DNA of 57,021 nucleotides, filler included, from Basidiobolus ranarum (GCA_040143965.1; 5 parts of 5 records of this genome joined end to end with filler, not necessarily neighbours in it); one strand, 5' to 3'; positions 1 through 57,021 are shown, numbered from the whole stretch's first letter. Numbers and translations: made by a program. The notes: a model not told the origin generated them from the letters alone.

Positions 1-1681
1 ATTGAGGCGGGCAACGTTATCGAGGGTTTAGGACCACAAATTGATGAAATTCGTCAAATTGCTATTAGTAGGAGCTTTCCGGACAGAATCCCTTTACTTG
101 AATCCAACTGACAAACTTCACATTTGTAGAGAGTTTCGATAAAGAAGCCAGTCGCTACCATCAAGAAGTATACCATCGTAAACGTGACGAAACTATGGAT
201 AAATTGAATTCCCAACTTCACATTCTTTACCTTGGACAACTTAAGAATCTTCATAGGAAAGCTGTGGCTATGTTTACCGAATCTTTGAAGGTTAGTGATT
301 ATCCATGCTGGTTTATTTTCGAACTAAAGCTTACCGATTTCTTTGCGTACCAGGAGAAATTGAAGGGTGACAACTATGATTTTGGAGCCATCGTATCAAA
401 TTCCAAGATGGAGGCCGAAACCTATTTCAAAGATAACGCTAAGTCAGTAACTCTTTCTGAAACTAGTTGGTCTTTCGAAGAGGAGACAGCCCAACTGGAT
501 CAGAGCTTAGAAGAAATTGCCCAAACGCAAAAGCGAGATGAAATGAAAAAACTGATTAATACATTGGAGGTATGTGCTCGTTTGCCAAACTTTGGTCTCC
601 CACCTACCCCTCGGACTCACTCCCCTTCTCTCACAGAAACATATTAGAAACGAATTAAACGAAACCGTTCCCATCTTGCTTACTTCTGCCAAGCCCGATA
701 TGTGGGAAAAATCATTAGAGGCATTCAAAACTGTTACTGAAGACGCAGAAGAAAAACTTGCGAAGCGTGCTGGATGTAAATGAACTTTCTTTTTGTTGAT
801 AAATCTTTACATTGGCTAACGTAGAATTAAGGTTTTAACTCGGATGATGTTGAGATGAAATCATCTATCCAGAGCCTTCGTGTGCGCTCCTGGGAGATCT
901 TTTGTCAAAAGATCAAGGATGAGACAGCCGATCACTTAATGATTTTAAAGCTACGTAATCGCTTGGAGGAGAGCTTCCGTTACGACCCTGAGGGCTTGCC
1001 CAGAGTTTGGAAACCTGAGGACGACATGGATGGATTCTTTAAAAAGGCCAAAGAACAGGTTTGTCTACTCTTTTAAACCCGCACGATTTGCTACAATATA
1101 TAACCTTTCTATTTCTAGGCAATCCAAATGCTTCCTTTGTTTACCAAGATTGATATTAGAGAGGCAGCCTTCGAACCCGAGCTGTACTTCCCTGATGTAA
1201 CCAAATTATAAAAACCTCATCATCTTAGCATTGATGACTCAACTCCTTATTTTTGTAGGGCTACGATATCGGTAGTACTTTGACCATCCTATCCAATGCA
1301 AAGCAGCAGGACCTTCTTTCTCGATTCAAAAAGGAGGCTGACGCTTTATTCCTGGAAGCCAAGCGGTCTATTGTCGCCACTACTGCTCGTGTTCCCTACT
1401 GGGTCGTAATATTGCTTATGATTCTTGGATGGAATGAATTTGTCTCGATAGTGTGGCTTTTGACTAACCCAATCTATCTCGTATTGACCATTATGATTGG
1501 AATCACCTCGTATGTTGTTTACGCTTTGAACCTGGTAGGTCCACTTAACCAGGTGCTGAACATGATTTGGAATGAGGTTTCTCGTCAAATTCAAGCATCC
1601 TTATCTCAGCCAACTCTCAATCAGCCTCATCGTACCAAACCTCGTACTGAAGATGAGATCGAAATGACGTCTAAAAATTAA
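1..1681 (+). CDS. SEY1: Sey1/RHD3 atlastin-like ER fusion GTPase, 3' portion (5' truncated at contig start), multi-exon
   Basis: Spliced translation gives FDKEASRYHQEVYHRKR, FRYDPEGLPRVWKPEDDMDGFF and the C-terminal hairpin RSIVATTARVPYWVVILLMILGWNEF...NP typical of Sey1; short GT-AG introns; stop at 1679-1681. Confidence 0.9.
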
Positions 1682-1887
1682 CCGTGAGCCTTTGTAATTT
1701 AACCACTCGGTTAGTCATTTAGGACTACGAATACACTAAACTAAAGACGGCCATTTAAAACCATCAGAACAAGTAAATTTTCCCTTACATTTCTCTACAA
1801 CCTTACCTTCGTGTTAAAATTTGAAATAAATCTGATCCATAACCTTAGTCTTGACCACTACCAATTCCTACACTTTTTGATGCACAT

Positions 1888-3505
1888 ATGGACTTATTTA
1901 GGCCAATCTTCAAAAGCGCTGTCCAAGTAATTTTTATCTGATTAGTTCATCCCAGGGTTTTATAAACATCTAGTCCATTTTAGGCTGTAATATTCATCGA
2001 CAAGAGTATATTTATTATTATTATCTAGATTTACAACCAATTGTTCGTCCACTAGATAAGCAACCTTACTTTCGATTTTACCAAGTGATTACGCTCTTGT
2101 GGTACAACATATAGTGTTATATAAAATATGATATACTTACTACTGCATTACATTCCAAAACTCCCTACTATTCTTCTTTATCTTTCGTATGTTGTTAGTT
2201 TCGTTCTACTCGTTGGGCTTGGTTTAGTTTATGCTTTCCAGTGCAAATTAATCTACCCTGCTGATTTTCCTGAGAAATCAAGAACTGAGGTAAATTAGAC
2301 CATTTAACAGTATAGAATTTGAATTCTTGACTAAAGGAGTATCCTATGAACGTTTGAAAATTCTCTAGGTCTCGCTGCCGTCCGAACATAATATGCCATA
2401 TTATGAAGATCTCACCTTGAGAACTCGAGATAATGTTAAAATCAAAGCTTACTTAATAAAGCAAGAAACCGACGAAAAAACTCGAAACGCTTGCACTTTG
2501 CTTTATTTTCATGTAAGAATATTAAAGCTTCTGTGGTTCAAACTATAACTAATCCATTTTAACAGGCAAATGCAGGGAATATGGTATATAAATTAATATT
2601 TGTTTCTACTGAAATAGTACGTGCTTTCATATTTAATGGTAAACTCTTTTTCTCGTTGATAGGGTCATCGTCTTCCTGTTGCACACATATTTTACAAGAT
2701 GTTCAAGTGTAATGTGTTGATGCTCTCGTATAGAGGGTAAGGTGAAAAGATACCTACTTGATAGGATTAATAATTCAACTTTACCTATCAATTTCTTAGA
2801 TATGGTTTAAGTGAAGGATCCCCAAGAGAAAAAGGAATACGTATTGATGCCCAGGTAGATACGTTCATTACTCTTGGTCATCAAAGAGCATTTATTTAGA
2901 TATTCTTTTAGACTGCATTAGATTATATAATCGAACATCCACTTCTCAAGAACACAAAGATCATCACTTTTGGTCAATCCACCGGTGGAGCGGTAGCTAT
3001 TGATTTAGTGACTCACAACGAAGAGAAGGTAGTTATCACATGAAGTAGAAGAAAAGGAAATTCATTAACCTTGGTGGTAAAAATTAGATTCATGCCATGA
3101 TTTTGGAAAATACATTTCTCAGTCTCGTAAGAACACATTCATTTTATTTTCAAAGATCTTTGGATTTTAACTGACTTCCATCGTTAGCCAAAGTTGGTTC
3201 CGAGCTTGTTTCCTTTCCTTCGTCCTGTAGCCTTTCTATGCCATCAGAAATGGAACTCGGAGGAGGCCATAGTGCGCATCACCAAGACGCCCATTCTCTT
3301 CTTATCAGGAAAACGCGACGAGATAGTCCCGCCACAACATATGAAGGCTCTCCATGAGAAAGCCATCACAAGCGGTGGAAAATCGATCCATGAATTCAAC
3401 ACAGGCCACAATGATACTTGTCTAGCACCAAACTACTTCGATGTCATTGCCCAATTCTGGGTCAAGTCTATAGATGATTCATTTGTCAAGAGTGGAATCA
3501 ACTGA
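1888..3505 (+). CDS. bem46: Bem46/ABHD13-family alpha/beta hydrolase, many short introns (start codon tentative)
   Basis: Exons join to give QCKLIYPADFP, TLLYFH|ANAGNM|GHRLP, LSYRG|YGLSEGSP, nucleophile GQSTGG, ILENTF, LSGKRDEIVP and GHND. Confidence 0.85.
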
Positions 3506-3597
3506 GTTTCAACCAATTATATTCTTTAATTCCAATTGTTAGCAATAAAAAGTATCAATCGATGATAAGTGTTACAACGGAATATGTAGAATGAGTT

Positions 3598-3975
3598 TCA
3601 CTGTGAATTACTTCTGTTATGACGACGTGGGGCTCTATTTGCTTTAAGAACCAGAATGGCTGGCTTCTTGGAGTTGGTGTCCTGCACCTGATGATCAGAA
3701 TATTTGGTGGCACTTAGTAGACTCTCCACCACTTTCCTCACTACACTTATCGACTGATCCATGGCTACGGTCCAACTCATGTTTATAGTCAGAAAGCCAA
3801 ACCGCATACAGAGGATAGCTATTGCTATGACAGTGGTGATTACCGCAAATGCTATAAAAGTAATAAAAAGGAAGGAAATCAACGGGAAGCAGCAGCCCAC
3901 AAATACATAGATAGGGAATCTGGCGGGATGAAGAAGGGTGCGAATTTGAAGTGAGCTCTCAGTTGAGTCAGACAT
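3598..3975 (-). CDS. Hypothetical small membrane protein (~125 aa) with one long hydrophobic hairpin
   Basis: ORF from MSDSTESS; ~40-residue hydrophobic block IYVFVGCCFPLISFLFITFIAFAVITTVIAIAILC followed by a basic tail; converges on the BEM46 gene. Confidence 0.4.
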   Translation of the reverse strand: MSDSTESSLQIRTLLHPARFPIYVFVGCCFPLISFLFITFIAFAVITTVIAIAILCMRFGFLTINMSWTVAMDQSISVVRKVVESLLSATKYSDHQVQDTNSKKPAILVLKANRAPRRHNRSNSQ

Positions 3976-4472
3976 CTTTGGTTGAACTTCAACAGAATAG
4001 ACATATTTATGATTTAGTGAAGTAGCAATCACATGGGAGATTATCTGCACATATTTCATCTAACCTTGAGAAGAGGATTATCTCAGGGTTAAGCAAACTC
4101 TCGCCAGCCAAAGATCAAGTATTGGGTGCATGATGCAAAAATACGTAAGTAGATATGACATCGTTCTGCCAGTACACAGGCACATATCCTGCCTTGCGTT
4201 TCCCAGTTTTCTTAGCCATAATCACCCAACCCTGAACATGGCATAACCTGAGTAACACAAGTTCTTCTATTGATTCTCCATGGAATCTGGTGATTGGTAT
4301 CCAACGTCTCTCGATCGATTGATTCAACTGTATGGTGAGACATATACTTTTATGTACATGGTTATTACTACTATCTATTATTTGCAACAACGTCAGTGGT
4401 CAGTCAGGATTTAATATAAGAGTAATGGTGGTTACACATTTAATCATCCTCAAATCATATAAATATCATGGA

Positions 4473-4527
4473 TAAATATCGTAAATCTTGGCGTATAAAT
4501 ATCGTAAATCCTGGCGTATAAATATCG
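4473..4527. repeat. 23-bp tandem repeat (~2.4 copies) upstream of the sugar transporter
   Basis: TAAATATCGTAAATC(T/C)TGGCGTA repeated directly. Confidence 0.85.
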
Positions 4528-4802
4528 AGAAGTTTAAATTACTGACTATGTATTTAGGTTACGGTGCATATAAAGTGACATATTGAAGGGTACACCATAT
4601 GATCTTTAACAGTCAGCGTGGTAGCCAAATAAGGTTTGTTTATGATGACATTGTTGATGAACTGAGCAATAAAGTAATGAGATATCAATAGCACCATTAC
4701 TGTATCATTACTCAGATTAGGTCTTATCATTATATAAGTGACTATCTGGCCCCACCATTGTGTAGTAAAATAATACCGAGGGGACTTCAAACTCATACTT
4801 CA

Positions 4803-6401
4803 ATGAACAATAAATTTAATGGAGCCGGCCAAGATATGTCCGAACCATATCCGCCTACAGTGCATCCACAAACCACCGCTCAGGCGGATTATCAGAGAAA
4901 TCTTCACAACAACGCCCCTCTAGCTGGTAGCAAAGTCACTTCACCCAAAGACTCATTGAATGCTTCATACACATCTTACAGCGTTTTCTGTGTCGCTATT
5001 GCTTGTCTAGTAGCATTCAATAATGGTTGGAACACTTCGGTAACCAATATTCCTGAAGATGCTATTCGTAATTGCCCTAATCCTAATGAAAAAGATGGAG
5101 GCTTCTTCCCTTGCTTTCCCATGGGTGACTGGCTTTGGGGCTTTGCAGTAGGTAGTTATGCATTGGGAGGTGCAGTTGGAGGCCTCTCCGCGGGTTGGTT
5201 TCAAACGAAATTTGGTCGTCGTAACTCCTTAATGGTTAATAATATCAACTTTATCATCGGTGCCATTTTGCTCGGCTTCTCTGCTCATCAAGCCATGTGG
5301 ATTGTTGGCCGTTTCTTCACTGGTATTGGCTCAGGATTGGGAACGGTGGTACTTCCTACATATATCGGAGAGAGTGCTACTACAAAATCACGAGGCGCTA
5401 TGGGAGTACTCAACCAACTGTCAGTTGTTATTGGTATCTTGGTCACGGAAGTTGTAGGTCTAGGTCTATCATATCATCCCGGATGGAGAATCGATCTAGC
5501 AATCACCGGCATTATAGCCATCATTCAAATGGCCCTTCTTCCAATGGTAGTTGAGACACCACGTTACTATATTTCGCAAGATAGAGTCGACAGTGCTGAG
5601 CAGTCGCTGATTAAAATTCGTAAAGGATACGATACCAGAAACGAACTCCGTGAAATCATCAACGCTCGTGAGGAATACAAGCGAACAGCCGGTACAGTCT
5701 CAGCTAGCGAGGGAATCAAGTACCTTTTTAAAGATCCAGTTATCCGACGCAACGGATGGATGTGTATTTTCTTGTGTTGTGCTCAGCAACTTAGTGGAAT
5801 CAACGGAGTCATGTACTATTCTACCACAATCTTTACAGATATCTACGGTAAATCCACCGCTCAATACCTTACAGTAGGTATTGGTGGTCTTAACCTGCTA
5901 GCCACCCTTCTTTCCGTTCTCCTTATTGATCGCTTGGGCCGTAAGATCCTCGTACTATCCAGTTTGGCAGGCATGGTGATATTTCACGTGATTCTGATTA
6001 TTGGTATTCAGCTGAATATCCCCGCTTTGGTCATTCTGGGGGTCTTTGCTTTTGTATTATCATTTGCCATTGGTATGGGACCCATTCCTTTCCTGATTAT
6101 TTCCGAGTTGGTTCCTACCCATGCAGTCTCCACTGTCAGTGCGATCTCTCTTGGACTCAATTGGTTTTGTAATTTCTTGGTGGGATTCTTCTTCCCATCT
6201 CTCAAAAATGTCATGCAAGGCTACGTATTCCTTATCTTTGCAGTGATTTGTGCCATAGCCTTTGTGATCGCTTTGATCTTCCAAAAGGAAACCAAAGGTC
6301 GTAGTATTGAAGAACTTACTGGAGGCGCTAGTCGAACCACTGGGCCTGTCCGCGATAGTCAAACCAATTTTGCCAATCCATCCTCAGATTATGATGCTTA
6401 A
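4803..6401 (+). CDS. MFS sugar porter (GLUT-like hexose transporter), intronless
   Basis: Motifs FGRRNSL, GRFFTG, YIGESA...RG, VETPRY, QQLSGINGVMYYS, DRLGRK, GPIP, SELVP and KETKGRSIEEL; first plausible ATG at 4803. Confidence 0.92.
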   Translation: MNNKFNGAGQDMSEPYPPTVHPQTTAQADYQRNLHNNAPLAGSKVTSPKDSLNASYTSYSVFCVAIACLVAFNNGWNTSVTNIPEDAIRNCPNPNEKDGGFFPCFPMGDWLWGFAVGSYALGGAVGGLSAGWFQTKFGRRNSLMVNNINFIIGAILLGFSAHQAMWIVGRFFTGIGSGLGTVVLPTYIGESATTKSRGAMGVLNQLSVVIGILVTEVVGLGLSYHPGWRIDLAITGIIAIIQMALLPMVVETPRYYISQDRVDSAEQSLIKIRKGYDTRNELREIINAREEYKRTAGTVSASEGIKYLFKDPVIRRNGWMCIFLCCAQQLSGINGVMYYSTTIFTDIYGKSTAQYLTVGIGGLNLLATLLSVLLIDRLGRKILVLSSLAGMVIFHVILIIGIQLNIPALVILGVFAFVLSFAIGMGPIPFLIISELVPTHAVSTVSAISLGLNWFCNFLVGFFFPSLKNVMQGYVFLIFAVICAIAFVIALIFQKETKGRSIEELTGGASRTTGPVRDSQTNFANPSSDYDA

Positions 6402-6474
6402 AAAAGCATTTGCCAGTCATTCGATCATTTCCCCCATACTTTGATTTCCAATTTTGTATTATCCACTTGTATAT

Positions 6475-6541
6475 TCTCAGAGCAATAATAAAATATATCT
6501 TCATATTATATCTCAGAGCAATAATAAAATATATCTTCATA
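6475..6541. repeat. 36-bp tandem duplication in the transporter 3' flank
   Basis: TCTCAGAGCAATAATAAAATATATCTTCATA present at 6475 and 6511. Confidence 0.85.
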
Positions 6542-6903
6542 CTATATGTTGGATCGGGCTGAGTGTGTCAAACATGCATTGTGGAGAATGCAATATACGG
6601 AGAAAACTGGATCCATGTACATTATTAACTCCAAATGGAGAAAGCCTGTATAACTAACCTTGAATCTTTAGATCGACCAAAATAGGTATCCGGAGCATAG
6701 GGCAAGACTGTTCAGAGGGCTTCACAATCAGTATCATGATATATTGAATTAGTATCCCAAATACTAAAGCCAATGCTATATTAAACCCCTCCATCTGGAC
6801 ATAGAGAATACCTAATGTTAGAAGCATAATAGATGATGCAACGCGTTCATTTTACTAATCTCGAATTTTTATTCATTCGTTTGAAGATATGTACAAGTGT
6901 GAT

Positions 6904-7554
6904 TTAGAGGAATTTGTTTAGCATAGAGGCTCCCTGACCCCCAGTAGCAGAGTTAACCATTCCCATTAGGCCAGAAGCACCACCTCCTTCTCCTTGACCG
7001 CCTTGCTTTCCTCCGAGGTTAGACATAAGCATGGCTAACATAGCTTGGGTACCGCCTCCACCTGCACCAGATTTGCCCATAAATAATTTCATGGCCATCT
7101 GAATCGCACTCTGAACGATGATTCCTTTGTTGGCACCAGAAGAGGCACCTCCAGCTCCACTAAATATGCTTTTGGCTTCTTGCATAACCATCTGAAGTAA
7201 TTCTTGTTGGCCACCTCCTTCCTGACCAGCTCCAGATCTCTCAAACGTTTGGAAGGCCTGAACACCAGCAGCTTTGCCTAGTTCTTCATCTGTAGCCTGA
7301 CTGGGGTCACTGTAAACTTTTCCATGAACAGCCTGTGCTTCGTGAATATCTGCCTCACTAGGAGGAGCTACCTGACTGTGGACAGCGTTGTGAACAGCCG
7401 CCTGATCTTTGAGCGATCCAAGATATTTTCAATATGAAGGTTATTACTTGTTGGGATATGAGTGACCATAACAAATAATATGATGAGATTACTTACCATC
7501 GGGGTGATCATATTCATTACTCAAGTTAGATATGACACTCTTAAATATATCCAT
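6904..7554 (-). CDS. Small Gly/Ala/Gln-rich conserved fungal protein (beta-flanking-protein-like), 2 exons
   Basis: Exon 1 MDIFKSVISNLSNEYDHPD ends at GTAAGT donor (7496); exon 2 has AQAVHGKVY...ELGKAAGVQAFQTF...MVMQEAKSIF...VQSAIQMAMKLF and ends MLNKFL*. Confidence 0.7.
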
Positions 7555-8064
7555 AATGTTTCGTTGACAGTAAGTGAAGAAAAGTGGAAATGAGAAGTAC
7601 GAAGTGAAAAGAGGATGTTATAACGAGAAAATGGGGGAATAAATAGCTTCATGAAGATTCATATATATATGCTATTCCCATACGATTGATTCACTTCTGA
7701 CGTATTGAAACATAGCGTCATTCAATGTCCTGTGACGATGGTTCGAACTGCCACATGTTTAATACATTGATCACGTGATCTTAGATAACATTACCCATCT
7801 CTACTCTTTGGGAACATTGAATATATCTGAAAGTACAATGAATAATGCTTTAGGAACTTAATTTGCATACTAGCTTCTTCAAATTAGATGATTAGGATTA
7901 TCTTTTTGCCCTGGACTGTTGATAAATACTATATCCTTCGGAAACATAACAATATCAATAGGTGTCTTTTTTTAGATACCAATTTTCAGTAACTACTTAA
8001 ATCTATATACTGATATATGCAAGATACTCAAACACTCAAAGAATTCGAATTGATACCTAAGTAG

Positions 8065-8173
8065 TGTTAAAATTAGCATAGCCTAAGCACCTATATAGTC
8101 ATATATAGCTTAGCATGTAGTTATTCCATATTGAACTAAGATATCACCTTAAGGGAAATTTACTTAGAAGTTT
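8065..8173 (+). mobile_element. Truncated 5' part of a Copia-type LTR (same family as 46068-46387 and 46935-47283)
   Basis: TGTTAAAATTAGCATAGCCTAAGCACCTATATAGTCATATATAGCTTAG closely matches the start of the contig-5 LTRs. Confidence 0.75.
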
Positions 8174-9466
8174 ATATATGATTTCTTTGAAACTCTGATA
8201 TAAGTCAATGAGTGTAAAAACAGGCTCTAGAGGGACCCAATAAGAAGATCCGAAAGAACTAGAGAATGCATTGTATGCCTTGCTTTATTGATATCTTGAA
8301 TTCCCCTAGCTTCTACTACCACTACTACGTACGTAAGCTTGTCTGCTAGCGGAAAACCCATGAATATATATCTATATGCAAAATCTCCATACCCATTTCG
8401 ATATCAATATAGTAGTTAAGAATAAAGACAGTCAATCCTTCGAATTCTGTATTTTATTTCTGGCTGGGATGGTTGGAAAAACACTGACATATCTCCTACA
8501 TACTACTACATGACAGTAACCAATGTGAGAACTACGAGTAAAACTGCGGATCCTATATTGACTCATATTCAGACACTCTATTCTGTGGTAGGTCTTTGGA
8601 GCCACGATTATGCTAGGGGTTTTCTTATCTAGGCACGATGACTGACACAAGTACCGATACCCACCGCCCAAGTACCAACAAAGCTAGACTCATTCACGAC
8701 ACGTTACCTGTAGCAATATTAAAAATAGCGATGTAGAGTATTCCATGAATTACGTATCTCATGTAAATTCAAATAGTTGTACTACAGACTGAAGGTTGTA
8801 TTCGACTAGTTGTATTGCTACTACCTACTACGGTGACCTGCAGCATGAGAGTGATAGACTTGCATATGTTGAACCCACTCTAATGAAAGCAAAAAATGGG
8901 TGAACTCTCATAATTCTGGTGATGTTTTTGCTGCGCTCAGTGTAATACATGTACATGTTAAGATGGAAAATCGATCAAGTAAATTGAACCCAAATCTATG
9001 GTGTTGTGATTATGCACTCAGATGATCTTTTTTGTTCGTTAATGTTGCAGTTTCATGCTGTCCATTTGGTGTTGCCCCTTGGTGATGTCCCTTGATGTTG
9101 CCTCTGGATGATGTCTCTTTATGTTGTCTACTTCTGCTGTTCGCTTCTGTTGTCTCTTAGTGTTCGTCAAGGTTCTTCTTTCGAGGATTCTCTTGATCCA
9201 TTCTACTCTTGGTTTTTTCATCTCTTGATCTTAGCCTTTCCTATCCCTCATCCCTTCTTTTCCCCTCTCCTGAAAATGTTCATTGATGTGGTTCCATGAG
9301 CTTTCAAGCATCCCTTCTGTTTCATTATGCACTACTTCTCAGTATCCTCTTGAAATTTTCTGCGAACCACCGAATGAAAAATATTATTTATATCACTCAA
9401 CTAATTTTCTCTCTTTATAATTTTATCTAAGCTTCAAGTTTTACCAAACACAAACAAACTGCCATC

Positions 9467-10006
9467 ATGAAGTTCGCTACTCTCATCACCATTCTGGCTA
9501 CCATCTCCGGCGCCTACTCCATGGTCATTAAGCGTGACACCCCTGTCAAGAAAGTCATCACTGACCTCACAGCTGCCTTTGACAAGTTGGACACTGCTGC
9601 TATCGCCTTTGACGGCAACGTCCAGCCTGTTGTCAATGCTGCCGACTACGTCATCTCCTTGATTGGCTCCGGCCAAACAATCGCCGAGGGTGCAGCTCCC
9701 ATTGGTCTTGGCGATGCTGCCACTCTTCTCGACCCTATCAAGGAGCTTGATGGCCACATCAAGACTTTTTTCAATGACTTAAAGGGCCGTGTTGGTGATG
9801 TTGGGAAGGCCAAACAGTGCGATGTCGCTCTTGGGAAGCTGGGCACTATCAACTCTACCTGCCAGAAGTTAATTGGTGCCATTGTAGACAAGGTCACCTC
9901 TACCTTTGCCAAGGCCCAGGCTAAGCCTTACTTTGACGACATCAAGAACCTCCTTGCTCAGTCTCAGGATTTGTTCGTTAAGGGTAACTGCGTCAATGCT
10001 AGCTAA
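9467..10006 (+). CDS. Secreted HsbA / Mp1-type cell-wall galactomannoprotein (hydrophobic surface binding protein A family)
   Basis: Signal peptide MKFATLITILATISGAYS, Kex2 KR site, amphipathic helical HsbA pattern (KLDTAAIAFDG...IGLGDAATLLDPIKEL...KLIGAIVDKV), terminal NCVNAS; intronless. Confidence 0.75.
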   Translation: MKFATLITILATISGAYSMVIKRDTPVKKVITDLTAAFDKLDTAAIAFDGNVQPVVNAADYVISLIGSGQTIAEGAAPIGLGDAATLLDPIKELDGHIKTFFNDLKGRVGDVGKAKQCDVALGKLGTINSTCQKLIGAIVDKVTSTFAKAQAKPYFDDIKNLLAQSQDLFVKGNCVNAS

Positions 10007-10601
10007 GCACTTCGATGTTAACAATAAAGGAATATCAGAACTTAAAACGTAATATCACTTCTTTTGTCAATACTTTATATTTGATTTTACCTGGATTAGG
10101 CCAAGTTATATATAGTTACATTCTATACTCTAGCATCATTACCTTTACCTATCACTAAGATTTTCAGACAATTAGAACTAATTGTAATGACAAAGCTAAC
10201 TGAGTTAGATATATGTGTATGTTGGAAGGGAATTATGCTGAGCATCGTATACGGAATTATCACTTGTTTTTTTTAAGCTGAAGTAGCTAGTAAGAAAAAA
10301 TTAATATTAACGTGCTCCTGAGTCTTTCTTATCATTTAGTGCACTCACTGTTGTATTGGAAACATGTTTCTCACTCAAATTGAATTAGTTACTTCGCTTA
10401 AAGTTGTAGTTTATTAGAGCTCTGTTAGCGAAAGAAAATATCAATTGAAACAAAAGCACTCCAATAGCATGGATGTGGAGTTCAATACAGAATCGTTTTA
10501 GTCGATTAGTCAAAAGAAATGGTAAACCAAAGATGTGAATGTTTGTTATTAGGATATTTGGAAGGATTAGTTAAGATCATCAGATTTGTGGTTCAAATCG
10601 A

Positions 10602-11336
10602 CTAACAGCTTCCACAGTCATCACCACCACAATCATCATTCCATCCACATCCATCACCACCAAATCTGCCGAATCTCCCAAATCTACCAAAGCCGCGGCC
10701 ACCAAACCGACCGAATCTTCTACCTCTGCCAAACCGACCACGGCCAAAACGCCCGCGACCTCTTCCAAAACGCCCGCGACCTCTTCCAAAACGTCCACGG
10801 CCTCGTCCTCTGCCACCACGACCACGTCCACCACGGCCTCCGCGTCGCAGCTCAGTTTCTTCTGGAGCGACATCTGAATCTGTGTCCCCTTCATCATTAA
10901 CACTGTAATTGACATCATTATTCTCAGTATTTTCTGCTTCTGGTGCGGTGACACTGTCAGGTGTAGCCGAAATATTGGTGTCTTGGTCTCCAGTTCCGCT
11001 AGTCATTGTAGTCATAAATTCATCAAATATTCTGGCTCTGGATGAGTCAGATAGACCTTTCTTGTCTCTCAAGGCTCTCGACAAGTGAGATAATATTTTC
11101 CCAAGGCTAATACGACGCATCTGTGCTTCTTCAGGGGTGAGTTCAATTTCCTCATCCAACACGAAGTTGGGAATGAACAAGTCGGTACCTGCTCCAGCTA
11201 CTATCTCCTCCCTTACTGGCATGGTAGACATGGAAGATTCTACATTATGGCCAGAAGGTGTGCTGAGTTTAATGTCGGCTGCATTGGCTAGAGAGGCTAA
11301 CAATATGGTGCTGACGAGAGTGGCTTTGAAATACAT
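10602..11336 (-). CDS. Secreted precursor: signal peptide, acidic pro-region, dibasic RR site, Gly/Arg/Phe repeat and acidic 4-Cys tail
   Basis: 244-aa ORF; MYFKATLVSTILLASLANA signal; ...EETELRR then GGRGGRGRG...RFG x9 then DGCGWNDDCGGDDCGSC*. Confidence 0.75.
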   Translation of the reverse strand: MYFKATLVSTILLASLANAADIKLSTPSGHNVESSMSTMPVREEIVAGAGTDLFIPNFVLDEEIELTPEEAQMRRISLGKILSHLSRALRDKKGLSDSSRARIFDEFMTTMTSGTGDQDTNISATPDSVTAPEAENTENNDVNYSVNDEGDTDSDVAPEETELRRGGRGGRGRGGRGRGRGRFGRGRGRFGRGRGRFGRGRFGRGRRFGRFGGRGFGRFGRFGRFGGDGCGWNDDCGGDDCGSC

Positions 11337-11339
11337 TTT

Positions 11340-11439
11340 NNNNNNNNNNNNNNNNNNNNNNNNNNNNNNNNNNNNNNNNNNNNTTAATTAATTAANNNNN
11401 NNNNNNNNNNNNNNNNNNNNNNNNNNNNNNNNNNNNNNN
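11340..11439. other. Artificial contig-joining spacer
   Basis: 44 N + TTAATTAATTAA (stops in all six frames) + 44 N. Confidence 0.98.
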
Positions 11440-11905
11440 CCAGTACATGTGGGAGGTTCCGAGCAGTGTAAAGCCCGAAGCGAACTATGTGATACGAGCT
11501 GGTGATGGCAAGCTATTCAAGTATAGCCCTTTCTTTGAGATCATCAATTCACAAACCAATCAAACTACATTTGAAGACACGGATGAACCAGAATTACCAA
11601 GTCCAACAGACCCGCAAGTACCCACCTCTCCAATATCTACGTCGACCTGGAATCCACTCCAAAGTATGAACAAAACAAACGAACTCAAACCTGTCTCTAG
11701 CGGTGTTAACCCTGGTGGTAGCAACCCTAGTAGCACTAATACAAGTAGTACCAGTCCTTCATCTAGCACATTAACGTTAAATACAAATAATACAAAAACA
11801 ACAAAATCGTTGAATCCTAAATCAAACGAATCTAACTATTTACGATCGGAATGGGATTTGGCGATCATGGTAGGACTTTTCCAAAGTTACTTGATGTTCG
11901 ATTGA
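11440..11905 (+). CDS. Ser/Thr-rich GPI-anchored cell-surface protein (Kre9/Knh1-like Ig domain end), 5' truncated
   Basis: YMWEVPSSVKPEANYVIRAGDGKLFKYSPFFEI followed by a long S/T/P/N-rich stalk and a hydrophobic C-terminus. Confidence 0.65.
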
Positions 11906-12242
11906 TATTGATTTAAACAAATCTATTTATTCTATTTATGTCCAGTATTTTAATAAAGTTCAAAGGCTAGATTGCTCACTAAACAAGTTAAATTTAATTT
12001 CCATCCATTCTGATTGGATTATGAGCGTATTTATGCTAATCTTGTTTGATGGGTGATTTGTCCAACTGTAACAGCTAGCGTTTCAAAACGAAACACAAGA
12101 AATGCGGGCTATTTTATGCACCCAGCCTACCGTTTCATCAGCTCTCTTTTATAACCTTAACTTGGGGATTTCTTGCCCTCAACTCCAGTTCGTCTTCGAA
12201 GATCCTTTGCTTTCGTCTCTAGATTGACCCCGAAGATTAGCC

Positions 12243-13165
12243 ATGTCTTTGGTAAGATTCACTCCCTTACTCTGGGCGTTACTGGTGGTTGCCCAAGATA
12301 CTTCTAATCCCAATTTAACCTCACTTGAGCCGTCACCCCAACCTGATGAAAATAGTAAGCATTGGTATTTTGAGATATTTATTTGGTTATACGCCTTCTC
12401 ATACTTTACTCTTCATCATAGAAGAAAATCTCCGATTTTTACTGGATCCACAAACTGGTACCCTCGGAGCTCTATCTATATTGATTGGATTCTTATTTTG
12501 TTTCTTTGGGAAAAGATTATTTAGAATTGTACTCTTTGTCACTGGATTCGTAACTTTTGGCAAGTGAGAATTTCTAAAATTTGGATGACCAGAATTAATC
12601 AGATTAACCACATTTATCGTTAGGTTTGATCACTTTCATTCTATGTACACGTTTCTCCTCACAAGTAAATGAAACCAGTCAAACATTCCCCCAATCCACT
12701 TTATTCCTGATCATTGGGTTGGTTACGGGAATAGCGGGTGGCTTTCTGTTCATGTGTCTATGGCAAGTGGGAGCTGCTATGGTAGGAGGAATGTTGGGCT
12801 TTTGCGTTGCTATGACGATTCTTTCATTAACAAGTGAAGGGTTAATACACAATGAAGTGGGAAGATGGATCCTTATTGCCAGTTTCTCGATCATTGGTAT
12901 GATATTGGTTGCTTTCTATGAGTCGGATATCGTTATAATTGGTACAGCTTTTGCTGGCGCGTATCATATAGCCATGGGTGCGGACGTGTTTATTCAAACC
13001 GGTTTCACGCGTACAATTAAATCTTTCCTAGGTGGTTCTACACATCTCGCCTATAAAGCCACTCCACCAGTTTACGGGGTCCTGATATCCATGATATTGG
13101 TGTTTGGATTGGGACTATATGTCCAATACAGTAGTCAGCGTCGGTTGGTTTATGTAAAAGGCTAG
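12243..13165 (+). CDS. TMEM198/TM7S3-like (DUF4203) multi-pass membrane protein, 3 exons
   Basis: Signal-like N-terminus; GFLFCFFGKRLFRIVLFVTGF; GAAMVGGMLGF; GTAFAGAY...GADVF; GLYVQY; introns 12356-12421 and 12560-12623. Confidence 0.8.
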
Positions 13166-14036
13166 GGCTGTGACAGCGACAAACCTCTTCATCCATCAAT
13201 CGGATCGTCTTTTCTCCATTTAAACGAAGACCAACCCATGAAATGAGAACAATGTCGTCTCGGCCAATGTTAAAAATTTTCCAATATTAAAGGTAGTAAA
13301 ATTAACTTTAATCACCAAAGTAAGGGGAGGAGAGTTAGATCACCTATATAAGGCAATGGACATATGAAGCATCTCGACCCATAGTATATTGATATAGCAT
13401 AATTAGTCCGTAACTGTTGCCTACCATTGACACTTCTACCGTTGAAGTTAATCTTCATCCATTGAATTAAAAGTATTCCAATATTAGTCAGTGCAATGAT
13501 CAGTCAACTTTCTTAAATATTCTGCACTTTCACCTCATTGAGAGACTACATGATTATGACATCATCATGACTAGCCGATGAAATCATTGTGAACCTATTT
13601 GCCACACAATGCACAAGGAGAATGTCACTATGATTTCCCCATTTCCTTATCGAGAAGGCCTGATGGTTAAATGAATTTCAATTCCATCAATTTGATTGGA
13701 GGAGAAGGGCAAGGGATGCGGCTTAAATCGAGATTTAATGAATAGCAATGAGGCATTGATCAGAAGTAAAATAGGTGTACATTTGAAGGAGTAAAGATAC
13801 TTTAGAATAGCAAAATGCTGGTCTGTGATTCGATGGATGAAGGAGGTGGATTAATGGGGATATGTACAACGGTTCTGACCAACTGACTACTAGTGAAGCG
13901 CAGGCGAAGAAAGCAAAAAATTACAATATGTGCAGGAGCTTGATGGATATTACACATTACATGCAACACAGGAAATATACAAATGAACGGAACTTTCACC
14001 CGATTGAATAGGAAAAGGGTATCAGCCAGACTTGAT

Positions 14037-15060
14037 TTAAATTTTACGAAAACATTCCAACTCTGCATCATCCCAACTAAAGAATTTTCCATGAAACTGA
14101 TGTGGAACGCCATCAGTTCCTAGCTTTGCAAGAATAAAGCCCACTTCATCTGGTCTCACCAAAATGCCATTCCGTTTCATAGATACAAACCCATTGTAGT
14201 CATTTCTAGACATATGTTTCGACCCTACAGGAATAGTTAGATGCTATCCTTGAATGAATAAAATGCTGATTTTGCTCTAATTACCAGTTTCTCGAATCAA
14301 TCTTTGGAAATCAGTATCGACTGCACCTGGATGAATTGCCGTACATCGAACCTCTGGCTCTTCAAGAGCCAATCCGTATGTAAACATATTCAATGCAGCT
14401 TTGGAGCTAAATATATGTGTTAAAACCACTGACATACTTGGCCATATGTATTTATCAGCATCCACTTACCAACAATAGGCTGCCCATCCAGGAAAAGCGA
14501 TCATAGCTGCACCGGAGCTGACCACGACACAGTTCCCTCGAGATTTTCTTAGTTCCGGTAGTGCTTTTTGGACCAAACTTATGATGGAGAAGAAGTTCAA
14601 TTCGAATAAGCTTTGAAAAAACTCTATGTTAATATCTCCTATAGGTACTATAAACGAGAGCTAACAAACCTTCTCCACTCGGTTTCCTTGATATCACACA
14701 AGCTCTTAATAGGGTCAATGGTACTGATGGAAGATAACGATAATGTGTGAGTTTTCGTTATAATGGTTGAATGGGATTTAGCAATACTGACCCTGCATTC
14801 AAGATAATACTATCGATTCTACCATACTTTTCAATCGTGTGATTTATAACTTTATCCAAATCCTTCTCTACCAATAGATCAGCTACAACGTATGAATAGT
14901 TCTCTGGAGTAGTGGTTTCCTCTTTCAAGCTCTGCAATAAGTTCTCTGTACGTGCAACACCAACAACACGAGCCCCTTGTTCTAGAGCTTCTAAAGTAAC
15001 AGCGCGACCTATTCCGCGTGAGGCTCCGGTAATTATGATTACTGGAGCAATAGTCGACAT
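14037..15060 (-). CDS. Short-chain dehydrogenase/reductase (sepiapterin/benzil reductase-like), multi-exon
   Basis: TGASRGIG Rossmann motif, IILNAG, VVSSGAA, WAAYC|SSKAA (YxxxK split by an intron), HPGAVDTDFQ, ends GKFFSWDDAELECFRKI*. Confidence 0.88.
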
Positions 15061-16576
15061 TGGTAACCACAAAGAAAAGTCCAATTTCAAATATGAAAGC
15101 TAGTTATCGGTCAGATTTACTATTCACTGTTAATTCGAATGGGTTATCAAGAAAGAAGGAGAGTAAGCGTTGCAAGTTTAATATGATGGGAAGGAATAGC
15201 TTCAGAGGAATTGAATCAGAGAAAATTACTCGATCAAGAAAATATTAGGAACATCAGTGGATTTTTAGCCTTGATAAATGTTTGATGAAGATACCGTCGT
15301 TACCCTACCCGACCCCATCCATATCATCTCATAGTTCGCACACTTGTATCACTGACCACTTCTGGTATTATTCGAGGGGAGATGAGGGCACCTACCCATG
15401 ATGTCATATCTGTGAGATCACGTCCAAAAGTTTAATGTATATAATCTGATCCAAATCCTGGATCAATATATGTCGGTATATGCTAAACGTGGAGTCTTTG
15501 ATCGAGGACAAGATCATCCCTAATTGTTATACGAATGGAAGGATCTTTACTTGGAGTTAAGAGGTGATTTCCTACCACTTTTGGGCAGTTCAGATCGTAT
15601 TCGTTATTCTGGGCCCATACTTAACTTACTCTGAAACATGAAAAGTTTCGCTGATATGAGTGGGCCCGTGCTTAGGGAAAAGTTCGAAATAGGTTGGAAT
15701 CGAACTCCTGACCTTTACATTGGCCAGAAATATTCTGATCGTTAGTTACGTCAGCTGTGTCACATATGTAAGATTTTGACGTAAATGATGGAATACTATC
15801 CAATCCATTATATTCCTGCATTTATTTTGGTGATATTATAGATTCATCGAAGTTTTTTTAAATCTGAGGAGTTTTTCAACATCACAACTGTCCAAGTGCT
15901 GGTGCACGGTGAATTCAGTTTGTATATATAAATATGATACTTTATCTTTAGATTTAATAGTAGCCATTATTAATTGCCTTCTCTATTAGTAATCATGTTT
16001 AATAAATCTTCATCTTATTTATCATTCAATTGTTCATATAATATATCTTTCTGTCTTTCCATTTCTATCCTTTTCTACCTTATAATTTTTCTTATCTATT
16101 TCATCAATTAGTAAGCAGTTTGTTCTTAGTCATTCTAATTCAATCACATCAGCATTGCCAACACATCATTCATCCTAGACTTACCAGCATACTACTCTCT
16201 AATTGAATCATGGTCCTAGTGATCCTTTTATTTGGCGCTTTCCAGTTTATATTGCTACAAAAGTAACATTAAAATTAATGGTATCTTTTGGTTTAGTATA
16301 TATCACGATAAAAATAATCTTCCAACTCACTATTCATTATCTCCTAGCAGACAACATAACATCTCCCTAGTTTTGATTTGTAGAGCTAGTACTCTAGCAA
16401 CAACATAACACTAAGCCTAGCTGTGCTACAAATTAACTCTCTAAGTGTAAAATAGCTAGTTGCTACTGTACTCAAGTCTCATATTAGCTTAGATCAGCTC
16501 TGATAATTCTTCTTGCTCAAACAGTTCAGAGATCGATTGAGAAAATGTGGGCCTTGTAAGGGATATTTAAGAAATG

Positions 16577-16884
16577 TGTTGAAAGCGACATAACTATACA
16601 GTCATATATCTAAGTATCATTATGTTGCTATTCAATATCTTCATTCGGAATTTATTTAGAATATATTTACCAACTTGGAGGTTCTCAGATTATGTGATTT
16701 TCTCAAACGGGTCCAAGAGACCCCAAACTTTGTACACATGTTCCTGATATCTCCTATATGTCGGTTTGTCTACTTCTTGACAAAAGTATATATGTCCACT
16801 TACCCTCAATAAGTGAGCAAGTGAAGAGCCACCAATTCTTCTAGTTCTCTAAATTACTTCCAACAACTCCCAAAATGCTTCCAA
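16577..16884 (+). mobile_element. Diverged Copia-type LTR, preceded by degenerate internal sequence
   Basis: Starts TGTTGAAA; shares blocks CCCCAAACTTTGTACACATGTTCCTGA, TTGACAAAA and CCACCAATT...ACTTCCAACA with the contig-5 LTRs. Confidence 0.6.
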
Positions 16885-17822
16885 AAAATGAAGTCATAAA
16901 TGACTTGAGAGATTATATATCTTCTTGACATGGAACTAAATATTTATACTTTTGGATGAAAATAGAGAAGGAAAGAAATAGGTGTATTTTCAGAACATCA
17001 GTGGGAGCAAAATGAGATATTTTGAGGTCATTTTGGATAACTCTGAAATTGCAAGTATGACATTGCTAATTTTTGGATAATGCACACATATACTAAAAGT
17101 ATGTTTTGATGTACAGCCAAGCCATATTGGATTAAACAATAGTGACTAACTTGGATGTGATATAAGGAGTAGTTAGATCCATAAAGATAGGGATAGCCGA
17201 TATGATAAAGATAATAGATTTCAACAAGATTTTGCACTTTACAGTTTTGTTGGTTCATTAAAGTTCAAGATTTTTTACTACTTTTCTCTTGGACACAACA
17301 GAAGCAATGGATTAACTGAAATATTACAAAGAGGAGTGTACGCTACATAAATAGGAAAATATATACTACAAGTCGCTCGGAGTATGGAGTAATATCTGGA
17401 AGAGTTTTAAATATGCGAGAAATTACAACTTCAGGATTCAAGTTGAAACAAGAGTAAAAATTACAAGCAAAGATTCTCATTCCGATCTGCCACCCTATTC
17501 CTGAATACATAGGAATACACAACTACTGTTAGTCGCTTCAATGAATAAATAGATTCATGACATATGGATCTTCTGAGCAACGGCCCCAATGATATTAAAC
17601 AGTGTATTGTACTCCGAGATGATAACAAAAATACTAAATATATGACCTATGATTACACAATTTCTCAGACTCGTGTATTGTAATTATTAGGAAATTTCAA
17701 CATACAAGAAGTCAATTAATAAACCGGAAGAAGGTATATCCTATGCTGTGGCAGCGTTAAGGTAGTTCTAGATATCTCAGGCCTCCTTACTGCAGGAAAC
17801 TAAGAGAACTCCAACAATATAA

Positions 17823-17876
17823 GTCAATTGTGCAGATCTCTTGATGCAATCTGCACAATTGACACATCAAGGAGAT
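17823..17876. repeat. Perfect 15-bp inverted repeat with an interleaved second inverted repeat
   Basis: GTCAATTGTGCAGAT (17823-17837) / ATCTGCACAATTGAC (17849-17863); ATCTCTTGATG pairs with CATCAAGGAGAT (17865-17876). Confidence 0.8.
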
Positions 17877-18732
17877 AATGTATTAGCAATCGAACAGTCA
17901 GATATACTTCATGGTGAATAGTACAGCAGTCCGGAGATAATATTTCTCTTGACTGCTGAATATATGTTGCTGCCATACATATACTCGTGATATAAAACTG
18001 TTGCTGGTCATTGATAGCACCTATTAGAGAACAATTCCTCGAAGATGGTTGGTGTAGTGATATAACGTTTGCTTTGCTAGATAAAAAAATTCCTCCATAG
18101 AAGGCTGAAAACGGCTGATATTATGGTTAAAACGTGGTACTTTGTAGAGATATCATTTGACCAACTGAAGGCTCTCTTACCGTCTTGAGAAATAGTTCCC
18201 GAAAACGTTTGAAAGGAAAATTGGAAGAAAGCGAAGAGTAAATATCAGTTCAATTCCCATCATATTGGGGTTAGGGTTATGAGATCAACAAACAGAGAAC
18301 CATAATAACCATATTTATATCTATACCATTTTTATCTCGTCATATGAGTTGTTGGCATGTTGTGCTCAAGCAAACATTAATGCTGAAAATATAACACTCC
18401 AATAGGGAGCACAAATGGTCCGGTTGTACATATATATGGAGGGAGTTGAAGTCCTAATTCAGTCATCAAATATCACGGAGAATTGCTTAAGGTTGCTTCA
18501 CTACAGTTGCTTCACCGAAATAACTGTAATACACTAATTGAGTGGTGACGGTAGGACATCCCTGCCACAGCATTTGTACAGCATTTGAGTGGAAATAAAA
18601 TCGTTATTTCATTCCAGTTCCTTACTAAATCGAGTTACTGAGAATGTGATACAGCTTCTTTTTGTATAACTTTACAAAGCGATAAATACTCAGATTGGCC
18701 TAATGAACATCAATCAATCAGGTTCTTTCAAG

Positions 18733-19890
18733 ATGCGCGGATTAAATAGCCTTTGGATCTCACTCGCCATTACAGCCTCAGCAGTGGTTGCTCAGTCTAA
18801 CAGCAACTCTAAAGTCGTTGAAATCGGCCCTGACTATAATGTTTTGTCTGAGCCATTTTCTAGAGAAGTGGATGAGCCCTTCTCTAAAACAAAATCTGGA
18901 TCTAAAACTTTCGAGAATATCGGAGAGGCCGCCTTCATCGTGTACAACAAAAGGTTTTACGACATAATTGGTACTCAACCTAACCTTACCGTGGTTGCTG
19001 AAAAGGATTTCTCTTTCGCTCACGAAGCTGGTATCTACGTAGAAAAAACCAACGAAATTATGTTCACCAGCAATCGTTTGGGTGATACTTCCGGTACTGA
19101 CCAATACGCCGATGTCTATAAGATGAGCGTTGACACTTTCGAGGTCACCAAGATCTCGCCAAGTATTGATATCAACCTTGCCAACGGTGGCACTTTTTAT
19201 GATGGCAAAGCTATCATCGTCGGCCAAGGTAAGGGTAGCTTGGGAGCTGCTATTTACTCAGTTGACCCAGTTACCTACGAAACCAAAGTTATCTTGAATA
19301 ACTTTTTCGGACTTAAATTTAATTCCCTAAACGACGTTGCCGTTTCACGTAAGGATGGTTCTTTCTGGTTCACTGACCCTTCTTATGGTTTCGAACAGAA
19401 GTTCCGTCAGCAGCCTCAGTTGGGTGATTTTGTTTATCGTTGGGACCCTAAGACTGGTGACGTTCGTTTGGTAGCCGATGGCTTTGTCAAGCCAAATGGC
19501 TTCCAATTCTCACCTGATGAGAATATTGCTTATGTTTCCGACACTGGCTTCACTACCGGGGTTGGCCAGACTGACGTCAAGAGACCACATACCGTGTACG
19601 CATTTGATGTTTCTCGTAAAAGTGGCGGCTCTGTATTCCTCACTAACCGTAGAGTATTTGCTTTGAGTGATACTGGAATCCCTGACGGCATTAAACTTGA
19701 TATCAAGGGCAACTTGTACATTGGATCTGGTGATGGTGTCAATGTCTATGCCCCTGATGGTACACTTCTTGGTAAAATCAATACCATTAAATGTGCTAAT
19801 CTTGTATTCGCTAAGGATGATTTGTTCATATTATCCGAGAACAAAATCTACCACACAAAATTGAATACCCAAGGAGTAATGTTAAACTAA
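18733..19890 (+). CDS. Secreted SMP-30/gluconolactonase-family lactonohydrolase (beta-propeller), intronless
   Basis: Signal MRGLNSLWISLAITASAVVA; FAHEAG, NSLNDV, FWFTDPSYG, KPNGFQFSPDE..AYVSDTG and GIPDGIKLDIKGNLY motifs. Confidence 0.9.
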   Translation: MRGLNSLWISLAITASAVVAQSNSNSKVVEIGPDYNVLSEPFSREVDEPFSKTKSGSKTFENIGEAAFIVYNKRFYDIIGTQPNLTVVAEKDFSFAHEAGIYVEKTNEIMFTSNRLGDTSGTDQYADVYKMSVDTFEVTKISPSIDINLANGGTFYDGKAIIVGQGKGSLGAAIYSVDPVTYETKVILNNFFGLKFNSLNDVAVSRKDGSFWFTDPSYGFEQKFRQQPQLGDFVYRWDPKTGDVRLVADGFVKPNGFQFSPDENIAYVSDTGFTTGVGQTDVKRPHTVYAFDVSRKSGGSVFLTNRRVFALSDTGIPDGIKLDIKGNLYIGSGDGVNVYAPDGTLLGKINTIKCANLVFAKDDLFILSENKIYHTKLNTQGVMLN

Positions 19891-20988
19891 GCGCAAATAT
19901 AAATGGTTTATTGACGCTCCTATTACCACGAGAATTTGTGTTCAATTGTTTTCCCACTATTATTCCCCTAATAAAATCTACTTTGAACATGTTACATAAG
20001 GGTTACAGGACACAGTATTGATCAAGCTAGGCCATTTTGACCATTTTGATCGCACTAAGACGTGTGATTCATTTGGAGAGGTTCTCGAAGGAAGATTAAT
20101 TTTGGATGGACTAATCGGATAAGTGTTCTAACTAATTTGGAGAGCAAATAGAGCAACTATCGATCTAGAAAGTCAACAAAGAAGCTGCTTTTTAGCGTTA
20201 GACTCGTCAAGTTCAGCAGAAGGAGAGTGGTAAATGCAAAGTTGATTCGTTGTAAGATTTCTACTAAGCAACTAATAAATAGATCAATAAAAATAGGAAG
20301 TTACCTAGGTTACCTAATAAATAACGTGGACTTCCCAAACAAAGATGAAGCTAATATCAGAGAGATCCAATAGGCAGCACTGCAGGGTGTGAACATCCGC
20401 ATCGCCATATAGGTGAATGTTGCATGCATCAGATATAAGCAATCGTGTCTAGCCTAGTATATATCCCAACTAGGCTATCAATCGCATCTGCTATACAGAG
20501 ACACAGAGAAATGCTATGAGTCAAACCATTCTGATTTTGATCGACTGACATCCAGTAGCACTGCCTATTCTGATGTATTATATGTTGGTATTTTCAACAA
20601 TCAACCCATTAATTTCACATTCTGAGACCTAACCAAATTTTATAGCTTTTTGCTAACAATAATCAGCTTTTCAATTTTTAGGCTAAAAATATCTTTCCTG
20701 ATTCACCCGGGTGCACTATATTTCCGAGTGAAAAATACCGGAAGGATGTGTACTGAAATGAAAAATATCGGGGTGAATTATACTCTAACTTTAAATACTA
20801 GAATCAATGCAATATTATTTCTTCAAATAGATATTGGTTTACACCTTTAATAGGTGAAATAACTAAGCAATTGGAGTACATGTATTTGCTGGTTTCTAAT
20901 ACAGAGTTACCGAACGATTGGAATTCAGTGTAAGAATCTCTTGGTTTTGTTTTATTGCATCCCAAGTTGTAAACTATCGGGTATACCA

Positions 20989-21384
20989 TTATAAATCAGT
21001 ATCAATGGTATAGGACAGAGCGCTGGCAGAGACCTGCACACCATTCTTTCTTCTAGAAGCGTTAGCATAGTATACAACTACATCAACAGTGCCACTAATC
21101 CCTGTGTATTGGTCTCCTGTCTGATAATAGTTCATAAGATCCCAACCCCAAATATCACTACAGTGATACGTAGGACCTCTGTTGACCATGCTATCCCAAG
21201 TGTTCTTGGCATTGAATGCCCATCTGTCAGCACATTTATATCCCGGGCCATTGGAGAAATCCATGTAGGCATCTCCTCCCGGAACAAAATAGGTGCCCTT
21301 AGAAGTTAGGTAGAAGTGCCATGGTGCGGCAGTCTCACTGTTGAGGAGAAATCCAGCGGCAAGAATCAAAGAGGACAATTTCAT
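20989..21384 (-). CDS. Small secreted protein of unknown function (131 aa, 2 Cys, Trp/Tyr-rich)
   Basis: MKLSSLILAAGFLLNSETAA signal-like leader followed by a compact aromatic-rich mature region; intronless. Confidence 0.6.
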   Translation of the reverse strand: MKLSSLILAAGFLLNSETAAPWHFYLTSKGTYFVPGGDAYMDFSNGPGYKCADRWAFNAKNTWDSMVNRGPTYHCSDIWGWDLMNYYQTGDQYTGISGTVDVVVYYANASRRKNGVQVSASALSYTIDTDL

Positions 21385-22594
21385 TGTAGGAGTTATGGAG
21401 ATGTTCGAATGATACTCACTCTGGAGCAAAAGATATCTCTTGTATACGATTCGGAAGTCCAAAACGATGGTAAAAGTAAAAATTGATATGGATAGGTGAT
21501 ATACACGAGGAGTAGGGATTGCCAGTGTGATAAAGATTGTAGCACAATACCAAGTCTATGGTTGCGAATAATCTTATATTTAGCCTAGCCTAGCCCAGCA
21601 AAGCTATATTCCTCTGTATGGTAACTCGTTCTTTAACAGAGCATGGTTCACTTAATATGGTACCATGCTCAATTGATTACTTTACCAAGAGACAATATTG
21701 GTCAATGACTGAGCAATTGGTAAAGCTGTTCAATGGGTGAAAATATTTTATCTATGTGAGCTTGTCGTAGCAGCCATTTTTAGTGAAGTGTGCTGAGTAT
21801 TGCCTCATTTGGCCTTCTCTCATGCAACTTCAATTTGAAAGGCTTTAAGGCTGTCCTACAGAATAACATGAATTTGGGAAATTTGATCACTACTGTATTC
21901 TTCCCAAAGTCATCAAATTGCTGCGCTTGAAAGCAGTTTTGTCACACTATAGAATCCAATATTTTATCAAAGGCGTGCAGCACTTGGTATGTATAGTACT
22001 GACCCGAAAATATCTTCTGTACACAAGAATGCAGCTAATTTCAAGTGAGTTAATCTGAACCAACATTTGAAATGATAACAAACTTTTCATTATCAATTCA
22101 GATCTTGTAGAATCAATATGTCACATTAGCACGTCAGTCCTAGGTATGCACTTAAGTATCAATGTAAGAATCAGTTTAATCCTGATGGTAAGGCCATAAG
22201 TAGTAGGCACATGTTTTTCAAAACTTTAGTAGTTAGTTTAGTAATGACCACATACATCCAAAATTCCATAAACAAGTATAGCAATTCAGAATCTCATTTA
22301 CAATGGAATATATAATTATAAATCAAATAGGTCAGGCCTTTGCCGAAGAAATCAGTAGTTATATTCAATTCCAAAGTACAGAAGAGAAGGGATAACCGTA
22401 GCAAGTTTGATGACAAACAAGATATGCTCATCCATTTTTTAGACCAATGTGACAAATTCGATCACCAGATGAAATATTTAGAACAATGCAGTTTTGATTG
22501 CACAAAAGAACTCAAGGAGGGATACGACCAATGAGACTTTATTATCCGCTGCGCTGGAAATTACTGGCATGCCAAATATTTCAACAACTTTATG

Positions 22595-22656
22595 ACAAAT
22601 AATAATTGTAGTTTCTTTATTTACAAATAATAATTGTAGTTTCTTTATTTACAAAT
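22595..22656. repeat. 28-bp perfect tandem duplication
   Basis: ACAAATAATAATTGTAGTTTCTTTATTT x2 plus ACAAAT. Confidence 0.85.
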
Positions 22657-22773
22657 CATGTGAACTAAATATCATAAAATACTTTTTGTCAACCTAGGCC
22701 TAAACTCTAATATACCTCTTAAATAACTAAACTCGAAAATAAACGGAGATTCTTTTCATACAATTTGTCTACA

Positions 22774-22873
22774 NNNNNNNNNNNNNNNNNNNNNNNNNNN
22801 NNNNNNNNNNNNNNNNNTTAATTAATTAANNNNNNNNNNNNNNNNNNNNNNNNNNNNNNNNNNNNNNNNNNNN
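22774..22873. other. Artificial contig-joining spacer
   Basis: N44-TTAATTAATTAA-N44. Confidence 0.98.
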
Positions 22874-24850
22874 ACTGATATCAATTCACCAAATAGTCAG
22901 TCTAACATCAAACTTGGTATTAGCCATAAGCCCAAGATTATATTGCTAAAGGGGATCAGCTGGAGCCAGAGCTTCCCATTAGGCACCATGCACTTACTAT
23001 TCAACAACATTCCAATACTACTTACTCAGCTATTTAGTGGAAAATTCAATATGAATGAGCCATTTGAGATAGGATCAAAGTTTGAATTGATTGGGAAAAT
23101 GCTTGAAAATGTCAAGATATCATCATATTTTACCAGGACTCCCATCAATATCCACTCATCTACGCATTTATTCAATGTTAAAGACAGGAAGTATTGGATT
23201 TGTATATATTCAAGTGGAATTTTGAAAAGATTTCTGCTTGATAAGTATTGGCAACGTTGGGAGTGGTTTGTGGATATTGCAAATAGTCAGTCTAACATCA
23301 AACTTGATATAGCCATAGGCCTGAGATTATATTGCTAAATGGGATCAGCTGAAGCCAGAGCTTCCCATTAAGCACTATGCACTTACTAATCAACAACATT
23401 CCGGTACTACTTACTCAGCTATATAGTGGAAAATTCAATATGAATGAGCCATTGGAGATAGGATCAAAGTTTGAATCAATTGGGAAAATGCTTGAAAATG
23501 TCAAGATATCATCATATTTTACCAGGACTCCCATCAATATTCACTCATCTAGGCATTTATGTGAATACAAAGACTGAATGTCTTGGATTTGTATATGTTC
23601 AAGTGAAATTTATAAAGATTTCTGCCTGATAGGCATTGGCAATATTGGGAGTTGTTTGTTGGTATTGTTAATATAGTCTTACAGCATCAATTCACATTGG
23701 CAGATCTCAGGTAGATACAGTGACTGTGCAAAGATTTTATAATTGGATATGAAAAACTTGATTACAGGTTTAAAGAAGATAGACTGAATCTATGCCAGTA
23801 TTCAATACACTCCATGCTGCTTCTTTATTAATGCTTAAAGATTATAGGCCCTTGCTATATATCCTGGGAGTTCCCAATGGAGTGCACATGTGGTGAAATG
23901 GTGCTCCAAGTGAAATTGTCAGTATTACCATATGCTAATCTGATTAAAAATGTATCAGCAAAATCAGTGATGGTTGCAATGAAATGGGTTAAGGGACTCC
24001 AGAGTATATTAACCTTGCAACAAAGGCTCTTTTGAATGTACTTGTGGGTTTTTGCATTGTTTGAGCATAATAACAGCAACAAAGCCCAATCCATGGACAC
24101 AGAGTAAGTAGCTCTATAATTTGGACTAATTTGTTTGTGTAATAAGCTGATGGTATTTTTAGGAATGCTACAAGATAGACTCTTTGATGAGATAGATCAT
24201 GATACATAGTATTATTGTTTTAGCCGTGGGGTAATCTACTGAAGCAATGACACATCTACTTGTGGCAGGACATTTGTTGATTGCAAGTAGTTGACATATT
24301 GGTGGAATTCTTTAAGGAAATTTGCTAACATCCAAGAGTATATTCTCTTTGTGAATGGTAACAAGAGTCAGCTATTTACCAAGTGTCAGTGCTATTTAAA
24401 ATTTCAGATGTTCAGCAATTTTTCCACAGTTACTTTGCTGGTAAAGCATATTGATGTTGTTGAGTTAGGTCTAATCAGTCAAGTATGTGCATATTCAGAG
24501 ACTAAACACAACAAGATTCTTGTATTTTTTGATTCTCATTGTGGCCAGAATACAAAGCCTAAAATTTCAAAATAAAGGCATGCATACTAATTCAAATTCC
24601 TACAGCAGTAAACCTAGTAATTTGCCATTTGGAAATTATATATTTGCAAAAATTGTTGGCTATTGAATAACAGATGCCAAATTTCAGAATCAAAATTTAT
24701 CATGTATGAATACCATCCAGAAACTGCCATCACATCATCAAAATACCTGGCAAAATGCAAGCTACCAATATTTTGACAGTTCTCTGATTGTTTTGCTATT
24801 TTGGAGGATGGATCTAATCCTGATAAATTGATTTTATTTTTGTTGGGGTG
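22874..24850 (+). mobile_element. Degenerate CACTA/EnSpm (Tnp2-type) transposase, C-terminal half plus 3' flank, with an internal ~390-bp tandem duplication
   Basis: Broken frames read FPL.TMHLLF.N, KYWICIYS, DKYWQ.WEWFV.I and GPCY..WEFPME(R>C)TCGEM; unit restarts AAATAGTCAGTCTAACATC at 22891 and 23281. Confidence 0.7.
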
Positions 24851-24959
24851 AATTGTCCTATAATTCCATATTGGCAAATGATGTCGTGGTTGATGAACTT
24901 GCAAACTGTTTCTGCTTTGTTGTTAGCAGTGCTTTGGCTTCCACCCATCCACTAAGTTC

Positions 24960-25740
24960 ATGTCTGGCTACAACAAGATCTTAATGCTGCCAGCTGTAGA
25001 CATATGTACAAGGATTTGTTACAACCATAATGTAGGCCTGATTTACTTTTCGCAAAACTTTGAACTTGCCAAAACTATGCTTTCAAACTCCCAGAAGGGC
25101 AAATTGTGCAGATTCTTTTTGCAATTCTTGCTTTGGAAATGTTGCTCCATTAGTCTAGCTACAATAAACTCCAATGCTAACTTGTCAGATCTTACTTCTA
25201 AAGCTGTAAACAAGTTTGAATACTCCTCTTGCATATTGCTAACCAGAGTCATAATGACATTTTCTTCTAGTAGAGTTGCACCAATATCTTTAAGATGGTT
25301 TGCCCAAGATCTTGTATTTGCAATCAATGTAAACATGCTTTCAGACTTTTCCATCTTTATATTGAAGAATTGTTGTCTAAAAATATTCTATTAGCCAAAC
25401 TTGTTGCTTCATATTATTCTTCCAATATAGTCCAAGCCTGATGGGAAGTCTTTGCATATTCAATATAATTGAGTTTTGAATCCTTTAAATTTTGCCCAAT
25501 GACATTGAAGGCCTTTGTGTCACCTTTCCAGCATGCTTTCAATAAAGAAGGATCCACAGGTTCCTGTCCAACTCCTGGAACAGCATTACAAAGTTCCCGG
25601 TCATCCAGCATTATTTGCAACTTGAACATCCAAAAATTGTCATTTTCTCCATCCAACTTTCTGCCCTTGAATTAGTAAAAGTGTAAGTGATGGTTTCTGT
25701 CAAGCTGTGATTGCTAGAGCATGGGGCTTGTAGTCTACTG
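24960..25740 (-). mobile_element. Degenerate Ty1/Copia gag fragment
   Basis: DGENDNFWMFKLQIML...DTKAFNVIGQNLKDSKLNYIEYAKTSHQAWTILEE and KMEKSESM...LKDIGATL...VIMTLVSNMQEEY match the Copia gag (UBN2-type) pattern; premature stops. Confidence 0.8.
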
Positions 25741-26174
25741 ATAGATGACAGGCTATTAGCAGGAACTTTGGAAAAATGGCATTACAATCAGCTTGTGAGA
25801 TAATAATATATTGCCCAGGAACAGGGCATTTTGCATTTTGTTGGAAATGCAGAGAACTAACAATGGAAGTGTGTTTGGAACATCTGAGAGAGTAAAATGA
25901 GCTATCTTTGGGGCAATTTTCAAGGTTTCAAAATTTCCAGTATTTACATTGCTAACTCTAAGATAAATCACATATGTGCAAAGTATGTTGTGCAATTTTC
26001 AACTCAGTGATATTTGTCTAAATAATATTAACCTACTTGAGTGTGCCATATAAAATAATTAGGCATACAAAGAGCAAGGTAATATTATGACAAAGTCAAT
26101 ACACATCTAGAGTGGGACCACTGAGTCTGTTTGCTGAGCTTTACCTCAAAGTTTTGGTCACTGCTGAAAGTCAG

Positions 26175-27125
26175 GATACTCCCTAACAAGAGTAAAACAA
26201 CTTGATTTGGATTAGATGCACCCTTTTAGATTGCAAAACCATCAGAGAACCATTGCAGTAGTGCTGACTTGTATTCAGCCAGGGATTTTGATAATGAGAC
26301 AGTGGCTTCTTGATGGTATTTCAATGGTATTCATATATACTACATTATTGATCCTCATATTTTGCATTTGTTATTTAATTTCCAGCAGTTTCAGCAAAAA
26401 ACTAATTTTCAAATAGTAAGTTATTGGGCTTACTGCCATAAGAATTCAAACTACTATGCATGCCTTTAATGAGATATTTTTAGCTTTGTATTCCAGCCAT
26501 AATGCAAAACAAAACATACAAGACTCTTGTTATATTTAGTCTCTACATATGCACATAATTGACTGATCAGACAAAACTCCTCCACATGAATGTGCTTCAG
26601 CAACAAATTAACAGGGGAAAATTGCTTAACATCTGAAATTTTGAATATTACTGATACTTGCAAATAGCTGACTCTTGTTACCATTCATAATGAGAATTGG
26701 CTCTAGATTTTTGGCAAATAGCTGTTAAGAATCAGTCAAAATATCCCTGACTTTCAGTCAACAAATGTCCTGTCACAAGTAAATGCAGCACTTCTTGAAT
26801 AGATAACCCCATGGATAAAACAATAATACTGTGCATCTTGATGTATCTTGCCAAGAAGTCTGTTTTGTAGCTTTCTTAGAAATACTGTCAGAACATTGTG
26901 CAATCAAATTAGTTCAAATTATAGAGGTACTTACTCTGATTCCACAGATTGGGTTTGGTTGCTTTTACAGTGCTCAAATAATGCAAAACCCACAAGCACA
27001 TCAAAAAGCGCCCTTTGTTGGAAGGTTAATATTTTCTGGAGTCTCCTTCACCCATTGCAGTACACCCAGCACCAATTTTGCTGATTCATTGGTAATCTGA
27101 TTAGCACATGGCAATACTGACAATT
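26175..27125 (-). mobile_element. Inverted copy of the CACTA 3' region
   Basis: Reverse complement aligns with ~23900-24850 and ~33090-33985 (e.g. GACTCTTGTTACCATTCA vs TGAATGGTAACAAGAGTC). Confidence 0.75.
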
Positions 27126-30100
27126 TCATGCAAAGCAATGTTTCACCACTGCTTTGTTTAGTGAGAAACCATCCAGAACCATTGCAAACACATGATCATA
27201 CATGTTCTCAAAGAACCCTTGACTTTTAAGATTCTGGTGTTGATAACCATCAGTCATATTGGTAATACAATCATCTTTATGGTGAGTACTTTGGTAATGT
27301 ATCAAGGATCTATATTGGGTGATTTCATCAAAACTCTAAGACAGGGAATCAACAGATTGTAAGCCAAAAATGAATCATACTTACCTGATTCAGTGATTGC
27401 CAGTTGTGTGCCAACAGTACATGAACTCAGATTGTTCACATCACAGGTGAAAGACAAACAACCAATTGGTCATGAAGGTAGTTGAAATACTGAAGGATGA
27501 AAGTCATACAATTGACAAGTGTTTTCCACTTGTACCAGGTCTGTGGCAAGCAACAGTTGCCTATCAACTGTGGTAAAAGTGTAAGAAACCCAACAAACAC
27601 TTAGTTGCTAAGATTGGATTGAATTGTCCACTCCTCAACAATCAAAGCTACTTTCTTTACTGTCAGTTTTATGAGTAGACTAATGCCTGCCAATAACAAA
27701 GAGTCCACAACAAAATCATGATCAGTTTCTTCAGCTTCCATCAGTACTTGAATAACCAAGTCCTACATCTAGAGGTATGTCCTCAAAGTTGTCTGGATTT
27801 ACCAGTTAGATCAAAGTTGCATTTCTATCTACATCTTTCTGGTGGTCTAACTGTGGTAACTTCACCATCTCTTGACTTTCAGCAGTGTTACCAAAATTTT
27901 GAGGTAAAGCACAGATAGTGAACTCAGTAGGCAAAACTAAAGTTGCTTTTGTGCCCTTATTACTGATAATATTCATCAGGCCCTTGCTCAGGAACCATGT
28001 TTGTGAATATTTTTTCTGTGAAGTCTCCAGCTCTCACAGTACAACAATTTGTGACAATAATTGCAGGACTTCTTTAAACATTTATGTTGTGGCATGAGAA
28101 GGATATTGTAGAAGAAAGAAAACCTCCTACAAGGTTGTTATTTTAGCTATATCTTATCAACATTGTTGGCTGATTCTGAGATGGTGTCATGGGTGAGTCA
28201 TCAGGGGATTTGCAAGAGATGTCATTTAAAGGATGATAATTTTAGTTCTTTATAAGCTGTTTCTAAGCAATTTCATTACACCAAGTTTACTACCTGAGTA
28301 TTTCCATGCCATTCAAAAAGCATCACAAATGTACATCAAGATTGGCTCCCAAGCCAAAGCTTGCTGGCACAAAAGGAAAAAAACCAGCAACAAGAGAGAA
28401 CTTAATTCATAAGAAGTTTAGTGATCCACTATCCACTTTGCAAGGCATTAACATGCTGGAAACCAACACAAGTAATGATGAAGCATTATATCAGTCAAGC
28501 AGATGTGTTCCTTTCCCACAATTCTACAAGTGAAGTGATTGTAATCCCCCAATTATATAGTATAACAATAGTTGAGCAAAGTTTAACCAAAACACCATCA
28601 TGACCAACAACTTCCAAACTAGCTACTTTGCCAACTATTCAATGCCCCACCATAGTAAATTTGGATCAAGGTTTTACAACATGGGAATCTTATGCAGAGC
28701 ACCATAATGATTGGTATGCAATCATAAGTAAAAACTACAAAGTTGCTATATCGGCCATGACAAGCAATAATGCCACAATATTGCAGTTGTTGCAGTGTTC
28801 TGAAACAGCTAGTCAACAGTTAGAGAGTGACTTCACAATCATACAAGACCTTCAGAATGCTGTAAATGGGCTAGAGTAACATGCTGCTTCCTCTGTCCAT
28901 TCTCATATGGGATTTTAACATTCTCATACCATATATAAGAATGCCTCCTTGACAATCTAGCAGAGCAGAATGTGTGTTGGACCTCTTGGCCCACAAAACA
29001 ACCCAAAAATTGCTTGGGCACAAGAAGGGAGATATATCATTGGAAAAACAGCAAACCAAACAACCCTGGATGTTAGAGCTGCTGTCACTTGCTCCAAAGA
29101 TGAGTGGTTTAAAATTTGGAAACTATGAGTGATTCAACATTTTGGAAACTGTGCAGAATCCTGCCCAAAATCACCTAGATCTGAGCCAATTGTGGAAAAA
29201 CCAAACCCAGTGTTACTCTGAAGGTTCTTGACTTATCCTGGGTTTTTTCAAGCAAATGGCAATTGGGCTAGTATACACCTGTTCATGAAACATCTCATTA
29301 ATGTGCAAAATTAGCAACTTGGAAAGGAAAGAAAAGTAGCTAAAGAAGTACTCAAGGAGCAGCAAGTGAGAAAATGCTAGGGAGAAGCAAAGGAGCCAGT
29401 GAATTTGGGCTCTACTGTCCTATTTACCAAATTCGTCATAACATTGCAAAGATCTGTATTTCCAGAGTCAGAAATACTGCAAAAAGGCCCAATTTTACCA
29501 TGAAACCAGGTACACCAGTTGGAAGAGAGCAAAATTTGGAACATACTTCAATACCGGGCACCTTTCATCAAGCTAAAACACCAGCCAATGAAGCTCAGAG
29601 CTCTCCAATCTCAACTGGTACTTTTCAAAGTACAGAAAATAGCCCCAAACTTAAAGGCAAGTAGAAAGCCACACAAACATCACAAAGCACCCACCAGAAT
29701 ATCACACTACAAGGATGTATAGAGGTATTAAAAGTGCCTGAGGAGTATTTTCATAAGTATAAGGGAAAAATATAGTTCAAGTATGCAGAAAGTGGCATCA
29801 GTAGAATAACATTCAACTAGATATTCAGTCTGGTGTTGACTGTGCAGATATCTGGGAAAAACTTAATTCAGAGTGGCACAATATTGCAGGGTATCTGCCA
29901 GATAGCTGGAGAAATGAAATGCAACTTTCGTTGAACCTGCAGGTCCAGACAACTTTGAGGACATGCTGCTAAATGTTGACCTTTGTTATTCCTGTACTGA
30001 AGGTAATCTATCAGAAGTGGAAGAAGAAGACAATGGTTTAGTTACAGACTCTTTGTCATGATGGTAAGAAAATGGTCAATCCAAAATGGATAAACATTGT

Positions 30101-30329
30101 GATGGTTTTACTGCAACATTAAGCCTCAAATTTCTGTTAGGGTGGATCTAATCAGGATCAATTCACTATTAATTTTGTTGGGTTAATATTTACTCTTAAA
30201 GGGTGCAGGATTGCATCAACCTAATCAATAGTGGTTTTTAATGGAATCAACAGATTTTACCAGCACATATAAGCTGGTGTATGTTATGCTCAAAGTCAGA
30301 ATATATACTGGTGGTATCTATTTAAAGAC

Positions 30330-30880
30330 CATGATGGTATCACCCTAATACAGGTTGATGATACTTTTCAGTAACCAATATCAAACCACTAATGCAATCT
30401 TAGACATGTTGATGGGTTCCACTAAATGGAAATCTGCATTCAGTACTTTTTTAAAGGATGATTTGGTTATGCAATTTCCTTGGCACTTGGTTATTTTGGT
30501 GCAAATAAATACAGCATGTGCAGTCCTGGTTGGCCAGTAATTCTCACTAATTTAAATTTTCCACCAAATGAGTGCTACAAGGGTCATGATATCTTGGTGC
30601 ACTTAATGAAATCTTGCTGAAAATTGCTTGGCATTTTCAGTGGCTTGGTACAGCCATGGAAAGAAGCATTCAGACAACTTTGCTGTAGGGAGAGTATAAA
30701 TGGTCAGGTGGGCAGAGAGGATATATTTGTCTGTAGTGGTAAAATTCTAGTACCGAGTAAATTGGGGTGATTTCAAGTGCATAATGCAGAGTCCTGCTGC
30801 CAGTTCTATCAGATTTAAGGAGTGAAATCAGCTAACAACTTGATTTTTGGTTGTCCAAAATCAACTAAAACAATGTTACT
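30330..30880 (+). mobile_element. Degenerate CACTA Tnp2 transposase, N-terminal catalytic region
   Basis: Remnant WPVILTNLNFPPNECYK and HNAESCCQF motifs typical of Transposase_21-type proteins; many stops. Confidence 0.55.
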
Positions 30881-30890
30881 ATGAAGAATG

Positions 30891-31220
30891 TGTTGACATT
30901 AGCAATAGCCAGACACCTATATAGTTATATACAGCTTAGGATTTTGTAATTGTATACTACACTAAGTTATCACAGATTACTCTCAACCACAATTTGCTTT
31001 GAATATCATTACCAACTTATAAGTTCTCAGATATTTAGATTTTTCAAACTTATACTCGCAGCTGCAACTTTGTGCATATATTTGTTGGACCTTCCTTAAG
31101 ACACTCTATATGTTAGTTGACTTACATCTTGACAAAAGTAGTAATGTCAATTTTACTCAACAAATCTGCAGGTGAAAACCACCAACTGATTTAATTCCTC
31201 AAGCCATTTCCAATCAAATT
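30891..31220 (+). mobile_element. Diverged Copia-type solo LTR inserted in CACTA remnant
   Basis: TGTTGACATTAGCAATAGCCAGACACCTATATAG start and GTGAAAACCACCAA block match the LTR family. Confidence 0.65.
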
Positions 31221-31340
31221 GTTTGTTATGGTATTATTACCAATAATAATAACTTTGACTTTAGAGCAATTAGGCCAATACGTGAATGGGACTTTGCTGG
31301 ATGGATCCCAATTCAATAAATTAGTATGTGATGTTATTCA

Positions 31341-31686
31341 TATTAAGGTATTTGGGAGACTGTTTGAAGTGGTTTGGACAACTAGAGATATTGGTGGCTG
31401 TCATGCATTGGTTTATTGAGTATATAGTTGACAAATATATCTTTGTCAAGAAGTAAGTAAACTAGTAAGGAGAATGTGTTATGAGAGGCCACAGGAGCAT
31501 TTGTGCAAAGTTTGAGCTTGTAGCACAGGTTTAACAACTTCTATATCCCAGAACTTTCAAGTTTGTAAATACTCTAAGCAAACTCTGATTTAAAATGTTA
31601 AAATTAGGTAAATTGCAACTCATGATTTAGTAGTTGGTTTATTCATATTCTGGTTATTTGGCACTCAATTCTGCTATTCCAAAACG
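31341..31686 (-). mobile_element. Diverged Copia-type LTR, opposite orientation (tail-to-tail with the previous one)
   Basis: GTATTTGGGAGACTGTTTGAAGTGGTTTGG...TTTGTCAAG...GTGCAAAGTTTG matches 46068-46387. Confidence 0.65.
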
Positions 31687-31989
31687 TGTATTTATACTCT
31701 AATTGATAGAAATATCAGTTAGATCACTTTTACCAATTTTTAATAATTTCTCAAAACTTCTCCAAAGTACCTGAAATTTTCACCCATGCTTAACAGGCAT
31801 GCTTGTTACAATCTAAGAACATACAATAGTCCTATTTCATAGTAACCTATAAACAGAACATAGTCAATTCAATATAAACTAAGTGTCTAACTCCCAAATC
31901 CAAATTTTGTCCAAAACACTTTCAACAAGCTCACTTGGTTCAGATGGGTAAATATTTTTTTTAAGCACATATCATTATATGTATTGGTA

Positions 31990-33985
31990 ACACTCCTGCC
32001 ATCAGTAAACTTGAAGGTTTTTGCAGGTGCAATGCACTATCTTGCTGTAGATTTTGTCAAATTAATGGTGTTTGCCCTACCATGCATATGCATAACTACC
32101 ATCCAATTATAACACTAAACTACTTGATTCAACCATCAAGACCCCAGTCAGATTTCAGCACACTCACTAATATGAATTCACCAAATAGTCAGTCTAACAT
32201 CAAACTTGGTATAAGCCATAAGCCTAAGACTATATTGCTAAAGGGGAGCAGCTGTAGCCAGAGAATTCCATTAAACACTATGCACTTACTATTCATCAAC
32301 ATTCCATTACTACTTACTTAGCAATATAGTGGAAAATCAATACAATTGAGCCATTTGAGAAAAGATCAAAGTTTGAATTGATTGGGAAAATGCTTGAACA
32401 CATCAAGAAACCATCATATTTTACCCAGACTTCCATCAATATTGACTCATCAAGGGGTTTATTCAAATGCAAAGTCTGGAAGTATTGGATTTATGTATAT
32501 TCAAGTGGATTCTTGTAAGATTTTTGCCTGATAAGTATTGGCAACATTGGGAGTTGTTTGTGGATATTGTTATAATATTCTTATGCCATTAACACATTGT
32601 GGCAGATTGCAGGCAAATACAGCTACTGTACAAAATATTTTGTAATTGCATGTGAAAATTTATTACATGTTTAACCAAGATTCACCAAAGCTATGCTGTT
32701 ATTCAATACTTTCCCTGCTACATCTTTCATAATGCTTAGAGATTATTGGAACTAGCTATACATTCTGAAAGTTCCCAATGGAGTGCATGTGCAGTGAATT
32801 GATGCTCTGTGTAACATTATCAGTATTACCATATGCTACACTAGAAATTGTCAGTATTACCATATGCTAATCTGCCTAACTGTGGACTTAGTCCATTGAG
32901 CCAGGATTTATCCAACCTTGGATCAATATATCAGAGTAAATGTGATTGAAATTTATCATGCCAGAGGTTGATGGATAGTGCCAAATTGTGCTGCCCAAAT
33001 TTTAGAAAGATTTATCCATTATAATATATACAGCACAATGTGGCACTATCACAGAGAACAAGTTGCATGTATTAGCATAAACAGTGATGGATGTAATGCA
33101 ATGGTTTAACAACACTCTGGAGTATATTGACCTTCCAGAAAAGGACTCTTTTGAATATATTTACAGGTTTTTGCATTAATTGAGCACAATGACAGCAACA
33201 AAACCCACTCAATGGACACAGAGTAAATATCTCTATAATCAGACTAATTTGCTTTTGTGATAATCTGATGGTATTTTTAGGAAAACTGCAAGATGGACTC
33301 CTTGGTGAGATAGATCAAGATATGCAGTATTTTAGTTTTGGCCATGGGGTAATCTGTTCCAGCAATGACACATCTACTTGTGGAAGGACATTTGTTGACT
33401 GCAAGTTTGGGATATATTGGCTGAATTCTTTATGGAAATTTGCCAAAATCCAATAGCTTATTCTCATTGTGAATGGTAACAAGAGTCAGCTATTTGCCAG
33501 GTGTAGTGCTATTCTAAATTTCAGATGTTTAGCCATTTTTCCACCAACAGTTTGCTGGTAAAGCATATTGATGTTGTTCAGTTATGTCTAATCAGTCAAG
33601 TTTGTGTATATATAGAGACTAAACACAACAAGCTTCTTGTATTTTTTGATTTTCATTATTGCTGGAATACAAAGCCTAAAATATCTAAATAAAGGCATGC
33701 ATATCAGTTTGAATTCCTATAGCAGTAAACCAAGTAATATGCTATAAGAAAATTAGATATTTGCAAACAACTTTGAAATTTTGATAACATATGCTAAATA
33801 TGCAGATCAATTTTATGCCATGTATGAATATCATCAAAATACCATCAAGAAACCGCTGTCACACCAACAAATACCCGGCAGAATACAAGCCACCAATATT
33901 GTGATGGTTCTCTGACAGTTTTGCTCTTTTGGAGGGTGGATCCAATCCAGATTACATCATTTTGATTTTTGTTAGGGTATTGTGA
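31990..33985 (+). mobile_element. Another degenerate CACTA transposase copy with 3' flank
   Basis: LSCCRFCQING...HNY motif then colinear homology with 22874-24850 from ~32164; ~200-bp insertion near 32880. Confidence 0.7.
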
Positions 33986-34199
33986 CATTTTGATCAGACT
34001 TCTTACACTTGCCAGCAGACTTCTCTCCATCCCTGTTCTCCAACCTTGTAACCCCCCAAGGTCAGCATCCCTCTTATTCCCCATCTTTCCCAAGTTTCCC
34101 TGCTAAGGCAAAGGTACCTTCCACCTTTGGATAATTGCTCTAAGTGCATCCTTGTCAAGCCACTACTGGTTGAGTGTACAGTAGTTTTTGATCAAAGAA

Positions 34200-34299
34200 N
34201 NNNNNNNNNNNNNNNNNNNNNNNNNNNNNNNNNNNNNNNNNNNTTAATTAATTAANNNNNNNNNNNNNNNNNNNNNNNNNNNNNNNNNNNNNNNNNNNN
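34200..34299. other. Artificial contig-joining spacer
   Basis: N44-TTAATTAATTAA-N44. Confidence 0.98.
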
Positions 34300-36326
34300 G
34301 TTCGTTGCTTTTATGTTTGCACACATCTCTTCAGAGGAAAGGATTAAATGAAAGGATCAAGAAGAAGGACCAAATAACATTTCTACATAATAGTGGATTC
34401 TATGGATGGAACATACCTCATTGTTGATAATGCCGCGATTTCTATCTCATATTTAGGGTCGGTTTTCTCTACGCTCTTACCACCAGTGGCCATTTGTTTA
34501 CGATGCTTGGTCCACTCGCTTAGGACATTTCTTAAGGATCTCCACACTCGAGGTTGATGTCTCCATAGTGAATAAACTCCACGAATTCCTACGGCATATA
34601 GAGTGTTATAGCCAGCGATGCCTTTCTGAACAATAGTCATGGAGACTTGCAGAACTTTAGAAATCACAAATGGATCTCCAGACTGGACCAGACTAGGGAA
34701 ACAGTAGTGAATGATGTGGGCCTCCACTTTGGCATATTTCTGATTTCTCAAGACATAAAGTAAGATCGGGAGCACTCCAAGGGTACCGAGCTTGGGCATA
34801 TGTGTTGTGACCAATGCTGAAAGGCTTTTGATGCGCGTACTCTGATCTGGGTGGAAAAAGAAAGGAATGACGTAAAATGCGCTAATATTTGGCAGGTTGA
34901 GGGCCTCGGTGTTGTTTGTAGTGATGAGTAAATTCTCCACAGTTGGTTTTGTGTATAACAAAGAGAGTTCAGTGGTGATGGCATTGAGATAAGCCATAAT
35001 TCCTCTGATATGAAGCTTTTGAGCCAAATGTTTGCATTTTTGTATCTCTCGGATAACTTCTTCGGGATCAGTGTTGGTAGTGCGATCAAATGTTTCGATA
35101 CTTTGAAGCAATTGAACAGCCTTATCTTTTAATGCATCGAGAGCCCCCTCGGTGACCACTTGGATAAGAGGAAACCTAGCGGTGTTGCAAGCAAAAGGAA
35201 CTCGAACTAACTTGCTGCTGGGGCTTTCGAGTAACATGGCGAGCATGTTAATCAAAATCTCTTGGTGATCGGAGGAGGGAGCATCAAGGAGTAAGTAACT
35301 TACAACGGGGAATAGAATATTAAAATAGCTTGACATTCGTGTGAGCAAAATATTATCTTGTTTCAGCAATTGATGAAGTTGTCCAAGCAAAGATAGAGTA
35401 GACAAACCATCGTAACCCATATTACAAATAGTAGCGAATGTTTCCACCACGAAGTCAATTCCCAAGATTTGAAAAGCCAAATTTTGTTGATTTCCAATTT
35501 CTTCCAACAATAACTGAACGAATGAATCGGTAATGAGATAACGTAAGTTATCCAGATGCTTTTTGGGTGTAGGAATTCTACGAAGGATATCCACCAAGTA
35601 TTGAAGGATATAACCACGTTCAATTTCAGTATCCAAACGATAGGTTCTAATGAGCATATTTATGAGGGATACTCTCCAACTTTCAAAGCTAGAATTCTCA
35701 CTCAATAATACATAATCCATAAAAGGTTGAATCAGTTCAAACGCTGCTTGCAATTTTCTACGACGTTCACCTAGAGTTCCTGGATAGGATTCCTTTTGAA
35801 GTATACCTTTTACTCCTGAAAGTATAGAATCCCAAGTTTCACCTTTAGTACTTGCTACCACAATCAGTGGGTGCATTTTACCTCTAGTAGAGGTTACGGT
35901 AAATGGAGACGAAGGTAAATTCTTGGGTGAGTTAAGTTTTTCACTTTCCACGTAAAACAGAAAAAGTTCAAATAAAGCCTTGACCGCGTTATCAAGTTGA
36001 ATTTTCGACATAGTATTCAAAGCTCCTACAAAACCGTTGACTGTATCGAACCAACCAAGGATCCCTTTTTTAGTTAACAAAATTAGGGAAGAAGTGGCAG
36101 CTGACGTAGTAATGGCTGAGGCTTTAGAAGAGGCGACACTTTCCCATAATAAGGAGACGGCTTGTTGGGTTTTTTGTTCTACTAAAGTGCTAGAAGTTGG
36201 GTTGAAACGATTGGGTGAAGTTTGTCGAGTACCTAAACATAATTCCAGTAACTTTCGAATAGTTTGGATTTGTACTCCCCTATGTGGTGAGTATAATCTC
36301 CGTTGATACTCCAATTTGAAGTCCAT
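34300..36326 (-). CDS. Focadhesin/RST1-like (DUF3730) ARM/HEAT protein, 5' portion (3' truncated at contig edge)
   Basis: Long Leu-rich helical exon; VLPILLYVL...FPSL...AVGIRGVYSLWRHQPRVW..L...EIEIAALSTMR followed by GTATGT donor resembles the focadhesin DUF3730 region. Confidence 0.6.
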
Positions 36327-36564
36327 AAGTGGTGAGTATTAGAAGCGGTGATTTATCCAAGACGATTCAATTCTATGATAAACTTCCATTGATGATACAC
36401 CAACACGTAAAATATAATTGAGGGGCATGAATTCCATCTCCCTCAATTGAGTTAAATTTAATCAAGTTGAAACTTACGTGAGTTAAAAGGAAAAATAATT
36501 TGCAAAATTTATTGTTAATGTACCAAGTGTTTACAATATTGTGGATGATAGGTGAAAATAAAGC

Positions 36565-37524
36565 TCAAATCTTCTTGGGAAGTGAAGTTACTACTTCCCA
36601 TTGAGAATCCAGAATCAGAAATCTGTACCATAAAAACCAAATGAAGATGGTAGCCGCGTGCCATAGAGAATGAGCATCAAATACCTCCATGATTGGAGGA
36701 AAATCGAATAACTCAAGAGACATAGCAATGGTAACAAACAAACCGCACTTTAGTGGCTCCCAACGGTATGGATGGTCTGGATTAGTGACCGACCAATACC
36801 CCCAGGCCAGATTATGTAAGATACCAACAAATACGTTAGCCCACATATTATAATCATAGTCGAATTTGAAGAACGACAGATATGAAATATGAAGAAAATA
36901 TGGAATCAACAATAAGATTCCAAGTTGAAGTTGTTTCTTCAATGAACGTACGTAATTAATCCTCAACAATGCTAAATACAGTCCATACATGACTGTCAGG
37001 GCTGCCGAAAAGTAATCGAATTTCTCGGTGACCGAATTATCTCTGGTATGGAATACAGCGGACCATAACCAGGTATTCATACCGACTATCACGAAAGCAT
37101 AATAGAATTTCTTTAGGAAATAGTCTCCTGGTACCTCGGTTTTGATTAACTTCCAGTGTCGCCAGTGAGCCCAACCATTTAATATGCTAAAAGTGACGCT
37201 GGCTGGCTCCTGCATGCCCAAAGCCCGGACAAACGGCCACTTTCCGTAATATTGTACCACGGTATCACCCGCTTCTCTAGTTTTTTCAGTTATATCGCGC
37301 ATACATGTATATTTACAGTTACTTTCACAACTCCAAAACGTCAATCTTAACGCAAGTGGAAGGGTTGGTGGCGACAAACAAGTGGTATTGTTGCATTCCT
37401 CAAGACAGGTGACAAATTGTGGCTCTGTATCGCCGCCCCCTTTGGCTGACACCAGAGCCAGTAACAACAAAAGTCCAAGTAACACTCGAGCTGAGCAATA
37501 TCTCGTCAATACCGACATCTCCAT
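36565..37524 (-). CDS. PER1: PER1/PGAP3 GPI lipid remodelling protein, intronless
   Basis: WSCESNCKYTCM, QYYGKWPF.R..GMQEPAS..FS..N, WSAVFHTRD...TEKFDYFSA and LELFDFPP...DAHSLWHAAT. Confidence 0.95.
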   Translation of the reverse strand: MEMSVLTRYCSARVLLGLLLLLALVSAKGGGDTEPQFVTCLEECNNTTCLSPPTLPLALRLTFWSCESNCKYTCMRDITEKTREAGDTVVQYYGKWPFVRALGMQEPASVTFSILNGWAHWRHWKLIKTEVPGDYFLKKFYYAFVIVGMNTWLWSAVFHTRDNSVTEKFDYFSAALTVMYGLYLALLRINYVRSLKKQLQLGILLLIPYFLHISYLSFFKFDYDYNMWANVFVGILHNLAWGYWSVTNPDHPYRWEPLKCGLFVTIAMSLELFDFPPIMEVFDAHSLWHAATIFIWFLWYRFLILDSQWEVVTSLPKKI

Positions 37525-37915
37525 CAGAGCAAACGCCCTGAATACCCTTTCATATATATACCCACTATGTGTCTTTTACGATGCTCGCTTCATTCGTAAT
37601 GCATTTACCCGAATCCAATGAAATGGGCCAACTCAAAAATAGGATTAGTAACCAAATGGGCAACATGGTAAAATTTTAGCCAAATTAATTAAACCAACCC
37701 GTTGATCGTCCTCACAATAGGGTTACGTCATGGGCACAAAGGCTAGATGATTATGTGATAGATTGGTTTAAGATCTTTATAAGGTTGTAAATTAAACAGA
37801 GAAAAAATCAAGGTAATAGGGCCGAATAGATACGAGCCAAGCTAAAGAAAGAGAGATTGGTGGTTCGGAGCAAGAAAATAAGGGAAAGTGCGATGGTGAT
37901 GATGGTGTGCAGGAA

Positions 37916-39442
37916 CTATTGCTGCTTGCATTCCTGTGGCTTTTGTTCATTTGAATGGGACTCGTCTTCGCTTCCTTCGTCCGATTCAAGACCTTCTTCG
38001 TCATCGGTAGTATCGTCGTAAAACTGTTCCTCCTCATAGTCCATTCCAAAGTCCTCGTACTGTAATGCTTTACCAGTGAACCAGTCAATGGCATGTGGGA
38101 TGATTTTCTCTTTGAACTCCTCTCCCAATTCATAGTCTGCCTCTAATCTCTCGCTGAGTTCACGCTCTTCGACCTCAGTGATGTTAGACACATCAGGAAC
38201 CACGATGGGTGTGAAGAAGTGGAAGAAGGTATCAGCTTGAACGGTCTTCTTGACTATACGGGTTTGGTTGGTTCCCTTGTGCTTTTGCTTCTTAGACTCA
38301 ACTGTGGTACTAAGGTCCTTACCCTCCTTCCATTGAATCTCAGTTCTAAAATAGACATTTATATGCGTAAGTCTTCGTTGTGTTTCGTAGCAAAAGTGAT
38401 CAACTTACCCTTCAGCGTGGTCAAAGACCAAATCTCCACTGGTAGTGGATTCTTGGTAGAAGTAAGATTTGGTGAGAATTGTATTAGTGAAGTATTCATT
38501 CTCCTCAAACTCGAATTCCAATTTGAAGCCCTGTATTACATGAGAAAGTCAGTACAAAATACACAGAGAGCGTGAGGTGGGTTAGTGTGTGCAGGAATAC
38601 TAACTGGATTGTTCTCAAGGTATCCTAATCTAATATCCATCAAATGACTCAATACACTCTCGTCTGTGGTAGTGATCATTTCAGCAAGATGTACGTGATT
38701 CTTTAATACAGTAAGCCAGAATCCAGGTACACCCTTGGTTTGACCATCCTTTCCAACTGATTCCTTTCCTTCCTCGAGTTCTTCAACAAGCTCCTCATCT
38801 GCTTGCTTACCAGATTCCACCTCTTCTTCGGTAGGCTCTGCTTTACCAGTAACGAACTGTTGTCTTTTCTCATAATAAGGACGATAAAGTTCGAGGTATT
38901 TCTTTTCCAGTTCCAGAATCTCCTCGTGAAACTTCAATTCGAGTTCAGCGTGTTTAGTCTATTTAAAAGGGGACCAAATAAAAAGGTTTAGTAAAAACCA
39001 AGGAACTAGTAAAAACCAAAGTTATTTCAAACATACCTGAAGGTGTTTTAACCCATAAATTCGACGTTTAACTTCTTCTGGAAGGTTTTTCATATTTTGT
39101 TCACTTTCTTCCATAAAAGAACCAAGTTTTCCTTGAAGGTTTTGAAATAGTTGTTGGTCTCCGTTAGAGTCGGCCACTTCTTCGTCTAGTTTAGATAAAC
39201 TAGAAGGTCTCATGGAAGAATTTATCGGTGCAAAAAAGCTGGGTGTATTATTCGGAGTGGGTGCTGTCCAGTCAGAATTTCTGGACTTGGCTTTGATGTC
39301 AACTAATAATAAGCAAAACCACAAGTCAGTTGATATGAAAAGTAAACAAAGAAACCTCTCCCATCAAGAGATTCTCTCCTAAAGAGAAGCAATGTTCCAA
39401 AAGAAAAGCAAGAGAAAACAAGGTACCTGGTTTATGATCCAT
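37916..39442 (-). CDS. NAP1: Nucleosome assembly protein 1, multi-exon
   Basis: [74 protein letters not shown], acidic tail ending ECKQQ. Confidence 0.95.
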
Positions 39443-40313
39443 ATTTTATGTCTTAAAAGAACGGTATAAAAAAATGGGTGGGAAATGTACAACAAAAACT
39501 ACTTGCGTGAAAGAAACCAAATATGACCAAAAGAAAGAGTTTCCGTTAAAAGTGAGTTTTACTTCGAATTGGAAAAATAAAGTTGAGAAAAAATGGGTGT
39601 GGAAATTGGTTAGGTTTTTTCCATTTCCAAAAACATTCCGGTAAGGGTGGGTATGGTTAGGGTGATTAGGGTGGGTACTCTGGATTCCTATTAGATTCCT
39701 ATTAGATTCTTACTAATGTTGATGGATTAGATATCTTGCCCTCATATCCTGCATTATTAATTCCGAAATATATCATCTCGTTCTCTCACTTTCCCCTAAA
39801 ATTCCCCCTGCGGTAATTATCGATTTATGGGAGGTGCTCTTTTGACTGGTGGATTCCAAGTCACACATCAATATTAAGGATCAAATTAATGAGTGGAAAG
39901 AGGGTGGCTCTCCTTGATTGGTGCCTCAAGAGGTGAGTTTGATCAACGTAAGGTGGATCAATGGTGGTTAGATCTTGGGGAATCCTTCCATGCAATACTG
40001 AGAAATCTAGGATCTCTTCACACCTAAGAGCAAGACCAATTGAAGGCCAGAAAATGCTTCCCACATATTAGCCATTCCAAGATCATTCAAATTAAGCAGA
40101 TGTGAATGTGACGGCTTCAACAGCTGTTATTGGAATAATGCCCTATGAGCCATTCGAAGACTTTTATTTGGTTTAGCATTCACAGCACTGCAACATATTT
40201 AATACTCTTATCCCAAGACAATAACAAAATCAATTGGCATTGGTAAACAATTTATGAACTTTCGCAGAAAGAAGAACGAGTCAATGAAACGTAATAGTCT
40301 AGAACTTCCTTGC

Positions 40314-42659
40314 TTACAATTTCTTGATATCCTTGAGTCTCCACATGCTGGATGGAAGGGCTATAGAATAATGGGTTTAGTTGAAGCGAACTAACACAAC
40401 TTACATAGAACAATTATAATTAGACTACCTTCTATAGAGCGGATCTGGCGAATAATGAATCCAAACAGAAGAACCGCCCCTATAGCCACACTGAGTGCAC
40501 TCACAAGGAAATAACCATCAACAGTTGTGGCGCATGATCCTGACATCTTCACACATCTATCCTTGGCTGCTTCGGCTACACACGAGAAGGCTGAGACAAT
40601 CACGAGTTAGAATCCAATGACACAATTAGATATTTAGAAGAGCCATACTAGTATTGTCAGGTAGAGTACATGTGGCCTCTGTGAAATAGTCAACGGCCTC
40701 CAAAACGAAGAACTTGGGCCATGTACCCCCAAGGTTGCTGATGGTATTCAGAAGCTGTAGATTGCCCATTTTTAGAACAACATTCCTTTAGATCATCAAT
40801 GATAGAGTGTGTCACTTACTGTCATATATGTACCACCGATGGCTGGATCAGAAATTGACGTGATAAACGCAGAAATACTCACAAATTGAACCGTACTAAT
40901 AATGATAATGAGGTCAAATTCCGTTTGTACCATGTTGTTCTTAAAAAACACACTACCTTGCAAACGAACTTAAAACAGTCGACGCAATAACGACGGCGAG
41001 ATACGAATTGGTAACACCACCGGAGGGATATATATAAACAACCCACATTCCGATGCTGGCAAATATCAACCGCAAATAAAATGCGTAGAGCCACTGATTT
41101 CGTTAAAAATAGGATCAGTATCCGGTGCGGTCAAAGCAATCCCGAACTAACATACCGGTTTTAAAGGACGTGGTCCATTGCTCCATTTGGCCGCGTAATA
41201 GCCAACGACTATTTGGATCGGGAAGTCAATCAAAACCGCAAGGGCGAGGTCTTCCTTATGAAAGCCCTTCTCCAACAGCTTTAATCCAGTAACTGCATCG
41301 TTGGCTATGAATCCAATCTTGGCAATCAACATGACGCCCAAGAATCGCTTCATATCTAATGGTTGAGTTAAGGATAAACGAGAATTCAAAAACCGACATT
41401 TCTGTCATGGGTTAAACACACAAAAGGATACGAGGTAGAGAGCAAATGCTGATCATAGTACGGTATACCGACTTCACATCTGTATGTTCATCATCCTCCT
41501 CATCCGATGGTTCCTACGAGCAGTAAAATCAAATGAGTTTTGGTTCAGTGAATGGATTACTAAGTGGATCATGTGTACCTCGCGTTTGACAACTATGAGC
41601 CATACAGTAACCAATAGATACATGGCAGCCCAGAATGTAAAATAACCACCAAGTGAGATAACACCAGTATCTGCGGAAATAGAGCGGAGGTACTTATTAC
41701 TAAACACCTATTGTTAGATACGTATTTAAGCAACATAAATTTATCTCAGTTTTACCAAAATTCTGGAGAGTTCATTGCAAGAAAAACGGTGAACGAGAGA
41801 AAGTAACCAGTGTTTAAGCCAATGGTTTGAGAGGTAGAAGCGTAAGATAAGTTTTCCTTTGACAACAAGGTCAATGCCCACCCTAATATGCAATCTACGT
41901 TACATTCAAAATTCATTTACCGGACCAACAATATCAAAAGTACCAACCATCAACGGCAATATCTATAGTATCAAGCAAGAAGAGTTTAGTGTTGAGAGTT
42001 GAATTATCAATAAAGAGGTTTACAAACCTTGAGTAGCGCACAGTAGGATCAAGGAGAAAAAGATAAAGGTCAGACCGTATACTTTGACCTCATCCTGTGG
42101 AAAAGGATTTTGGTAAGTCAGAAGAAACGAAGAGAGAATAAAGTGTGCTGTGTGTTGGTACCATTTCATTCATTAAACTCTCTATGTTAGCACCCAACCA
42201 GAAGAACATAGCACTGGTAATAAGTTGTATGGGAACAATCCACGTCTTTCTCCTTCCAATAGTTTTAGAGTAAATGGAGTCTACAACGGGGGACCAGAGC
42301 AGCTTTAAACTGTAAGGATAACCAGCGAGTGAAAATATACCAATTTGAGAGTAACTCATTTTCGATTTGAGTAAGAAAGGAATGCTTCCCAACGTAAGGC
42401 CAACGGGGATACCTTGTAGTAAATCTACGTAATATTGACGAGTAACCTGGTTAAAAGTTATACACGATTAAATGCAAGAAACGCTCTACATACACAGGAT
42501 TATTAAAAGTGTGATATTCCCGGCATCGCTCTTTACTTTGGGTTCTTTTTTTTCTGAAAGAAACGCCTCAGCCTTGATTGGTTCTTCAAGAGATTGCACC
42601 TGGCCATCTAAACTCTTAACCTCCTCACTACTGGAAGGTTTGGCTGAATCAATCGACAT
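40314..42659 (-). CDS. Acetyl-CoA transporter 1 (SLC33A1/AT-1-like MFS), many introns
   Basis: YLLQGIPVGLTLGSIPFLL, YPYSLKLLWSPVVDS, GRRKTWIVP, CATQDIAVDGWAL, ISDPAIGGTYMT|LLNTISNLGGTWP and DGYF. Confidence 0.92.
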
Positions 42660-43603
42660 CAATGGGTATGCTGTAGTGTATGATATTATCCAACAATAAG
42701 TAGCTAGAGAAGAAATTAAATAAAAAGTTTGGTGGGTTGTATGGATAACGTAGGTCTAACGTTGTCAAATATCTATGATGAAAAGGGGAACACGACTGGC
42801 AAGAAATCAAATTCTCCACACACAAACCACTACAATTGATGGAACTTTGGGTAATTTCTATGGTAAATGGATATTTGTGAATCTCTACAATAACTTATTA
42901 TATCACTAGGATATTGTAGCGTTGGTGCCAATGAACTTAGCCAATGGTCGCCCAACACGCTTAATTCCCATCTCCTTTTCCCATTCCCTCCTCACGTTCT
43001 TTACACACCCAATGCTCTAAAAGAATGAGTGGATTAGTAATCTACCAAAATTAACCAGAGTAGGTACCAAATAACACTGCTCTAATTGGCCGAAGCAATT
43101 AAGGGTGAAGTAACTTGGCCTTGTACATTTCCTATACCATACGTTCAGAGCCATACGTTCAGAGCATACAAGCGCATTTGTGCATTGTTTCTAATAATAT
43201 AAAGGCCTGTATACGCTTCCTAACCAACCCATGTTTCGTCCTCTGTAAGTGACGTCGATTACGATTAAGTTTGGAGTTCATGCTGCATCTATTCGTGTTT
43301 AAGCCCTCTACTAGGTCGATCCAACCTAAAGAGAGATCCATTGGTTATAAATGATAGTAGGGTTTGACCTCATTGTGACAGGTACATTTAAGCCAATAGT
43401 CATTGCTATTTAAATTATGGTAATGATGAACCACATGAATTGAAATGCTCCCCGAGATTTCAAAAGAAAAAAAAGAATTGAATCACAGTGCACGTGACAC
43501 GGTTTGTTGTGAGCGAGTCAGTGGGTTATGAGTGCAAAGAGTTTGCTAGAGGTTGGTTCTTTCTCTCGTTTCTTTCGTGGCCAATTTTATCCCGTTCCTC
43601 AAT

Positions 43604-44029
43604 ATGGCTGTCGCTCCAAGATCTGGTATCATCGCCGGTGCTAACAAGGGTCACATCACCACCCGTCGTGAATTGAAGGTCAAGCCTTCCCACAAGAAGG
43701 GCGTAAGTATTTATTTATATATTCTCACACCACTCTAATGAGTTGGATGCATCGCATGTTAGCGATGGATTTATCTCTTCATTATCAACAACCAATGCTA
43801 ATGTACATGCTTTTAGGTTGCTTCCAACCGTGTCAAGTTCGTTCGTGAAATTGTCCGTGAAGTTGCTGGTTTCGCACCTTATGAACGTCGTATTCTTGAA
43901 TTGTTGAAGAACTCCAAGGATAAGCGTGCTCGTAAGCTCGCCAAGAAGAGACTTGGTACATTCATCCGTGCCAAGGCTAAGGTCGAGGAGATGTCCAACG
44001 TTATTGCTGAATCTCGTCGTGCTCATTAA
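43604..44029 (+). CDS. RPL36: 60S ribosomal protein L36 (eL36), one intron 43703-43816
   Basis: [11 protein letters not shown]...|[59 protein letters not shown]. Confidence 0.97.
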
Positions 44030-45084
44030 GTTTTCTTTGGATTTACTTCAAAAGGGAAAGTTAGGATGGATTCGATATTTCCACTAAAATGAAAGCATCT
44101 TCCTCTATCCAAAATTCCTTCTGATTACTCCACGAAATCTACTTTTGTCACATTCACTAGTTTGAATTTCTTCAAATAAATATCATCTCTTTTGGATGAC
44201 TTCAAATTTCCATATTGAATTCTAGTTTATATCTAGCTAAGAGAGCAGCCATTCGTCAAAGTTGCTGGTTTATTCTAGTGCTTGTTAAAAGTCTCATACA
44301 TGAGTGAGTTAAGTGAAACTGGTCTAAACTTGCTATGGTGCCAATCCGAAACTCTAGCGACTTGACTATCAATTAATGATTGATATCTATTTGATCAATT
44401 TTAGTCAATGATTAATCACTGAAGAGAATATTCCTGAATATCCAAGCTATATCAAGTTGGAGACTTGAAGTCGATCAAAAATTCATTCGCACTGCACTCT
44501 TGCCCTTCCAATCACCACCTATAAGATTCCACATAATATATTATAGAATCAGCAAGTAATGGATCCTTCTGTGAAGCCATACATTTTTCCTACTAAGCCT
44601 TCGTATATTTTACGATCAGTACATTCCCTCTTCAATTACGGTGGCTTAGCTGAATATAAATTACTAAGCCACTGAATGATTAGGATTGTAATGTTTCGAT
44701 AACGATCGAATCATACGCTTCAATACAACTGTGGTTTTATTATAGTGAGAAGCATAAATAGGAGATAGTTATATCTAAAAACAAAGGTTTGTAGACCAAA
44801 AAGAGGCCCCTCCCCAAAATATCATATGACTAAAGTCAATTCAAGTGTAAAATGGGTGGCTGATGATCATTTGTAGTGATACATCACCATATCACGTCAA
44901 TATAGATAATCCAACACATAGGTACACCATTATTCCATGCCATAAGTCGTCATTTAGTAAATTCCTTCTTTTTTTTTCTATAAATTCCAAACCGCTGCTT
45001 AGACATTTCAATATCTCAAAGCTATTATCAGCTTCGAACACCAAGAACCCTTTAATCCTCCCCCTTATAAAGTTTTTCGAAAAT

Positions 45085-45622
45085 ATGAACCGCGGTAACT
45101 TTGGTCGTAAATCTTCTCGCTATGGGGATAACCAACCTGAAAGTCGGGAAGAGATGCGTGAGCGTTACGGTCTTGACCAATCTTATGAGCGTGAAAGAAG
45201 AATGGGCAATCGTAGTGGCATGAATGATGAGTATAACCAAGGTGAAAAGTTTGGTCGTCGTTATGACGAAGATATGGAATATGGACGTGGTCGCATGGGT
45301 CAAAGATATGGACGTCGTTACGAAGAAGGAATGGAGTATGGACGCGGCCGTATGGGTCAAAGATATGGTCGTGGTGAAGATATGGAGTATGGTCGTGGCC
45401 GTATGGGTCAAAGATATGGCCGTGACGAAGATATGGAGTATGGCCGTGGCCGTATGGGTCAGAGATATGGTCGTGGTGAAGAAGGTGAAGGTATGGAGTA
45501 TGGCCGTGGCCATATGGGTCAAAGATATGGACGCCGTTACGATGAGGATATGGAATATGGTCGAGGTCGCATGGGACTAGTGGACGGCCGGCGGGAAGGG
45601 GTGGGTGTGGATTTTGGTGGGG
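45085..45622 (+). CDS. Disordered Gly/Arg/Tyr/Met/Glu tandem-repeat protein, 3' truncated
   Basis: ATG at 45085; six copies of (E/D)xMEYGRG(R/H)MG(QRYGR) with synonymous variation between units; TATAAA at ~44979. Confidence 0.7.
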
Positions 45623-45722
45623 NNNNNNNNNNNNNNNNNNNNNNNNNNNNNNNNNNNNNNNNNNNNTTAATTAATTAANNNNNNNNNNNNNNNNNNNNNN
45701 NNNNNNNNNNNNNNNNNNNNNN
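45623..45722. other. Artificial contig-joining spacer
   Basis: N44-TTAATTAATTAA-N44. Confidence 0.98.
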
Positions 45723-46067
45723 GACACGGGGCCGATCCAATTTTCAGGTACTTCATGAGCACGCAAGATTACTAGAGCTCCAATCAACCCGTGGTGCTTA
45801 TGATTCCGATACTCTGCTAGAGACTACGATTTGGATCATTTACTGGAACAGGGACGGCAAATGGTTCAGGAACAAGTTGCTTGGGTAGCCCATTATGCAA
45901 ATGAAGCTGAATACGCTCTCCAACTCGGCCTCGAATAATCAGTGGCTCAACTTTGTTTCCTTTTATATTGAAGCATTCTCGGTTCTTTGACTTGATGATC
46001 TTCGGTGACCGTGGCTCCTGATACCCTGTCAAGCAGTAAATCAAGCGGTAAATCAAACCATAAGGAT
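45723..46067 (-). pseudogene. Fragment of a third MnxG-like multicopper oxidase copy (pseudogene)
   Basis: Near-identical to ~50794-51289 but with a ~160-bp deletion, a 12-bp duplication and truncation by an LTR at 46068. Confidence 0.88.
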
Positions 46068-46387
46068 TGTTAAAGTATTTGGGAGCCTGTTGGAAGTGGT
46101 TTGGTGAATTAGAGAAATTGGTGGTTTTCACTTATTGATTTATTGAGTATTCAGTTGACATTTATAGTTTTGTCAAGATGTAAACAAACAAGCATGTAGA
46201 ATGTGTTAAGAAAGGTCCTAGGAACATGTGTGCAAAGTTTGGGGCTTCTAGCACAAGTTATCAAAATCTATATATCTTCAAACTTTTAAGTAAATTCCTC
46301 TTGAGGTGATATCTTAGTTCAATATGGAATAACTAAACACTAAGCTATATATGACTATATAGATCTTAGGCTATACCAATTTTAACA
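46068..46387 (-). mobile_element. Copia-type LTR (~320 bp, TGTTAA...TTAACA)
   Basis: Inverted termini TG...CA; reverse complement of 46935-47283. Confidence 0.8.
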
Positions 46388-46774
46388 TTTAATAGTCCTA
46401 ATTGGTAAAACAGATTTAGGAATATTTGTGTCTAGACTCATATCTATATATGCTCTTCTCAATTCTAAATCTTTATTCCTGATATCTTCTCTGTATGTTA
46501 AAGCCTAATAAATATATATGATAGTATACCTATACCTCAAGATCTTTGTTGATATCCATCTGCTTTAGGTGTAAGATAATAATTGTCTAAAATCATTCTT
46601 GCTAATTTTGGTAGAATACATATCTATAGGTTTAAGAGCAATAGAAGAATAATGTCAATATCCAACAAAATATATTTAAGATATATTGTCCAGAAATATG
46701 GATATCTGAAAGCACTCAAACAATGTTTCAAACCTGGATATCTCTATATAGTTAAGGAAATAAATACTCAGGGT

Positions 46775-46934
46775 AGTAAGATGTATACTCACGTTAAATC
46801 CTATACTGATACAAACTTGGTGGCTAAAAGTTACGCAGCATCTGTTCATATATTCAAGTCCAAAGTATCTGGAGAATGAAAATACAGCCAAGCAACAGGA
46901 AATTGGGTATAATACAGATGGATAGAGTGATCCT
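46775..46934 (+). pseudogene. Inverted upstream continuation of the MnxG-like pseudogene
   Basis: Reads FKSKVSGE*KY then AKQQEIGYNTDG*SDP versus FKSKVSGERKYFVTAKRQEIVYNTDGWSDP in the intact genes, but on the opposite strand. Confidence 0.8.
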
Positions 46935-47283
46935 TGTTGAAATTAGCATTGCCTAAACACCTATATAGTCATATATAGCTTAGTATTTAGTTATCCTATA
47001 TTGAACAAAGATATTATTCATTATTCTCATAAGGAATTTACTTAGAAGTTTGAAGATATATAGATTTTGATAACTTGAGCTAGAAGCCCCAAACTCTGCA
47101 CACATGTTCCTGAGACCCTCCTTAACACATTCTACACATTAGTTTGTTTACATTTTGACAAAACTATAAATGTCAACTGAATACTCAATAAATCAATAAG
47201 TGAAAACCACTTCATGTCAACTGAATACTCAATAAATCAATAAGTGAAAACCACTTCCAACAAACTCTCAAAATACTTCAACA
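46935..47283 (+). mobile_element. Copia-type LTR (TGTTGA...TCAACA) with an internal 44-bp tandem duplication
   Basis: Canonical TGTTG...CAACA ends; ATGTCAACTGAATACTCAATAAATCAATAAGTGAAAACCACTTC at 47170 and 47214. Confidence 0.82.
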
Positions 47284-47472
47284 CCCTTGACATGTTTTCT
47301 AAAGAAATTTAGGAGCCAAAAAAACCTCTCCGAAGAACATGGTATTTCTACGAAATGGATTTATGGTAACAGAAATGAAGACGCACTTTTTTTTTGGTGG
47401 CAAGAAAATTTTCTCATTCGCGTTTGCAGAATCAATTCAGCATTATCATCCTCACAACTTAAATTTCAACCG

Positions 47473-48213
47473 ATGACAAGCGAGCTCATTCTCTACCTTG
47501 AGCCGAGTAGGCACTCTGCGCTCTCAGCACAAACTCAGCAATTTTACGAGGCTAGTCGACTACAGCCTTTTTCTAACAATGAAGCTCTACGATATCCAAT
47601 CCATTCCACAATGGTTGGATTCTTTAATCGCCCGATCTCTCCGTCTGCTCCCTTACCCGATGGACTCGGATCTCTGATTGAATACCTCGAAAATTCGATA
47701 CCTCGCCTTTCTCAATCTCTGAAATCTCAACCGTTTCAATCTCTCGATGGAGTTCAAACAAAACCTCCCGTGTTGATTCAGGGTTACGTCCGTCCCAGTC
47801 CAGACTCTCTCTTGATCGCTCTTCTCCCTTCAGATGAACTCTCTGAACTTGTACTCGATCTCTGTCAACAATTCCCTTCTTTAGGTCTACGGCTGAAACG
47901 GATCAACCATCTGTCACTTTGTTACTGGGATGCATCTGAAATGATTCGGAGAAATGCCATGTCTGAGAAGGAGCAATCCCAACGTGCTCGTTGGGTCGAT
48001 CAGGCATATGCATTAGCATATGAAAAGATTCCAATGTTACGACCTCTTTGCAATCAGGAAGACGATCAATCTCAGGTTCAACAGCAACAAGAGCAGCGAA
48101 GTAGATATGTGTTGAATGAGTCTTGGGATATTGTTCTATACGAGATTCTGGGTCGGGATAAAACCAATGATCTTCCTTACCCGCTTCAGGAACTCAAACG
48201 GTGGACACTATGA
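47473..48213 (+). CDS. 2H phosphoesterase-like protein (UBASH3/cyclic phosphodiesterase-type), intronless
   Basis: MTSELILYLEP...NEALRYPIHSTMVGFF (HxT) and RINHLSLCY (HxS) give the two catalytic 2H motifs. Confidence 0.65.
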   Translation: MTSELILYLEPSRHSALSAQTQQFYEASRLQPFSNNEALRYPIHSTMVGFFNRPISPSAPLPDGLGSLIEYLENSIPRLSQSLKSQPFQSLDGVQTKPPVLIQGYVRPSPDSLLIALLPSDELSELVLDLCQQFPSLGLRLKRINHLSLCYWDASEMIRRNAMSEKEQSQRARWVDQAYALAYEKIPMLRPLCNQEDDQSQVQQQQEQRSRYVLNESWDIVLYEILGRDKTNDLPYPLQELKRWTL

Positions 48214-48929
48214 GTGATTTGATAGTGCTTTATAGACTACACGAAGTCATTTAATCATATTCATTACGTTATTATTATTGACACCAAACGAGTCTGAACA
48301 ACAGATGGATGTATTTGTGTTATTAAGCATTCAATAAATGGTAGCTGGTGAAGATGGCGGTGGCACTAAAGATATGGAATTTGATGTATAGAGTTTGGAC
48401 CCTTTGAAAGTATATAGTGGTTACCCTAACCGGTCACCAGTTGAGGTAACCAGTAAAACACCAATCCAACTTATAGATCAAGTATTAATACGACATGGCA
48501 GAGTATTACCCTATTAAAAAAAATTGGTGCTCTCCGTGCTTCTTCATTCTTCAATTAAATAGGTTCTGCACTGCTGCGATGCCACTCCAATATCAGACCA
48601 AGGTGAGACGTAAATTAGATTTTATGGTAACGGATAGCGAAGACAATTCGAGCTCGAAATAATAAAGGTATTTTGCCACGCCATGGAAAAATAACTATTA
48701 TTACTGGTGACTTCCGATTACTACTGATGATTTTTCTTCTGGCTAACCAGTGGACCTAACAAGTAAATTCATATGACTCGTTTAATATTTCAAGTATTTG
48801 ATGTCTTCTGTTTCTCATCTTGTGCTACTCACTCGGAACGCGTTACTAACTTGCTAATTGGGAAATAAAGAACTAGCAACGCTTGGTCACTGATCAGGGA
48901 AGTGATTCATGCATCGGAAGTGCAGGAGA

Positions 48930-49660
48930 TTGTCCACATATGAATGAGGGTACTTCTACACACCTTCACGTTCAAGTACTAAATATGGACATGCTGGCCT
49001 TAGTATCCGATGCGTAGACAGTCAAAGTTGATGGGTCATGTCGCGTCTTGCATACAGAGTATAGCAAAAAAGAGTATAGCAAGCGATTGTCTTGAGGAGA
49101 TCTTTTAATATATGCTTGCATGATGCGCCATATAGATTGAACTAAGGTGAGTGCAAGCTCAACATACGAAGACGATTGGTTGCAAATTTAGGCAAAGATA
49201 TTGTCACCTTCTGCTTGATATCGTCTCTGAAGGTGTTCGATAGCCAGGCTGCGCTTGTGAAGGCCTACGGAAAAGATTGCAAGTGTCACCAGTGTTTAGA
49301 ATGAGATAAAGAATTAGGCTTTATTCTCGCTTATAGAGATGAGCCTATTTCAACAGTCTGAAGTCGTCACGGAAGAAGGCGCGATGGATATTAACTAACC
49401 AGAAATGACTGTAAAGACTAGCATTTTTAAGAGAAAGGCGCAAGCAGAGTCTGTTATCAAGGATAAAGACGGAGCTCCTCCTCAGTCAAAGAATACCACT
49501 CGAGAGCTTTTGGTCAAGTGGAAGAACATGTCCTACAGAAAGGTGACTAGGGTACCATACTATTGAGTCAGCCAGGTTGTCAAGATCAGGACATTCTGGA
49601 AAAAGACTACTGAACCTGCTAAATTGTCTGATGTGATTGCTGAAGATTGGACTATAAAAT
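48930..49660 (+). pseudogene. Degenerate PHD-finger plus chromodomain fragment (CHD/Mit1-like)
   Basis: 49263ff AYGKDCKCHQCLE*DKELGFILAYR; 49501ff RELLVKWKNMSYRKVTRVPYY*VSQV; later DVIAEDWT; frameshifts and stops. Confidence 0.5.
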
Positions 49661-50216
49661 TGAGTTGGAAAGCACCTCATCTTATATATTACTAAAGCGT
49701 TAATATCATTAGCAGCGTTTCATGTTTTTTGACTTGAAAATATGAGGGATTTTGGCCTTAAGAGTTTGTATACACCTATAGGCTCAGGGCTATATCTAGT
49801 TGAAACATACAATATATCAGTTGCAGCAAACTCATTTCAATCCAGGTAGTCAAGGCTTACGGATCCTTGAATTTGAAACTTTAGAGGGAATATTTGCCAT
49901 AGACCTGGTTGTTTGACTATCGTATCGGCGCATGACCCAATCAGCAATATCTTTACCAGCAGGCATTGATATATTCATCCGTATAAATGGCACAAGGATG
50001 GATATTGATAGCAAAGAGAACGCTCTACAATAACGAACTTGTATATAAAGCACTTCCTATGTTCCTGCAGGATTGTTCCATACTAAAGTTACAATAAGAA
50101 ATGAAGTCAGGTAGTAGGAAAAGGTATAAGAGGCAATAATATTATGTTAAACATGTATAGTGCACTCGAATCTCTATGTTACTACAAAACTCAATAATAT
50201 CCAAATAATCAACATA

Positions 50217-53200
50217 TCACTTATGCACACGGAAAATACCCCAGTTTTCTATCAAATACTCTGCATTTAACCATCCAGCTCTATAGACCCAATCTCCAGT
50301 ACTATTGCTTGCTGTGAACTCATCATTTACGCTTCCACCTGTACTGATAGCATTGTTGACTGAAGAGACACCATGTTGTGGCGCCTTGAGCTGATCAAGC
50401 CAGGCGTGACCATGGAGATGGAATGATTGTGGCCTTGATTTGTCCAGACCGCTTACTATCCTAAGCATCTGCTGAGTTCCGGGGATTGCGCAGAATACAT
50501 CCGTTGAAGGACTTTTGTTTTGCAACCATATTGGAGCAGAGGCAGGCTGGTTTCGATAGTTCACGGCTTTCAATCCAGCATCCTGGAAATCGACGCCAGT
50601 CTCGCCTGGCACAGGAGTAGTAACATTGGACAGAATTTGGAATGGGAAGCCAGTTGCATAAGGAATTGGTGTGTTGGCAGAGTTATTCTGGAACAAACGT
50701 AAACCAGATTGCAATATCATCACTTTATCTTGATATAACAACCTTCCGTGGTTTGATCGTTTATTGTAAACGTCAGCACTGAAGTAAACATCGGACACGG
50801 GGCCGATCCAATTTTCAGGTACTTCATGAGCACGCAAGATTACTAGAGCTCCAATCAACCCGTGGTGCTTATGATTCCGAATATCTGCATGATCTTGTAG
50901 TGGAAGTGCCCCTAGATGTTGGTCCGCATACCAACTGTAGATCCTCGTATCTCCTGGTCCAACTGTGGAATCTTCGTTATAGCCGACGTTAGAACCATCA
51001 TCGTACCTGACATCATGCTGTATGAGCGGAGCATGTATCGATACCCTATTGGATACAGTTCGATTTGGATCATTTACTGGAACGGGGACGGCAAATGGTT
51101 CAGGAACAAGTTGCTTGGGTAGCCCATTATGCAAATGAAGCTGAATACGCTCTCCAACTAGACCTCGAATAATCAGTGGTTCAACCTTGTTCCCTTGTAC
51201 ATTGAAGCATTCCCGGTTCTTTGGCTTGATGATCTTTGGTGACCGTGGCTCTTGATATCCTGTCAAGCAGTAAATCAAGCCATAAGGATCACTCCATCCA
51301 TCTGTATTATACACAATTTCCTGTCGCTTGGCGGTGACAAAGTATTTCCGCTCTCCAGATACTTTGGATTTGAATTTGCTAATGGCGCCAGGGCGACTTC
51401 TAGCCAAACTATCTGAACTTCTCGTATGGGCATATCTGTATTTCGCAACATCTCTCAACAATGTAGAGTGATAGAAGGAAGATACTTTCTGCTCAGGACC
51501 GGGAATCCTTGGCAAATGCTTTTGAGGAGTATCGTAAACTCGCGTAATACCCCAACCACCCAGCCATAAATCATCAACCCCACCAAGTTTGTACAGATGA
51601 TCACCCGTACTGTAATCGGATTGAACTCTAAATGTGAAACCCTCAGAAATACCAATAACCTGCTGATTTGTGACATTTACACTGGCAAGATCTCTGAACT
51701 TTTGCCAACGCATTCCGTGCATTTCGAAACTGTGTGGCTTATCATGGGCACCTTGAACCAGACGTATGATGACATTGTCTCCACGATAGGCTTCGAATAA
51801 AGGTGTTGATGGGTCTCCATACTTATTCTTACTGCTAAACCATTCCGAAGGATCTAACCCTTTCCTTTCAATCAATGGCTCATTTCTATAATTCGTTACC
51901 ACTATACCATGATCTGCCAATACATTCTGGTTAGGAGGTGGACGGATTGCAGTGCCATTGCGATAGAATGCTGGAGTATAATCACCGATGAAAAGAACTT
52001 GTTCTCTGAACGATTCCTCGGGGCCAATAACTACGGCACTAGAATTATGGCGTTGTTCTTGCTTTAAATTATGTGGGTTCAAAAATTTGGACCCAGTAGG
52101 TGCCACAGGTGCTATCCCATACAAACCTTTCTTTTGACGATAACTAGCAAATAGATGGTCATGGAAGAAGACATGGCCCAGAGCATCATCAATCCACCAA
52201 CGATTAATCAGATACTTTCCAAATCTTGCACCACTGATATAATTCCAACCAACGGAGGCACCATCACTGGATAGTACATCAAACTTGACGAGATGTACGT
52301 GCATACCAGCCTCACCTTCAGAAGCTACTGTTGGACATCTAGGGAACTGTTTATCAAATGGAGTAGCAGGAATTGTGCGGGGAAGGTTGTTGGTGTATTG
52401 ACTCACAGAGACACTCTTCTGAGTAACACGCATTGTGAAAGGCTCATATCTGGCAGGACGTCCAGGGTCTGGCTTCACTGTTTCTGCTGCAGCAAACATA
52501 TGACCATATGGATAATGCCATCCATACTTGTTATACTCAATATCACGTGTCATGATGCTAACATTGAAGAAATGCGTTTCTAGATTACGAGGAGTAGGAA
52601 TCAAAGTGAACAAGTTTCCGACTTGAGGATCGGAATTCATACTTGCTACTTCAACCTCAGTTGCTGGACGATAGTCTGATCCTTCTGGGATCTTACCCAA
52701 TATTTCCACCGGCCAAGGAACTCTAGGGGATTTCTGACCAGGGGTGCCAGCAATAAAGTTTGGATAACCTGGCTGAAGTTCAGTCTTGTATGGTGGATGT
52801 GGTCGACCAGGCAATGGGATCAACTTGGGGATAGGAGTACCATCAGGATATGTATAACGACCATCTTCATAACGATCTATGACACGCATCATACTCCACA
52901 TTCCTGTTTCGAAATGGACATACAAATGGCAATGGAGAATGACATCTCCGATCGTCTTCAATCTAGAGCCAGCACCGAAATGGATGTCCAAATCCCAAGT
53001 AGTCAGAGGAGACAATGAAAAGGAATCGATAATATCACTTTGACGATCACCTCTTCCCGAACTCCATTGATGGCCATGTAAGTGGAATACGTGGGTTTCA
53101 GTTACACCGGTGTCAATGACTCTGTACCTTACTGGATCACCAGCATAAGCACGGAAGACTGGGGTTGCTGGATCACCAAATAGCCAGCTAGAGTGATGCT

Positions 53201-54242
53201 GTTCTTCACCATTAACGTTTGATATCTGTCCATCCGCAATCATTCTCCACAAAGCAAGTTCACGGTTCTTCATCGGCTCAGAACGATAGTTGAAGACATT
53301 GACAACTGGTATACCTGTTTGATTTTCAGCAGTGCAGGGATCAACTGTAGGTGCACGGTTATTCTGAATTGCAACTCTATCTTGGAAGAATAGGGTGAAT
53401 TCTCTGAATGGGCAGTCAGGATGAGAGTGTTGATCTTCCTCGGCATAAAAATCGTGTCTCTTGGGACATCCTCCATTAAGGGGGTAGGGGTGAATATCGA
53501 CATGGGCCCCTTCGACGACTGGCTTTCCTGTAGTTGGATCTGTCCAGAGGGAACCTTTAGGCTCGACAATAACAGCACCAAATAGCCCATGGACCACTGT
53601 ACCAGCTGGTGAGCCATCATATGTACCACCATCAGAGATCAAGTAAGTACCTTCCCGCAAACAAGGCCAAGTATATTCAGTCATCTCTCCGGCACTTACT
53701 ACGCCAATAGGGTTATTTCCTACCGCAGATCCGTCACTCTTTATGTCATACCCATAAAGATATGGGTGCATTCCAACTTGAATCCCTGGAATTTGGTTTG
53801 TGAATTTGACATGGATTTTGTCACCTTGATTACAACGTAATACAAGAGGTTGAACAAGTGGATCTGTAGGCAAATCTGTAGAATTTTGACCCAGTTGCGC
53901 TAAAATATAATCACGATAACCGCTGAGATATTCAAGATTCTGCTTTAAAGCAAACATGACACCTCTAGCATCGTAATCACCCCATGAGTTCATCACAATT
54001 GGCATCGGGATTGCTGAAACCTCATAGAGACGAGTTTGAGGAATAAGTCTCTGCCGCATACGTGACCCGGTCCAGTGGTCGTTCTTTCGTGAGTCTGTGC
54101 CTGTAGAACGAGAGCCGCTTTCATAGGCCGAGACATTCGGAAGAAGTAAACTTACCACCAGGAGCACCAACATCAAGTAGACAAGAGAATGAGATTCTCT
54201 GCCCTGGCGACAATCACTTTTCGATGATCGTTTAACAAACAT
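50217..54242 (-). CDS. Large secreted MnxG-like multicopper oxidase (putative manganese oxidase), ~1341 aa, intronless
   Basis: ATG 54242 (alt 54173); hydrophobic leader LVYLMLVLLVVSLLLPNVSA; Cu motifs HVFHLHGHQW, HCHLYVHFETGM, MHVHLV and FFHDHL; MnxG-type blocks PLVLRCNQGD, NYRSEPMKNR, SSWLFGDPATP, YPDGTPI..LIPLPGR, DGASVGWNY. Confidence 0.9.
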   Translation of the reverse strand: MFVKRSSKSDCRQGRESHSLVYLMLVLLVVSLLLPNVSAYESGSRSTGTDSRKNDHWTGSRMRQRLIPQTRLYEVSAIPMPIVMNSWGDYDARGVMFALKQNLEYLSGYRDYILAQLGQNSTDLPTDPLVQPLVLRCNQGDKIHVKFTNQIPGIQVGMHPYLYGYDIKSDGSAVGNNPIGVVSAGEMTEYTWPCLREGTYLISDGGTYDGSPAGTVVHGLFGAVIVEPKGSLWTDPTTGKPVVEGAHVDIHPYPLNGGCPKRHDFYAEEDQHSHPDCPFREFTLFFQDRVAIQNNRAPTVDPCTAENQTGIPVVNVFNYRSEPMKNRELALWRMIADGQISNVNGEEQHHSSWLFGDPATPVFRAYAGDPVRYRVIDTGVTETHVFHLHGHQWSSGRGDRQSDIIDSFSLSPLTTWDLDIHFGAGSRLKTIGDVILHCHLYVHFETGMWSMMRVIDRYEDGRYTYPDGTPIPKLIPLPGRPHPPYKTELQPGYPNFIAGTPGQKSPRVPWPVEILGKIPEGSDYRPATEVEVASMNSDPQVGNLFTLIPTPRNLETHFFNVSIMTRDIEYNKYGWHYPYGHMFAAAETVKPDPGRPARYEPFTMRVTQKSVSVSQYTNNLPRTIPATPFDKQFPRCPTVASEGEAGMHVHLVKFDVLSSDGASVGWNYISGARFGKYLINRWWIDDALGHVFFHDHLFASYRQKKGLYGIAPVAPTGSKFLNPHNLKQEQRHNSSAVVIGPEESFREQVLFIGDYTPAFYRNGTAIRPPPNQNVLADHGIVVTNYRNEPLIERKGLDPSEWFSSKNKYGDPSTPLFEAYRGDNVIIRLVQGAHDKPHSFEMHGMRWQKFRDLASVNVTNQQVIGISEGFTFRVQSDYSTGDHLYKLGGVDDLWLGGWGITRVYDTPQKHLPRIPGPEQKVSSFYHSTLLRDVAKYRYAHTRSSDSLARSRPGAISKFKSKVSGERKYFVTAKRQEIVYNTDGWSDPYGLIYCLTGYQEPRSPKIIKPKNRECFNVQGNKVEPLIIRGLVGERIQLHLHNGLPKQLVPEPFAVPVPVNDPNRTVSNRVSIHAPLIQHDVRYDDGSNVGYNEDSTVGPGDTRIYSWYADQHLGALPLQDHADIRNHKHHGLIGALVILRAHEVPENWIGPVSDVYFSADVYNKRSNHGRLLYQDKVMILQSGLRLFQNNSANTPIPYATGFPFQILSNVTTPVPGETGVDFQDAGLKAVNYRNQPASAPIWLQNKSPSTDVFCAIPGTQQMLRIVSGLDKSRPQSFHLHGHAWLDQLKAPQHGVSSVNNAISTGGSVNDEFTASNSTGDWVYRAGWLNAEYLIENWGIFRVHK

Positions 54243-54300
54243 CGTTGAGTGACACCAGTATATACTTGAGCTGATGAGATTAGTTGTCCGTCGCTTTATC

Positions 54301-54307
54301 TTATATA
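54301..54307 (-). promoter_or_regulatory. Putative TATA box of the multicopper oxidase gene
   Basis: TATATAA on the minus strand ~60 nt upstream of ATG 54242. Confidence 0.45.
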
Positions 54308-54860
54308 TTATTAGAGTATCAGTATACGTTAGAGACTTTGTAACTTGAGAGGGATTTTCGCTCCAAGAGTTTGAAAAAAGCAAGTCATGTAATTGGCATA
54401 CGATTACTTGCATATTACTTATTTTCATATGCATTAATTAATATTTGTCTTGACATGGTTCATGAATACGAAACTACCTACTGGAATTTTGTCACAGAGT
54501 TTAAATCCTTGTTTGATCATGTATTACCCGAGCGCACAGTTGGTTGGATCGAACACTTGGATGCTGATCAATATCGAATTCTAAGATTCGATCAATGCAC
54601 TGATGAAAAACTTCCGTTAATTAACTTGAAATGGTGATATAGTGTAATATTAGGATTAGTCTATTATATAGATCAACAGTAAATGACTGGAGATCGCTGT
54701 CTACAGTATCTTTGTTCACTACGCGTCCTTGATAATGATTGTTTGGTATTAGATAGAAATTTCTCCCTATTAGTATCATCGTAAATCAAATCACTAACAA
54801 ATATAGATAACACATGGGTATTTTGTGAGTCTACCAATATTGTGGGGATAATAGAAAAAA

Positions 54861-54909
54861 AGGTCTCGCCGAGAATCGAACTCGGATTACAGGATTCAAA
54901 GTCCTGGGT
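54861..54909 (-). pseudogene. 3' half of tRNA-Gln(UUG) with Pol III terminator; 5' half missing
   Basis: Minus strand CAGGA-CTTTGAA-TCCTG TAAT CCGAG-TTCGATT-CTCGG CGAGACC T then a T-run; upstream sequence lacks a D-arm and the GGTCTCG acceptor strand. Confidence 0.85.
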
Positions 54910-55028
54910 CAATGTAAAGTATTGCTATTTCAGGTACATGCCTGTAGAAAAGCTCTAGGAACGAGTTCATATGAGACACAAAAACCTTCACGTTTATTAC
55001 AAAACTTCTATTATTATCGCACATGAAA

Positions 55029-57021
55029 TTATTTGTGCACTCGGAATATACCCCAGTTTTCTGTGAGGAACTCTGTATTTAGCCATCCAGTTCTGTAAGC
55101 CCAATCTCCAGTATAATTACTAGCTGTAAACTCATTGGTTATACTAGTGCCTGTACTTATAGCATTGTTGACTGAAGAAACACCATGCTGTGGTGCCTTG
55201 AGCTGATCAACCCATGCATGTCCGTGGAGATGGAATGGTAGGGGTCTGGGTTTATCCAAGCCACTGACAACATATAGGATTTGACGAATGCCTGCAATTG
55301 CGTGGAAGATTTTCGTGGAAGGTTGACTATTTCGCAACCAGTTGGGAGTAGAAGCAGGTTGATTCCGATAACTCATAGCTTTTAGTCCTGCATCCTGGAA
55401 ATCGACACCAGTCTCACCTGGAACAGGAGTAGTAACGTTGGACAGAATTTGGAATGGGAAGCCAGTTGCATAAGGAATTGGTGTGTTGACAGCGTTGTTT
55501 TGGAACAAACGTAGGCCAGATTGCAATATCAACACTTTATCTTGATAAAGTAGTCGTCCTCGTGTTGACCTAGCATAAACGTTACTGCAATAGTAAACAT
55601 TGGATTCAGAACCAATCCACTTTTCTGGGACTTGGTGAGAAGGCAAGATTACTAAAGCTCCAACCAACCCGTGGTGTTTATGGTTCCTAATATCTGCGTG
55701 GTCTTGAAGTGGAAGTGCTCCTAAATATTGATCCGCATACCAATTATAAACTTTCGTAGCCCCTGGTCCCACAGTAGAATCTTCGTTAAAACCAACATTA
55801 GAGCCATCATCGTATCTCACATCATGCTGTATGAGCGGAGCATGTATTGATACCCGGTTGGAGACTCGGCGATTTGGATCATCTACTGGAACAGGGACAG
55901 CAAATGGTTCAGGAACGAGTTGCTTGGGTAGCCCATTATGCAAATAAAGCTGGATACGCTCTCCAACTAAACCTCGAATAATCAGTGGTTCAACTTTGTT
56001 CCCTTGTACATTGAAGCATTCCCGGTTCTTTGGCTTGATAATCTTTGGTGACCGTGGCTCTTGATATCCTGTCAAGCAGTAAATCAAGCCATAAGGATCA
56101 CTCCATCCATCTGTATTATACACAATTTCTTGTCGCTTGGCTGTGACAAAGTATTTCCGCTCTCCAGATACTTTGGACTTGAATTTACTAATGGCGCCTG
56201 GGCGACTTCTAGCCAAACTATCTGAGCTTCTTGTATGGGCATATCTGTATCTCGCAACATCTCTTAAGAATGTGGAATGATAGAAGGAAGATACTTTCTG
56301 CAGGGATCCTGGAATTCTAGGCAAATGCTTTTGAGTAGTATCATAAACTCGAGTGATACCCCAATTACCCAGCCATAAATCATCAATGCCACCAAGTTTG
56401 TACAGATGATCTCCTGTACTGTAATCAGACTGAACTCTGAAAGTGAAGCCCTCAGAAATACCAATGGTTTGCTGAGTAGTGACATTGACTTTGGCCAAAT
56501 CTCTGAACTTTTGCCAACGCATCCCGTGCATCTCAAAGCTGTGTGGCTTATCATGAGCACCTTGAACCAGACGTATGATGACATTGTCTCCACGATAGGC
56601 TTCGAATAAGGGTGTTGATGGATCTCCATACTTATTCCTGCTACTAAACCATTGCGAAGGATCTAATCCTTTCCTTTCAACCAATGGCTCATTTCTATAA
56701 TTGAGTACTGCAATACCCTGATCTAGTAACGCGTTTTGGTTAGGAGGTGGACGGATTGCAGTGCCATTTGCATAGAATGCTGGAGTAAAATCACCAATGA
56801 AAATGACTTGTTCTCTGAACGATTCCTCAGGGCCAATAACTACAGCACTAGAATTATGGCGTTGTTCTTGCTTTAAATTATGTGGGTTCAAAAATTTGGA
56901 CCCAGCAGGCGCCACAGGTGCTATCCCATACAAACCTTTCTTTTGACGATAACTAGCAAATAGATGGTCATGGAAGAAGACATGGCCCAGAGCATCATCA
57001 ATCCACCAACGATTAATCAGA
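55029..57021 (-). CDS. Second tandem MnxG-like multicopper oxidase, C-terminal ~660 aa (5' part beyond contig end)
   Basis: Open frame from the contig edge LINRWWIDDALGHVFFHDHL to ENWGIFRVHK*; colinear and highly similar to the 50217 copy. Confidence 0.9.
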   Translation of the reverse strand, partial: LINRWWIDDALGHVFFHDHLFASYRQKKGLYGIAPVAPAGSKFLNPHNLKQEQRHNSSAVVIGPEESFREQVIFIGDFTPAFYANGTAIRPPPNQNALLDQGIAVLNYRNEPLVERKGLDPSQWFSSRNKYGDPSTPLFEAYRGDNVIIRLVQGAHDKPHSFEMHGMRWQKFRDLAKVNVTTQQTIGISEGFTFRVQSDYSTGDHLYKLGGIDDLWLGNWGITRVYDTTQKHLPRIPGSLQKVSSFYHSTFLRDVARYRYAHTRSSDSLARSRPGAISKFKSKVSGERKYFVTAKRQEIVYNTDGWSDPYGLIYCLTGYQEPRSPKIIKPKNRECFNVQGNKVEPLIIRGLVGERIQLYLHNGLPKQLVPEPFAVPVPVDDPNRRVSNRVSIHAPLIQHDVRYDDGSNVGFNEDSTVGPGATKVYNWYADQYLGALPLQDHADIRNHKHHGLVGALVILPSHQVPEKWIGSESNVYYCSNVYARSTRGRLLYQDKVLILQSGLRLFQNNAVNTPIPYATGFPFQILSNVTTPVPGETGVDFQDAGLKAMSYRNQPASTPNWLRNSQPSTKIFHAIAGIRQILYVVSGLDKPRPLPFHLHGHAWVDQLKAPQHGVSSVNNAISTGTSITNEFTASNYTGDWAYRTGWLNTEFLTENWGIFRVHK

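What the first reader, a model, noticed from the sequence alone, without database searches (positions are those of the whole stretch)
50217..54242. Bacterial MnxG-type manganese oxidase in a fungal genome (probable HGT)
Seen: a 4-kb intronless ORF in a genome whose housekeeping genes are intron-rich. It has one complete type-1 site (HCHLYVHFETGM ~52899-52934 plus HVFHLH ~53076-53093) and trinuclear-cluster motifs MHVHLV (~52287-52304) and FFHDHL (~52152-52169), which lie downstream of the T1 site. Later cupredoxin repeats are Cys-less (HSFEMHG, SFHLHGH). Established: this size, motif order and blocks such as SSWxxGDPATP and YPDGTPI are characteristic of the Bacillus spore-coat Mn(II) oxidase MnxG. 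Ordinary three-domain fungal laccases and Fet3 differ: ~550-650 aa with HCH near the C-terminus. Inference: a bacterium-to-fungus transfer giving the host a secreted Mn(II)-to-MnO2 biomineralising or radical-detoxifying enzyme, which I do not know to be described in early-diverging fungi.
Basis: partly seen in the sequence, partly recalled or inferred. Interest (0 to 1): 0.92.

Follow-up and report, generated by a model that had tools for sequence, protein, structure and literature searches.

The report
Bacterial-type MnxG copper oxidase in fungus
A fungus related to Basidiobolus carries intact tandem copies of a large copper enzyme otherwise typical of bacteria, where relatives turn dissolved manganese into mineral; the gene came from bacteria long ago and is shared with a few soil chytrids.

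Summary
Window 50217-54242 (-) is an uninterrupted 1341-codon gene with every motif at the stated coordinates. It matches the solved Bacillus MnxG at E 8.7e-195. All 12 canonical copper ligands are kept.

- Origin: all 14 fungal homologs found (Basidiobolus, Spizellomycetales and Rhizophlyctidales chytrids) form one clade inside a large bacterial family. So the gene is of bacterial origin, but old and shared, not private to this genome.
- Donor: its sister is a mixed cyanobacterial, proteobacterial and Bacteroidota group, not the Bacillus MnxG clade.
- Partners: the MnxE/MnxF proteins that Bacillus MnxG needs are absent from the contig.
- Linkage: the window is five ~11.3-kb contigs joined by N spacers. 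The cited intron-bearing neighbours are therefore not linked to the gene.
- Fungal residence rests on other evidence: a linked gene with only fungal named relatives, a shared repeat family, host-like codon use and 4-mers, a eukaryotic-style signal/anchor and dN/dS 0.13 between tandem copies.

Manganese oxidation is inferred, not shown.

The parts
50217..54242 (-). MnxG-family multicopper oxidase, copy 1: complete intronless CDS, 1341 codons plus stop
   Evidence: P0003, 100%. (9bxa_A, E 8.7e-195). (35% identity over 1305 columns to the Bacillus-type P0186).
54123..54242 (-). N-terminal extension absent from bacterial homologs: a charged stretch, then a 15-residue hydrophobic segment (LVYLMLVLLVVSLLL) followed by PNVSA. 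Probably a signal peptide or signal anchor.
   Evidence: 15-aa hydropathy 3.13. Similar segments occur in most full-length fungal models. Bacterial proteins start near query residue 70. No signal-peptide predictor was available.
53076..53093 (-). HVFHLH: one type-1 Cu His plus an HxH pair of the trinuclear cluster (P0001 H448, H451, H453)
   Evidence: H in 65 of 66 aligned family members; the 66th is a gap in a partial model.
52899..52934 (-). HCHLYVHFETGM: type-1 Cu Cys502, His507, Met512, flanked by trinuclear-cluster His501 and His503
   Evidence: C in 65 of 66; M in 64 of 66.
52287..52304 (-). MHVHLV: HxH pair of the trinuclear cluster (H712, H714), next domain
   Evidence: 66 of 66.
52152..52169 (-). 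FFHDHL: HxH pair of the trinuclear cluster (H758, H760)
   Evidence: 65 of 66.
55029..57021 (-). Copy 2, tandem, same strand. Only the C-terminal 663 codons are present; the rest runs off the end of the contig and window.
   Evidence: 88% protein identity. (86% nt identity, dS 0.52, dN/dS 0.13).
45723..46131 (-). Degraded third copy. It matches residues ~983-1069 and 1119-1150 of copy 1, with a 163-nt internal deletion and a frame change, and is cut by the contig start.
   Evidence: (D2, D8).
46784..46964 (+). Two short inverted scraps of the same gene (residues ~937-996), lying between two inverted copies of a dispersed repeat
   Evidence: (tblastn, 44% and 63% identity, E 9e-07).
46121..47210 (.). 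Pair of inverted 185-nt repeats (46121-46305 and 47026-47210, 92%). The repeat family also occurs on other contigs of the window (8065-8173, 30891-31150).
   Evidence: I4, I8, I10, D10.
47473..48213 (+). Linked neighbour gene (246-aa public gene call P0338, inside ORF 47248-48213). It is 2'-5' RNA ligase-superfamily-like by the Pfam labels of its homologs, and all named relatives are fungal.
   Evidence: 33 homologs besides itself; all 29 named ones are Mortierellomycotina at 32-63% identity. PF13563 is precomputed on 9 hits. No Pfam hit for the window ORF itself. The start coordinate is inferred from the 77% coverage and the first Met.
45623..45722 (.). Artificial contig joiner (N44 + TTAATTAATTAA + N44). 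Identical joiners lie at 11340-11439, 22774-22873 and 34200-34299.

Best explanation
The locus is a tandem array in a Basidiobolus-like fungus. It holds at least two intact copies and one degraded copy of a six-cupredoxin-domain multicopper oxidase of the MnxG family.

Origin. The gene descends from one old bacterium-to-fungus transfer. All known fungal members form a single clade inside the bacterial family: Basidiobolus plus the soil chytrid orders Spizellomycetales and Rhizophlyctidales. Inside that clade, a second chytrid paralog branches first and Basidiobolus is sister to the main chytrid group. This means either an early fungal acquisition with duplication and many losses, or acquisition in chytrids followed by a fungus-to-fungus transfer.

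Fit to the host. The gene is now fully at home: host-like codon use, an added N-terminal signal or anchor, and purifying selection on both copies.

Mechanism (inferred).
- The protein enters the secretory pathway.
- It binds one type-1 Cu and a trinuclear Cu cluster at the interface of domains 2 and 3. The type-1/HxH motifs come before the two HxH motifs of the following domain, as in MnxG.
- It takes single electrons from a metal substrate at the type-1 site and reduces O2 to water at the cluster.
- The likeliest substrate is Mn(II), then Mn(III), giving Mn oxide.
- It does this without the MnxE3F3 cap that the Bacillus enzyme uses. Most bacterial members of the family also appear to lack that cap.

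Shown: family, ligands, phylogeny, tandem structure, selection. Inferred: secretion, substrate, physiological role.
For: Family.
- 9bxa_A MnxG at E 8.7e-195. Colinear 35% identity over 1305 columns to Bacillus-type P0186.
- Only local Cu-oxidase_2/_3 Pfam hits.

Ligands.
- The 12 canonical ligands are conserved in 64-66 of 66 aligned members, and in every full-length fungal model apart from one gene-model gap.

Bacterial family size.
- 495 representative clusters at E<=1e-30 among 1.84 billion.

Fungal clade.
- 11 of 11 fungal rows form one clade in a 194-row FastTree (100).
- 14 of 14 in a 66-row IQ-TREE LG+C20 PMSF tree (SH-aLRT 99).
- 14 of 14 in a 28-row tree (100).
- None of 44 added unnamed representatives joins it.

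Sister group.
- The sister is a 23-row mixed non-Bacillota group (99).
- Rooted on Pseudomonas-type relatives, the fungi-containing group is sister to the Bacillota group.

Indels (fast alignment).
- A 1-aa deletion near residue 167 and a ~6-aa insertion at 512-517 are shared by all three fungal groups.
- An insertion at 1150-1166 and a 2-aa deletion near 315 are shared by Basidiobolus and chytrid group A only.
- The AU test rejects chytrid monophyly (p 0.001).

Fungal residence.
- A linked gene has only fungal named homologs.
- A repeat family is shared with other contigs.
- RSCU correlation is r 0.78 against five other ORFs of the window; those ORFs score 0.38-0.73 among themselves.
- 4-mer correlation is r 0.87-0.92 with the other four contigs, against a median of 0.54 with 80 bacterial loci.
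- Homologs sit on fungal contigs up to 1.47 Mb.

Selection and targeting.
- dN/dS 0.134 over 663 codons between the copies.
- N-terminal hydrophobic segment.
Against:
- No whole genome is held. MnxE/F could lie elsewhere, and the contig is only 11.3 kb.
- Substrate is unproven. The proven Mn oxidase of Bacillus needs mnxE and mnxF (PMC5622069). Neither is in the window, nor in the 61 of 80 bacterial loci outside the Bacillales-type group.
- The protein scores 214 bits against a 3100-bit cut-off for the NCBIfam MnxG equivalog.
- The sister-group bacterial enzymes are uncharacterised, and their neighbourhoods gave no functional hint.
- The linked neighbour gene has Mortierellomycotina relatives but no named Basidiobolus relative, so the host's identity is not settled.
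- Tree support is SH-aLRT or local support only, with no bootstraps.
- The AU group was named after the tree was seen.
- Most metagenomic rows are unnamed and could hide eukaryotes.
Confidence: 0.78

Rival explanations
1. Same gene and same origin, but the enzyme is not a manganese oxidase. It is a secreted or wall-bound oxidase for another substrate: Fe(II), Cu(I), phenols, or spore-wall pigment precursors.
For: - No MnxE/MnxF, which the only biochemically dissected MnxG needs (PMC5622069).
- Only ~35% identity to Bacillus-type MnxG.
- Far below the NCBIfam MnxG equivalog cut-off.
- The bacterial sister group is uncharacterised. The 'manganese oxidase' labels on JGI hits are automatic names.
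Against: - The fungal clade lies between the Bacillota group, which holds Bacillus-type MnxG, and relatives of Pseudomonas-type MnxG when rooted on the latter. Mn oxidation could therefore be ancestral. However, those outgroup rows score only 785-1077 bits against the 3100 cut-off.
- Besides the copper ligands, extra His positions in domains 4-6 are conserved across the family, including Bacillus-type members: H837 in 66 of 66, H1124 in 64, H1277 in 63.
Confidence: 0.4
2. Basidiobolus and the chytrids each took the gene separately from closely related bacteria that have not been sampled, rather than sharing one transfer.
For: - Very patchy distribution in fungi, in two distant phyla only.
- Basidiobolus is reported to hold many bacterial genes: 811 candidates, as quoted in 10.1101/2021.12.02.471044 from Tabima 2020.
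Against: - No bacterial row breaks the fungal clade in four taxon samplings.
- Indels are shared by all fungal groups.
- Fungal members are 39-42% identical across phyla, against 30-38% to bacteria.
Confidence: 0.1
3. The gene is an old eukaryotic or early fungal gene inherited vertically and lost almost everywhere. No transfer from bacteria took place.
For: - The fungal clade spans Chytridiomycota and a zygomycete lineage.
- It contains an old duplication.
Against: - The clade is nested several nodes deep within bacterial groups under every rooting tried (midpoint, Bacillota, Pseudomonas-type).
- Among the named hits, no eukaryote other than these fungi appears.
- Only 5 of the 150 listed representative clusters are fungal.
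Confidence: 0.05
4. The 11.3-kb contig is bacterial contamination of the assembly.
For: - The contig is short, and its large ORFs are all MnxG copies.
Against: - The linked ORF 47248-48213 has only fungal named homologs.
- A dispersed repeat is shared with contigs that carry eukaryotic genes.
- Codon use and 4-mer profile match the other contigs.
- Coding density is low, with ~0.8-2 kb spacers.
- There is an N-terminal signal/anchor.
- The closest relatives come from independent Basidiobolus assemblies at 73-75%, against at most 38% for any bacterium.
Confidence: 0.02

Closest known systems
Bacillus sp. PL-12 MnxG, the catalytic subunit of the Mnx complex (PDB 9bxa)
   Same: - Same length class and six-domain order.
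- Colinear homology along the whole protein.
- Same single type-1 site and trinuclear-cluster ligands in the same order.
   Different: - About 35% identity, and a different clade of the family.
- No mnxE/mnxF beside it.
- An N-terminal signal/anchor that the Bacillus-type proteins lack.
- Eukaryotic host.
- Tandem gene copies.
Uncharacterised MnxG-like oxidases of cyanobacteria (Oculatella, Scytonema), Belnapia/Roseomonas, Allosphingosinicella, Archangium and Pontibacter
   Same: - Sister group in the trees.
- 35-38% identity.
- Also without MnxE/F genes in the flanks held.
   Different: - Bacterial, with no fungal-type N-terminal extension.
- They lack the indels that mark the fungal clade.
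- Function untested as far as I could see.
Hypothetical proteins of Basidiobolus meristosporus (K493DRAFT_409940, K493DRAFT_374135), B. ranarum (K7432_005044, K7432_013123), Spizellomyces punctatus SPPG_09220, Powellomyces hirtus, Fimicolochytrium jonesii, Rhizophlyctis rosea and Borealophlyctis nickersoniae
   Same: - Same fungal clade.
- 73-75% identity for the nearest Basidiobolus proteins; 36-42% for the main-group chytrid proteins.
   Different: - Public records name them only as hypothetical, cupredoxin or copper oxidase proteins.
- No paper found links them to MnxG.
Pseudomonas putida-type MnxG (NCBIfam NF041487)
   Same: Distant member of the same superfamily, and a genetically supported Mn oxidase (review PMC13689576, abstract and passages read).
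   Different: - About 1,900 residues.
- The window protein scores 214 bits against a 3100-bit cut-off.
Three-domain fungal laccases / Fet3, and ceruloplasmin-type six-domain oxidases
   Same: Cupredoxin domains and the same copper-ligand chemistry.
   Different: - Laccase-type PDB chains match only locally (E about 1e-11, roughly 100 residues). No chain named ceruloplasmin, hephaestin or Fet3 is among the 52 PDB matches.
- The motif order differs. Here the type-1/HxxHxH/HCH block comes before the two HxH blocks.

Membership tests
MnxG-family six-domain multicopper oxidase (type: Bacillus MnxG, PDB 9bxa) | Full-length colinear homology to a solved or typical MnxG (~1200 aa, six cupredoxin domains) | tested here: met
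   E 8.7e-195, query 135-1199 against chain 3-995, plus a second stretch; residues 71-1339 against 3-1203 of P0186, 35% identity.
MnxG-family six-domain multicopper oxidase (type: Bacillus MnxG, PDB 9bxa) | One type-1 Cu site (His, Cys, His, Met) and eight His of a trinuclear cluster, with the HxxHxH and HCH blocks upstream of the two HxH blocks | tested here: met
   All 12 residues are present in copy 1 and conserved in 64-66 of 66 family rows.
MnxG-family six-domain multicopper oxidase (type: Bacillus MnxG, PDB 9bxa) | Accessory genes mnxE and mnxF next to mnxG (needed for the active Bacillus complex) | tested here: not met
   Profile HMMs were built from ORFs upstream of Bacillales-type genes, anchored on PDB 9bxa_B and 9bxa_E matches. 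They hit 19 of 80 bacterial loci and nothing in the window at E<=10. The rest of the genome could not be searched.
MnxG-family six-domain multicopper oxidase (type: Bacillus MnxG, PDB 9bxa) | Placement inside the Bacillota clade that holds the characterised enzyme | tested here: not met
   The fungal clade groups with a non-Bacillota assemblage. The Bacillota form a separate group.
MnxG-family six-domain multicopper oxidase (type: Bacillus MnxG, PDB 9bxa) | Mn(II) to Mn(III/IV) oxidase activity | not testable with these tools
   Needs enzyme or culture assays.
NCBIfam NF041487 copper_ox_MnxG (Pseudomonas-type equivalog) | Whole-protein score at or above the curated cut-off of 3100 bits | tested here: not met
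   214 bits.
Three-domain fungal laccase / Fet3 ferroxidase | About 550-650 aa, with HxH motifs in the N-terminal domain and HCH near the C-terminus | tested here: not met
   1341 aa, with HCH at residue 438 of 1341 (P0003 numbering); laccase chains match only ~100-residue stretches.
Ceruloplasmin-type six-domain oxidase | Sequence similarity to ceruloplasmin/hephaestin, and type-1 sites in domains 2, 4 and 6 | tested here: not met
   none of the 52 matched PDB sequences carries such a name; a single HCH.
Bacterium-to-fungus horizontally transferred gene | Recipient sequences nested within donor-domain diversity with support | tested here: met
Bacterium-to-fungus horizontally transferred gene | Physical residence in the recipient genome | tested here: inconclusive
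   Supported on an 11.3-kb contig by a linked fungal-type gene, a shared repeat and matching composition. No long-range linkage, read depth or whole genome was available.
Bacterium-to-fungus horizontally transferred gene | Patchy distribution in the recipient kingdom | tested here: met
   Only Basidiobolus and Spizellomycetales/Rhizophlyctidales appear among named hits. Unnamed rows could not be looked up.

The most novel reading that the evidence does not exclude
Early-diverging fungi hold their own lineage of MnxG-type oxidases that work without the MnxE3F3 cap. These are secreted or wall-anchored enzymes that make Mn(III)/Mn oxide in soil, dung or on resting spores. The lineage reached Basidiobolus from a chytrid by fungus-to-fungus transfer after one bacterial acquisition. 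This would give a eukaryotic, single-subunit model for enzymatic Mn biomineralisation and a dated marker for ancient inter-fungal gene flow.
Probability: 0.25. Interest if true: 0.75.

Novelty: new member of a known kind. Interest (0 to 1): 0.55.

Why it matters
- Enzymatic Mn(II) oxidation by MnxG-type oxidases is known from bacteria. Fungal Mn oxidation has been ascribed to laccase-like oxidases and peroxidases (my background knowledge, not checked here).
- A conserved, selected, tandemly amplified MnxG-family gene in Basidiobolus and soil chytrids would add a third route in fungi.
- It offers a version that apparently needs no accessory ring, which would make the enzyme easier to express and study.
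- The gene is also a clean phylogenetic marker. One bacterial origin shared by two distant fungal lineages bears on how much of the 'bacterial' gene content of Basidiobolus is old, or passed between fungi, rather than taken up recently in the gut.
- The gene models are already public as unnamed hypothetical proteins. The novelty therefore lies in recognition and interpretation, not in a new kind of system.

Tried and rejected
- Whole-genome search for MnxE/F and further copies: no genome is held.
I placed 44 of them in a tree instead.
- Cryo-EM paper of the Mnx complex (Novikova 2024): not held. Substrate-site and tunnel residues could therefore not be compared.
- AU test on the 66-row set never finished in three calls. 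It was repeated on 28 rows (53-55).
- First MAFFT run timed out. It was rerun with fast settings, so the indel and ligand tables rest on a fast alignment.
- Gene neighbourhoods of sister-group bacteria gave no conserved partner. The flanking ORFs were a LysM-subtilase, an M6 peptidase, a LuxR regulator, a transposase, RNase H-like ORFs and unknowns.
- ESM Atlas on the sugar-transporter ORF, to place the host: it returned only 'eukaryotic sugar transporter'.
- tRNA scan: none found.
- Structure prediction and complex prediction were not run. The sequence match to a solved MnxG already settles the fold, and there is no partner to test.
- Supplements are closed, so I could not check whether the Basidiobolus orthologs are among the 811 HGT candidates of Tabima 2020.

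Full report
**What is there.**
- The minus strand of 50217-54434 is one open frame of 1405 codons.
- From Met65 (54242) it gives a 1341-aa protein identical to a public gene call (P0003).
- Pfam sees only local Cu-oxidase_2 and Cu-oxidase_3 matches.
- The PDB search gives MnxG chain 9bxa_A at E 8.7e-195, 653 bits. Two-domain laccases follow at E about 1e-11 over roughly 100 residues, and nothing is named ceruloplasmin among the 52 matches.
- BLASTP to a Bacillus-type homolog (P0186) is colinear from residue 71 to 1339, at 35% identity over 1305 columns.
- The NCBIfam equivalog for Pseudomonas-type MnxG scores 214 bits against a cut-off of 3100.

**Copper sites.**
- In a 66-row family alignment, the four type-1 ligands are conserved. 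In P0001 numbering they are H448, C502, H507 and M512.
- The eight trinuclear-cluster histidines are H451, H453, H501, H503, H712, H714, H758 and H760.
- These 12 positions are conserved in 64-66 of 66 rows. The exceptions are one Phe at the Met position and gaps in partial gene models.
- The HxxHxH and HCH blocks precede the two HxH blocks. The cluster must therefore sit between the second and third domains, as in MnxG and unlike laccases.
- Further histidines in domains 4-6 are conserved across the family: H837 in 66 of 66, H1070 in 60, H1124 in 64, H1277 in 63 (P0003 numbering). Their role is unknown to me.
- The solved chain reads Ala where the family has the second type-1 His (alignment). 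From memory this may be an engineered variant. I did not check.

**The window is a composite.**
- N runs at 11340-11439, 22774-22873, 34200-34299 and 45623-45722 each read N44-TTAATTAATTAA-N44.
- The five pieces are 11,339, 11,334, 11,326, 11,323 and 11,299 nt long. The last length equals the 'longest contig' recorded for P0003 and P0338.
- The sugar transporter, HsbA, TM7S3, SGL, RST1-like and Per1 genes are therefore on other contigs. They say nothing about linkage.

**The MnxG contig (45723-57021)** holds, in order:
- a degraded fragment of a third copy, with a 163-nt internal deletion and a frame change, cut by the contig start;
- two inverted 185-nt repeats that enclose inverted scraps of the gene;
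- a 246-aa gene on the plus strand;
- copy 1;
- the C-terminal 663 codons of copy 2, which runs off the end.

**Is the contig fungal?** The evidence says yes.
- The linked gene (ORF 47248-48213) has 33 homologs besides itself. All 29 named ones are Mortierellomycotina at 32-63% identity, and none is bacterial.
- The 185-nt repeat family recurs at 8065-8173 and 30891-31150, on contigs with eukaryotic genes.
- Copy 1 has GC3 0.37. Its codon preferences correlate with five other ORFs of the window at r 0.78. Those ORFs score 0.38-0.73 against each other.
- The 4-mer profile of the contig correlates at 0.87-0.92 with the other four pieces, which score 0.82-0.96 among themselves. Against 80 bacterial loci the median is 0.54 and the maximum 0.86.
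- The protein has a 70-residue N-terminal extension with a strongly hydrophobic 15-mer followed by PNVSA. Most full-length fungal models have a comparable segment, and bacterial ones start at about residue 70.
- The two copies differ at dS 0.52 with dN/dS 0.134 over 663 codons, so both have been kept by selection.

**Relatives.**
- With the window protein as query, 137 proteins passed E 0.001 among 6809 candidates.
- After the self hit come an unnamed 75% protein, then B. ranarum and B. meristosporus proteins at 73%. A second Basidiobolus paralog group lies at 54-56%.
- Chytrid proteins follow at 36-42%: Borealophlyctis, Rhizophlyctis (two), Powellomyces and Fimicolochytrium. Bacterial and metagenomic proteins are at 27-38%.
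- A second search with the Powellomyces protein gave 602 hits among 8000 scored candidates. It added Spizellomyces punctatus SPPG_09220 and a second, divergent chytrid paralog in Fimicolochytrium and Borealophlyctis.
- The window copy is as close to each named Basidiobolus species (73.5% and 75%) as they are to each other (72.8%). This is why I call the host Basidiobolus-like.
- The linked gene's lack of a named Basidiobolus relative is unexplained.
They span Bacillaceae, Paenibacillaceae, many gut Lachnospiraceae and Oscillospiraceae, cyanobacteria, Actinomycetota, alpha-proteobacteria, Myxococcota and Bacteroidota.
- The exhaustive search of 1.84 billion representatives gave 1839 hits at E<=0.001 and 495 at E<=1e-30. 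Among the 150 listed, five are the fungal clusters.

**Trees.**
- FastTree, 194 rows: 120 proteins plus 74 of 80 loci. Six loci were dropped because their longest ORF lacked HCH or was under 1150 aa. Result: 11 of 11 fungal rows in one clade, support 100.
- IQ-TREE, LG+C20+F+G4 PMSF, short search, 66 rows x 1205 columns: 14 of 14 fungal rows in one clade, SH-aLRT 99.
  - Inside it, the divergent chytrid paralog pair branches first. Basidiobolus (6 rows) and chytrid group A (6 rows) are then sisters (99).
  - The clade's sister (99) is a 23-row group with Oculatella-type cyanobacteria, Scytonema, Belnapia, Allosphingosinicella, Roseomonas, Archangium, Pontibacter, a Thermoanaerobaculia MAG and one Geodermatophilus protein.
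  - The Bacillota lie on the other side of the midpoint root.
- A 28-row tree gave the same topology with support 100.
- Adding 44 unnamed representatives of 900-1900 aa put none inside the fungal clade.
- Rooted on three relatives of Pseudomonas-type MnxG, the 50-tip fungi-containing group is sister to the 13-tip Bacillota group (FastTree). Those three score 785-1077 bits, below the equivalog cut-off.
- The AU test rejects a tree with all eight chytrid rows together (delta lnL 31.6, p 0.001). I named that group after seeing the tree.
- Indels in a fast alignment agree. A one-residue deletion near residue 167 and a six-residue insertion at about 512-517 mark all fungal groups. An insertion at 1150-1166 and a two-residue deletion near 315 mark Basidiobolus plus chytrid group A only.
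- Support values are SH-aLRT or local. No bootstrap analysis was finished.

**Reading of the history.**
- One bacterial acquisition is the simplest account. The donor is not identifiable beyond 'not the Bacillota clade'.
- The nesting of Basidiobolus beside one of two chytrid paralogs fits two scenarios:
  - an acquisition before the chytrid/zygomycete split, with a duplication and losses in all other sampled fungi; or
  - acquisition and duplication in the Spizellomycetales/Rhizophlyctidales stem, then transfer to Basidiobolus.
- I cannot separate these two.
- Long stems (about 0.45-0.5 changes per site to each fungal group) show that none of this is recent.

**Accessory proteins.**
- ORFs upstream of a Paenibacillus homolog match MnxE (9bxa_B, E 1e-19) and MnxF (9bxa_E, E 9.7e-14).
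- HMMs built from such ORFs were run against 12,731 six-frame ORFs of the window and all 80 loci.
  - They hit 19 loci. All are Bacillales-type apart from one Eubacteriales MAG (L020) and one Ammonifex MAG (L039).
  - There were no hits in the window at E<=10.
  - There were no hits in any sister-group or Lachnospiraceae locus.
- Romano 2017 (PMC5622069, passages read) states that mnxE, mnxF and mnxG are all needed for activity in Bacillus.
- The review PMC13689576 (passages read) describes the cryo-EM complex as MnxG capped by an E3F3 ring, with a tunnel for Mn.
- The fungal enzyme, like most bacterial members, thus belongs to a cap-less and uncharacterised part of the family.

**Literature.**
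- Tabima 2020 (PMC7466969): the main text has no occurrence of multicopper, copper, cupredoxin, manganese or laccase. It reports that 61% of Basidiobolus HGT candidates lack introns, against 36% of native genes (passages). Intronlessness is therefore weak evidence.
- The preprint 10.1101/2021.12.02.471044 has none of those words either. It quotes 811 candidates from Tabima (passages).
- A 2013 survey of six-domain oxidases found MnxG homologs only in bacteria and two archaea (PMC3600357, passages).
- Three searches each returned 0 papers: MnxG+Basidiobolus, MnxG+chytrid, and Spizellomyces+'manganese oxidase'.
- Searches listed nothing relevant by title or abstract.
- Supplements were closed, so the gene may be in an unseen HGT table.

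**Verdict.** This is a real, intact, selected MnxG-family oxidase of bacterial ancestry in a Basidiobolus-like fungus. It is part of a small fungal clade shared with soil chytrids. The HGT reading stands, but as an old, shared event from a non-Bacillus lineage. Mn oxidation and secretion are reasonable but untested.

Noticed in passing
window 11340-11439, 22774-22873, 34200-34299, 45623-45722: Four artificial joiners (N44 + TTAATTAATTAA + N44) split the window into five contigs of 11,339 to 11,299 nt, in descending length. Features on different pieces are not linked.
   Followed up: yes
window 45723-46131 (-) and 46784-46964 (+): Degraded third MnxG copy. It is 80-94% identical to copy 1 at protein level over two stretches, with a 163-nt deletion and a frame change. 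Inverted scraps lie between two inverted 185-nt repeats. This suggests rearrangement by a dispersed repeat.
   Followed up: partly
window 47248-48213 (+): The gene linked to the MnxG array has its named relatives only in Mortierellomycotina (Gryganskiella cystojenkinii 63%, others 32-48%). Some are labelled PF13563, 2'-5' RNA ligase superfamily. No named Basidiobolus relative appeared, although the MnxG copies are closest to Basidiobolus. Host identity or gene history is unexplained.
   Followed up: partly
window 22921-24687 vs 32212-33804, and inverted 26282-27149: Segmental repeats of 60-90% identity about 9.1 kb apart, with an inverted copy between them, all within the third contig (families D1, D4, D7, D9, D11, I1-I3, I5-I7). 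Nature not examined.
   Followed up: no
window 45211-45598: Tandem ~51-57-nt repeats (family D3) inside overlapping ORFs 44851-45678 (+) and 45052-45670 (-). No Pfam match.
   Followed up: no
L021 10557-11344; L063 5369-6016 and 9872-10631: In Bacillus bruguierae the MnxE/MnxF-like pair lies downstream of the oxidase gene instead of upstream. Locus L063 has two such pairs.
   Followed up: no
loci L022-L080 (many): MnxG-like genes are common in gut Lachnospiraceae/Oscillospiraceae MAGs and isolates. In the flanks held, they have no MnxE/F genes.
   Followed up: no
P0015 and P0125 (Fimicolochytrium jonesii); P0004 and P0006: The two Fimicolochytrium paralogs report the same longest-contig length (459,799). 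P0004 and P0006 (85% identical) report the same length too (83,466). Each pair may be linked or tandem in its genome, as in the window.
   Followed up: no
PDB 9bxa_A aligned to P0001 residue 507: The solved MnxG chain reads Ala where the window protein and 65 of 66 family rows have the second type-1 histidine. It is possibly an engineered variant. This is from memory and unchecked.
   Followed up: no
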